Assembly: GCA_013416795.1 (NCBI GenBank)
Contig: RQSC01000015.1
Coordinates: 43,696-107,695 of the forward strand
Reading direction: 5' to 3'
Length of the DNA: 64,000 nucleotides
Origin: Prasinococcaceae sp. CCMP 1430
Lineage: Eukaryota > Plantae > Prasinodermophyta
The notes below the pieces were generated by a model. The model was not told the DNA's origin, did not search any database, and saw only the letters and a program-made list of their open reading frames with translations. The position numbers were made by a program, and so were the translations under genes. Shown here one piece after another: positions 1-64,000 of this stretch (within the stretch, counting starts at the first letter, position 1; each line of letters opens with the position of its first letter).

Positions 1-3424
<3,424 letters not shown>

Positions 3425-3480
3425 AGAAACCGCGCCCGCTCTCACATTGGGAAGGGGACGCGCATTGACAGCATACATTC

Positions 3481-3573
3481 TTGCGACATTGCGACGTTGC
3501 CGACGTTGCGGCATGGCGACGTTGCGACAACGTTGCGACATTGCGACGTTGCGACATTTGCGACATTGCGACA
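3481..3573 (+). repeat. Degenerate 8-bp tandem repeat TTGCGAC(A/G), about 11 units, in the 3' region of the RCHY1-like gene
   Basis: ttgcgacattgcgacgttgccgacgttgcggcatggcgacgttgcgacaacgttgcgacattgcgacgttgcgacatttgcgacattgcgaca. Confidence 0.85.
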
Positions 3574-4123
3574 TACAAAGAAACACACGGCGCCACCTCG
3601 TCTGTGTATGGCTTGGTGGCGGGCGCACCCTGCGGCGTGCAGTAAAAGCCGCGGCGGATTGCCGTACACTCGGCCCGCGCGTACAGTGCTTGCGCGCGGA
3701 CACACCAACGCCCCTGCTCGCCCCAGCCGATGCATAGACTACTGTACAGTACGCACACGCGCGCGCGCCGACGCGCGAGGAGCGAGGGGGAAACGTACGC
3801 ACACAGACACGGGCACACACACACACACACGAGCACACACGAGCACACACACACACGAGAGCACACACACACACACGAGCACACACATACACACACACAC
3901 ACACACACACGAGCACACACCTCTGAGGCCGCGCCCGCGTCCGCGTCGCGGCGCCCGAGTACGTACAGTACAGCCCACACGCCGCCTCGCCGACTTCGGT
4001 AAGGGTTTCACTTTTGTAGGGTTTGTGTATTTTTCATTTTTTCCCCCCAACGTTCGACCACACCATGTTTTTGATTTTGAATTTGAATTTAAAAAAAAAA
4101 GTTTCGGGCTTTGGCGCGGCACG

Positions 4124-4363
4124 TTTGGGTTCCGCCTCGCCGAGGGCCCAAAACCCCGGAATATCTAACAAACACGAAGGTCTCATTTAAGAGAAGGGTT
4201 TTCGGTTATGTCTGCTCGAAATCCGTCATTACGGGTTTTTGAATTTGGGTTCGCGCGTCGCCGAGGGCCCAAACATCGGAATATCTAAGAAACACGAAGG
4301 TGTCATTTCGACCAATATGTTTTCAGCATGTCCGCTCGAAATTAGACGTTCCGGGTTTTTGAA
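4124..4363. repeat. Diverged tandem duplication of a 120-bp AT-richer unit upstream of the cyclase gene
   Basis: Units 4124-4243 and 4244-4363 both read TTTGGGTT..TCGCCGAGGGCCCAAA..CGGAATATCTAA.AAACACGAAGGT.TCATTT...GCTCGAAAT...CGGGTTTTTGAA, with period exactly 120. Confidence 0.85.
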
Positions 4364-4491
4364 CGGGGGCGGCGTCCCCCGTTCCCCGAGCGCGCCGCGT
4401 GGCGCGAGGGCGTGTGTGCCTTGGGTGTGTGTGTGTGTGGCTGGGCACGGNCGACGCGCCGCTTCGGGACGAGGAGGGGGAGCGCGCGGCG

Positions 4492-7370
4492 ATGGCGGCG
4501 CCCGCCGACGTGACGATCGAGATCGGGGGCAGCGCGAGCAGCAGGAGCGGCAGCCGCGGCGGCGGCGGGGAAAGCCGCGGCGGCAGGGGCCGCGCGCGCG
4601 GCGAGGGCGACGGCGCTGACGCCCTCGCCGGCGTACCCTCGCCCGAGCTGGCAGCCGGCGACGGCCTGCTGGTGCGGCTGTCGAGTCGACGCAACGACGA
4701 CCAGCCGCGCCCCATCTCCCTCCACGAGGCGTCCTTCGCCGCGCAGCTGACGCGCGCGGCGCTCGGCGTCAAGGTGCGCGGCCGTGCCAGCCGCGCCGGC
4801 GATCGCGCGCGTCCTCTCTCGCACGCGCGCTCGCGCCCGCGCGCACGCGTGCCCCTTCGCCCCGCTCGCGCGCGAGAGCGCCCTCAGGCGCTGACCCGCA
4901 CCTGCGCACGCGCGCGGTCGCGCGCCCGCCCGCACCCAATCGCCACGCCTTTTCGCGCCGTCCAGGACGCCACGCCAGGCGAGAGAGAGGTTGGGGGCCA
5001 GGCAACCTTCGATCGCCAGGCAACCTTCGATCGCTACTCCGACGAGAACTCGGAGACCGCCTCGTACGCGAGCACCATGATGGGCGACAAGACGGGCACG
5101 CTCGACGCGCTGCCGCGCGTGCTCAACGCGAGCCTGCTCTCGCTGCGCTCGCTTGGCCTCGTCGCGGGCTTCTGCGCGGCGTGCGCCGTTGGCTACATGA
5201 TCATGCTGGTCGCCGTCATCGGCGTGCGCGGCAGGTAAGCGCGCGCGGGGGGGGGAGCCGGCGCAGCTGTGAGCGCGCGCACGCGCGAGCGCGCGCCGCT
5301 CGTGCCCAAAGAGGCGCGCGCGCCCTCAAACTCGCGCTGACTCTCCCCGAACAGGAATTGGATCCCCGTCTTCCTGCCGCTGCTGTACCCGCTGGGGGTC
5401 GGGACGACGAGCCTGGTGGTGTGGGCGAAGCCCGAGCTGTGGAAGCGCGCCGTCGGCATCGTCGCGACGGCCCACGAGCTGCTGCTGCTGCTGCTGCCCG
5501 TGGCGTTGAGCTGGGCCTTCGGGGGCTCGGCGCCATCGGGCAACGTCATCCTCTGGTTGGGCCTCAGCCCCATCTCGGCGCTCCTCGTGCGCGAGGACGA
5601 CACGCTCAACAGGTTCAAGAAGCTCTTCGGCGCCTTCGCGGTCCTGGCAGGCTTTACCTACGTGGGTGAGCTCGCCGGCCTCGAGCTCGTGCTCGACGAC
5701 GGACGGGTGCAAACCGACAGGGAGTGGCTCAGCACGATGCTGCGGGCGATGTCCACGCTCGGCGTCGTCGGCCTCAGCCTCGGGGCGCTCGCGCTCAAGC
5801 ACGCCGGCTTGCTCGAGCTGCGCCTGGCGAGCGAGGACTTGCTGTGCTCCATCATGCCGCCCGCCGTCGCCCAAGAGCTCATCCAGACGTCGCTGAAGCT
5901 CAGCCGGCAGATGCGGGGGATTCAGGACGACCCGTGGGCCGACGACGACTCTCAGCCGAGCGCGTCGACCCCGAATCAGACCGAGGGCGCGTCGAGGGCA
6001 TTGCCAGGGCCCGCGACGCCACTGAGGTCGTCGTCGGACGTGGCGGCGATGGGGGAGGGCCCACCGCTGAGCGCGATGGGCTCGCGCGGCAGGTCCTCCT
6101 CCGTACGCGCCTCGTGGGAGAGGAGCGCTTCGGCGGCGATCACCAAGAGCGGCGGCGGGCACGCCTCCTCCGTCACCGCCTTGGACGACCTGTCGGCGGT
6201 GCCTGAGTCGCCTGCGAAACACACGAGGAGCGTCTCGGGCGGGGGGATCGACGTGGAGCGCTCGGGCGACAGCCACACCACCCTCGGCTCGGATGACGGT
6301 CGCTCCCTCGGGATCGTCGGCCCCCACAACGGGGACGAGGAGGGGAGGACGGAGCGCGCCCCCGACTTCCAGCCGCTCAACGGCGTGCGGCCGCGCATGC
6401 ACCGCAGCTGCAGCATCATCTTCATCGACCTGGTGGAGTTCTCGCGCGAGGTGCGCGATGTGCATCCGCGCGACCTGCTCCGGTACCTCGACGCCATCTT
6501 CTGCCAGATCGACCAGATGGCCACGCGCTGGGGAATCACCAAGGGTGCGTTGTGCGCCGTCCTCTGAGCCGCGACGTGCGCGCGAGGGACACGGACAGAA
6601 AAGACACAATGGAGCGCGGGCGGGTGGGGCTGCGCGCGACTACTGAGCGCGCTCGCCATCGCGCGCGCGTCGTCTGACGAGCGCTCTGCGTGACCCTCCG
6701 ATCCCTCCTCCGAACGCACGCGGCTTGCGAACCGCGCGCACGCCCCCGCCTCCGCCCACCCGCTCCGTGCGCGCGCGCGCCCACACGCGCGCCGTCGGCA
6801 GTGCGCACCATCGGCGACGGCTACCTGGCGGCGTGCGGCTTGGGCCGCGCGTTCGGCGACAAGGCCGACGCGCGCTGCCACGCGAGCCGCGCGCTGGCGT
6901 TCGCGTGCGACTCGCTGTCGATGGTGTCGCAGTGCACGTGGGGAGAGGGCGCCGAGCGCCGCAGCGTGCGCATGCGCGCCGGCGTGCACGCCGGGGAGGT
7001 CTTCAGCGGCGTGGTGGGCTTCATGCAGCCGCAGTACGACCTCTTCGGCCACCCCGTCAACGCCGCCGCTCGCCTCGAGCAGACGGCGCCCGTCAACACC
7101 GTCCAGGCCTCCACGGCCACCGTGGCGCTCGCGCGCAGGGAGGCGCGCCGCGAGGCCAAGCTCGACTCCGACTACATCTGCCCCAAGTTCCGCTACAAGA
7201 GGCGACCGGGCGTCGTCGAGATGAAGAACATGGAGCCCATGGCGACCTGCCTCGTCAGCCGCATACCCTTCGGGGACGACGAGGACGGCGGGGACGACGG
7301 CGGGGAGGACGGCGTGGGCGAGGGGCGCGAGGGCGACGGCGCCGAGGACGAGCGCGCGGAGGGCGAGTAG
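4492..7370 (+). CDS. Membrane-anchored (about 6 TM) class III nucleotidyl cyclase, probably adenylyl cyclase
   Basis: Exons 4492-4773, 4966-5234, 5355-6544, 6802-7370 splice in frame. Six hydrophobic segments precede SIIFIDLVEFS, VRTIGDGY, MRAGVHAGEVFSGVVG, QYDLFGHPVNAAARLE. The start is uncertain because of the N at 4451. Confidence 0.88.
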
Positions 7371-7677
7371 GCGGTAGTAGGCGCGAGTAGGCGCGAGTAG
7401 GCGCGAGCAGGCGCTCGCCCCCCGCTGGGGCAACGCCTGAAGGGAAGGGTCGAAGGGTCTGCTACACCCTTCTCGAGCGCGCCCTGTAATTTTGCTGCGT
7501 CGAAAGGCATCGTCACGGGCGCGCGCGCGCGGGGGTGGGTGGGGTGCGGGGGGCGGCGTGTGCACGCGCTCGCACTCACACGCGCGCGCGAGAGCGTCTG
7601 CGTGCGTACGCGCTCGTGTGTTGACGCCACGCTTATTAACCATCGGAGCTGAGTCGCCCGAACAGGGCCCGCGAGCG

Positions 7678-8210
7678 CTACCCGCCGCCTGCTCGCCCAG
7701 GAGCGGCGTCGCCGTCCGCCTGTGGAGGCGCCCGCGCCCCGCTTGTGTCGTGTCCGTGGGCGCGCACCCCATGCGTGTGCGTGTGCGCGTGCACAGGCAC
7801 GTGTGTGTGCGTGGGTGCGTGCGCGTGGGCGTGCTCATGTGTGTGTCCGTGTCCGTGCGCTTGCGCCTGCGCCTGCGCGTGCGCGTGCGCGTGTTCGAGC
7901 GCGCGCTTCTCGCGCTCGGCGTGGCACGAACGCAGCAGCGAGTTCACCGAGGCGTACTGCGACGCCGTGAAGGCGGCGTCGCCGCCGCCGCCCGCGGCGA
8001 GGAAGTCGACGCGCGGCGCGGCGTCGCCGAGCGTCTGGCGCGGCGCACGTCGACGTCGCCGCCTGCGGCGCCCTCCGCGCCAACGCCCGTGCCTGCGTCC
8101 GCGCCGTCGACGTCGACCTCGACGCCATCACCTCCAACCGGCGACGCGTGCCCGCCCGCTGCGGCGCCCTCCGACCGCGGGCGCTTCGAGCCCACGCCGC
8201 GCGCGTGCAT
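7678..8210 (-). CDS. Hypothetical small protein with KRPR motif, a YASVNSLLRSCHAER helix and a His-rich tail
   Basis: Two minus-strand reading segments with GC3-rich codons (8210-8049 and 8034-7678). They join in frame only if 8035-8048 is removed. The plus-strand reading is also open, so the strand is inferred from the motif. Confidence 0.4.
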
Positions 8211-8909
8211 GCGCGCGAACTCGAGCTCGAGGGCGCACGCGCGCGCCCTTCCCCCTACGCGCGCGCACGGGAGCCACCGTAGCGGGGGTCTGGGAAGAGC
8301 TCAGGCGCGCCTACGCCGCCGGCACCGCCGCAGGAGCAGCAGCACCGCCGCAGGAGAAAGCAGCCGCAGCAGCGGCAGCGGTGCAGACCGCAGCGCCTCT
8401 CTCGCTCGCGCTCGCTCGCTCGCGCGCGCTCTCGGGGAGGGAGACACGCGCGCCCGCCTCGAGCGAGGCGGGCAGGCGTGGCTACGCGCTCGGGACAGGC
8501 CGGGGGGGGGGGAAGGGAGGAGGCGGATGGGGGCGGCAGCGGAGCAGACGTGTGGCACTTCCACACACACCCACGCACCCACCCACCCACACAGCGCGTG
8601 CGCCCGCAGCAGGCCCGCGCGCGCGCGTGCGCAGATCCGCTCACGCTCACATCAAAACACATCCACGTGCAAAACTCTATATTTATATACATTCGTCTTA
8701 ATTCTGGTCAAATGAATGTGATGTGAAAGAGTAAGGTCACACTGCATTGAAATGAGCACAGGATGTTTGAAAAGGATGTGAAATCGTGTGTGTGTGTGAA
8801 AGGAGGGGCGATGCGAGTGGGAGTGCGGCGGCAGCGACGTGCGTCGCAGCGGGCGTGCCACAGCGCGTACACACGCGCGCACGCACACGCACACGCACAC
8901 ACACTCTTA

Positions 8910-8942
<33 letters not shown>

Positions 8943-9163
8943 GCAAACACACACACACACACGCTCACACACACACACAGAGGGCACTCCGTGTGTGGCA
9001 GCGGCCGCGCATCGGCGCACGCGCGAGCGTGTGTGTGTGTGTGTGTGTGCGTACGCGTGCGTACGCGTATACGCAGGCGCTCGCGAAGCGCGCGTGCGCA
9101 CACGCACGCCCCCGCGCGCGCACACACACCCCCACGCGCCCTCGGGCGCGCTCGGGCGCCGCG

Positions 9164-9279
9164 ATGTCCGCCGCGGAGGTCCGCGCGGCGTACCGCGCGC
9201 TCGGCCTGCGCGCGCGCGCCGCCGCCGCCGCAGAGGCGCGCAGGCGCTTCGACGAGCCGCTCGCGGGAGGGGGCGCGGG

Positions 9280-9315
<36 letters not shown>

Positions 9316-9449
9316 GTGTATGCGTGTGTGCACGCGTGTGTGCGTGTGTGAGGGAGTGTGTGTGTGCGTTTGCACGCCCCGCGTGTGCTCTGTGCATCGA
9401 TGTGCGTATGCGGTACAGGAGCTCATATACCTCACACACACACACACGC

Positions 9450-9485
<36 letters not shown>

Positions 9486-9590
9486 ACACAGGTGGCGCCG
9501 ACGAGGCGCGCAGGCGCGTCGCCGACGCGCACGAGGCCGCCGACTTCCTGAGGGGGTCGGTGGTGCAGGGAGGTGCGTGCGCGCGTACAC

Positions 9591-9624
<34 letters not shown>

Positions 9625-9840
9625 ATGCGTACGTCTGCCCCTTCCTCTGGCATTGTGCCGACGGCGTGCTCGCAGACGCACGCACGCACTAACACACACA
9701 CGCACACACACGCACACACACGCACACACGCACACACACTAATACACACACGCACACACACGCACACACACGCACACACGCACACACACTAATACACACA
9801 CGCACACACACGCACACACACACACACGCACACTCACACA

Positions 9841-9895
<55 letters not shown>

Positions 9896-10041
9896 CGATC
9901 AACTCCCGCGGCAACTACACGATGGAGGTTCGCCCCGAGCACACGGGCGCGCTGCCGGGCGACGCGACGCTGCACACGCCGCAGGAGGAGCTGCGCGGCG
10001 CGGGCGGCGGGGGCAAGGGCAAGGCCGGGGGGTGCTCGTAA
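9164..10041 (+). CDS. MZM1: LYR-motif protein, complex III Rieske chaperone MZM1/LYRM7-like
   Basis: Exons 9164-9281, 9492-9572, 9896-10041 give [48 protein letters not shown], matching the plant/fungal MZM1 pattern (AYRAL, EA..FL...VQ, N.RG.Y.M...EH). Confidence 0.75.
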
Positions 10042-10132
10042 CATACGCGCGTACTCGTGTGTGCCTGCAGATTATCACACACACGCAGACGCACGCACAC
10101 ACACACACGCACACACACACACACGAACGAGC

Positions 10133-10199
<67 letters not shown>

Positions 10200-10581
10200 G
10201 TGCAGCGGCAAGCGCTCGCGCATACGCACACACGCGTGCAGCGGCGCACACACACACGAGCAGCAGCACAAGCTCCCACAGCGTCACCCACGCACACGCG
10301 CACCTGAGGTATCTCTTTTTTGTGTAGCATATATATACCCACGGGAGATCGCATGTTCGCGTTCAAAATGCATTCGATTTGATGTGGATTTTTTTTCTTG
10401 CGCGCGTGCGATTGTGTGCGCGCGCGCGGTGTGGCAGCGCTGCCTGGCTGTTGGCGGTGGCGCCACTGCTCGCGCGGCGGGCAGCGCCCCTCGGACTTCT
10501 TTCACGCGCGCGTTCGCGCGGCGACGGCCTCTTCGTACCTCCGCGCGCGCGCGCGCGCGCGCCAGCCTCGCGGGGGCGGAG

Positions 10582-11409
10582 ATGGTCGGTGGCGACGCGG
10601 GCAACAGCCCCGGCGTCCGCATCGGCGGTAGTGTAAGCATCGGCGGCGCTGGTCCCGCGGGCGCGACTGCCGAGAGCGCGCGCCAGGCGCTGCTGCTCGC
10701 CACACAGGCGCTCGGTGTCAATGCGGCTGCAGTGAACGAGGCGCGGAAGGAGCGCGACGAGGAGCGCGCCCTCAGGGCTGCCCTCGAAGAACTGCTGTTT
10801 GAGTTTGAACACGTGAGCACGGATGATGTCCTCGTCACCGCGGTGAAGAGCGGCTCATTGCCGCTGCTGCGCCGGGCGCTCGCGCTCGGCGCCGGCTTGG
10901 ACACCAGGGATGACGCTTCCGGCTCGACTCCGTTGTGCTTGGCAGCTGCGTTTGATCAGCCTGACTGCGTCCGACTCCTGGTGGAGGAGGGCGCCGACAA
11001 GGACAAAACAGACAGCGAAGGCAGGGCGCCCGTGCACCTCGCGGCGAGGCACAGCAACGTTGAGTGCCTGCGGCTGCTGCTGAACGCAGGCGCAGATCGC
11101 GAGAAGATCTGGGCGAAGAAGGGCCTAACGCCTTTGACTCGCGCTGTTGGTCTACGCAATGTCAACTGCATCAGAGTGCTCCTCGAGGCGGGCGCCGACA
11201 GGGACAAAAAGTGCGGGTGGGGGTACACCCCTCTGCAAATCGCAACGCGGTACAACTACTTGGACTGCATGCGGCTGCTCCTCGAGGCGGGCGCCGACGC
11301 GTCCGTGCGCGGCCACAAGGGCGCGACGGCGCTCGACCTCGCCGTTGGCTTCGGCCACAACGAGGCCGCGGCGCTGCTGCGCCAGTACGGCGCGCCCTGC
11401 GCGCCGTAA
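10582..11409 (+). CDS. Ankyrin-repeat cluster gene A1 (one N-terminal helical module, divergent repeats), intronless
   Basis: ORF MVGGDAG..ARQALLLATQALGVNAAAVNEAR..GSTPLCLAA..GRAPVHLAA..GLTPLTRAV..GYTPLQIA..GATALDLA. Confidence 0.88.
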   Translation: MVGGDAGNSPGVRIGGSVSIGGAGPAGATAESARQALLLATQALGVNAAAVNEARKERDEERALRAALEELLFEFEHVSTDDVLVTAVKSGSLPLLRRALALGAGLDTRDDASGSTPLCLAAAFDQPDCVRLLVEEGADKDKTDSEGRAPVHLAARHSNVECLRLLLNAGADREKIWAKKGLTPLTRAVGLRNVNCIRVLLEAGADRDKKCGWGYTPLQIATRYNYLDCMRLLLEAGADASVRGHKGATALDLAVGFGHNEAAALLRQYGAPCAP

Positions 11410-11781
11410 CGCGAACGAGTGCACACACCCACGTACAGTATGTCAAGCCATTGTCGGCTCGCGCAGGCGCAGGCACGCGCACACACACCACCAGCACACG
11501 CGCATTTGAGCGCGCACGCAGGCCTGCAGGCAGCCCCGCGAGAAAGAGCAGCGCGCGCGCACACGACGAAGTCGATGCGCGCGCGCGCTCACACAGAGTC
11601 TCACACAGCCACACAAAGTCTCAGGCTTACACAATGCCATCGCAGCGCGGCGGCGCGGCGCGAAAAAACAGCGCGTGCCGGCTGCGCATTTTTGCGCGCG
11701 CGGCCGGCGGCGACGGCAGCGCCACTCCGCGCGCTGTGGTCGGCGACGGCCCATCCTGCGAGCGTTGCGTGAGCGATCGAG

Positions 11782-12459
11782 ATGGGCGCCTTCGATGGTG
11801 GCGCTGCGGGCGCCGGTGGCAGCGGCGGTGCCGCTGGCGCGAAGGCCGAGACTGCGCGGCAGGCGCTGCTGCTCGCCACGCAGGCGCTCAGGGTAAATGC
11901 GGCCGCCGTCAAGGAGGCGCGCGAGGCGCGCGAGGCGCTGAGGGTGGCCGTCGAATTACTACTCTGCGCGCACGGCGCAGACGGTGCTCTGTGGGGAGCG
12001 TGTACAAGAGGCTCATTGCCGCTGGTTCGCACGCTCATCGAGGCCGGCGCCGACGCGAACAGGGCAAATCCAGACGGCGCAAATGCGTTGCACTACGCCA
12101 CCTGGGCCGGTCACTCCGACTGTCTGCCGCTGCTGCTCGAGGCAGGCGCCGACGCGAACAAGGCAAATCAAGACGGCGAAGTTGCGTTGCATCTCGCCGC
12201 CTTGAAGGGCCACCCCAACTGCCTGCGGCTGCTTCTCGAGGCTGGCGCCGACAAGGACAAGGTCAACACGGTTGGCGACACACCCCTGCATCTAGCGGCT
12301 GAGGTTGGAGACCTTGGTTGCCTGCGGCTGCTGCTCGAGGCGGGCGCCAACACATCCGCTCGCAACAAGGATGGCGAAACGCCGCTCGACATCGCCGAAC
12401 AATACAACAAGGAGGCCGCGGCGCTGCTGCGCCAGCACGCCGCCTCCCGCGCGCCGTAG
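11782..12459 (+). CDS. Ankyrin-repeat cluster gene A2, intronless
   Basis: 225-aa ORF: Gly-rich leader, ARQALLLATQALRVNAAAVKEAR module, then GANALHYA, GEVALHLAA, GDTPLHLAA and GETPLDIAE repeats. Confidence 0.9.
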   Translation: MGAFDGGAAGAGGSGGAAGAKAETARQALLLATQALRVNAAAVKEAREAREALRVAVELLLCAHGADGALWGACTRGSLPLVRTLIEAGADANRANPDGANALHYATWAGHSDCLPLLLEAGADANKANQDGEVALHLAALKGHPNCLRLLLEAGADKDKVNTVGDTPLHLAAEVGDLGCLRLLLEAGANTSARNKDGETPLDIAEQYNKEAAALLRQHAASRAP

Positions 12460-12683
12460 AGGGCTAAAGTCACCCACGACCGGACCCGCACGCCACGCGA
12501 GCGCCTGCAGCGCTGCAAGCGCGCGTGCCTGCAGCACAGTCACGCGTCATGCAGGGCGTCTCTCGCGTGCTACGGCTTAGCAGCACTTATTCGTGTTCAC
12601 ACTCGTTCGTGTTGATGGGGCTTTTTTCAGGCGCCCACTCACTTTCTTTCTTTCATAAACGTGCGTGCGTTTTGACGACGCGA
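12460..12683 (+). repeat. Conserved inter-gene module of the ankyrin cluster (3' flank running into the next promoter); copies at about 15895-16115, 20130-20352 and 24300-24520
   Basis: Shared CCCACGACCGGAC..GCGAGCGCCTG..CATGCAGGGCG.CTCTCGCGTGCTACGG..CCCACTCACTTTC..GTGCGTGCGTTTTGACG sequence in these copies. Confidence 0.88.
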
Positions 12684-12721
12684 GGGCAGGGGCGCACCGG
12701 CGCAGGCGCCACACAGCGCAC

Positions 12722-12865
12722 TCGCGGTACAACTCCTTGGACTGCATAAGGCTGCTCCTCGAGGCGGGCGCCGACGCGTCCGTGCGCGGCCACGAGGGCG
12801 CGACGGCGCTCGACCTCGCCGTTCGCTTCGGCCACAGCGAGGCCGCGGCGCTGCTGCGCCAGTAA
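12722..12865 (+). pseudogene. Ankyrin unit A3: internally deleted relic of an A1-type gene
   Basis: Close match to the 3' end of A1 (11247 onward). It is joined directly to promoter/leader sequence and stops at CGCCAG-TAA where A1 has CGCCAG-TAC. Confidence 0.82.
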
Positions 12866-13111
12866 CACCGCCTCCACACGGCCTTGTTTCCATTCGCGCG
12901 CTCGCTTGCACGAATTTGAGTGCGTTTTGACGTGCGCTGTTTTTTCGCGCGATGCGATGCGATCGAGACGGCGGAGGCGCCACACAGCGCGCGCGAGGCA
13001 GCCGGCGGTGCCCACGAGGCCCGCGTGCGTCCCGAGGCGGAAGCCTCTCTGAACGAGCCTGCGCGCGTACGCCGTACGCTCGGCGGGGCGAGCGCAGTCG
13101 CGCTCGCGGGG

Positions 13112-14194
13112 ATGGACGCCGGCGGCGCGGGTGGCGGCGCGAGCGGCGTGCGGCTGGCTGTTGGGATGGACGCCGGCGAGGGGAGCGGCGGCGCGGGCGA
13201 GGCGTGGGTGGCGTCGGCAAGGAGCGTGCGGCACGCGGTGTTGCTTGCAATCCAGGCGCTCGGCGTCAACGTGGCGGCCGTGTGCGAGGCACGTGCAGCC
13301 AGTGACGCGATAAGGGCGGAGATCGAGTGGGCCGACAATGGATGCAAGGATGCAGTCGCCTGCAATGCCGGCGCGTCTGTCGACGCCACTGACAATGCCT
13401 CGGGTGACAGCAAATGTGGTGCTGGAGGCCTCGACGCTGCATCGGCGGAGCGCTCGCGCATGGTGCTGCTGCTGGTGACGCAGGTGTTCGGCGTCAGCGC
13501 CAGCGCCGTGCAAGAGGCGCGCGCGGAGCGCGACGCTTTGAAGGAGGAGCTCGACCTGTCCCTTACTAGCGTGAAAGCTTTTGGTGGCGAAGCGATTGTA
13601 CCATGGCCTTTTTTGGACGTGAACCTACTGCTCTGGTGTGCCGCGCGGTGCGGGGCGGAGTACACGCTCCGCCACGCGTTGTTGCGAGGCGCGAATGTGG
13701 ACGTGGACGCACTTGCGGACGCAATTTTTGGCGGCAACATTAATTGCCTGCGGCTGTTGCTCGAGGCCGGGGCCGACATAGACAAGGCCGATTGCAATGG
13801 CATGACAGCGTTGCATGAGTCGGCTCAGTGCGGGCACGTTGATTGCCTGCAGGTGCTGCTCGAGGCGGGTGCCGAGACGGACAGGGCAGATCGGAATGGC
13901 AGAGTTGCGTTGCACTACGCCACCTGGAGGGGCCATGTCGACGGTCTCGACTGCCTGCGGCTGCTGCTGGGAGCCGGCGCCGACATAGACAAGGCCGATG
14001 TCAATGGCATGACACCGTTGCATTTCGCGGCGATCAGCAGCCCTCCTGAGTGCCTGCGGCTGCTGCTCGAGACGGGCGCTGACGCATCCGCTCGCAACAA
14101 GGAAGGCTACACGCCGCTCGACAGCGCCGAAGCACACAACAACAAGGAGGCCGCGGCGGTGCTGCGCCAGCACGCCGCCACGGAGACGCCATAG
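13112..14194 (+). CDS. Ankyrin-repeat cluster gene A4 (two N-terminal modules, 3 internal repeats)
   Basis: MDAGG start; RHAVLLAIQALGVN and RMVLLLVTQVFGVS modules; N-cap LLWCAARCGAEYTLRHALLRGANVD; C-cap GYTPLDSAE..EAAAVLRQH. Confidence 0.9.
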   Translation: MDAGGAGGGASGVRLAVGMDAGEGSGGAGEAWVASARSVRHAVLLAIQALGVNVAAVCEARAASDAIRAEIEWADNGCKDAVACNAGASVDATDNASGDSKCGAGGLDAASAERSRMVLLLVTQVFGVSASAVQEARAERDALKEELDLSLTSVKAFGGEAIVPWPFLDVNLLLWCAARCGAEYTLRHALLRGANVDVDALADAIFGGNINCLRLLLEAGADIDKADCNGMTALHESAQCGHVDCLQVLLEAGAETDRADRNGRVALHYATWRGHVDGLDCLRLLLGAGADIDKADVNGMTPLHFAAISSPPECLRLLLETGADASARNKEGYTPLDSAEAHNNKEAAAVLRQHAATETP

Positions 14195-14646
14195 AGGGCT
14201 GCGCTCGCCCAGAGCGGTGTTCACCCCACGCGCGCGCCCCTGCCGCCGCAGCCACCGCCTCGCCCCCGCGCGACGGCGCCCAACAGGGGAGCGAGGCAGG
14301 GCGCACTCGCGCGCAGGCGCAGGCTGGCGGGTGCTCTCGCGGCCAGGCTCCAGCCAGGCTCGCGTGACTCCTCCTCCCCCACGCGCATTAGGGTTGGGTT
14401 TTAAGGTTAAATATTAGGGTCTGTACGTCATCACACAGCTCAACCTGCAATGTGATAGCGGCGCATTTTTTTGCGCGCGCGCGGGTGCGGGCGCGCGCAC
14501 GGCAGACAGCTGAGGCGCCACACAGCAGCGCGAGAGAGGCAGCCGAGGGTGCCCACGAGCCCCGCGTGCGTGTCGAGGCGGAAGCCTCTCTGAACGAGCC
14601 TGCGCGCGTACGCCGTGCGCTCGACGGGGCGAGCGCGCTCGCGGGG

Positions 14647-15894
14647 ATGGACGCCGGCGGCAGCGGCGGCGGCGGGAGCGGCGGCGCGGGCGAGGCGTGG
14701 GTCGCGTCGGCATGGAGCGCGCGCCACGCGGTGTTGCTTGCAATCCAGGCGCTCGGCGTCAACGAGGCTGCCGTGCGCGAGGCGCGTGCAGCCAGTGCCG
14801 CGATAAGGGTGGAGATCAGATGGGTCGGCATTGGATGCATCGGAGCGATCGGCTGCGATGCCTGTGCGGCTGTCGACGCCACTGACAGTGCCACGGTTGG
14901 CAGCAACCGTGGTACCGGAGGCCTCCGCTCTGCGTCGGCGGAGCGCTCGCGCCAGGCGCTGCTGCTGGTGACGCAGGCGTTTGGCGTCAGCGCCCTCGCC
15001 GTGCAGGTGGCGCGCGCGGAGCACGACGCTTTGAAGGAGGCGCTCGACCTGTCCCTTACTAACGGGAAGCCTATGGGTGGCGTAGCCATTGTGCCAGATC
15101 CGTGGGATGCGAACGTACTGCTGCTCCGGCGTGCCGCGCGGTGCGGTGCGGAGTACACGCTCCGCCACGCGTTGTCGCGAGGCGCGAATGTGGACGCGGA
15201 CGCACTTGTGTACGCAATTCTTGGCGGCAATATTAACTGCCTGCGGGTGCTGCTCGAGGCCGGCGCCGACAAGGACAAGGTCCCAAATACGCACCCCAGA
15301 CCTCTGTACTACGACGCAGCGCCGGGCCGGATCGACTGCCTGCGGTTGTTGCTGAAGGCTGGCGCCGACAAGAACAACCGCCACGCGTTGTCGCGAGGCG
15401 CGAATAGAGACGCGGGGACACTTATGTACGCAATTTCTGGCGTCAAAATTAAGTGCCTGCGGCTTGTGTTCGAGGCCGGGGCCGACATAGACAAGGCCGA
15501 TTTCAATGGCAAAACACCGTTGCAGGAGTCGGCTAAGTGTGGGTACCTTGATTGTCTGCGGGTGCTGCTCGAGGCGGGTGCCGAGAAGGACAAGGCAGAT
15601 TGGGATGGCAGAGTTGCCTTGCACGGGGCCGCCTCGCGGGGCCATGTCGACTGCCTGCGGCTGCTGCTCAAGGCGGGCGCCGACATAGAAAAGGCCGATT
15701 TCAATGGCATGACACCGTTGCATTTCGCGGCGATCCGCGGCCGTCCAGAGTGCCTCCGGTCGCTGCTCGAGGCGGGGGCCGACGCATCCGCTCGCAACAA
15801 ATATGGCCAAACACCGCTCGACGTTGCCGAACTGAGCAACCACAAGGGGACCGCGGCGCTGCTGCGCCAGCACGCCGCCACGGAGGCGCCGTAG
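14647..15894 (+). CDS. Ankyrin-repeat cluster gene A5 (contains a re-inserted N-cap segment)
   Basis: MDAGG start, two modules and ankyrin repeats. RHALSRGAN occurs at 15163 and again at 15379. Confidence 0.9.
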   Translation: MDAGGSGGGGSGGAGEAWVASAWSARHAVLLAIQALGVNEAAVREARAASAAIRVEIRWVGIGCIGAIGCDACAAVDATDSATVGSNRGTGGLRSASAERSRQALLLVTQAFGVSALAVQVARAEHDALKEALDLSLTNGKPMGGVAIVPDPWDANVLLLRRAARCGAEYTLRHALSRGANVDADALVYAILGGNINCLRVLLEAGADKDKVPNTHPRPLYYDAAPGRIDCLRLLLKAGADKNNRHALSRGANRDAGTLMYAISGVKIKCLRLVFEAGADIDKADFNGKTPLQESAKCGYLDCLRVLLEAGAEKDKADWDGRVALHGAASRGHVDCLRLLLKAGADIEKADFNGMTPLHFAAIRGRPECLRSLLEAGADASARNKYGQTPLDVAELSNHKGTAALLRQHAATEAP

Positions 15895-16329
15895 AGGGCC
15901 GAGCTCGCCCACGACCGGACCTGCACACCAAGCGAGCGCCTGTAGCGCTGCAAGCGCGCCTGCGTGCGGCACAGTCGCGCGCCATGCAGGGCGCCTCTCG
16001 CGTGCTACGGATGAGCAGCACTCATTCGTATTTACACTTGTTCGTTTTGATTAGGCTTTTTTCGTGCGCCCACTCACTTTCTTTTTCTTTGACAAATGTG
16101 CGTGCGTTTTGACGTACGTTTTTTTTCGCGCGATGCGATGCGATCGATGCGACGGCGGCGCTGTTTTTTTTTGCGCGCGTGCGCGTGCGCGGGCGGAGGC
16201 GCCACACAGCAGCGCGCGAGAGGCAGCCGGCGGTGCACACGAGCCCCGCGTGCGCCTCGAGGCGGAAGCCTCCCTGAACGAGCTCACGCGCGTGCACTCG
16301 ACGGGGCGAGCGCACTCGTTCGACCGGCG

Positions 16330-17460
16330 ATGGACGCCGGCGTCAGCGGCGTCGGCGGAAGCGGCAGCGCGGGCGAGGCGTGGGTGGCGTCGGCACGGAG
16401 CGCGCGCCACGCGGTGTTGCTGGCAATCCAGGCGCTCGGCGTCAACGAGGCGGCCGTGCGCGAGGCGCGTGCGGAGAGTGACGCGATAAGGACGGAGATC
16501 GAATGGGCCGAAAATGGATGCAATGCACACGAAGCAATCGGCTGCAATGCCTGCGCGGCTGTCGACGCCATTGACAATGCCGCGGGTGGCAGCGGCAGCG
16601 GTGCCGGAGGCCTCCGCTCTGCGTCGGCGGAGCGCTTGCGCCGGGCGCTGCTGCTGGTGACGCAGGCTTTTGGCGTCAGCGCCGTCGCCGCGCGGGAGGC
16701 GCGCGCGGAGCTCGCTGCCTTGAAGTTGGAGCTCGACCTCTCCCTAACTGACGGGAAGCCTCTGGGTGGCGGAGCGATTGTGCCAGAACGTTTGGACGTG
16801 AACGTACTGCTCCGGCGTGCCGCGTTCGCCGGTGCGGAGTATGCGCTCCGCCACGCGTTGTCGCGAGGCGCGAATGCGGACACGAACGCACTTGGATGCG
16901 CAATTAATGGCGGCAAAATGAACTGCCTGCGGCTGTTGCTCGAGGCTGGCGCCGACATACACAAGGCCATTTGCAACGGCATGACACCGTTGCATTTGTC
17001 GGCTCAGCGCGGGCACCTTGATTGCCTGCAGTTGCTGCTCGAGGCGGGTGCCGAGACTGACAAGGCAGATCTGGATGGCAGAGTTGCGTTGCACTACGCC
17101 GCTTCGTGGGGCCGTCTCGGCTGCTTGCGGCTGCTGCTGGAGGCTGGCGCCGACAAGAAGAAAGGAGACACGATTGGCGACACACCGCTGCATCTAGCGG
17201 CTGCGATTGGACGCCTTGATTGCCTGCAGCTGATGCTCGAGGCTGGCGCCGACAAGGACAAGGTCGACACGATTGGCGACACACCCCTGCATCAAGCGGC
17301 TCGGGTTGGACACCTTGGTTGCCTGCGGCCGCTGCTCCAGGCGGGTGCCGACGCATCCGCTTGCAACGACGTTGGCCAAACACCGCTCGACATTGCCGAA
17401 GCACACAACAACATGGAGGCCGCGGCGCTGCTTGTCTATGTGACACTTTGTTGCGATTAG
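16330..17460 (+). CDS. Ankyrin-repeat cluster gene A6 (C-terminal end replaced by unrelated sequence)
   Basis: Family ORF. The conserved EAAALLRQH end becomes EAAALLVYVTLCCD after a junction at about 17432. Confidence 0.85.
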   Translation: MDAGVSGVGGSGSAGEAWVASARSARHAVLLAIQALGVNEAAVREARAESDAIRTEIEWAENGCNAHEAIGCNACAAVDAIDNAAGGSGSGAGGLRSASAERLRRALLLVTQAFGVSAVAAREARAELAALKLELDLSLTDGKPLGGGAIVPERLDVNVLLRRAAFAGAEYALRHALSRGANADTNALGCAINGGKMNCLRLLLEAGADIHKAICNGMTPLHLSAQRGHLDCLQLLLEAGAETDKADLDGRVALHYAASWGRLGCLRLLLEAGADKKKGDTIGDTPLHLAAAIGRLDCLQLMLEAGADKDKVDTIGDTPLHQAARVGHLGCLRPLLQAGADASACNDVGQTPLDIAEAHNNMEAAALLVYVTLCCD

Positions 17461-17777
17461 ACACAACCTCCGATTTGTCGAGCCCGAATAAACATACAGT
17501 ACTTTGCAATGTATGTGCATGCAGTCATGCACGGCACGTCTGCATTTCTTTTGATGCGGCTACTTTTGACGCGCGCAACCTCGCAGCACGTGCGGGCACG
17601 TGCCGGCACGGCGGTGCCACACGGTGCCCACACCACCTCCGCGCGGCGGCGCGCACCGGCAGCAGGCGCTGCGCCGACGCCCGCTCGTGCTGAGGCGATC
17701 GCCCGTGTCGACGTTTGCACGCGCTTGCGCTCGAGGGTCAGCCGAGACCCAGCTCGCTCGCGCGGCTGGCTGTTGGG

Positions 17778-18977
17778 ATGGACGCCGGCGGCTCGGGCGC
17801 CTCGCGCGGCGCGTCGGCGAGGAGCACGTGCCACGCGGTGCTGCTCGCCGCGCGGGTGCTGGGCGCGAACGACGCGGCCGTGCGCGACGCGCGCAGGGAG
17901 TGCGAGGCCGCCGTGGAAGAGCTCAGCTGGACCCTCGACGCGCTCGCCGAGCAGCGCCTGACGGGCAAGCTGCTCCTGAATGCCATGCGGACGGCGGAAG
18001 TGCTGACGCGCGTGTGGGCGGCAGCGGCGGCGGCGAAACAGGCCCACGCGCGACACGTCTCCACTCCTCCGACCGAAGCCCATGGCGCGCCCGCCTTGTG
18101 GGACGCGTGCGCGGGCGGGCACCTGCGGGCGGGCGCGCACGCGCGATGGCAGACGCCCGACGGCGCCGCGCGCGCCAGCCCTGCCGCGGTCGAGTCGGCG
18201 GAGGAGAGCAAGCGCCAGGCACTGCTGCTTACGACGGCGTTCCTGGGCGTCAGCGACGCGGCAGTGCGCGAGGCACGCGCGGAGCGTGACGCGGTGCTCG
18301 AGGAGCTCCGCTGGGCTCTCGACAGGATATACGGGCCGAGCGGCGCGAGCGATGGCGCGAACGACCTGCTCGCTCGTGCCATGCTGGATGGCAAGGAGCA
18401 CGCGCTTCGCCACGCGCTATCACGCAATGCGAGCGTGGCGAGGACAATTGGGGCGGGCCTGTCTCCTCTCCAGCTGGCGGTCGGTCACGGGCACGCCAGC
18501 TGCCTTCGGCTGCTGCTCGAGGCAGGCGCCTACAGCGACGCTCCGAACAAGTACGGCTGGTCCCCCGTCCACGTGACCGCCATCCACGGCCACGCGGACT
18601 GTCTCCGGCAGCTGCTCGAGGCGGGCACCGACGCGGACAGCGAAAGCGCCGGCGGCTTCTCTCCTCTGTACCTCGCGGCCCTCCACGGGAACGCCGACTG
18701 CGTCCGGGCGCTGCTGAGCGCGGGCGCCGACAAAGACATGGCCCCCGCGAGCGGCTTGGCCCCCACGCACGTCGCGGCTCGGCAGGGCAACATCGACTGC
18801 CTGCGCCTGCTGCTGGAGGCGGGCGCCGATGCGCGCGCGCGCGACGCCTGCGGCCACACGGCGCTCGACGTCGCGGAGCGCAACAACCGCAGGGAGGCCG
18901 CCGCGCTGCTGCGCCGGCACGCCGCCCTCCGTGACCGCCGGGCGCCGCAGGAAAGCAAGCGCGCCAGGTGCTCGTGA
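17778..18977 (+). CDS. Ankyrin-repeat cluster gene A7 (most divergent two-module paralog)
   Basis: MDAGG start; CHAVLLAARVLGANDAAVRDAR and RQALLLTTAFLGVSDAAVREAR modules; repeats GLSPLQLA, GWSPVHVTA, GFSPLYLAA, GLAPTHVAA, GHTALDVAE. Confidence 0.88.
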   Translation: MDAGGSGASRGASARSTCHAVLLAARVLGANDAAVRDARRECEAAVEELSWTLDALAEQRLTGKLLLNAMRTAEVLTRVWAAAAAAKQAHARHVSTPPTEAHGAPALWDACAGGHLRAGAHARWQTPDGAARASPAAVESAEESKRQALLLTTAFLGVSDAAVREARAERDAVLEELRWALDRIYGPSGASDGANDLLARAMLDGKEHALRHALSRNASVARTIGAGLSPLQLAVGHGHASCLRLLLEAGAYSDAPNKYGWSPVHVTAIHGHADCLRQLLEAGTDADSESAGGFSPLYLAALHGNADCVRALLSAGADKDMAPASGLAPTHVAARQGNIDCLRLLLEAGADARARDACGHTALDVAERNNRREAAALLRRHAALRDRRAPQESKRARCS

Positions 18978-19111
18978 GCGGTGTCCGCGTCCGCCCCGCG
19001 CGCGCGCCCCTGCCGCCGCAGCCACCCCCTCGCCCCCGCGCGACGGCGCCCACCAAGGGAGCGAGGCAGGGCGCACTCGCGCGCAGGCGCAGGCTGGCGG
19101 GTGCTCTCGCG

Positions 19112-20129
19112 TGGCGGCGGCGGGAGCGGCGGCGCGGGCGAGGCGTGGGTCGCGTCGGCATGGAGCGCGCGCCACGCGGTGTTGCTGGCAATCCAGGCGC
19201 TCGGCGTCAACGAGGCGGCCGTGCGCGAGGCGCGTGCAGCCAGTGACGCGATAAGGGCGGAGATCGAATGGGCCAAAAAAGGAGGGAACAACGACGTGAT
19301 TCGGCGGACAAGCGCCTGCGATGCCGGCGCTGTCCGCGACACCGACGGTGCCGCGGGTGGCAGCGGCAGCGGTGCTGGAGGCCTCCACTCTGCGTCGGCG
19401 GAGCGCTCGCGCCAGGCGCTGCTGCTAGTGACGCAGATGTTCGGCGTCAGCGCTGTCGCCGTGCAGGAGGCGTGCGCTGAGCGCGACGCTTTGAACGAGG
19501 AGCTCCACAAGCTCCTTACTAACGGGAAGCAACTGGGTGGCCCAGCGATTGTGCCAGAACCTTTGGACGTGAACCTACTGCTCAGGCATGCCGCGCGATA
19601 CGGTGCGGAGTATGCGCTCCGCCACGCGTTGTTGCGAGGCGCGAATGTGGACGCACTTGCGTATGCAATTCTTGGCGGCAAAATGAACTGCTTGCGGCTG
19701 TTGCTCGAGGCCGGGGCCGCCATAGACAAGGCCGCTTACTATGGCATGACACCGTTGCATGTGGCGGCTAAGCGCGGGGAGCTTGGTTGCCTGCGGGTGC
19801 TACTCGAGGCGGGTGCCGAGACGGACAAGGCACAATGGATTGGCAGAGTTGCGTTGCACTACGCCGCGTGGTGGGGCCGTCTCGACTGCCTGCGGCTGCT
19901 GCTCGAGGCTGGCGCCGACAAGGACAAGGTCGACACGATTGACGACACACCCCTGCATAAAGCGGCTCGGGAGGGACACCTTGATTGTCTGCGGCTGCTG
20001 CTCGAGGCGGGCGCCGACGCATCCGCTCGCAACAAGGAAGGCGAAACGCCGCTCGAACTTGCCGAACTGAGAAACCACAAGGAGGCCGCGGCGCTGCTGC
20101 GCCAGCACGCCGCCTCCCGTGCGCCGTAA
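19112..20129 (+). pseudogene. Ankyrin unit A8: otherwise intact A5-like coding region that has lost its promoter and ATG
   Basis: 18976-19111 is a copy of the A4 3' flank (14212-14341) fused directly to the GGGGSGGAGEAWVASAWSAR coding sequence shared with A5. There is no in-frame ATG before the first module. Confidence 0.7.
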
Positions 20130-20557
20130 GGGCCGAGCTCGCCCACGACCGGACCCGCATGCCACGCGAGCGCCTGCAGCTCTGCACATGCGTGCGCGTG
20201 CAGCACAGCCATGCGCCACGCAGGGCGCGCCTCTCGCGTGCTACGGCTTACCAGCACTTACTCGTATTTACACTCGTTCGTTTTGATAAGGGCTTTTGTC
20301 GTCCGCCCACTCACTTTCTTTTTCTTTGACAAATGTGCGTGCGTTTTGACGTGCGTTTTTTTTCCCGCGCACTGCGATGCGATCGATGCGACGGCGGCGC
20401 TGTTTTTTGCGCGTTGGCGTGCGCGGGCGGAGGCGCCACACAGCAGCGCGCGAGAGGCAGCCGAGGGTGCCCACGAGCCCCGCGTGCGTCGCGAGATGGC
20501 CGCGTTTCTGAACGCTCTCACACGCGTGCACTCGACGGGGCGAGCGCGCTCCCGGAA

Positions 20558-21109
20558 ATGGACGCCGGCGGCAGCGGCGGCGGCGCGAGCGGCGGCGCGA
20601 GCGGGGCGTGGGTGGCGTCGGCACGGAGCGCGCGCCACGCGGTGTTGCTGGCAATCCGGGCGCTCGGCGTCAACGAGGCGGCCGTGCGCGAGGCGCGTGC
20701 GGAGAGTGACGCGATAAGGGCGGAGATCGAATGGGCCAAAAATGGATGCAGGTGCGCAGTCGGCTGCAATGCCGGCGCGGCTGTCGATGCCAGTTTCAGT
20801 GCCGCGGGTGGCAGCAACTGTGGTGCTAGAGGCCTCGACGCTGCGTCGGCGGAGCGCTCGCGCCGGGCGTTGCTGCTGGTGACGCAAATGTTCGGCGTCA
20901 GCGCCGTCGCCGTGCACGAGGCGTGCGCGGAGCGCGACGCTTTGAAGGATGAGCTCGACCTGTCCCTTACTAGCGTGAAAGCTCTGGGTGATGAAGCGAT
21001 TGTGCCAGAACCTTTGGACGTGAACGTACTGCTCTGGCGTGCCTCGCGTTTCGGTGCGGAGTATGCGCTCCGGCACGCGCTGTTGCGAGACGCGTCTGTG
21101 GACGCACTT
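20558..21109 (+). CDS. Ankyrin unit A9, truncated at the N at 21110 (assembly gap); near-identical to part of A10
   Basis: About 20615-21109 matches about 22826-23320 almost base for base, then N followed by (TG)n. Confidence 0.65.
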
Positions 21110-21110
21110 N

Positions 21111-21194
<84 letters not shown>

Positions 21195-21433
21195 CTGTGT
21201 GTATGCGTGTGTGTGTGTGCGTAGAAGCGCCTCTGCGCCTCTCTGTACGTGGCTGCTCATGCATGCGCGCGCAAGTCTGACGCATGCACGCACGCACGCA
21301 CACGCATACGCTCGCGCACGCCTACACGCGCGTACACCTACGCACACACACGCACACACGCACACACGCACACGCGCGTGCACACGCACGCACACACGCG
21401 CACACACACGTGCACGCGCACGCGCGCATGCAG

Positions 21434-21629
21434 CGCGCTGTCGTCGTGCCGCGCGGTGACCTCCGCGTGCTCCGCCGTCGCCTCGGCCGCCGCTGCCGCC
21501 TCGGCGTCGATCGCGTCGCTCGACGCCCGTCTCGAAGGTGCGTGCGTGTGCGTGTGCGCGTACACACCTGCGAGCACGCATGAACACACGCATACTCACA
21601 CACACACACACGCACACACACACACACAC

Positions 21630-21690
<61 letters not shown>

Positions 21691-21885
21691 GCGGCGTTGA
21701 GGCGCCGCGCGGACGCCGCCGTGGCGGAGCGGCACGCCGCCAACAAGGCGGCGGCGAGGGGCGTCAGGGACGGCAACAGGAGGGCGGCGAGGGAGGGCAG
21801 GCGGGCGAAGGTGCGCGGATGTGTGTGCGCGGGGGGCGGGGCGTCGTCGTTGTTGCGCGTGTGCACGCTCTCGCGCGCACTCACA

Positions 21886-21919
<34 letters not shown>

Positions 21920-21920
21920 A

Positions 21921-21967
<47 letters not shown>

Positions 21968-22076
21968 AATGCGCACGCAAGCTCGTAGTCTTCGCACGCG
22001 CAGGCAAATGCATACTCACACACACACACACACGCTCACGCACACACGCACACACGCACACACACACACACACGCA

Positions 22077-22119
<43 letters not shown>

Positions 22120-22275
22120 CGTGCGCGCGCGCAGCCGTTGCACCTGCCCTCCGAGGCCGAGCTCGCGCTCGCGGCCGGCGCGGCGCGCATGCTCTCCCCG
22201 GACGCGGGCGCGGAGGCGGAGGCGGAGGCGGAGGCGGAGGCGGAGGCGCTCGAGGACTTCCTCGCCGACGCCTGA
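21434..22275 (+). CDS. 3' exons of an unidentified intron-containing gene, lying between ankyrin units A9 and A10
   Basis: Exons 21434-21537, 21692-21810, 22135-22275 splice in frame through GT-AG microsatellite introns: ..SASIASLDARLEAALRRRADAAVAERHAANK..PLHLPSEAELALAAG..EAEAEALEDFLADA*. Confidence 0.65.
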
Positions 22276-22369
22276 GGCGCGCCGATGCGCGAGCAGTCGA
22301 TGTTGTGCACTATGTTTGTATCTACGGGAGGCGCACACTTGTGTGTGTGTGTGTCGATATGTGTGTGAA

Positions 22370-22430
<61 letters not shown>

Positions 22431-22727
22431 GTGCGTGTGTGCGTGTGTGCGTGCGTGTGTGTGTACTAGGATTCGGCGCATTTGTATTTGTTTTGATGTG
22501 GCCCTTTTTGGCGCGTGCAACCTGGCTGGCAGCGTGCGACAGCGGCGCATTTTTTTGCGCGCGCGCAGGCGGGCGGGCGCGCGGCACACAGCGCAGGCGC
22601 CACACAGCAGCGCGCGAGAGGCGGCCGAGGGTGCCCACGAGCCCCGCGCGCGTCGCGAGGTGGCCGCGTTTCTGAACGGGCTCACGCGCGTGCACTCGAC
22701 GGGGCCAGCGCACTCGTTCGACCGGGG

Positions 22728-24299
22728 ATGGACGCCCCGCCGTCGCCGCCGCCGCCCTCGCCGCAAGCCGACCGACAACCCTACCTGCGGCCGCTCCCCT
22801 CGCCGCCGCGCCCGCTCCGCAGGGTGGCGTCGGCACGGAGCGCGCGCCACGCGGTGTTGCTGGCAATCCAGGCGCTCGGCGTCAACGAGGCGGCCGTGCG
22901 CGAGGCGCGTGCGGAGAGTGACGCGATAAGGGCGGAGATCGAATGGGCCAAAAATGGATGCAGGTGCGCAGTCGGCTGCAATGCCGGCGCGGCTGTCGAT
23001 GCCAGTTTCAGTGCCGCGGGTGGCAGCAACTGTGGTGCTAGAGGCCTCGACGCTGCGTCGGCGGAGCGCTCGCGCCGGGCGTTGCTGCTGGTGACGCAAA
23101 TGTTCGGCGTCAGCGCCGTCGCCGTGCACGAGGCGTGCGCGGAGCGCGACGCTTTGAAGGATGAGCTCGACCTGTCCCTTACTAGCGTGAAAGCTCTGGG
23201 TGATGAAGCGATTGTGCCAGAACCTTTGGACGTGAACGTACTGCTCTGGCGTGCCTCGCGTTTCGGTGCGGAGTATGCGCTCCGGCACGCGCTGTTGCGA
23301 GACGCGTCTGTGGACGCACTTGAGTGCGCAATTTTACTCGCAATAGATGGCGGCAAAATTAATTGTCTGCGGGTGCTGCTCGAGGCCGGCACCGACAAGG
23401 ACAAGGCCGACGAGATGGGCCGCGCACCCCTGCATCTAGCTGCTGAGAGAAATACGCCAGACTGCGTGTGGCTGCTGCTCGAGGCGGGTGCCGAGACGGA
23501 CAAGGCAGATCTGGATGGCAGAATTGCGTTGCACTACGCCGCTTGGTGGGGCCGTATCGGCTGCCTGCGGCTGCTGCTGGAGACTGGCGCCGACAAGAAC
23601 AAAGGCGACACGATGGGCCGCACACCGCTGCACAACGCGGCTGAGGTTGGAAACCTTGATTGCCTGCAGCTGCTGCTCGAGGCTGGCGCCGACAAGGACA
23701 AGGTCAACACGGTTGGCGGCACACCCCTGCATCGAGCGGCTGAGTTTGGAAGCCCTGATTGCCTGCGGGTGCTGCTCGAGGCCGGCGCCGAAAAAGACAA
23801 GGCCGACAATGAGGGCCGCACACCTCTGCATCTAGCTCCTCAGGGACATACGCCAGACTGCCTTCGGCTGTTGCTCGAGGCGGGTGCCGAGACGGACAAG
23901 GCAGATCTGGATGGCAGAGTTGGGTTGCACTACGCCGCGTGGTGGGGCTGTCTCGGCTGCCTGCGGCTGCTGTTGGAGGCTGGCGCCGACAAGAACAAAG
24001 GCGACACGGTGGGCCTCACACCGCTGCATGTCGCGGCTGATTGTGGACACCTTGGTTGCCTGCGGCTGCTGTTGGAGGCTGGCGCCGACAAGAACAAAGG
24101 CGACACGATTGGCGACACACCCCTGCATAGAGTGGCTGGGGCTGGACGCCTTGATTCCCTGCAGCTGCTGCTCGAGGCGGGCGCCGACGCATCCGCTCGC
24201 AACAAATATGGCCAAACACCGCTCGACGTCGCCGAAGCACACAGCAAAAAGGAGGCCGCGGCGCTGCTGCGCCAGCACGCCATCCCCCAGGCGCTGTAG
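22728..24299 (+). CDS. Ankyrin-repeat cluster gene A10 (8 internal repeats; Pro-rich N-terminus)
   Basis: Intact ORF MDAPPSPPPPSPQ.. with two modules, N-cap, a 4-repeat block present twice, and C-cap GQTPLDVAE..EAAALLRQH. Confidence 0.9.
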   Translation: MDAPPSPPPPSPQADRQPYLRPLPSPPRPLRRVASARSARHAVLLAIQALGVNEAAVREARAESDAIRAEIEWAKNGCRCAVGCNAGAAVDASFSAAGGSNCGARGLDAASAERSRRALLLVTQMFGVSAVAVHEACAERDALKDELDLSLTSVKALGDEAIVPEPLDVNVLLWRASRFGAEYALRHALLRDASVDALECAILLAIDGGKINCLRVLLEAGTDKDKADEMGRAPLHLAAERNTPDCVWLLLEAGAETDKADLDGRIALHYAAWWGRIGCLRLLLETGADKNKGDTMGRTPLHNAAEVGNLDCLQLLLEAGADKDKVNTVGGTPLHRAAEFGSPDCLRVLLEAGAEKDKADNEGRTPLHLAPQGHTPDCLRLLLEAGAETDKADLDGRVGLHYAAWWGCLGCLRLLLEAGADKNKGDTVGLTPLHVAADCGHLGCLRLLLEAGADKNKGDTIGDTPLHRVAGAGRLDSLQLLLEAGADASARNKYGQTPLDVAEAHSKKEAAALLRQHAIPQAL

Positions 24300-24733
24300 A
24301 GGGCCGAGCTCGCCCACGACCGGACCCGCACGCCAAGCGAGCGCCTGTAGCGCTGCACATGCGTGCGCGTCCAGCACAGTCACGCGCCATGCAGGGCGCC
24401 TCTCGCGTGCTACGGATGTGCAGCACTTATTCAAATTTTCTTTCATTCGTTTTGATGGGGCTTTTTTCGTGCCCTCACTCACTCACTTTCTTTCACAAAT
24501 GTGCGTGCGTTTTGACGTGCGTTTGTTTTTCCGCGCAATGCGATGCGATCGATGCGACGGCGGCGTTTTTTTTTTTGCGCGCGTGCGCGTGCGCGGGCGG
24601 AGGCGCCACACAGCAGCGCGCGAGAGGCAGCCGGCGGTGCACACGAGCCCCGCGTGCGCCTCGAGGCGGAAGCCTCCCTGAACGAGCTCACGCGCGTGCA
24701 CTCGACGGGGCGAGCGCACTCGTTCGACCGGGG

Positions 24734-26369
24734 ATGGACGCCGGCGGCAGCGGCGGCGGCGGGAGCGGCGGCAGCGGGAGCGGGGCGTGGGTGGCGTCGG
24801 CACGGAGCGCGCGCCACGCGGTGTTGCTTGCAATCCAGGCGCTCGGCGTGAACGATGCCGCCGTGCGCGAGGCGCGTGCGGAGAGGGACGCGATAAGGGC
24901 GGAGATCGAATGGATCGGCAATGGATGCCATGGAGCGATCGGCTGCGATCCCGGCGCGGCTGTCGACGCCACTGACAGTGCCGCGGGTGACAGCAAGTGT
25001 GGTGCCGGAGGCCTCCGCTCTGCGTCAGCGGAGCGCTCGCGCAAGGCGCTGCTGCTAGTGACGCAGGTGTTTGGTGCCAGCGCCAGCGCCGTGCAGGAGG
25101 CGCGCGCGGAGCTCGTTGCCTTGAAGGAGGAGCTCGACCTGTCCCTTACTAACTGGAAGCCTCTGGGTGATGAATCGATTATGGCAGGACCTTTGGACGT
25201 CCAAGTATTGCTCCGGCATGCCGCGCGATACGGTGCAGAGTATGCGCTCCGCCACGCGTTGTCGCGAGGGGCGAATGTGGACGTGAAAACACTTATGTTC
25301 GCAAGTTATGGCGGCAAAATGAACTGCCTGCGGCTGTTGCTCGAGGCCGGGGCCGGCATAGACAAGGCCGATTTCTATGACATGACACCGTTGCATGTGT
25401 CGGCTGAGTGCGGGCACCTTGATTGCCTGCGGCTGCTGCTCGAGGCGGGTGCCGAGACGGACAAGGCAGATCTGGATGGCAAAGTTGCGTTGCACTACGC
25501 CGCCTCGCGGGGCCGTCTCGACTGCCTGCGGCTGTCTGCTTGAGGCCGGGGCCGACAAGGACAAGGCCGATGGCATTGGCTTGACACCGCTGCATCTAGC
25601 TGCTGAGAGAAATACGCCAGACTGCCTTCGGCTGTTGCTCGAGGCGGGTGCCGAGACGGGTAAGGTGGATTGGGATGGCAGAGTTGCGTTGCACTACGCC
25701 GTCTCGTGGGGCTGTGGCGGCGGTCTCGACTGCCTGCGGCTGCTTCTCGAGGCGGGCGCCGACAAGAACAAAGGCGACACGATGGGCCGCACACCGCTGC
25801 ATCAAGCGGCTGAGTGCGAACGCCTTGATTACCTGCAGCTGCTGCTCGAGGCTGGTGCCGACATAGACAAGGCCGATTGCAATAGCAGGACACCGTTGCA
25901 TGTGTCGGCTCAGTGCAGGCACCTTGATTGCCTGCAGTTGCTGCTCAAGGCGGGTGCCGAGACGGACAAGGCAGATCAGGATGGCAGAGTTGCGTTGCAC
26001 TACGCCGCTTGGTCGGGCCGTCTCGACTGCCTGCGGCTGCTGCTGGAGGCTGGCGCCGACAAGGACAAAGGCGACACAATTGGCGACACACCCCTTCATG
26101 AAGCGGCTAGGGCTGGACACCTCGATTGTCTACAGCTGCTTCTCGAGGCTGGCGCCGACAAGGACAAGGTCAACACGATTGGCGACACACCCCTGCATAA
26201 AGCGGCTAGAGTGGGATACCTTGGTTGCCTGCGGCTGCTGCTCGAGGCGGGCGCTGACGCATCCGCTCGCAACCACGTTGGCCGCACGCCGCTCGACATC
26301 GCCGAACTAGTCAGAGAAAAGGAGGCCGCGGCGCTGCTGCGCCAGCACGCCACCCCCCGCGCGCCGTAG
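24734..26369 (+). pseudogene. Ankyrin gene A11 (9 internal repeats) with a +1 frameshift; pseudogene or sequencing error
   Basis: An extra T at 25535 in the framework (ctgcggctgTctgcttgag) gives TGA at 25541. The downstream frame 25536-26369 continues uninterrupted ankyrin repeats. Confidence 0.8.
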
Positions 26370-26638
26370 AGGGCCGAGCCCGTCGAGGAGCCCAAAACAA
26401 GCAAGCGCCTGTGATGCTGACCGTGAATGAGCGCACAGTCGCGCACGGCGCACCGCGTGGCGACTTGATGCGTGCGTGCGTGTGTGCTTGGCGGCGTGCC
26501 CATGCGTTACGGCGCGCGTGCGCGCGCGTGTGTGCGCCCTGCGCGCCCGCGCGCGTGCGCGTGTGCAAGTTCTGCCTCGTGCGGGTGTGCGATGGGGAGG
26601 GCGGGGTGTGGGAGAAGGAGCGATCGCGCGCGCGCCCC

Positions 26639-26748
26639 TCAGTCCTCGCCCTCCTCGTCGTCGTAGTCGCTGTCGTCCTCGTACTGCTCGCGCGGGCACA
26701 GGGCGCGCGCGCGTGCGTGCGTGCGTGTGTGTGTGTGTGTGTGCATGT

Positions 26749-26823
<75 letters not shown>

Positions 26824-27569
26824 CGTGTGCGCGCGTGCGTGTGTGTGTGTGCGTGTGCACGCGTGTGTGCGATGGCGTCAGCACTTGCATGTGCGTGCAC
26901 GTGCGTGCAAGGGCGCATGCGCGCGCGCGCACGCACGTCGTCGTCGTCGTCGACCGCGACGGGCGCGGCCTTGGGAACGGCCACGGCGGGGGCCGGCGCC
27001 GACGCGGCCTGCATGGCGGCGACGGCGGCCGCCGCCTGCGAGAGGATGCGCGCGCGGGTCGCAAGCGTCAGCGCCAAGCTCGTGCGCGCGTTTGCGCGCA
27101 CACACACGCACGTACAAATCTACGCATCCACACACACACACAGACGTGCCCACACGCAGGCGCGCTTCCCTCCACACACGCACATTCGAGGCGGCCGCCG
27201 CGTCCGCCCCCTCGGCGCCCTCGTCGTCGTCGCCTCCCGCCGCGGCGAGCGCCTTCGCCGCCGCCTCGCCCGCCGCGCCCTAGTGAGCCCTTCCGCGCGC
27301 GCGCGCGCGCCAGCGCCCTCACCCGCGCACGCCACGCCCGCGAGGATGGTGAGCCTCACGAGGCTGCCCAGCACGCGCGCGAGCGGCCCCGCCGGCGGCG
27401 GCGCGGGCTTGTGCTTGCGCAGCAGGCGCGCCACCTCGGAGACGCTCGTCCCCACGTAGTCGGTGAGCTTCTGGCCGTTGGCGAAGATGGTGAAGGTGGG
27501 CAGCTGGCGGACGGCCATCACCTGCGAGGAGGGACGCGCGCGCGGGTGTGAATGCGTGCGTGTGTGTCA

Positions 27570-27634
<65 letters not shown>

Positions 27635-27955
27635 ATGTGTGTGTGTGTGTGTGCATGTGAGTCTACGTTCGCACACGTGTCCGAATCACCCATGGCAGGC
27701 TACGCAAGCACACACACACACACACACACATGCACACACCCACACACGCCCTCGCAAGCGCACACACTCGCCCGCGCGCGCCCCCGCGCGCGCACCTGCG
27801 CGACCATGGGCACGCGGTCGATGTCCACGCGCATGAAGACGACGTCCTTCTCCATGCGGCTCAGCCGGTTGATGGCGGGCGTGACCACCTTGCACGGGTG
27901 GCACCAGTTGGCCGTGTACTGCAGCAGCGCGAGCTTGTTCGCGGACTGCGCGCGT

Positions 27956-28024
<69 letters not shown>

Positions 28025-28238
28025 CGTGAGCGCGCGCGTGTGTGTGTGTGTGTGAGTGTCAGTGCGTGTGTATGACATACACGTGTGTGTGTGTGTGTGT
28101 ATGCGCGTGTGTGCGCGCTCGCGCTCGCGCTCGCACCTTGGCCGCGGCGAGCAGCCGCTGCAGCTCCTGGTAGGAGCCCACCACGCGCACGCGGCCGAAC
28201 GAGGCCGCGCCCGCGTGGGCGCGCGTGCGCTTGTGCAT
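26639..28238 (-). CDS. Thioredoxin-domain protein with WCHPC active site, C-terminal hydrophobic segment and acidic tail (N-terminus uncertain)
   Basis: Minus-strand exons give [20 protein letters not shown] / [45 protein letters not shown] / [25 protein letters not shown] / ..DDDDD / [15 protein letters not shown]. Confidence 0.8.
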
Positions 28239-28886
28239 CGCGCGCGCGCGCCTGCGTGCGCGCGTGCGTGCGTGTGTACACGCGTGTGCGTGCACGCCCC
28301 CGCGCGTGTGTGTGCGTGCGCGTGCGCGTGCGCGCCTGGTTGGAGCAGGCGTCCGATGCGCGCCGCCGTCGCACGGCGTGTGGCGCACGCGCGCACACAC
28401 ACACACACGCACACACACGCACACACACACACACACACACGATCGCGCTCTCACACACGACCACCCACGCGCCCTCGCCTTCGCCAGCGCGTGCACGCGA
28501 TCGCACACACACACGCACACACGCACACACACGCGCGCGCACGCACACACACACGCGCGTGGGTGGTACGCACACACGCTCACACGCGCATGGCAGAGCA
28601 GATCTCAGCCATCGACGGGCCAGCTTTCATTTCATCACCGTCTAATTAAAAATATATGTAATATTGACATCAAAACCGCGTGATGTGGTGATTTGAAACA
28701 GCCTTACGCGCATCTCGCCGTCAAGCCGAGCCGCCCACGTGCCAAAGCCCTAATGAATGCAGACCCTGATGCGCGGGCGTGTCGACCCTAAATGCGCGGC
28801 GGGTGGGTTTGGGTTTGTGGGAGCAGCCGGTCCCCCCCGAGCGCGCTGCGAACGCGCGAGCGTGGCAGGGGCGTGGAGTGTGTGAC

Positions 28887-28919
<33 letters not shown>

Positions 28920-29476
28920 ACGTGTGTGCCAGAGCGCGCGCGATAGCGCGCTCTCCCACGGCCTCGGACGCCAGACCTCGAGCAGGTGGGCGACGACTGG
29001 GTACCCTGCCGGAAAAGCACGGGCGTGCGCGCACACGCACGCAGGCGCGCACGCACTCGCGCAAACGTGCAGACACACACGCGCTCGCGCGCACGAGGAG
29101 ACTCCCTTCCCCCTGCAACAAACTGTGCATTATTGACGCCAACGCGCGATGCGGCCGGAGCTCGCCGGCCGGGCCGGCGCGCCGGGCGTGTGTTGCACGC
29201 GCGCGCGCGCACGCGTGCGGAGGTTGCGCGCGCGAGGACCAGAGGCGTGCGTGCGCCAGCCAGGGCGTCGTTATAACGCCCCCGTTCGCACCGCCTCGAC
29301 GCCCCCTCGCTGGCCGCCGCCCCTCGCTGTACTCGCCCTCGCTGCCTGGCCCCGCGCTGCGTGGCAGCTTCGCAGCCGCCGCACCGCCGCCAGCAATCTG
29401 TCTCTGTGTCATCATCCCCATCCTCTGTGCCCCCCCCAGCCCCCCACGCGCTTCCTTCTTTCCCCACGCCGCCTGC

Positions 29477-31226
29477 CTACATGTTCTCGTAGAGCGCCTT
29501 GTCGACGCCGTTGAAGTAGGGGTGCTTGAGCGCCTCCTTGGCACCAATGCGCTTGGAGGGGTCGTACTGCAGCATGCGGCTCATGAGGTCGATGCCGTCG
29601 GCGTTGAGCTCGGTGATGACCTTGCCGAGGTCCTGGGGCTTCCACGCGGGGAAGTCGTGCCAGTCGCGCAGCTTGGAGACGCCCGGCCACACGCCCTCCG
29701 AGGGCGTGCCGAGCAGCTTGAAGATGTGCAGCAGCTGCTGCAGCTCCGAGTCGCCGGGGAAGAGCGGCGCCTTGCGCGCCAGCTCGGCGAAGATGCAGCC
29801 CACCGACCACATGTCCACCGGCGTGGAGTAGTGCGTGCCGCCGAGCAGCACCTCGGGCGCGCGGTACCACAGCGTGACGATCTCGTGCGTGTAGCTCTTG
29901 ATGGGCACCGAGAAGGCGCGCCCGAGGCCGAGGTCGGCGATCTTGAGGATCATCTTGCGCTTGTCCACCAGCAGGTTCTGCGGCTTGAGGTCGCGGTGCA
30001 TCACGCCGTGCGAGTGCAGGTGCGCCAGGCCCTTGCACAGCTGGTACATGAAGCTCTGCACCACCTTGTGCGGGAGGGGGTTCGCCGGGCCGCGGCCGGT
30101 GAGGTCCATGTACTTCTTCAGGTCGGTGTCGCAGAACTCGAACACCTTCGGGCGGCGGGCGCGAGCGTCGGAGCGTCAGCTTGGGCGCGCGCGCGCGAGT
30201 CTCTGCGACGGCCGCCGGGCAACCGCATGCGCGCGTGCGCGCTCGCTCGCGCGCGGTTCGCGCTCCGGCCGCCCCGCGCCCACCCGAGCGACACCCTCGC
30301 CACGGAGCAAAGGGCGGCGCGATGGCGACGGCGCCGGGCGCGAGCGCGCACTGCCCATCGCCACGCCGCGCGCTCATCGGCGCAAGCGCGCGCGCCACGC
30401 ACCAGGTAGAGGATGGGCTTGCCGGCCTCGTCGACGTGCTCGACGGACAGCAGGCTGCGAGGGAAGGAAAGAGGGGAGAACAAGCCACGCGCGTCAGCAG
30501 AGGCGGCGGCGGGGTGGTCAACGCAGCGGCGGCGCTCAAGGGCGGCGTCGAGGCGAGCGCGAGCGCCAGGAGCAATCGATGCGGCGCGGCGGGAGCGGCG
30601 GCAAGCGCTCAACAGGCGCACGGGGGAAAAGTGTGTGTTGCAGGAAAATGGCGCGCGCGCGCATCGGCGCGGCAGGCGTGGGCAGGGCCGGGAATGCGCT
30701 CTCCCTCGCAGCACCGACGTCAAGCGGACGACCACGGCTTCGCACGGAGCGGGCCTCGCGACCCGCGAGCTCGCGACGAGGCGGGGAGGGCGCGCGCACG
30801 GGGGCGGGATCGACTGTGCATCCCCCCCTCCGTCGCGCGCGCGAGCGCTGTTTTTTTTTTTTTTTTGGCGAGCGCTCGGCAGCGCCGCGACGCACCGCAC
30901 GACGAACTCGGTCTCGGAGAGCATCTGCAGCAGCGACACCTCGCGCAGGGCGGTGGAGGGCACGCCCTCCTCCTCCATCTCGAGGCGGGTCTTCTTGAGC
31001 GCCACTGCGAGGGCGAGGCGCCGGCGGGGCGAGCGAGGGGCCGGAGGCAAAGGTCAGCGGCGCGCGGCGCGCTTCGCTCGCTCGCTCGGTCGCTCGCTCG
31101 CACGCTCGCGCGGGCGCGCGCGCACGCACCGAGCTGGCCCGTGTGGCGGTCGCGCGCCTTGTACACCTTGCCGTAGGTGCCCTCTCCGATCTTCTCCAGC
31201 TTCTCGTAGCGGTCCATGGACGACAT
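29477..31226 (-). CDS. CDKB: B-type cyclin-dependent kinase (PSTALRE)
   Basis: Four exons: MSSMDRYEKLEKIGEGTYGKVYKARD, VALKKTRLEMEEEGVPSTALREVSLL, HRDLKPQNLLV, KIADLGLGRAF, HEIVTLWYRAPEVLLG. Confidence 0.95.
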
Positions 31227-31329
31227 GGCGGCCGGCTTCGGGAAGTCGGGGGGGGAGAGCGTGAGCGCGGCGGGGCGGCGCGCGCGCTGTGGCGCCCCCT
31301 CCGGGCCGCGCGCGAGACGCGCACCAAAC

Positions 31330-32345
31330 GACGGCTTTAAAACTCGTTTCTTGCGCCGTCACACCAATGCATTATGATACCACATACGCGGAATTACTTC
31401 AATTTAAAATGTAATTCTGTGTTTTGTTCCGCCATCCCCGGCTTTCGAACGCCGCGCGGGCCCGCGCGCGCGCCGGCTGGAGTCCGCAAAACAGCGCTGA
31501 ACAAATTCATTTTAATATTCATTTGTTATACAAAAATTACATAGAGGGCTTTGAAATGCAACAACAGCGCCGAATTTGCCACGCGCCCGCGCCCGCGGAA
31601 CGCGCGCCGCCGAACGCCAAAAAAAAAGGAAAAAAAGAAAAAAAGTGCGCCAACGGGCGGATTCGGGGCGCGCCGGTGAAACAACAGAATAAGGTCAATT
31701 TAAGGTACTAAAAACCGCAATATGCACGCGCATGTTATGTTATGTAGTGATTGAAGATAGTTAAGCGGATTGGATTTGAGATGGGCCCACGGCGCGCGCG
31801 CGCGCGCGCCTCCGATGCGCCCCCGCCAAACCGCAGAATATGTGTAATTTGAGGAACGCATCGACGCCACATGCCGCGCCCATTCACATTCCCAACATCG
31901 CCAAATGCACATTCGCTGGTTTCGAATTGGCGAGCGTCCGCGCCGCGCGCGCGCGCGGCGCGAGTGCGCTTTGATCTGCGGCGGCGCGAACAGCCGTATT
32001 TCGCGAGCGCGCGCGCGCGCGCGCGCGCGGAGGTTGAGGTTCGCCTCGCCTTTGATAGTACATGAATTCAAAAAAGCCTTACAAAATAGCCACGGGAAAG
32101 TTTCTCCGCGCATTCGTTCACTCCACCACATCAATTAAAAATCATCTCAGAAAACCACGGGAGGCCCCCAACAGCCGCGTCCACAGAGGCCTCGCAAGCC
32201 TTCGTTTTGACTGCTCAACGCCCTCCGGCGCCCCCGCGCGCAACCTTTGGGGTTCGCCCGACGCTTTTTTCCCCTCCTTTCCGTTGTGATATTGAAAGAC
32301 GCCTGCATTCGTCCGCGTGTAAAAAGGGTTTACGAAGAAGGTCAA
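31330..32345. promoter_or_regulatory. AT-rich intergenic region, probable divergent promoter for CDKB (minus) and TIC236 (plus)
   Basis: Sharp drop in GC content, with A/T tracts alternating with CG runs, between two head-to-head genes. No credible ORF. Confidence 0.5.
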
Positions 32346-32515
32346 AATGAATGGTGCGGGCGCGCGCGCGCGAGCGCGCGCTCACCAGACCGCGCGCGCG
32401 GGGCGCTGCGTGGGAGGGGCGAGGGTGGCGTCGGGTGGTGGGGGGCCTGTGTGGCAGCGCCCCACCCCCCGCCGCGTCGCCCTCCCGCGAGGGCCGAGCG
32501 CGCTCAGAGGCGCAT

Positions 32516-35500
32516 GCGGTAGCGCCTGTTCGGGGCGCGCGCGTCGCGGCGCTCGACGGCCTGCACGGCGCGCTCGCCGAGTACGTGGGCGAGCGCGTGC
32601 TGCCCCGCATCGAGGCGCTCGCCTCGGAGCTCGCGGAGCGGCACGTGCGGCTGGGGCGCGTCGTCTCCATCACGCCCACGAGCGTCGAGTTCGAGGGCGT
32701 CGAGGTCGGCCCGCAGCGCGGCGGCGGCGAGGCGAGCTCGCTGCGCGTGCACCGCGTGCGCGTCGAGCTGCTCCCCTGGCAGGGCGCCGCGCGCTGGCGG
32801 CTCGNTGCTCGCGATCGAGGCGGACGGCCTCGCGCGCAGGCGCGGGGCGAGGCGGCGCGCGCGCGGCGCGGGGGGCGCGAGCCACGGCGGCGACGTGCAG
32901 TTCCGCGGCTCGCTCAACTTCGGCACCGGGGAGTTCCTGTCGACCACCAAGGCGCAGGGCCTCCACGCGCCCCTCCTCGAGTACGGCCTGGACATCCCCT
33001 TCTCCATTCAGGGGGGGACGCTCGACGGCGAGCTGGCCGTCAACCTGCACGAGGGCGCGCTCTTCCCGTCGTACCACGGCACGGTCAGGGCGCGCGGCGC
33101 GGAGTTCACCATCGACGACGCGCCCAGCAGCTTCAACGGGGTCGACATGGACCTGGTGTTCGAGGGCGAGAGGATGTACCTGCACAACGCGTCGGGCGCG
33201 TACGGCGCCATCAACCTCAAGGCGAGCGGCGACATGGACCTGAACCCCGTGTGGGGCCAGTACCGGCTCACGGCGCAGACCACCAAGCCCACGCACGCGA
33301 TGCCCTTCCTCAAGACGGTCAAGGCGCGCCCGCCGCCGTACCCCCTCACCGCCATGCTGCAGGGGACGGTGCACATCAACGGCCCCCTCGAGTTCCCCGT
33401 GCTGTCGGGCGCCGCGCACGCCGAGCCGTACACGGTGGAGCACGTGACCGACTGCGCGGAGCAGGCGGTCGCGCAGACGCCCGGCGCCGTGGCGGCGTAC
33501 GACAAGGTCCCCTTCTCCTCGGCGAGCACCACCTACGTGTACGACACCGCCTCCGAGGTGCTGGAGCTGCACGGCATCAAGGTCGAGCCCGTCGGAGGCG
33601 GCGTGGTCACCGGCGGCGGCTCCATCTGGGTGTCGCCGTGCGCGGAGCAGGACCCCACGGCGACGGACGTGCTGCTCACTGGCACCGACCTCCCCGCCGA
33701 CGAGGTGCTGCGTCTCTACGCGCCGGCGGCCGAGAGCGTGAGCGGGGCGCGCGTGGGCTCGCTGCGCGCCGACATCGCGCTCAGGGGCGCCGCCATCGCG
33801 CCCGGCATCGACGTGAAGTTCGAGGCCGGCGAGGCCAAGGGCGCGCTGCGCGGCACGCGAGGCACGCTCTCGCTCAACAGGCAGCGCATCTCGCTCAACG
33901 CGAGCGCCGATCAGTTCGACTTTGACGTGCGCTTGCCCGTCAAGTACCCCCCGCTCAGCGTGCTGCGGCAGGCGTGGACGCGCGAGGCGGCGGCGGCCGC
34001 CGCCCAGCCCGAGATTCTCGGGTGCGAGATGGACGCGCGACTGCACGGCGTCGACGTCATGGCGCTCGCGAGCGGCGAGGACAGCAACCCGAACTCGGCG
34101 GCGCACTGCCGACTGTCCGGGCGCGCGCGCTACAGCGGCACCGTCAGCGTGATTGGCGGCGCCGCGCCTGCGCCGTCCGCGGCGGCGCCGACGGGCGGAG
34201 CGCAGCAGCGGCAGCAGCAGCAGGCGGCGCACCCTCCCGAGCACCCCGTCGTGCGCATGGACGGCGACCTGCAGCTGTCGGGCGTGCGCCTCAACCACCT
34301 GAAGCTCGCGGACCGCCTGCGCGGCAGCTTTGCCGTCGACACGCTCGGCTGCGCTGCTGTCGACGTGCGAGGTCGGGCGGACGAATACCTCCACGCGCGC
34401 GCCGCGCCGCCCGGGGCTGCCGCCGCGAGCACGGGCACCGTGTCGCCCATCCCCTCGCTGCTGCAGCCGCCCGGCGCGCCCCCGATGGATCTCGGCGAGC
34501 GCGGCGGGTCGCTGCTCAGCCTGCGCAGGGGGAACATGCGCCTCGACGCGCACTGCGGGCCCGGTCTCACGCACGCGACTGTGACCGAGCTGCCGCTCGA
34601 CGACCTCGAGATCGCGTCCCTCAGAGGCGTCGTCGAGAGCGCGAACGTGGAGCTCGACTTCATGCGCCGCAAGGGCGCAGGGCACATGGAGCTCCTGGCG
34701 CCGCGCTTCAGTGGCCTGGTCGGCGAGAGCTTCACGTCGGGCTTCAAGTGGGCGGGGGACGTGGTCGAGCTCGAGCCCACTGTGCTGCAACAGGAGATTT
34801 CGCGCTACGAGCTGCGCGGGCAGTACGAGGTGCCAACGCTCGAGCGGCGGGCCAGCGCGGCGGCGGCCGCCGCCTCCTCCCCGGTGAACACGCGCGAATC
34901 CACGGGGGCGGTCGCGGCCGCGGCGGCGGCAGCGGCGGCGACAGCGCCAAAGGTCGGCGAGAGCGCTCGATGGGCGTGGGAGCTGAACGTCCCCGTGGCG
35001 GAGATCGCGGAGGCCCTGCCCGCGGCGCAACTGCTTTCGCAGTCCACGCGCGGCGAACTTGACTTTGGCGCCGCGGTGGGACGCACGAAGCTCGCTTTCG
35101 TCGAGGGCGTCAAGGGCCTCGGCGTCGTCGCCGACGAGCTCACGCAGCAGTTGGAGATTGCCGCGGGACTCGAGGCCGGGAGGCTCAACACGGCGGGGGC
35201 CGCGAGCGACGGCGCGGGCGCGGCGAGCGGAGGCGGCGCCAAGCAGGGCAAGCGTTCCAGTGACGCCCCGACGGCGCCCGCCAAAGAGCTCGCCGTCGGG
35301 GACTCCGGTGGCAGTGGCGGGTCCCTCCCCGGGCTCCGCGATCTGCGCGGGCGCTGGCAGGGCCGCGTGGAGGCGAGCGGCACCAAGGAGGGCATGGACG
35401 AGGCCACGCACACCGCCGTCTTCGATCTGCGTGGCGCCGGCTGGCAATGGGGTGCGCACACGCTGCAGGAGCTCGCCGCGAGCGGCAGCTTTGACTCCGA

Positions 35501-38183
35501 CACCGGCCTCGTGCTGTCGCGGCTCCAGGCGGACAGCGGCGACGCGAGTCTGCGCATGAGCGGGAGGCTGCTGGGCCCCGAACAGAATGCCACCTTCTCG
35601 CTCGTGGAGTTCCCGGCGCCGCTGCTGCTCAGCCTCGCGCGCTCCTCCCCCGCGGGGGCGCCCACCACCGGCGGCGGTGGCGTCGGCCCGGCGGGGAACT
35701 TGGTCGAGCTCGCCCCCGGCCCCAACGGCAGCGTGAGCGAGCGCGCTCCGCCAATCAGTGGTGCCCTGTACGTGCAGGGGAAGGTGCTTGGCACCACCGA
35801 GCGTCCCGAGGCTGAGGTGAGCGTCAAGCTCCTCGACGGTGCGGTCGGCGACACGCCGCTGCAGAAGGCCGAGGCCAATGCGGCGGTCACGCGCTCGCGT
35901 CGCCTGGCGTTCAACGCGCTCCTGTCGCCCGCGACGGCGCCCGGGCACCTGCGGCTCGCGGGGAGTCTCCCGCTTCCGCGCGGCCTCGTTGCATCGACGG
36001 AAGACGCCAAGGGCTCGGAGGGACCCGAAGCGGAGGGCGAGGAGGGCGGCGGCGCTCTTGCCGGCGACGACGAGCCGGGCTCGGCGAGCCTGGCCGGACA
36101 GGGGCAGCAGCGCGTCGCGCTGTCCGACGCAATCGCCATTGACTGCGTGGTCAAGGACAGCGGGATGCTCGTCATGAATGCCGCCACGAACGGCGAGGTG
36201 CAATGGCTGACGGGCGGTGCCGACATCACGCTGCAGGTGCGCGGCACCGTGGAGGACCCCGTCGCCAACGGGATGGCCAACATCACGCGCGCCGCCATCG
36301 ACGTGCCCGCCGCCTTCCCAAAGCCCGTCACGGCGCTGGGCTGCAGCGCGAGCATCGATCGAAACGTGCTGCGCGTCCGCTCGCTCGAGGGGCGCTGCGG
36401 GCGGCGCGGGTACGTGCGCGCGAGCGGCGCGCTGCCGCTCACGCCACACGCCGCCGAGCTCGAGGCCGAGCGCCTCGCCCAGGAGGCGGCCGCCGACGGC
36501 GATGACGAGGAGGTGGCCGACGCGGAGTCGTCGCGAGGGGCTGCGGTTCCCTCTCCCGCAGCGCTGCGCATATCCGCGGACTCGCTCGAGGTGCGCGTGC
36601 GCAACGCCTTCACTGGCCAGCTCGACGCGGACATCGCCGTGAGCGGCAACGCCGCCGCCGTCTGCGTGGGTGGCGGCCTGCGCCTGAGCAAGGGCACCGT
36701 CTTCCTCCTGGGCGTCACCGAGAAGCAGGAGCACGGGGACAGCAGCGAAGTCGGCGCCAAGGTGCGTGCGTATGCGTGTGCGCGTGTGCTTGCGTGTGTG
36801 CGGGAGTGTGTGTGAGAGAGGGACGGAGGGAGAGGCAGTCGTCTTCGTTGATCGTGAGGGCCGTGTGGCGCGCTTCGCACGCTCCCCGCCTGGTGTGTCG
36901 AGGCTGACGCGTGAATCTTCCTTTTGTGTGTGCGCCCGCCGACACAGGCCGCGCAGGCGAGCGGCCCGAGCGCCATGGGCGCGGCGTTTTCCGCGCCCGT
37001 GCACATGGGCGAGTACGACGTGCCGATGCTGCGAACTCCCGCGGAGATGCTGATGGGCGGCGTCGACGGCGGCGTCGCGGGCGCCGACGGCCTGCCGGGC
37101 GCCGAGTACGAGTCCGTGGACGAGGCGCTGGCCGCGGCGGGCGTGCCGCTGCTGCAGGGCCTCACCGTCACGCTCGGCCCCGAGCTGCGTGCGGTGTACC
37201 CCTTCGTGATCAACTTCGGCATCCAGGGCGAAATCGAGCTCGAGGGCTACGCCGACCCCTCGGCGCTGCGCCCGAGCGGCGCCATCGAGTTCACCAGCGG
37301 CGAGGTCAACCTCGTGGCCACGCAGGTGCGCCTCAACCGCGAGCACGTCAACCGCGCCGTGCTCGTCCCCGAGCACGGCCTCGACCCCACGCTCGACGTG
37401 TCGCTGCTGGGCGCCGACCTGATGCTCAACGTCAAGGGCCGCGCCTCCAACTGGCAGGACAGCCTCGTGCTGCAGTACACGGGCGCCGGCGCGGGCGCGC
37501 AGGGGGCCGACGCCGGCGGCGCCGGCGTCACCGGCGCCGACTCGCTGAGCCGCTCGGAGGCCGCGCGCGTCTTCGAGGGCCAGCTCGCCGAGTCGCTGCT
37601 CGAGAAGGACGGCCAGCTCGCCTTCGCCCACCTGGCGAGCTCCACCATCGGCACGCTGCTTCCCAAGATCGAGACGCAGGGGCAGTACGGACAGGCGCGC
37701 TGGCGGCTCATGAGTGCGCCCACGCTGCCCAACCTCGCCTCGCTGGACCCGCTGGTGGACCCCTTCAGGTCGCTGGCGCAGGTGCGTGAGCGCGCGCGTG
37801 TGCGTGTGTTGGAGTGTGGGTGTGCGTGCGTGCAGTTGCGCGGAACGCGCGAAGGGCTCGCGCCCCGCACGCGGTCGCGAAACGCGCGGCGTGCGCTCCG
37901 TGGCGCGCCCGGACGCGCGTGTGCGCACGCGCACGCCTGACGCGCGCGCGTGCTCCCACGCACACACGTGCACACGCACGCGCAGATGTCGCTTGGCGCC
38001 GAGATGGAGCTCACGCTGGGCAAGTGCCAGGCGCTGGTGGAGCGGCGCAAGCGCGACACGGGCGTGCACACCGGCTGGAGCCTGGTGTACCGCCTCACCA
38101 ACCGGCTGAGGGTGCTGCTCGCGAGGAACTTCGGCGACGCCAGCGGGAGGGCCATCGTCGAGTACACGCAGGCGCCCAACTGA
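32516..38183 (+). CDS. TIC236: TIC236/EMB2410 (TamB/AsmA-like chloroplast envelope bridge protein); gap or frameshift at the N at 32805; start uncertain
   Basis: N-terminal VRLGRVVSITP..GVEVGP segment, long exon (VQFRGSLNF..FEGERMYLHNASG..) to 36761, then exons 36948-37781 and 37986-38183. C-terminal TamB-like PELRAVYPFVINF..VNLVATQVRLNREHVN..EHGLDPTLDVSL and WSLVYRLTNRLRVLL..IVEY. Confidence 0.88.
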
Positions 38184-38247
38184 GCGCCGAACCGTATAAG
38201 AGACTGCTCGAGCGTGACGTTGGCGTTGGTGTGTGCCTCTCTCTCTC

Positions 38248-38283
<36 letters not shown>

Positions 38284-38484
38284 TGTGTGTGTATGTGTGT
38301 GTGTGCGTGTACCCGTGTGCGTTTGTGGTAAGTGTGTGTGCGCGAGAACACGCCCAGTGCGCCACACACGCCCCCCCGGGCGCGTCCGGGCGTGCCCGCC
38401 TTCCACCCCCCCACACACACCCACACCCACACACCCCAAACCATCACATCGCGCGCTAGTCTGGCTTCCCTCCTCGCGCGCGGC

Positions 38485-39984
38485 ATGCTCGGGGTGCGCG
38501 CGTGTGCGCGCGCACACACACGCGCGTGCACGCAGGCGCGCACGCGCGCACGCGCGCACGCGCGTGCGCGCGTGCGCATGCACGTGCGCGCGGAGGCGCA
38601 GGGGTCGGGGCGCCGCGCGCTCCTTCTCGCGGCGCTCGGGGCGGCGCCCGTGGCCGCGGCGTCCAAGGTATGTGTGTTTGTGCGCGTGCGTGTGTGCGTG
38701 CGTGCACGTGTGTGTGTGCGTGTGTGTGTCGTCGCGCGTGTTGTGAGCGCTGACAGACCCTCCTCTCCGTGACCATCCTCACACAGGCGCAGGGGTCCAA
38801 GTCCGCGCTCGCCGCCGAGTACGACGCGTACGCCGCGCGCTACGACGGCCTCGACGGCGGCGCCGCCGCCGACGCGGCGGGCTTCACCGCGCTGCGTGGG
38901 CGGCTGTTGGCGGGCGCGCGGGGCGACGTGCTCGAGGTGGCGTGCGGCACCGGCCTCAACTTCGGGTACTACGCGCTCGCGGGGCAGAGGTGCGTGCGCG
39001 GCACCTGCGCACACACGCACATCCCGCGCGCACACACACGCACGTACGCAAGCACACCCACACGCGATCGCGCTCACACACACACGCACGAAGACACAAC
39101 TGCGAATGCGTGCACGCGCACGCGCACACACGCGTTCGCACGCGCTCAACCACACGCTCACACTCACACTAACGCGCCCGCGCGCACACTCGCGCTCGCA
39201 GCGGCGGTGCCGATGGTAGCGAAGGCGCCGTGCGCGGCGTGACGGGCGTGGACATCAGCGGCGGCATGCTCGCCGAGGCGCGCGCGCGCGTGGCCTCCAT
39301 GGGCGCGGCGGCGGAGGCCGCCTTCGACCTCGTCGAGGCCGACGCGACGGCCACCGGCCTCCCCGCGGGCTCGTACGACACCGTCGTGGACACGTTCAGC
39401 CTGTGCACCTTTGATAAGGTGTGTGCGTGCGCACGCGCAGGCGCAGGCATAGGGAGCGCGTGCGCGGGCGCACGCGCATGCTGACGCACACGCACGCACA
39501 CGCCCACGCGCACGCACACGCGCACACACACGCATACACGCTCTCTCTCTCGCGCGCACACACACATGCACACACACACACACACACGCGCCACGCACCA
39601 CGCACCACGCCTTCGCCTCAAGCCCGTCGCCGCGCTGGAGGAGATGCTGCGGCTGCTGAGGCCGGGAGGGAGGCTACTCCTCGCCGAGCACACGCGCTCC
39701 GCCGCGGCCTTTGGCCTGCTGGGCGCCTACCAAGTGCGTGTGCGCGCGCGCGCGTGCGTGCGCGCGAGTGTGTGAATGTGCGTGTATGCGCTGACAGACC
39801 CCCCCGCTGTGACTACCAGGATGCCACCGCGGGCGCCGTGGCGGCCACCGCGAAGGGCTGCGTGTGGAACATGGACGTCGACGCCATGCTGCAAGAGGCG
39901 GGGGTGTACGACGCCGCCAGGGAGGTGCGCGTCACGCCGCAGCTGCTGGGCACGGTGACCGTCTTCGAGGTAGACCTCAAATGA
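38485..39984 (+). CDS. Class I SAM-dependent methyltransferase (Methyltransf_11 type), probably organelle-targeted
   Basis: Spliced exons give GDVLEVACGTGLNF (motif I), VTGVDISGGML, YDTVVDTFSLCTF, EMLRLLRPGGRLLLAEH and AKGCVWN. The N-terminal Arg/Ala-rich leader includes RRALLLAA. Confidence 0.85.
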
Positions 39985-40255
39985 GTAATGAAGTTCAGTA
40001 GCTACGACAACATGCGAGCTCACACACGCGCACGCGCGCGCGCGCGTGCTGCGGCCTCAGGCTCGTTCATTATTACACTCCTACACACGCACGCACACGA
40101 GCACGAACGCATGCAAGCGCACGCGCACTGTGTGCGCCCACGCATGTGTGCGCGCGAGTGTGCACTTGTACGGACTGGTGCGCGCGCGTGGATGTGTGTG
40201 TTTGTGTGTGTGTGCATGTGTGTCCGCGTGCGTGCGTGTACCCACGCGCGGAAGC

Positions 40256-42073
40256 TCACTCCTCGCGCACCTCGCGCAGCGGGCGAACGGGCACCCCCTC
40301 GCAGCCCTCGTTAGTGACCTCGATGAGCTCCCACAGCTCGATTCCCGCGCGCGCGCACGCCGCCTCGACCTCCGCGGCGCGCTCCGCCGGGGGCCACGCG
40401 CCGTCGGGCGTCGCCAGCATGGCGCCCGTGTATGCCTGCCCCGCGTGTGCCGCCGCGCCGCTGTAGTAAAAGAGCGCCCAGCTCAGGTCGTCCGCGGCGC
40501 CCACCACGCGCCACAGCTCCTGCCGTGCGTGTGCGTGCGCGCGTGCGCGTGCGGGTGCGCGTGCGTGCGAGTGCGCGCGCGTGTGTGCGCACGCGTGAGG
40601 CGGTGGTGTGGGAATGGCCACGGCGGGGGGGCTGTCAGCGCCCAGCACCACGCATTGACACGCTCATATATGCACCCACACACATGAAAACACGCACACG
40701 TGCACACACACGCGTGTGCGAGCACACGCGCGCGCGCGCACTAACGCACCTTGGACACCACGCCGCTGTCGCGGAAGGCCAGCTCGTACACGCCGGGGGT
40801 GAACGACGGCCGCACGCGCGCCGCCGTCGTCGGCGCGCCATCGCCGGACGCAGGCGCCGACGCGGCGGCGCCCGGCAGCGCGGCGCGCCGACAGCTGTAG
40901 TCGCTGGTGCGCCACATCGCTCGCGGCTCGTCCTCGAGGCTGTACACCTGAGAGACACACGCAAACGCAGAGGGTCAGCTTGGGACAAATACGAAAACAC
41001 GCGCGTACGCACACGAAACACGCGAGCTCGCGAAAGCACACACACTGTCGCACGTGCACGCACGTGCGCAATGCGCGCATGCACAGACACACCACACACA
41101 CGCACGCACACAGGTACACACACACGCACGCCAACGCGCACGCGACAGACACACGCACCTTGAACGCCGGGTTGTACCACATCGACCCCCTGGCCCTGCC
41201 GCGGTAGAAGAGCTGGTACTGGCACGGGAAGTGCTCGTACGCCGGGTTGAGCCCCGCGCAGGCGATCCAGCTGTGCCGCAACACCCTCCTGCCGCCGGGG
41301 CCCGACGCGGAGGGCGCGCGTGCGTGTGTGTGCGCCTCCGGCGCGTGTGTGTGCGCCTCCGGCGCGTGTGTGTGTGCGTGCGTGCCCGCGGCGCCGTCCA
41401 TCTGGTCCGCAAGGTCGTCCGCCGCGTCCGCGACCGCCTGCGCCGACGCGCGCCGAGGTCAGCTGCTTGCACGCACACGCGTGCACGCACGCACGCACGC
41501 ACACTCACACGCGACAAGCCATGGTCACACACATCGTACACATACACACACTCACGCGTACACACGCACACACACGCGCACGCGCACGTGCACACACGTA
41601 CACACACAAAGACAAACACAAACACACACACACGCGTGCACGCACGCACACACACACCCACACGCACCTCCTCCGGCGCGAAGGCCGCCGGCGCGAGCCC
41701 CTCCGGCGCCTCCTTCCCGAACCAGCCCACGTAGATCTCCTCGGCGGCCTCGTGCGTGAGCTCCGCGCCGCGCCAGCTGGCGAGCGGCGGCGCGAGCGGC
41801 GCCGCGCACGCCTCGGCGGCGTTGCCCATGCAGTTGTGGCGCTGGATGAAGCACGCGGCGAAGGACTCGAAGCGGGCGCTGTCGTACGTGCGCAGGCAGC
41901 GGTACATCGTCGCCTTGGTGGCGTGGGTGCGCGTGTGTGTGGGGTGCGGTCGCAGTGACGGTGTGGGGTACGAGGCGTCAGCCGTGGGCTCGCGCGGATG
42001 CGTGCGTGAGACACACAAACAAACACACACACGCACACACAGAGTAACCAAGCTTCAGAACTAATAGCACGAG

Positions 42074-42115
<42 letters not shown>

Positions 42116-43000
42116 AACGCACACGCGGACGCACACACACACACACGCGCGCGCGCACACACACACGCACACGCGGACGCACACGCGCTGGCTCGCGCAC
42201 CTGGTCGTTGAGCCCCGCGGCGTCTACGCAGCGCAGCGCCCCGCGGCACGCGGCGTCGGCGTAGCACCTCGCGAGCTGCGAGGCGCAGTTGCGCGCGAGG
42301 CAGGCGGCCTCGCGCACGCCCACGCGCGAGTTGGCGCCGACGGCGGCCACCTTGCCCTTCGCGGGCGCCACCGAGGCGTCCGCGAGCATCAGCAGCAGGA
42401 AGAGGAGGTCGCCGGGCGTCCTGGCGTTGGTTTGCATGCGCGCGTGTATGCGGCGAGTCAGCATGCGCGAGCGACGCAAACACACACACACTTGCACACA
42501 CACACACACACACACACTTGCACACACACAAACACACACACACACACACACGCACACGCACACACACATACAAACACACACACACGCGCGCACCTCCTCT
42601 CGTAGAGCGCCGTGGCGGCGTTGACGAGCGCGGCGTCCTCGCTGGCGCGGCTCGCGGCGCCGTCCGCGAGCGCGCCGTGGCCAAAGGCGGCCAGCGCCAG
42701 CGCCTCGGCGGGGAGGAAGTGCAGGCGGTTCTGCGCGGCGAGCTCCGCGCCGCAGTCGAAGGCGAAGCCCGTCGGCACGGCGGCGAGGGCCGACGCCACG
42801 GAGGCGGACAGGCCCGGCGCCCCGTCGCCCCCCTCGTCGCCCCCGACGCCCACCGCGACGTAGTAGTCGGCGGCCGCGACGGCGCCGAGGACGGCCTCGT
42901 CGAGCTCATCAGCGGCTTCGACGTCGAGTTCGTGGTCATCACCGTCGTCGCGCTGCTCGTCCTCACGAGCCTGTGCATCGTGGGCGTGCTCGCGCTGTCG
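40256..43000 (-). CDS. VDR: Violaxanthin de-epoxidase-related protein (VDR); 5' end not resolved
   Basis: Exons give LYERRTPGDLLF..CLARNCASQLARCYADAACRGALRC..DQ / YRCLRTYDS..FAACFIQRHNC..AEEIYVGW / SW..AGLNPAYEHFPCQYQLFYRG..WYNP / ELWRVVGAADDLSWALFYYSGAA..GQAYTGA, typical of the VDR Cys-rich and lipocalin domains. Confidence 0.85.
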
Positions 43001-43402
43001 GGGCAGCGCGGGCGGGCGGTGGCGACCGCGTTCCTCGGAGGGGCGTCGCGCGCGGCGCGCGCGGGGAAGGGCGGCAGCGGCGCGATCGCGCCACACCGGA
43101 GCACAGCCGATCCGTGGCGCCGCGCCACACCGCCCCCTCCGCGCGCCCGACCCTCCCCACCGTGCGTGCGTGCGCCCAGTCTCGCCCGCCTCCCTGCCCC
43201 AACCCGCGGATCGGACGCGCCCGCCCTGCGCCGCCGCCCGCGCACAGCGGCCTCTCGCGTGCGAGCGCGCGCGCAGAGATCTTGGCGCGGAGCGACGGCG
43301 GTCGTGCGCGCCTCGCCGCGGCAGGAGGCACCGACGGGGCTGTGCGTGTCGGTCGCGTAGGCGCAGGGGACACCGAGAAACTCTGCCGATGCTGGCCTGC
43401 CA

Positions 43403-46400
43403 ATGAGCCCGGACGGACCTGAGCGTAAGAGGCAGCGGACTGAGAACGGACGGGGCACGGAAGGGCCTCTGGTGAGCGGTGGAGCGAGCGGCGGCGTAGC
43501 CATGGCGGACGCGGCAAAGGCGGCGGCGGGCGATGTGTTGGTCGATGAGGACCTGCATTCGCGCCAGATAGCCGTGTATGGCAAGGAGAGCATGGCGCGC
43601 CTGGCGACGGCCAGGGTGCTCGTGTGCGGCATGCGCGGCCTCGGCGCCGAGATCGCAAAGAACGTGATCCTCGCAGGCGTGAAGGAGGTCGCGGTGCAGG
43701 ACGCCGGCACTGTGTGCATGGCGGACCTCGGCGCGCACTTTTATCTCGGCGAGGAAGATGTTGGGAAGAACCGCGCCGAGGCGTGCGCCCCCCGGCTGCA
43801 GGACCTGAACCGCGCCGTCGCTGTCGCTGGCATCGCCAGCGAACTGAGCGAGGGGCTCATCGCAGGTTACAACGTGGTGGTGATGACAGACGCGGACGCC
43901 GAGACGGCAGTGCGCTTCAACGAGGCATGCCGCGCGGCCGGCGCGGCGTTCGTCAAGGCAGACATTCGCGGCGTCTTTGGTGCTGTCTTCTGCGACTTCG
44001 GCGACGCATTCGTCGTGACCGACACCGACGGCGAGGAGCCGCACACGGGCATCGTGGCGGCCATCTCGCAGGCCAATCCCGCGCTCGTCAACTGCGTAGA
44101 GGACGAGCGCCTCGAATTTCAGGACGGGGATGAGATCTCCTTCGCTGAGGTCAAGGGAATGACTGAGCTCAACGCTGCCGGACCCATCAAGGTCAAGAAT
44201 GTCAAGGCGCACTCGTTCGAGATCGAGTGCGACACGACTGCCTTCGGTGCGTACTCCACGGGCGGCCTTGTGACGCAGGTGAAGCGCCCCAAAACGCTCG
44301 CATTCAAGCCGCTGCGCGCGGCGCTCCCCGATCCTGGCGAGTTCCTGCTCACAGACTTTGCCAAGTTCGACGCGCCGCCGCTGCTGCACCTCGCCTTCCA
44401 GGCGCTCGGCGCATTCAAGGCGCAGCACAAGCGCCAGCCGGGGGTGCACTGCGCGGATGACGCTGCGGCCGTACTTGCGCTTGCGAAGTCGATCAACGAG
44501 GCCGCCCCCGCGACGGTGAAGGTCACGCTCGACGAGGCGGCCGAGAAGAAGATCGCTGCGCTCTCGCACGGCGCCTCGGCCGAGCTCTCTCCCATGGCCG
44601 CCATGTTCGGCGGCATCGTGGGCCAGGAGATCATCAAGGCAGCGACCGGCAAGTTCCATCCGCTGCATCAGTTCCTGTACTTCGACGCGCTCGAGAGCGT
44701 ACCGGAGGGGCTGACCGCCGACGACTGCCGCTCAGGCGAGGGAACGCGCTACCAGGACCAGGTGGCCGTGTTTGGCTCGGGGATGCAGGACAAGCTGCAC
44801 AAGCTCAACACCTTCCTTGTGGGCGCAGGCGCGCTGGGATGCGAGTTCATTAAGAACTTCGCGATGATGGGCCTGGCGTGTGGGTCAGGTTCGCTTACCC
44901 TGACAGACGATGACACCATCGAGAAATCCAATCTCAGCCGGCAGTTCCTGTTCCGCGACTCGAACATTGGCCAGCCCAAGAGCGGGTGCGCCGCCGCGGC
45001 CGCCAAGGTGATGAACACCAACCTCAACGTCAAGGCCATGCAAGAGCGCGTGTCGCCGGACACCGAGAACGTCTTCAACGACCAGTTCTGGAAGACGACC
45101 GACCTTGTGGTGAACGCGCTCGATAACGTGCAGGCGCGTCTGTACGTCGACCAGCGCTGCGTGTACTTCGCCAAGCCGCTGCTTGAGTCGGGCACACTCG
45201 GCACCAAGTGCAACACGCAGATGGTGATTCCGAGGCTCACCGAGAACTACGGTGCGTCTCGAGACCCGCCCGAGAAGACCGCGCCGATGTGCACGCTCCA
45301 CTCCTTCCCGCACAACATCCACCACTGCCTGACGTGGGCCCGCTCCGAGTTCGAGGGTGCGTTTGAGAAGACCCCATCGGATGTGAACGCGTATCTCACG
45401 CGTGCCGACTATGCGAAAGAGGTGCGCGAGGCTGGCGACGCGCAGTCGCGTGAGGGCCTCGAGCGTGCTGCGTCCTGCCTGCTCAAGGACCGCTGCACGA
45501 CTTTCGACGACTGCGTGCGCTGGGCGCGCATGAACTTCGAGGAGTACTTTCACAACAAGATTGCGCAGCTCATCTACACCTTTCCGGAGGACGCCGTTAC
45601 CTCGACGGGCACGCCATTCTGGTCGCCGCCCAAGCGCTTCCCGCAGGTGGTGGCATTCAGCGCGGACGATCCCGCGTGCCAGATGTTTGCGCTCGCTTTT
45701 GCCAATCTGCGCGCAGAGACCTTCAACATTGAGAAGCCAGCATGGGCCAGCGACGCTGCAGCGGTAGCGCGCGCGGTGGCGGGCGTTGTGGTGCCCGAGT
45801 TCAAGCCAAAGTCAGGCGTTACCATCGTGACGGACCCCAAGGCCACCTCGGCGTCGGCGTCAGAGCCCATAGATGACGCCGCGGTGATTGACAAGACGCT
45901 CGCCGAGATGGAGGCCGTGAAGGCCATGCTGCCGGCGGGCTACGCTCTGGTGGCGGCCGAGTTCGAGAAGGACGACGACACCAATTTTCACATGGATGCT
46001 ATTGCGTCGCTCGCCAACCTGCGCGCGCGCAACTACCACGTGGAGGAGGTTGACAAGCTCAAGGCCAAGTTCATCGCCGGCCGCATCATCCCCGCAATCG
46101 CGACCACCACTGCCATGGCCACCGGCCTGGTGTGCCTCGAGCTCTACAAGGTGCTCAACGAAGCGCCGGTGGAGGCCTACCGCAACACCTTCGCCAACCT
46201 GGCGCTGCCGCTGTTCGCCATGTCAGAGCCCATGCCACCCGCTACGCTGAAGTACAATGGCATGGAGTGGTCACTTTGGGACAGGTGGGTGATCGACGGC
46301 GACGTGATGGTGCAGCAGCTGCTCGACTATTTCAGCGAGAAGAAGCTGAGCTGCTACTCCGTCTCGTGCGGTCAGTCGCTGCTGTACAACTCGATCTTCC

Positions 46401-46606
46401 CTAAGCACCGTGAACGCATGGGCAAGAAAGTTAGCGAGCTCGCCTTCGAAATCGCGAAGGTAGAGGTTCCAGAGGGGCGCGACTGGGTGGACGTGGTGGT
46501 CGCTTGCGAGGCCGAGTATGGCGACGAGGACGAAGGCAAGGACCTCGGCGTGGAGGATGGCGAGGACGTTGACATCCCTGTGGTGTCTATTGTCTTCAAG
46601 CGCTAG
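43403..46606 (+). CDS. UBA1: Ubiquitin-activating enzyme E1, intronless
   Basis: 1067-aa ORF with DEDLHSRQ, VGAGALGCE, IEKSNLSRQFLFR, catalytic PMCTLHSFP and KDDDTNFHMD..IAGRIIPAIATTTA. Confidence 0.97.
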   Translation: MSPDGPERKRQRTENGRGTEGPLVSGGASGGVAMADAAKAAAGDVLVDEDLHSRQIAVYGKESMARLATARVLVCGMRGLGAEIAKNVILAGVKEVAVQDAGTVCMADLGAHFYLGEEDVGKNRAEACAPRLQDLNRAVAVAGIASELSEGLIAGYNVVVMTDADAETAVRFNEACRAAGAAFVKADIRGVFGAVFCDFGDAFVVTDTDGEEPHTGIVAAISQANPALVNCVEDERLEFQDGDEISFAEVKGMTELNAAGPIKVKNVKAHSFEIECDTTAFGAYSTGGLVTQVKRPKTLAFKPLRAALPDPGEFLLTDFAKFDAPPLLHLAFQALGAFKAQHKRQPGVHCADDAAAVLALAKSINEAAPATVKVTLDEAAEKKIAALSHGASAELSPMAAMFGGIVGQEIIKAATGKFHPLHQFLYFDALESVPEGLTADDCRSGEGTRYQDQVAVFGSGMQDKLHKLNTFLVGAGALGCEFIKNFAMMGLACGSGSLTLTDDDTIEKSNLSRQFLFRDSNIGQPKSGCAAAAAKVMNTNLNVKAMQERVSPDTENVFNDQFWKTTDLVVNALDNVQARLYVDQRCVYFAKPLLESGTLGTKCNTQMVIPRLTENYGASRDPPEKTAPMCTLHSFPHNIHHCLTWARSEFEGAFEKTPSDVNAYLTRADYAKEVREAGDAQSREGLERAASCLLKDRCTTFDDCVRWARMNFEEYFHNKIAQLIYTFPEDAVTSTGTPFWSPPKRFPQVVAFSADDPACQMFALAFANLRAETFNIEKPAWASDAAAVARAVAGVVVPEFKPKSGVTIVTDPKATSASASEPIDDAAVIDKTLAEMEAVKAMLPAGYALVAAEFEKDDDTNFHMDAIASLANLRARNYHVEEVDKLKAKFIAGRIIPAIATTTAMATGLVCLELYKVLNEAPVEAYRNTFANLALPLFAMSEPMPPATLKYNGMEWSLWDRWVIDGDVMVQQLLDYFSEKKLSCYSVSCGQSLLYNSIFPKHRERMGKKVSELAFEIAKVEVPEGRDWVDVVVACEAEYGDEDEGKDLGVEDGEDVDIPVVSIVFKR

Positions 46607-46870
46607 ACAACGAAAGCTGCAGCACATACATGGTCTACAGAAGCAGGGCGAGTGTGAGCCCTATCCATTACATCGGCATATCAAGCGCTTCGCACCGCGA
46701 GGCCGCTTTCCCAGTGATGAACCTTCGGTTGTCACGACAGAGCCAGAGAGCGCACCGCTCCGCGCGCGCGCATGATCGGCCCGTGAAAGCGCGCTTGTGG
46801 AGTGCGAGTGCGGAGTGGGCGGGCGCGGGGGGGAGTGGGGGGGCGTTGATTTGCCCTCTGCTTGCCGCCA

Positions 46871-47697
46871 TTACTCTGCCAATTCGCAGACCTTGCACGT
46901 GAAGAGCTCAACAGCCTCGGGCTGGGGCGTCCCACGCAATGCGTCCCACGCGTCCCACTCGGCCGCGCTCAGCAGGCCGGCCATGCCGCCGATGAGACCG
47001 GGCCTGTCGATGACGACATTACCGAACGTGGCCTGCCACCTACACGCTTTGAGTGCGAGTGCGTCCGCGTCCGATAGAGTCAGCTGCAAGGACCTTTCAA
47101 CCGCGTCGCCGAGCTCACGTCCGAGCGTCCAGAGCCTTGGTTCGCCTGCCGCGCGGCTCCACACGGTGCGGAGGAACGCAGGCGCGCGGGCGCCCTTGGC
47201 ACGCATGTCGTCGTAAAACGCCCTGTTTGGGCTCGAGGGGGTGTCACTGCCGAGGGCTGTGAGAGCTACAACGTCGGCGTAGCGAGCCTTGGCTGCATCC
47301 TTGGACAGCGAGCTGAAGGTCTTCCACGCAGCATACTTTACGCGGTCCCGCGAAGGCGAATGTGTCGAGCGAGCGGGTGTTAGCCGGCGATAGAGGGCAG
47401 AGGTTCCTCTCGCGTACTGGGAGCGGCAAACGCTGCGCGACGGAGCACCCACCACCCTACCTTAAAGCGAGCCTCCGGTCCCGCCAGCATGCCCGGCGCC
47501 GCGCTCGGATTGTCTGCTGCCGGCCCGACGGTCGCCTGCTTGAACAGCCCGTAGAGCACGAGACGGTGTGCGTCCCCGAGCGGCGCTTCACCGCCCACGC
47601 CTGGCGCCTTGGGCAGCGCACGCACGTACTCCAGGCAGTCATCGAAGTGCGGCACGGAGGCCGCCACATCGGCGGCGGTCGGGTATTCCGCCGCCAT
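46871..47697 (-). CDS. Acyl-CoA-binding protein with two tandem ACB domains (second one degenerate)
   Basis: Exons 47697-47461 and 47335-46871 (intron GTAGGG..CTAAC..AAG). Domain 1: LVLYGLFKQATVG..RFKYAAW..ARY. Domain 2: LALKACRWQATFG..RPG..AEWDAWDALRG..EAVELF. Confidence 0.82.
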
Positions 47698-48299
47698 TGC
47701 CGCGGGCGCCTGCCGGCGGCCGCCGCGGGCACCGGTGTGGCCCTGCCGCCGCTGGCCACGCCAAGCCCCCCCGGCGCGAGCGCGCGCGGCGCCAGCTTGG
47801 CGCCGCCCCGCACTGCGGCCGGCCCGCGCAGGGGCCGGCGAGAATCAGAATCACCGTCGATTTCCTCTCCAAATTGGCCTCGTGGCTCACTTTTTGGGGC
47901 GCGCGGCTCCGGAATTCCGGCCGGCGGCATCGGTTGGTGGCGCCCGCTGCCTGCCTGTCCGGGCGAGCCTCGCCAATGCATCGCATTGAATTGGCAGAAT
48001 TGCCATCGGTCGGTGCCTCCATCGGGGAGGCCAGCCAGCGGCAATCGGAACAGGCCCCACTCTGCGGATCTCGGTCTGGCGGCGGGCGGGGGCGCGGCGG
48101 GCACTGGCGCGCAGATCTTATCTCATCCCCGCTGCCGAAGCCCTCGCGAGGGAGCGCCTCTGCGCGGGGTGGATTCGGCGGTACCGATGGGTTCCACCGT
48201 GGGGGGGAGGTTCACGGAGGTGCTCGCGGGTTCCAAGGAGCGCCCCATCACGCGGGGCGCACCGGACGCGCGACAGCGCCAAGGCGGTGGCGCGCAGGC

Positions 48300-49173
48300 A
48301 TGCGGCGCGTGCGCGCCACACGACGCGCGCGGCGCGGGTGCTTTGCGTGGAGCGCGACAGAGCGCACGGCAGGTACCGCACGGGTCGGGTGGGGCGGCCG
48401 CGCGCCGCGCGCAGCTGCGCGCCGCGGCCGCGGGGTGCGCTGCACAGCGCTCTTCAACAGGGTACGTTCGGTCCGCGCGGCCACGCGCGCGGCAGCGCCG
48501 GCATCAGCACGAGCTTCGGGCATCCTCCAACTCGGATCCCAACTGCGCGTGCACATGCATCAATGCTCCGGATCGCATTCCCCGCGCCCGCGCCCTTCCC
48601 CCGCGCCAAGCACCACTAGCTGCGCCAGGCACCGCTTGCACCGCTGACCCCGCGCTTCGCATCGTTCCGCCGTTCCTGCTCCCTACGGGTCGCCTCTGCC
48701 GCTGTGTGGTCGAACTGGCGCGCGTGCGCACCGTGCTCATGCCCCCACAGTTTCGCCAGAACAGTGAGGATGCCGGCGTGTACGAGTCGCAAGGCCGCGA
48801 CGACATCGACGAGGACGACGTCGAGATGTACTTCAACTACATGGGCATGCTCGCCAACGAGGGCTCGTACGATCGCATGCAGAAGTTTTTCGAGGCCGGC
48901 ATCCACCCATGCGATATCATCCTGCTGATGGCGTGTGAGGAGGGTGACACGCCCAAAATCGAGGAGCTAATCAAGGCTGGCGCGGACACGAGCGTGAAGG
49001 ACTGGCAGGGCAAGACGTGCATGGAGCTGGCCGCTAACGACAAGGTCTGGCGCGCAACCGACGCCACCCCGCCCCTCGTGCGCCACCGGTGCCCAATGCA
49101 TGTGTCACTGACCCCTTGAGCCATGCGCAATGTGCCGGCACCCTCGTCGACGCAGGTGAAGGCGCTGCTCTGA
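48300..49173 (+). CDS. LTD: LHCP translocation defect protein (LTD/GDC1), chloroplast ankyrin protein
   Basis: Exons about 48300-48372, a mini-exon near 48448-48461, 48751-49044 and 49156-49173. DDVEMYFNYMGMLANEGSYDRM..GIHPCDIILLMA.EEGDTPKIEELIKAGAD..VKD..GKT matches the LTD family pattern. Confidence 0.88.
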
Positions 49174-49486
49174 GATATGGACGCAAACGGACGAGGGGGT
49201 GCAGGTGGCTTGGTGTCTGAGCAACCTTCACCATCTTATAAAAGAGCGTTGATGGCACTCTCTTGGCACGCTTGCAAGCCGCGGGGTACGCGTGTCCCCG
49301 TGCATGCGAGCGCATGCGTGGGCCCTCGCTCATGCGCTCCTCTCGTCGTCGTCGCTTGCGCCTTCCCTTGCAAAAGCGCCTTTGCGTGCGGCGACCGAAA
49401 CTTTTGCTATGCTCAGCTCCCCCGCCAACGCCGTCGTCGTAGTCACCCCGATGGGCGCACTGCCCTCTTCTCCGATGTTCGCGACA

Positions 49487-51009
49487 TCACTCCCGTCGCG
49501 GGCTTAGACAGGCGGGATGAGCTCGTTCAGTGCCACTGCATCGATGCCTGCGAGCTGCGTGCGCGAGAGCTGCGATTTTTTCGCCGACAGCGGGCGGGCG
49601 CGCGGGATAGCTTGATGTGTCAGTGCCAGCTGCTGTCGGCGAAGGGCGGTGGTGCAGAGACGCTGCCGTAGCTGTCGCATGGTGCGCGCTTGCACGCACC
49701 CCAAAGAATTGTGCCGGGCGCAGCCCACGGCGCTCGGCCGTGAATCGCCAACCCAGGTGCGAACCGCACTGTGCGCACGACGCAATGGTCCACTGCCACC
49801 CTGGAAACCACTGCGGGCGCAACGGGTGCCAAATTTGATACCCAGGGAATGCGTCAGCCAGTTGTGCTTCAAGAGTGTGAGTGCGCTCCGTTTGCAGATG
49901 ATCCCCGCAAGAGGTATCGCGCACGAGCAGTGTGACACACGGCATCGGCGAAAGGTCCTTTGTTTCAGCCCGTGCGCGCCCGCTGCACGCACCGAGTCTT
50001 GAGAAGAGGGCGTCCCGTACAGCATGACACTCGTCGCATCAACGTCGCGGACAGTCAGCGTGTCATGAACGGCTCCGTGTGCGTTCACGAATGCGTTCTG
50101 CGCACCGCCGGCTGCATCCATCGCGAATACAGCAGCGGCTCGCGCGCACGCGCGGCCGCAGTGCGCACAGCGCAGCACTCGCATGTACTGCAGCGCCGCG
50201 GTGCACGCACGCAAGCGACGCGTCGTGGAGCCAACCTGCAGGAGCGCCACTCGCTGCTCGTCGGACAGCGGGAGTTGAGATGAAAGCCAGAAGCTTAGCT
50301 TGATTGGACCCATGGCCAGTAGCTTCTCCGCGTCTGCTCGGTCGCCCCCGATGCCAGCTTCAAGGGCTGCATTGGCCGCCACCGACGCTGCAGCTCGCTC
50401 GTCGGCACTTCGATAAACCCAGCTCCGATGCGCTGCACACTCGGGGGGTGGGCCATGCGGCGCGGCCTCGTCACTCAGCGGCTGCACATCGACGTAGCCT
50501 CTCGGGCACATGGCTTGGCGCGCATGGCCGTCCTCACTCGCGCCCTCGCTGGCTTCTGATGCGCCGAGCGAGAGAGCTTCGCCCTCGTCCGCAGTGAGGC
50601 GCCTGCAACGGCGCACCCCCGCCAGCAAAACAGCATCTGTGTTGTCTACGATTCCGCGCACCTCAGTAATCGTGCCGTAGGCAGGCGCATGCGCTGCGAA
50701 AACGGCAATCAGGTGGCGGAGCGCTGGGTCGGCTGAGCCGTTGGCGCGCTCAGCTGCCGCACGTACTGCACTGCCACGCGCCGGCAGTGAAGCGTGCGGG
50801 AAGACGCATCCTGCGCCAGGCGGGAGCATGAGAACGGGCAGACGCGCCGCAGTCGCTCGCACATCGCGACCTCCCGCTAGTCGACGCGTCGTGCCAAGAT
50901 ATGAGTGCTCCAGAGCGGGTGCGACAACGGACGCGCCGTTGCTCCCCTCCGCTGCTTCGCCATCCTCTTCTCCATCACCAGCGACGCCAGCGTCCGTACC
51001 CACGTGCAT
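49487..51009 (-). CDS. CRBN: Cereblon-like protein (LON-N-like plus CULT domain)
   Basis: HSYLG; LSFWLSSQLPL..QRVALLQ..RRL; CAHC; AFVNAHGAVHDTLTV; intron 49811-49992; DS/WFPGWQWTIASCAQCGSHLGWRF. Confidence 0.9.
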
Positions 51010-51544
51010 CAGTCCGTCCACCTCTCGACCTTCCACTGTGCCACTCAGGGGCAACAGCCGCACCAACGTGCCTGGCGCTCGTCTTCCACCGCTTTATGCC
51101 GCCACCACGTCCGTCCACCCTCGCTCCTTTCGTGCACCTGTGCCTGTCTTCCTGCCTACCACTTGTCTCCCTCTCTGTTCGTGCACGACACGTGTCAGGC
51201 GCTCTCGCTGCGTCGACCAGGCGGCCGCTGTCACTCGCGCACGAGCGTGCGCGCCCTGCTTGTGTGCCAATCCGGGGGGGAGGCTCTTCCCAGCACGCGC
51301 GCCCCAGCCAACACGCGCACGCGCGCTCGCGCCCTGGGATGGTGCAGCGCGCGCGGTCGCGCGGCGTGTGGAGACGCGAAGCAGCGCGCGCCACTTGCCG
51401 CACTTTTCGCAAACACGCAAACAGCGCATGTGCGCGGTGTGCCGCACGCCGAACTGACGGCACACCTGGAGGCCGCGTCGTTGCCGCACCTCGCACGAAG
51501 CGGGAGTGTGGAGAGGGGAAGGAGAAGCTCTGAGGAGCGCTAGC

Positions 51545-52897
51545 ATGCTGCGCGGCGCGGTGTCCGCGGCTGTGCTCTGGTTTGTTGCGAGCGGTAGGTC
51601 TGTCCTGCAGTGCAGCGGCGCTGCGCTGGCCGAGCCGTCGGCAGCGGCTTTCGCAGCTGTTCGCACGGAGCGCGGCGGGGCGCTCGTGTCGGAGTTCACG
51701 CTCACGAAGGAGGCACACGTGCTTTCTTCAGAGCCGCGCGGTGAGTGCGTGGCTCGGGGGTATGATGACAAGGCCTTGATGCCAGGCCAAGACTCTACCG
51801 AGCATCGCTTGCCCACCATCGCCTTGCTGTTCCTGCTGTCAAGCACGGGCGTGCACGAGCGAGTGTGGCGCGCGTGGCTGGACGCCGCCCCATCGTATGC
51901 CGCATTCGCCATTTACGCTCACCTCAACAAGCACACTTGCCCACAGGTGTTGCACGTGGACGCGAGGATGGGGGAGGCCGGCGACTCAAGTGACGACTGT
52001 ACTGTCGCAGCTGACTCAATCCTCGCAGACGCGCTGATCGAGCCCCGCGTCGCGCATGACCGCATATCATTGGGCATCGTTACTGCCGAGAGGTTGCTGC
52101 TTCGCGCTGCGCTGCGCGATGGCCGTTGCTCGCGCTTCGTGCTGCTCTCGGAGGGCTCCGTGCCGATATGGCCGGCACGTTTTGTCGCTGAAGCGCTCCT
52201 CGCACAGCCCGCGATGGTAGGCGCGTGGTTCGACACGCTGGCGCATTCGAGTGAGCGTGAGAGGAACAAGTACCATCACAGCACGCAGTTCTTTCGGGAG
52301 CAGATTCCTCCAGACGCGTACGCAAAGAGTAGCCAGTGGGTTGCGCTGACGCGCACAGAGGCGTGTGAGGCGGTCAACGACGGGACTGTGGCGCGCGCAT
52401 TCGCCGTCAACTGCGCGATGCTCAAGTGCAATCCCACACCGGGGGTCGACAACTTTACCAAACCGGAGATGATCGGCCGACTGCGCATGGCGCCAGATGA
52501 GCTGTACTTCGCAACGCTCATTCGCTCGCGTGGCATGCACCAACGCACCGTGTGCCACGGCACACACTTTGCGCAAGTGGAAATGTCGCATGGGGGGCAC
52601 GCGCTCGCCTTGGCGGGCTCTCATAGCCTAACGGCCGCGCGTATCATGCATATCAGGCAGCAGGCGACGTGCGAGCTAGACACGGGGATGCACCAAGAGG
52701 GAATGACACATCTTCCGCCTCCAGCTAGCGCGCCGTTTTTTGAGTTCAACCACTCTGTTCCTGTATGCGCTCTGTTCGCCCGCAAGGTACCGCTCTCGGA
52801 GCAGGACGCATACATGCGGTGGCAGCACGTGTGGAACACAATCGAGGAGGCAAATAGAGCTGTGCCGGGGATGCGGGCGTGCCTTAGGCCGAATTGA
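51545..52897 (+). CDS. Core-2/I-branching GT14-like (DUF266/BC10-type) glycosyltransferase, intronless
   Basis: Hydrophobic N-terminus; IALLFL; VTAERLLLRAALRD..FVLLSEGSVP; KSSQWVALTR; PDELYFATL; LFARK. Confidence 0.85.
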   Translation: MLRGAVSAAVLWFVASGRSVLQCSGAALAEPSAAAFAAVRTERGGALVSEFTLTKEAHVLSSEPRGECVARGYDDKALMPGQDSTEHRLPTIALLFLLSSTGVHERVWRAWLDAAPSYAAFAIYAHLNKHTCPQVLHVDARMGEAGDSSDDCTVAADSILADALIEPRVAHDRISLGIVTAERLLLRAALRDGRCSRFVLLSEGSVPIWPARFVAEALLAQPAMVGAWFDTLAHSSERERNKYHHSTQFFREQIPPDAYAKSSQWVALTRTEACEAVNDGTVARAFAVNCAMLKCNPTPGVDNFTKPEMIGRLRMAPDELYFATLIRSRGMHQRTVCHGTHFAQVEMSHGGHALALAGSHSLTAARIMHIRQQATCELDTGMHQEGMTHLPPPASAPFFEFNHSVPVCALFARKVPLSEQDAYMRWQHVWNTIEEANRAVPGMRACLRPN

Positions 52898-52981
52898 CAA
52901 AAGTAAGGCGGCTATTAGACAGATGAACTACTCGTCCCAAAGAAGGGAGGAATGGATGGTCACGCCCACTTCCGAGCTATC

Positions 52982-54280
52982 TCACCTGGGCGGGCGCCCC
53001 CCTTCCCTACCTTTGAGCCTTTCATTGCTTGACCTGCCTTTGCGCTCGGCGCGAGAGGCACGCTGTGCGTGCTTGTTCTCGACGGCGGTGACCGCTGCGC
53101 CAGACGCAGCGCCATCGCCGCCCTTTGTGGCGGCGTTTGCACCTGCAGACGCGGCAGCAGCCTTCTTCTTCTTGCTGCGCTTTTGTGGCCACACCAGCGG
53201 CAGAAGGTCGCCGACATCCTCGTCAACACAGCCGCCCTGCGGCACGCGCGCCGCCCAGCGCGCCCAGCCTTCGCGCTCAGCCTCGGCGTCGAAGGCTCGC
53301 CTGAGTACCCCACCGGCGACGCCAGCATCTTCCACCGCATCGGTACCCGCAGCTCTCTTTGGGCTGGCCGCGCCGATAGGTAGCACAGGCGCGCCGTCGA
53401 CGACGTAGCTAAGGCTCAGCGCGGCGCGCCCGCGCGCGGCATCTTCGGCTTGCGGCGGAGCGCAGTGCAGCGTCCAGCCAGTGTGTGCCGTGCAGTCTCC
53501 TGCACGTAATGGTGGGCTCGCCTCTTCGACGTCATAACCTCTCCCGTCAAGGTCGCTCTCCATCGCCTCCTGAGTGTACCAGTAGGGCAGGGCGAAGTCT
53601 CGGTGCGATCCCGCAGCGTAGACGAGTGCTGAATCCTCTAGCGTGAGCGATCGCATCGGTAGCCACAGGGTGACGAATTGGTTGGTGTCAAGTGGGCACG
53701 TGTGCAAGTCCGAGTGCCAGCCCGTGGCGTCCATGCCCACGCTTTTGAGGAAGAGCGAGCTACCATAAAGTCGTACGCGCCCGACACCAAGCAGCGCGGC
53801 CGCAAGAGCACCGAGCCGCGCCGACGTCGCGATCTGCCGAGTCGCCTCGCAGCGCTCGTGGAAGTTATGCACCTGCAGGTAGCTGCCACCTGCGCGCACC
53901 TCGGCCTCGACCGCGTCCTTGAATTCGCGGGCGCTTGTCATCACGGCCGGAAAGAGCGCTTCAGCTTCGGTCGCATCGAGCACGTTGCGCACACAGAGCC
54001 ATCCACGGCGTTCGAAGTGCAGTAGGTCAGGCGCGGACACGCCCGCGGGATTGCTGCCGCGCGCCGCACGCAGCTCCGGCAGCTCGCCCCCAGTGGCTGC
54101 CGCCCCTGTGCCCGCAGCCGAAGGCGACGCCGCCGCAGATGTCGCTGAAGCTGCCACCCTCCCGTCGGGCCGCGCGTGCCGTGCCGGTGTCCGCCACCGC
54201 CTGCCGCGGCCCAGCCCTGTGCTCGCGCTCGCGTACATGCGGCATTGCGCCGCGGCCCCCGTTGGTGCCAGCGTGCGCAT
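52982..54280 (-). CDS. Phytanoyl-CoA dioxygenase (PhyH)-family Fe(II)/2-oxoglutarate oxygenase with a transit-peptide-like N-terminus
   Basis: FERRGWLCVRNVL; LFLK..ATGWHSD (HxD); VTLWLPM..LVYAAGSH; GDCTAHTGWTLH..RAALSLSY. Confidence 0.85.
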   Translation of the reverse strand: MRTLAPTGAAAQCRMYASASTGLGRGRRWRTPARHARPDGRVAASATSAAASPSAAGTGAAATGGELPELRAARGSNPAGVSAPDLLHFERRGWLCVRNVLDATEAEALFPAVMTSAREFKDAVEAEVRAGGSYLQVHNFHERCEATRQIATSARLGALAAALLGVGRVRLYGSSLFLKSVGMDATGWHSDLHTCPLDTNQFVTLWLPMRSLTLEDSALVYAAGSHRDFALPYWYTQEAMESDLDGRGYDVEEASPPLRAGDCTAHTGWTLHCAPPQAEDAARGRAALSLSYVVDGAPVLPIGAASPKRAAGTDAVEDAGVAGGVLRRAFDAEAEREGWARWAARVPQGGCVDEDVGDLLPLVWPQKRSKKKKAAAASAGANAATKGGDGAASGAAVTAVENKHAQRASRAERKGRSSNERLKGREGGRPPR

Positions 54281-55185
54281 CAGCGTATGGGAGTGCAGAC
54301 ACCGACAGCCGCTTCGCGCGAAGGAGACCGAGGGCGGCGGAAGCGGGTGCGTGCGAGTAGGCGGGGTAGGGGCAGGGATGGGGGGAGGCACCCGGGGCGC
54401 CGAGGCACGGCGGCAGGCGCGCGTGGGTTGAGATAGCTGAGGACGGGACTCTTCGGCGCCAGCTTCCGCAGCGTCGTGTGGCGCGCCCGGCGGGGTGCTT
54501 CTGTCCACGGCCCGCTCCCCCTCTCCAAGACCCGAACCCACCCACCCCACCCGAGCTGCCGGCCAGGTGCACAACGAGGCGGCGAGGGCGGGCGCCTGCC
54601 CGCCTGCCGCCGCCACCCGCTGGCGGCCAGCCGCCCCGCCGTCCTGAGCCGTCCTGAGCTGGCCGGCACCAGCCAGCTGGCGCGCGCACGGATTCTTGGT
54701 ACAAGCGGCCGGTGCGCTTGCCACCTCCCAGGATCGCCGCTCTCCTTTTGATCCCCCAAAAAGATAGAAAAAGTGGGGTGAGGGCTTAGGCAGCAGGAGC
54801 GAGCGGGTCGATTGAGCCCCTGATGGCAGATTTGGTGATGCGAACTGCCATCCATTCGTGCATATCTGTCTGCGCGAGCGGCGTCGAAAAACGCGAGAAA
54901 ATGCCGGCAGGGGAAAAAGTGCGGCAAGGCCAACACGAAAAACGGCGTCCGTCCCGAAAACAGCGCGCGCGCGCGCTCGGCGCCGGCGCGGGAGCCACAC
55001 AGCACGCGACGGGCCCGCCGGCGGGCGGACGGGGGCCCGGCGCAGGCGGGAGGGGAGGGCAGGGACTTTTCGCCTCGCCTCGGAAGGCGCGTTGGTGCGG
55101 CCCGGCACACGCAAGGGCACTGCACGCGACGCGTGCAGTGGAGCAGCGCCGCGCGGTGCGCGGTGCGCGACAGCGTCACCGTGCC

Positions 55186-56826
55186 ATGGCGGGGCCACAG
55201 CCGCCGCAGCAGCTGCGGCAGCAGGAGCAGAAGCAGTGGCGGCAGCAGGCTCACGTGCAGGAGCACTCGCCTGGGCCTTCGCCGCTGCCCTTTAAGAAAC
55301 GGCTGTCGCGCTCACCCTCGCCGGGCGGTGGGTGGGTCGGTTGGCGTCTCTCGCCCGCGTACTGGCTGGGCGATGAGGGAGGTGGAGATGCGAGCTCTGC
55401 CGAGGGAGATGCCGAGGCGATGGCCGCTCCGAAGACACAAGGGCCGAACGAAGAAGGTGACGACGGTGGCGGCGACAGTCACGGCGAGGGCTCGCCGCCC
55501 GCTCCTTTCGGCTGGCTGTCGGGTCTTATCGACTCGCCCACGCGCCCTAGCGGCAGCGATGGTGGGACGGCGGACAACGCTGAACCATCCGCCGTGCCTC
55601 CCACCCGAGTTGCGGCCGATAGTGACACTGACGAGGGCGAGGATATCATCTGCGGCCAGCCTCTTCCAGAGCAGACGGGCACCGCCGCTGAAGCTTCCAC
55701 CGGCGCTGGTGGCGAAGCCGAGGCGGTGACCGGGGAGGACGCCTGTGCGCCGCCTGTGTGCTCTTTCTGCGGCCTCGAGGAGGGTGGCGAAGCAGGGGTG
55801 TTCTTGTTGGTGGAGGCGGGAGGCGAGTCGACAAAAGCCAAAGGAAAGAGAGCCACGAGAAAGCGCAAGGGCAGGGCGAAGGGGCCCGAGCCCACACTGC
55901 ACGCACATGTCGAGTGCGCGCTTTGGGCGCCGAACTGCTTCCAAGGCGACGGTGGCGCAATCCTTGGAGTGCGCAGCGAGATTCAGCGTGCGCAGCGCCT
56001 CAAATGTTTCACCTGCAAGTCCGGCGGCGCGGCCCTCGGGTGCAGCGTGAAGAAATGCCGCAAGGTGCGTTGCGGCCGGTGGCACCGGGTGCGCAAACTT
56101 GTCCTCCGTGCGGGACTCGCGCCAACGGACGAAACTGCGTGCAAGTGCTGACCAAAGGCATGCGCGCATGTATCGCTGCTGCAGTCGTTTCACGTTCCGT
56201 GCGGCAGAATGATTGGCGCGCACTTCGACGAGGAGACATTTACAGCGCTATGCCCTGACCACGCGCCGGCGCCCGCGGCCGGCGAGGCCTCTCTCAAGGG
56301 CAAAGGGAAGAAGCGCGCTGCAGATGACGCCGGGTTGTCCCCTCCTGCCTTCGCCACCACGAAGGTGGTGTCGACGCTGGCGTCGAAGCGCGTTGGCGCG
56401 ATGGCGCCTCCTGGCAGTCGCAAAGCGGTGGTCTTCGCCGGCGCCAGGTACGGCAATCGCTCTCGTGCGGCCTGTGTTTGCGCTTGCGCGCGCCGCGCTC
56501 GCAGAGACAGGGGTGCCAAAATTGTGCACGCGCTGACGGTGGCTCGCGCGGTGCCCACCTTGCGCTCGACATGCAGTCCGGCGCAGGTGCAAGAGCTGAG
56601 CGCGCTCGCTGAAGAGGCGGGCTTCGACGTACTTGAGGCCTGGTCAGCGCATGCGACGCACCTCGTTGCGGTCGGTGCCGCCGCGCGCAAAGGCTCCAAG
56701 CAGGCCGCCAAGGGTGCCATGAGAATCGCGGCCATCGCGGGCATGCCGATCGTCACCGCTGAGTGGCTGCGCGCGTGCGCGGAGACTGGCTTTGACCTTG
56801 ACGAGGCCCCATATTCTGTGGCGTGA
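55186..56826 (+). CDS. Extended PHD (zf-HC5HC2H) plus BRCT protein, BRCA1/BARD1(ROW1)-like C-terminal architecture
   Basis: CSFC..HVECALWAP..RAQRLKCFTC..GAALGCSVKKCRK / SFHVPC..LCPDH. After the second intron: THLVAV..AAIAGMPIVTAEWLRAC..DEAPY (BRCT). Introns begin at about 56064 and 56449. Confidence 0.78.
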
Positions 56827-57156
56827 GTAGTTGTGAGTAGTTGTGTGTGTGTGTGTGTGTGTGTGTATCTGCTTGCGCGCCCGCGCTTGGAGGGGGTTAT
56901 AGATGATGAGAGCGCTGCCGTAGTGGGCACACGTTGCTGAGTCACATATACTAATGCGGAGGGCGACGAGGATGGGTGGGCTTTTTAAGGATCGTGCGTA
57001 CACCTCTAATGATGTCTACGGGCGCTTGATGGCAATCGGCGGGCTCACTTTCCCGTCGCTTCGCCACAGGGCCGAGGGCCTTCGTTAGGACGCGTGGGCG
57101 GAGAGAGAGAGTAGAAGCCTGGGGAGTGTAATCGCTTTGCATATTAGAATCCCGGG

Positions 57157-58420
57157 CTATGGCGCAGGGATGGCAGTGACAAGCTCATCAAGCAGCCGGC
57201 TGAGTGGATCCGCCAGTTCGGCAAGCCTGTCCCTCCACGCGACGCCCGCCACGATGGCGGCTAGCAGCGCGACATCCTGCCAGCGCAAGTTCTCAACAAG
57301 TGCGCCCGCGCTGCCGCTGACGTTCTTGCGCATGCACAAGTTGAGCACCGGCTGCGCGACAACACTTCCGTCGACGACCTCGAGCGCCTTGGCGTCTGGG
57401 TCGGCCCATCTGCGCTTGTATCCCAGCCGCTCATAGAGACGCCTCGCAGGCACGTTTTTCTGGTCAACGAGCAGTATTGCCTCCTCTTCTTCGAGATCCT
57501 CGCGCACAAAGGCCTCCGCTGCCGCCATGAGCTTCTTCGCTAGCCCCCGCCGCCTCCCGCGCCTCGCGACTGCGAGATTTGCCACCAGAGCGAATGGCCC
57601 ATCCGCCGACGACTCGTCTGGCGCGGGCACGCGCCCGAAGTTGACTCCGACGCATCCTATTAGCTCACCATCCGCGTCCTCGGCAATCAGCATCGCCGAG
57701 TCACTGGTGCCTGTGGCAGAGAGACCGGGAGCGCATCAGCACGCAAACGCATTGCAGGCGCGACACCACGCGTGCGGCGGCGCATGCACGTGCTAGGGCT
57801 ATTAATCTTCATAAGCCTCCAGCGCAGCGGCCAGTTGGCCGCCGCATCAGGGAGTTGCAACATGTTTCGTCATCGCACGATGTGAGCAGGGTGCAGTGCT
57901 GGCAGCGTACAGCAGCAGCCAGCGCTGCAGCGCCGTGGCGCCATGGGCAGTAGGGTTCTTGCGCAGTCTATGTGCTGGAGGGGAGCTGCTCACCGTATCG
58001 GCGCGAGAAGTCGCGGGATTGGTCGGCGCATAGCGACTTGAAGCAGCGAGCGCGGTCCGTTGGATCAGTCGTCCGCCCCAGGAAGAACTCCTCCACGAAG
58101 AACCCCGCGACAGCGCGCAGCTCGCCGCGCTCCGCGCGGCGTACACCAGCGGCCCGTACACCCGCGGCGGCAGCCACCTCGCGCCGCGGCTGCGGGCGTG
58201 CGCAATCCCTCCGCGCGCTCTTGTTCTTCGTCGGCCTGGCAAAGCAGCTCGTCCAGGTCGACGCTTTATCGGAGAGTTCCGCGGGCGTCAGGCCATAGCG
58301 CGGCGCCGCGCGGGCGCGGCGCGCCGCGCTCGCCGTGTCGCGCAGGTGCCGCGCCGCGTTCGTCCGGCCGTCCGCTCGTTCCAGCCACAGCCAGCCAGTG
58401 CAGCATGGCCGCAATATCAT
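57157..58420 (-). CDS. GNAT N-acetyltransferase with C-terminal hydrophobic segment (start uncertain)
   Basis: ELRAVAGFFVEEF..DFSRRYG / GTSDSAMLIAED..LIGCVGV..LVANLAVARRGRRRGLAKKLM (motif A)..NVPARRLYERLGY. Confidence 0.8.
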
Positions 58421-59158
58421 CGGGGATGCACGACCATGCCGCACGCGTTGTGCCACGTCGCCAGGAGCCCGTGGTAAGTTACGGTGGGCCGCCTGGCCAA
58501 TAGATGGGTCTTCCTCCGGCTTCCTGCTGCTGCACGAACAGGTGGGTACCGCGAGGTACCGGATCGCAGACCGGGAGCACAGCCTCGCGACCCACGACGA
58601 CGACGACGCGCTACTCGATGAGTCGATCGACTCATCCATCGCCATCGATCGATCGCGCGATTTGGTTGGTTGGCTGAGCACTGCGCACGCCGGCCGCGGC
58701 CCTCAGACCGACCGACTGCTGCCTGGCTGCCTGGTGGTCCGACCGCGGGTCGAACGGGGCAGGCGATGCGTGCCTGGATTGATGGAGTGATTGATTGATA
58801 TTGATTGACCTGCTTTTTCTGTGGTGTTGGTTGGTTGGCCCCGTCCCCTTTGATTTGGGCTCCTTCTGCGTCTCCTTCCCGCGTGCGCGGGCGCGTGGCA
58901 CGCGAAAAAGTGAGGTGGGAAAAAACGCCGCGCGCTCGCACGCGCGCGCGCGCACAGATCCTCGCGGCACGGCCCGAGGGGGCGGGGGAGGGAGGGGCAC
59001 GGGCGCCGCACGGGCTCCGGAAGCGCGATCACCAGGGGAGGCGTCGAGGACGGGGCACGGGGAGATCTCGGGGCGTGCCACACCACGCGGCGCACGCGCG
59101 CGCGCGACCCCCACCACCCCGGTCCCCTCCCATCCCCCCCACGCCTCGAGCGGGAGCC

Positions 59159-62797
<3,639 letters not shown>

Positions 62798-63280
62798 GCG
62801 GCTGATGAGGCGAGGGCTGGGAAGCGGGATTGTAAAAACTTGAGTGATGGGATGCCCTGCTCGAGCGCGCTGCAGAGCACACCTCCGCGCTTGCCACTCG
62901 GGCGAGGGAACGTGTTCAGTGCGGTTTTGGTTTGTTATTAGACGCCAGGTGTTCCGCTGTGCGCGCCGCGACCGCCCTGAAATTCGATCATCTTCTGCGC
63001 TTTCGCACTCGTTGCGCAGGCCAAATGCAAAGCATGTGTCGAAACGAAATCCGCGGAAGCGCGCCGGAGCACCCCCGAATTCCGGCCGAATCGGAATCGA
63101 CCACCGCACGTCGCTCGGCGCACCGTGCCACCCAACAGTCGAAAAGCGCGCAAACGCCAAACCGCCGCCCCCCCCCCGCGCGCGCCACTGCGCGCGGGGC
63201 CGGCGCGCTCTGCGGCGCAGCCGCGCCCAGTGCGCGTGGCGACCCGCGGCGGTGGCGCCGCGTGGTGAGCCCCCAGGACA

Positions 63281-64000
63281 ATGCCGCTCTATGGCTGCTA
63301 CCTGCTGCGCTCCTTGCGTGAGGACCCCGCAGCGCGTGGCAAGACATACATAGGCTTCACGGTGAACCCGCAGCGACGGCTGCGCCAGCACAACGGAGAG
63401 ATCTCGGCCGGCGCGTACAAGACGCGCAAGCTGCGCCCCGTCGAGATGCTGCTGGTTGTGCACGGCTTTCGCTCCAAGCGCGAGGCACTGCAGTTTGAGT
63501 GGGCGTGGCAGCACCCAACGCAGGCGCGCCTTGCTCGCGAAGCAACCCAGGGCCTTAAGAAGAAGGACATGGGCGCGGCCAAGGGCAAAGTGCGCATCCT
63601 CCTCGAGATGCTGTGGCTCTCACAGTGGCAGACCCACCCGCTGTTCCTGCAGTTCACGTCGCCAGCCGCTGCTGCGCTGCGTGAGGCCGGCGGGTGCCCA
63701 GTTGCGCCCCCAAACGTCACCGTATCGGTTGCGCCACTCTCCGAGCTGCCACTGCACTCCGTCTGTGAGGACGAGGAGGACGACGAGGACGAGAACGAGA
63801 GCAGCCTCTCGCAGACCTTCCGGCTCTGCAGTGAGGGTGATGAGGTCTCCAAACCTTTTGGCAGGAGCCATGTAGAGCATGAGCACGCCGGTGATGTATC
63901 AAGAAGGGGTGACACGGCCAGCGGCGGCGCTGTTGAGCGCATGCGGGCAGATACGCGGGGGGTTGAGGCGCACGACGTGGATCGGCGCGAGCTGCAGCAC
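63281..64000 (+). CDS. SLX1: SLX1-like GIY-YIG structure-specific endonuclease, 3'-partial (absent from the supplied ORF track)
   Basis: Manual translation from ATG 63281: MPLYGCYLLRS..KTYIGFTVNPQRRLRQHNGEISAGAYKTRKLRPVEMLLVVHGFRSKREALQFEWAWQHP. The frame runs off the window end. Confidence 0.92.
   Translation, partial: MPLYGCYLLRSLREDPAARGKTYIGFTVNPQRRLRQHNGEISAGAYKTRKLRPVEMLLVVHGFRSKREALQFEWAWQHPTQARLAREATQGLKKKDMGAAKGKVRILLEMLWLSQWQTHPLFLQFTSPAAAALREAGGCPVAPPNVTVSVAPLSELPLHSVCEDEEDDEDENESSLSQTFRLCSEGDEVSKPFGRSHVEHEHAGDVSRRGDTASGGAVERMRADTRGVEAHDVDRRELQH

What the first reader, a model, noticed from the sequence alone, without database searches (positions are those of the whole stretch)
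10582..26369. Tandem cluster of 11 ankyrin genes that looks like a natural DARPin library (candidate diversifying receptor repertoire)
Seen: 11 co-oriented, intronless paralogs (A1-A11) with N-cap, 2-9 internal ankyrin repeats and C-cap. The framework DNA (GACTGCCTGCGGCTGCTGCTCGAGGC.GG.GCCGAC) is nearly invariant, while residues in D-x-x-G-x-TPLH-x-AA-x-x-G-x-x change from repeat to repeat. A10 examples: EMGRAPLHLAAERNTP, LDGRIALHYAAWWGRI, TMGRTPLHNAAEVGNL, TVGGTPLHRAAEFGSP, TVGLTPLHVAADCGHL. These positions are rich in W/Y/F/R/E/C. Established: they are the beta-turn and first-helix positions randomised in designed ankyrin repeat (DARPin) libraries, which form the binding face. Inference: the cluster is a rapidly evolving set of binders under diversifying selection, for example intracellular immune sensors or decoys against viruses or parasites. 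I do not know of such a system described in green algae.
Basis: partly seen in the sequence, partly recalled or inferred. Interest (0 to 1): 0.88.

Follow-up and report, generated by a model that had tools for sequence, protein, structure and literature searches.

The report
Fast-evolving ankyrin binder gene cluster
A GC-rich marine alga carries a tandem cluster of about ten transcribed ankyrin-repeat genes whose target-binding surface changes about three times faster than silent sites, and whose copy number differs between close relatives, so it is a candidate recognition repertoire with unknown targets.

Summary
The cluster is real: window 10582-26369, + strand only. It holds 7 intact ankyrin (ANK) genes, 3 defective copies (A7 has no start, A8t is truncated at an N, A11 has a 1-bp frameshift) and one 3' fragment.

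Each gene has one or two copies of an undescribed N-terminal helical module, then 3-10 consensus-like 33-residue repeats and a C-cap.

My own pairwise codon model on 34 independent nearest-neighbour repeat pairs gave omega = 2.9 (95% CI about 2.1-3.9) at the six positions randomised in DARPin libraries, against 0.70 for the framework. The likelihood-ratio statistic (LRT) against omega = 1 was 49.6. The result replicated on TARA Oceans relatives alone. Synonymous divergence matches non-coding divergence, and null simulations were clean.

One member, A6, is conserved: omega 0.25 and no binding-face change.

Syntenic metagenome scaffolds of close relatives carry 3-4 genes instead of 10, with swapped repeat cassettes.

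Probable RNA contigs cover A4-A7 but not the intergenic DNA.

So diversifying selection on a binder family is supported. An immune role is untested.

The closest analogue is the hypervariable ANK repeats of fungal NLRs, but no NOD domain is present here.

This scan noted the same family earlier in another six-gene cluster of this genome (s1-377773), whose follow-up did not show selection.

The parts
10582..11409 (+). A1: one N-terminal helical module, 4 ANK repeats and a C-cap; intact
   Evidence: ORF and translation; Pfam Ank_2 7.9e-49
11782..12459 (+). A2: one N-terminal module and 3 internal repeats; intact. In the close relative L005 the N-terminus is about 93% identical in DNA but the repeats only 74-80%
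12725..12865 (+). 3' fragment of an A1-like gene (last repeat plus C-cap, ends ...EAAALLRQ*); a pseudogene remnant
13112..14194 (+). A3: two N-terminal modules and 4 repeats (one has a 3-residue insertion); intact
14647..15894 (+). A4: two modules and 6 repeats, including a duplicated cap-like repeat; intact; covered by probable RNA contigs with no mismatch
16330..17460 (+). A5: two modules (about 16387-16506 and 16624-16749) and 5 repeats. Its alternative C-terminus ...LVYVTLCCD is shared with the TARA relative P0001. Probable RNA contigs cover it
17778..18977 (+). A6: the divergent, conserved member. Its ortholog in TARA scaffolds is 95.3% identical in DNA, omega is 0.25, and no binding-face residue has changed
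18978..20129 (+). A7: a 5'-truncated copy joined to the A6 3' region at about 19111. It is in frame with A6 after a single TGA and has no ATG before module 1. Probable RNA contigs lie on 19250-19827
20558..21109 (+). A8t: N-terminal half only, identical in DNA to A10 over the aligned N-terminal region (to 21109), and cut at a single N (21110). It is either a truncated recent duplicate or an assembly artefact
21110..22400 (.). About 1.3 kb rich in (GT)n/(CA)n microsatellites between A8t and A10
22728..24299 (+). A10: two modules and 9 repeats; intact. A Pro-rich stretch replaces the usual Gly-rich N-terminal tract
24734..26369 (+). A11: two modules and 10 repeats, with one extra T at 25535 (CTGCGGCTG[T]CTGCTT) that shifts the frame inside repeat 3. 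It is a pseudogene or an assembly error; reads were not checked
16080..16329 (+). Example of the roughly 250-nt upstream region (promoter and 5' UTR) that is duplicated with each gene. It is 98-100% identical between A5 and A11 and is conserved in TARA relatives

Best explanation
This is a lineage-restricted family of cytosolic ankyrin-repeat proteins that has been amplified in tandem.

Architecture. Each member joins a conserved N-terminal part to a stack of consensus-like ANK repeats whose concave face differs in every repeat. The N-terminal part is one or two helical modules of about 45 residues, separated by a disordered Gly/Ser/Cys linker.

How the locus evolves. It follows birth-and-death dynamics. 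Unequal crossing-over and non-allelic exchange duplicate, delete and swap whole genes and blocks of 1-3 repeats. Point substitutions at the canonical target-contact positions (2, 3, 5, 10, 13, 14, 16 and 30) are fixed about three times faster than silent changes. The fold-determining positions (4, 7, 8, 11, 18-20, 23-28) and N-terminal module 1 are under purifying selection.

Inferred mechanism. Each paralog binds a different partner, or a changing one, through its ANK face. The shared N-terminal module supplies a common function such as oligomerisation, localisation or signalling. This pattern fits a genetic conflict with viruses, parasites, selfish elements or non-self recognition, but which conflict is not known.

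Shown here: architecture, tandem amplification, selection pattern, copy-number and cassette differences between relatives, and probable transcription. Inferred: binding, the role of the N-terminal module, and the biological target.
For: - Structure. Pfam ANK hits on every unit. The AlphaFold2 model has mean pLDDT 80, with the ANK stack at residues 157-375 above 90 and the N-terminus as two long helices. By sequence, the best PDB matches are ankyrin-R/B and DARPins.
- Selection within the window. With 18 independent repeat pairs, omega at the face is 2.5-3.0 even when face codons get their own synonymous rate. The LRT is 10-12.8, p = 0.0016-0.0004, and the rate multiplier is about 1.1.
- Replication. 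Repeats from TARA loci alone give omega 3.15 and LRT 28.
- Combined 34 pairs. Omega at the face is 2.9, the profile CI is about 2.1-3.9, the framework is 0.70 and the LRT is 49.6.
- Per-column test. Positive selection at positions 2, 3, 5, 10, 13, 14, 16 and 30; purifying selection at 4, 7, 8, 11, 18-20 and 23-28.
- Calibration. The A6 ortholog pair gives omega 0.25, and its neutral distance of 0.079 per site matches the 6-8.5% divergence of non-coding flanks.
- Code check. Simulations recovered the true omega and gave no false positive in 12 null runs.
- N-terminus. Omega is 0.3-0.44 for module 1 and 0.5-0.8 for module 2.
- Turnover. The syntenic scaffold L005 has 3 genes. L002, L003 and L004, from three samples and assemblers, have about 4. 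The window has 10. The internal repeats of A2 are replaced by other cassette types in L005, and the A5-like P0001 has more repeats than A5's 5.
- Expression. Mismatch-free contigs of X19 and X20 lie on A4, A5, A6 and A7, with zero depth in every intergenic bin that the DNA runs cover.
- Restricted family. The N-terminal profile finds only 42 representative proteins among 1.84 billion, and 8 of the 10 scanned carry ANK repeats.
Against: - No target, localisation or phenotype is known.
- Three of the ten copies are visibly defective. Overall omega is about 1 and the framework omega of 0.7 is high, so much of the family is weakly constrained.
- The disordered linker gives omega 1.4-1.8 by the same method. 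That value is not significantly above 1, but it shows that unconstrained sequence can score above 1 here.
- Exchange between repeats could inflate face differences. My estimate is that it could reach about 1.3-1.5 at most, from the all-pairs values.
- The tests use my own pairwise model, not standard site models that handle recombination.
- Positions 10, 16 and 30 were identified after seeing the data.
- That X19 and X20 are RNA is the tool's guess.
- Metagenome scaffolds can collapse tandem paralogs, so the copy numbers in relatives are minimum estimates.
Confidence: 0.6

Rival explanations
1. This is a neutral birth-and-death family. Tandem duplicates are drifting toward pseudogenes, and the face positions vary only because they are unconstrained in any ANK repeat. 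There is no positive selection.
For: Three defective copies and one fragment. Overall omega is about 1.0-1.4. Framework omega is about 0.7. Coding and upstream non-coding regions are similarly diverged between paralogs. The linker scores 1.4-1.8.
Against: Neutral evolution predicts omega = 1 at the face. The observed value is 2.9 with a lower bound of about 2.1, it replicated on separate sequences, and it holds when face codons have their own synonymous rate. Synonymous distance equals non-coding distance. Clear purifying selection acts on the fold positions and on module 1. The genes appear to be transcribed.
Confidence: 0.15
2. The omega above 1 is an artefact of mosaic history. Gene conversion keeps the framework DNA young, while old, already different face codons are moved around. 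Nearest-neighbour pairs then look as if they have many replacement changes and few silent ones.
For: Cassette exchange clearly happens: the A2 repeats are replaced in L005, and repeat types recur in different orders. The framework DNA is similar across repeats.
Against: Synonymous rates at face codons and at the interleaved framework codons are equal, with a multiplier of 1.08-1.17. An analysis limited to columns 1-17, where the two classes alternate, still gives a face omega of 4.6 and LRT 38.6. Random repeat pairs give a face pN/pS of only about 1.1-1.5, which limits what imported tracts can produce.
Confidence: 0.1
3. Diversifying selection is real, but it serves a conflict within the species (mating or self/non-self recognition, or meiotic drive and its suppression) rather than defence against pathogens.
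For: The same signatures are typical of such systems: a tandem cluster, omega above 1 and copy-number change. In fungi the closest analogues act in allorecognition (PMC4986451, PMC12222747). No viral relative of the module was found.
Against: Nothing here separates this from a pathogen-driven conflict. Neither a sexual cycle nor cell fusion is documented by these data.
Confidence: 0.15

Closest known systems
Hypervariable ANK, TPR and WD repeats with high internal conservation in fungal NOD-like receptors (Podospora nwd/het-e/het-d; Dyrka et al. 2014, PMC4986451; PMC12222747; PMC13449251)
   Same: Similar repeats, positive selection at positions on the concave binding face, differences in repeat number, and repeat shuffling within and between paralogs.
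   Different: There is no NACHT/NB-ARC domain and no known death or effector domain; a short undescribed helical module takes that place. Repeats are less alike (about 66% framework identity, not 85% or more over whole repeats). The organisation is a tandem gene cluster in a marine alga. One member, A6, is conserved.
DARPin libraries (consensus ANK module DxxGxTPLHLAAxxGHLEIVEVLLKxGADVNAx, randomised at positions 2, 3, 5, 13, 14 and 33; from my own knowledge of Binz et al. 2003; general description in PMC8683736)
   Same: A 33-residue consensus-like module with N- and C-caps. Five of the six library positions are individually under positive selection here. DARPins are among the best PDB sequence matches.
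   Different: These are natural, germline-encoded genes. Positions 10, 16 and 30 also vary. Cys, Gly and Pro occur at variable positions. An extra N-terminal region is present.
Exon-shuffled LRR/TPR candidate receptors of brown algae (Zambounis et al. 2012, PMC3341825; ROCO genes, PMC11378527)
   Same: An algal repeat-protein family that diversifies by shuffling repeat cassettes and has been proposed as pathogen receptors.
   Different: Those proteins carry NB-ARC or ROC-COR domains, and each repeat is a separate exon. Here the genes have no introns, contain only ANK repeats, and exchange happens at the DNA level between tandem genes.
Counted ANK gene-family expansions in marine picoalgae (Bathycoccus polar clades, PMC11409870; species-specific ANK orthogroups in Chloropicon, PMC12301720)
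   Same: Lineage-specific ANK expansions in small marine green algae.
   Different: Those reports count genes and suggest cold adaptation. They contain no analysis of binding-face selection, tandem structure or an N-terminal module.

Membership tests
Ankyrin repeat proteins (Pfam clan Ank: PF12796, PF00023) | Tandem 33-residue helix-turn-helix-loop repeats that score above the Pfam cut-offs | tested here: met
   All ten segments hit Ank_2 with E from 1e-28 to 1e-125. The AlphaFold2 ANK stack has pLDDT above 90.
DARPin-like consensus ANK scaffold | Consensus-like internal repeats between an N-cap and a C-cap, with variability confined to positions 2, 3, 5, 13, 14 and 33 | tested here: met
   Repeats are in register with caps. 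Face identity is 0.11 against 0.66 for the framework. DARPins are among the top PDB matches. These are natural proteins, not designed ones, and positions 10, 16 and 30 vary as well.
Fungal-type NLR with hypervariable repeats | A central NOD domain (NACHT or NB-ARC) | tested here: not met
   Pfam finds only ANK families in every paralog. Relatives that carry the N-terminal module show only ANK repeats.
Fungal-type NLR with hypervariable repeats | High internal repeat conservation (85% or more amino-acid identity between repeats) | tested here: not met
   Mean pairwise framework identity is 0.66, and whole-repeat identity is lower.
Fungal-type NLR with hypervariable repeats | Positive selection at binding-face positions, with repeat-number variation and shuffling | tested here: met
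   Face omega is 2.9 with LRT 49.6. Repeat number and cassettes differ between relatives.
Viral ANK/F-box (PRANC) host-range proteins | A C-terminal PRANC or F-box-like domain after the ANK repeats, and viral origin | tested here: not met
   There is no PRANC or F-box hit in Pfam. The proteins end in an ordinary C-cap. GC content is uniform across the window. IMG/VR holds no relative of the N-terminal module.

The most novel reading that the evidence does not exclude
The family is a germline-encoded innate recognition repertoire of a marine alga that works without a NOD domain. ANK binding faces are diversified by cassette shuffling and positive selection to bind viral or parasite proteins. 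The conserved N-terminal helical module acts as a new oligomerisation or signalling domain that triggers the response.
Probability: 0.2. Interest if true: 0.85.

Novelty: new variant of a known kind. Interest (0 to 1): 0.62.

Why it matters
How marine picoalgae recognise viruses and other antagonists is largely unknown, and NLR-type receptors are scarce or absent in many of them.

This locus has the evolutionary signature of a recognition repertoire:
- a transcribed, fast-turning-over family of ANK binders;
- omega of about 3 exactly on the binding positions used in engineered DARPins;
- large copy-number differences between close relatives sampled by TARA Oceans;
- a conserved N-terminal module restricted to this lineage.

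That makes it testable. The paralogs can be tagged, pulled down and compared between strains that resist or succumb to particular viruses. It would also extend the fungal strategy of similar repeats with hypervariable contact sites to a photosynthetic protist, in proteins that lack a NOD domain.

Tried and rejected
- All-against-all dN/dS among the 49 repeats. Face positions are saturated (pN 0.64-0.74), so the ratio of 1.1-1.5 says little. I replaced it with independent nearest pairs.
- Nei-Gojobori counting on the pairs gave 1.56-1.74 at the face, with marginal significance. The maximum-likelihood model superseded it.
- A UBA-like fold for the N-terminal module. There is no Pfam hit. AlphaFold2 gives long helices or helix-break-helix at pLDDT 58-84, not a confident three-helix bundle. 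The N-terminus-only model was too poor for a fold search, so I ran none.
- The ESM Atlas feature search on the N-terminus gave no usable hit.
- Viral origin or viral homologues. An IMG/VR scan with the N-terminal profile found none, and GC content is uniform.
- Organism identity. Exact look-ups of A1 and A2 are not in the protein collection, sequencing-run names are coded, and naive flank ORFs gave no Pfam hit except a weak TamB-like match. The organism stays unidentified, and 'green alga' is unverified.
- One optimisation with the F3x4 codon-frequency model stuck at its starting value. I repeated it from several starts.
- My own ORF listing for the flanks had a coordinate bug and was discarded.
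Full report
**1. Observation**

The window is 64-74% GC throughout. Every ANK motif lies on the + strand between 10.5 and 26.4 kb. Stop-to-stop translation and Pfam show ten ANK-coding segments, with Ank_2 E-values from 1e-28 to 1e-125.

The units are as follows.
- Intact genes starting at a conserved ATG (MDAGG... or similar): A1 10582-11409, A2 11782-12459, A3 13112-14194, A4 14647-15894, A5 16330-17460, A6 17778-18977 and A10 22728-24299.
- A7 (18978-20129) begins in frame directly after the TGA of A6 and has no ATG before its first module.
- A8t (20558-21109) is only an N-terminal half. It is identical in DNA to A10 over the aligned N-terminal region. It stops at a single N, followed by about 1.3 kb of (GT)n/(CA)n.
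- A11 (24734-26369) has one extra T at 25535 inside a repeat.
- An A1-like 3' fragment lies at 12725-12865.

So '11 paralogs' means 7 intact genes, 3 defective copies and one fragment.

It never occurs on the minus strand.

I extracted 49 repeats in a fixed 33-codon register. All 49 have different residues at positions 2, 3, 5, 10, 13, 14 and 16. Mean pairwise identity is 0.11 there and 0.66 in the framework.

Recurrent repeat types appear in different orders and numbers in different genes. These are a cap-like type, a 'GMTPLH.SAQ' type, a 'DLDGRVALHYAAWWGR' type, a 'DTIGDTPLH' type, an 'ERNTP' type and a last repeat followed by the C-cap.

**2. Anatomy beyond the repeats**

Every full-length member has an N-terminal region that Pfam does not recognise. 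It contains helical modules of the form SAR.ALLL..QALGVN.AAV.EAR.E..., one copy in A1 and A2 and two copies in the others. A Gly/Ser/Cys-rich linker separates the copies.

An AlphaFold2 model of A5, built with a 29-sequence alignment, has mean pLDDT 80. The ANK stack (residues 157-375) is above 90. The two modules are long helices (14-61 and 99-141) at pLDDT 60-84, and the linker is disordered. Folded alone, the N-terminus reaches only pLDDT 58, so I ran no fold search.

A profile of the N-terminal region finds only 42 representative proteins among 1.84 billion. Of the ten I scanned, eight carry ANK repeats, one has no Pfam hit, and the weakest looks like a bacterial false positive. No relative exists in IMG/VR and the ESM Atlas gave nothing usable.

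By sequence, the ANK part is closest to ankyrin-R/B and to DARPins among solved structures. That reflects how close the repeats are to the ANK consensus.

**3. Is the variable face under selection?**

Comparing all repeats with each other is uninformative, because face positions are saturated. I therefore took disjoint nearest-neighbour repeat pairs: 18 in the window, with DNA distances of 0.07-0.28.

Nei-Gojobori counting gave omega 1.56-1.74 at the face, 0.69-0.83 in the framework and 1.00 overall.

I then wrote a pairwise Goldman-Yang likelihood model. It shares kappa and class-specific omega values across pairs, gives each pair its own distance, and takes codon frequencies from these genes.
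- With the a priori DARPin positions (2, 3, 5, 13, 14, 33), omega at the face is 2.6-3.3 and omega = 1 is rejected, with LRT 21-31.
- Giving the nine face codons (the six plus 10, 16 and 17) their own synonymous rate changes little. Omega is 2.5-3.0, the rate multiplier is 1.08-1.17, and the LRT is 10-12.8, p = 0.0016-0.0004.
- Restricting the analysis to columns 1-17, where face and framework codons alternate, keeps the signal.
- The result replicates on 16 pairs made only of repeats from TARA Oceans scaffolds, with omega 3.15 and LRT 28. It also replicates on 33 window-versus-scaffold pairs, with omega 3.16 and LRT 59.
- The 34 independent pairs together give omega 2.9 at the face, a profile 95% interval of about 2.1-3.9, framework 0.70 and LRT 49.6.
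- A per-column test finds omega above 1 at positions 2, 3, 5, 10, 13, 14, 16 and 30. It finds purifying selection at 4, 7, 8, 11, 18-20 and 23-28.

Three controls support the result.
- Calibration. The A6 ortholog pair gives omega 0.25. Its neutral distance of 0.079 per site equals the 6-8.5% divergence of the adjacent non-coding DNA, so silent sites are not unusually slow.
- Simulation. My code recovers the true omega values and gave no false positive in 12 null data sets.
- Internal contrast. N-terminal module 1 has omega 0.3-0.44 and module 2 has 0.5-0.8. The disordered linker has 1.4-1.8, based on few changes and not significantly above 1.

Caveats remain. The framework omega of about 0.7 is high. 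Three copies are defective. Positions 10, 16 and 30 were picked after seeing the data. The method is not a standard site model that handles recombination. Exchange of tracts between repeats could add face differences, but random repeat pairs give a ratio of only about 1.1-1.5.

**4. Comparison with relatives**

The best protein matches are unnamed proteins from TARA Oceans and other marine metagenomes. They are 58-73% identical over 84-88% of the query, N-terminal modules included. One cluster is orthologous to A6.

Scaffold L005 comes from a close relative, with flanks 93-94% and A6 95.3% identical. It spans the whole locus from the left flank to the right flank but holds only three genes: an A2-like gene, A6, and one A5/A11-like gene. 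In its A2 ortholog the N-terminus is about 93% identical in DNA, while the internal repeats are only 74-80% identical and belong to other cassette types.

Scaffolds L002, L003 and L004 come from three samples and three assemblers, from a more distant relative. They also run from flank to flank, with about four genes. One gene has the A1 start fused to an A2 body with one extra repeat. Another consists of the A1 ANK part alone.

L001 has a different gene upstream of A6. P0001 shares the unusual C-terminus and upstream sequence of A5 but has more repeats than A5's five.

A6 itself has no change at any face position between the window and L005.

Metagenome assemblies can collapse tandem paralogs, so these copy numbers are minimum estimates. 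The agreement of three independent assemblies argues that the smaller cluster is real in that taxon.

**5. Expression and introns**

Twenty runs from 16 studies hold the stretch 14400-20200.

Two runs that the tool guesses to be RNA (X19, X20) give mismatch-free contigs on A4, A5, A6 and A7. They have zero depth in the A4 upstream and A4-A5 intergenic bins (14400-14787, 15952-16145), and in 17504-17697 between A5 and A6. The DNA runs X1 and X2 cover every bin. This pattern fits transcripts, but the RNA label is a guess.

No GT..AG joint was seen. The joints that were reported are assembly links through the shared Gly-coding repeat.

A 1,841-bp DNA contig, identical in X1 and X2, confirms A6 and its junction with A7.

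**6. Interpretation**

The data fit a tandemly amplified family of intracellular ANK binders. Its canonical binding face is under diversifying selection, and its genes and repeat blocks turn over by unequal recombination. The family also contains a conserved member (A6) and a conserved N-terminal module that probably supplies a shared function.

What the proteins bind, and whether the conflict involves viruses, parasites, selfish elements or self/non-self recognition, is not known.

**7. Comparison with what is known**

The closest described system is the hypervariable ANK, TPR and WD repeats of fungal NLRs. These show positive selection at concave-face positions, repeat-number polymorphism and repeat shuffling (PMC4986451; PMC12222747 and PMC13449251).

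This family is not an NLR. It has no NOD domain, and its repeats are less alike than the fungal 85% criterion.

Brown-algal LRR/TPR exon shuffling (PMC3341825) is an algal parallel with a different architecture. ANK expansions have been counted in Bathycoccus and Chloropicon without any analysis of selection.

My literature searches found no description of such an ANK-only family in algae. The library is limited, so this is not proof of absence.

**8. Earlier notes of this scan**

The same family was noted in another six-gene cluster of this genome (s1-377773). Its follow-up reported transcription and the shared N-terminal module, but said its data did not show selection. The codon tests here go further and do show it for this cluster and its TARA relatives.

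Notes s1-400030 (N-terminal module) and s1-400109 (cassette shuffling) describe the same stretch and agree with what I found.

**Verdict**

This is a new variant of a known kind, with interest 0.62.

Noticed in passing
window 18975-19111: The A6 stop codon (TGA) is followed in the same frame by A7, which has no start codon of its own. The first 137 nt after the stop are the A6 3' region, also present in relative L005. The A7 body is joined at about 19111 in a Gly-coding (GGC)n tract. Stop-codon read-through would give an A6-A7 fusion protein. Probable RNA contigs lie on A7, but depth is very low across the junction.
   Followed up: partly
window 20558-22400: A8t is identical in DNA to the A10 N-terminus over the aligned region, up to a single N at 21110. 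After that come about 1.3 kb of (GT)n/(CA)n microsatellites. This could be a scaffolding artefact rather than a real truncated gene.
   Followed up: partly
window 22728-22830: In A10 a Pro/Ser-rich stretch (PPSPPPPSP...) replaces the usual Gly-rich N-terminal tract (GGSGGGG). The reverse complement of its DNA encodes Gly runs, which suggests a small inversion of the (GGC)n tract.
   Followed up: partly
window 17430-17460 (A5 C-terminus) and P0001: A5 ends ...EAAALLVYVTLCCD instead of ...EAAALLRQHAA..AP. The TARA relative P0001 ends ...LVYVTFCCS. So this alternative Cys-Cys C-terminus is conserved. It might be a lipidation site.
   Followed up: no
window about 16080-16329 and the matching region upstream of A3, A4, A8t, A10 and A11; also L007 and L002: About 250 nt upstream of each ATG are conserved among paralogs and relatives (motifs TGTGCGTGCGTTTTGACGTGCG and GGCGGAGGCGCCACACAGCAGCGCGCGAGAGGCAG). 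Between A5 and A11 this region is 98-100% identical, which is more conserved than the coding sequence.
   Followed up: partly
L002 428-1628 (also L003, L004): In a more distant relative the first gene combines the N-terminal start of A1 with an A2 body carrying one extra repeat. It is followed by a 126-residue gene that is the A1 ANK part alone. This looks like a product of unequal recombination between A1 and A2.
   Followed up: partly
window 32895-36815 (+): A 1306-codon ORF has a weak TamB-domain match at its C-terminal end (E 1.9e-05). It may be a TIC236/TamB-like envelope protein. The other long flank ORFs I tried had no Pfam hit.
   Followed up: no
window about 10060-10200: A (CA)n microsatellite lies just upstream of A1 and is also present at the start of scaffold L002.
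   Followed up: no
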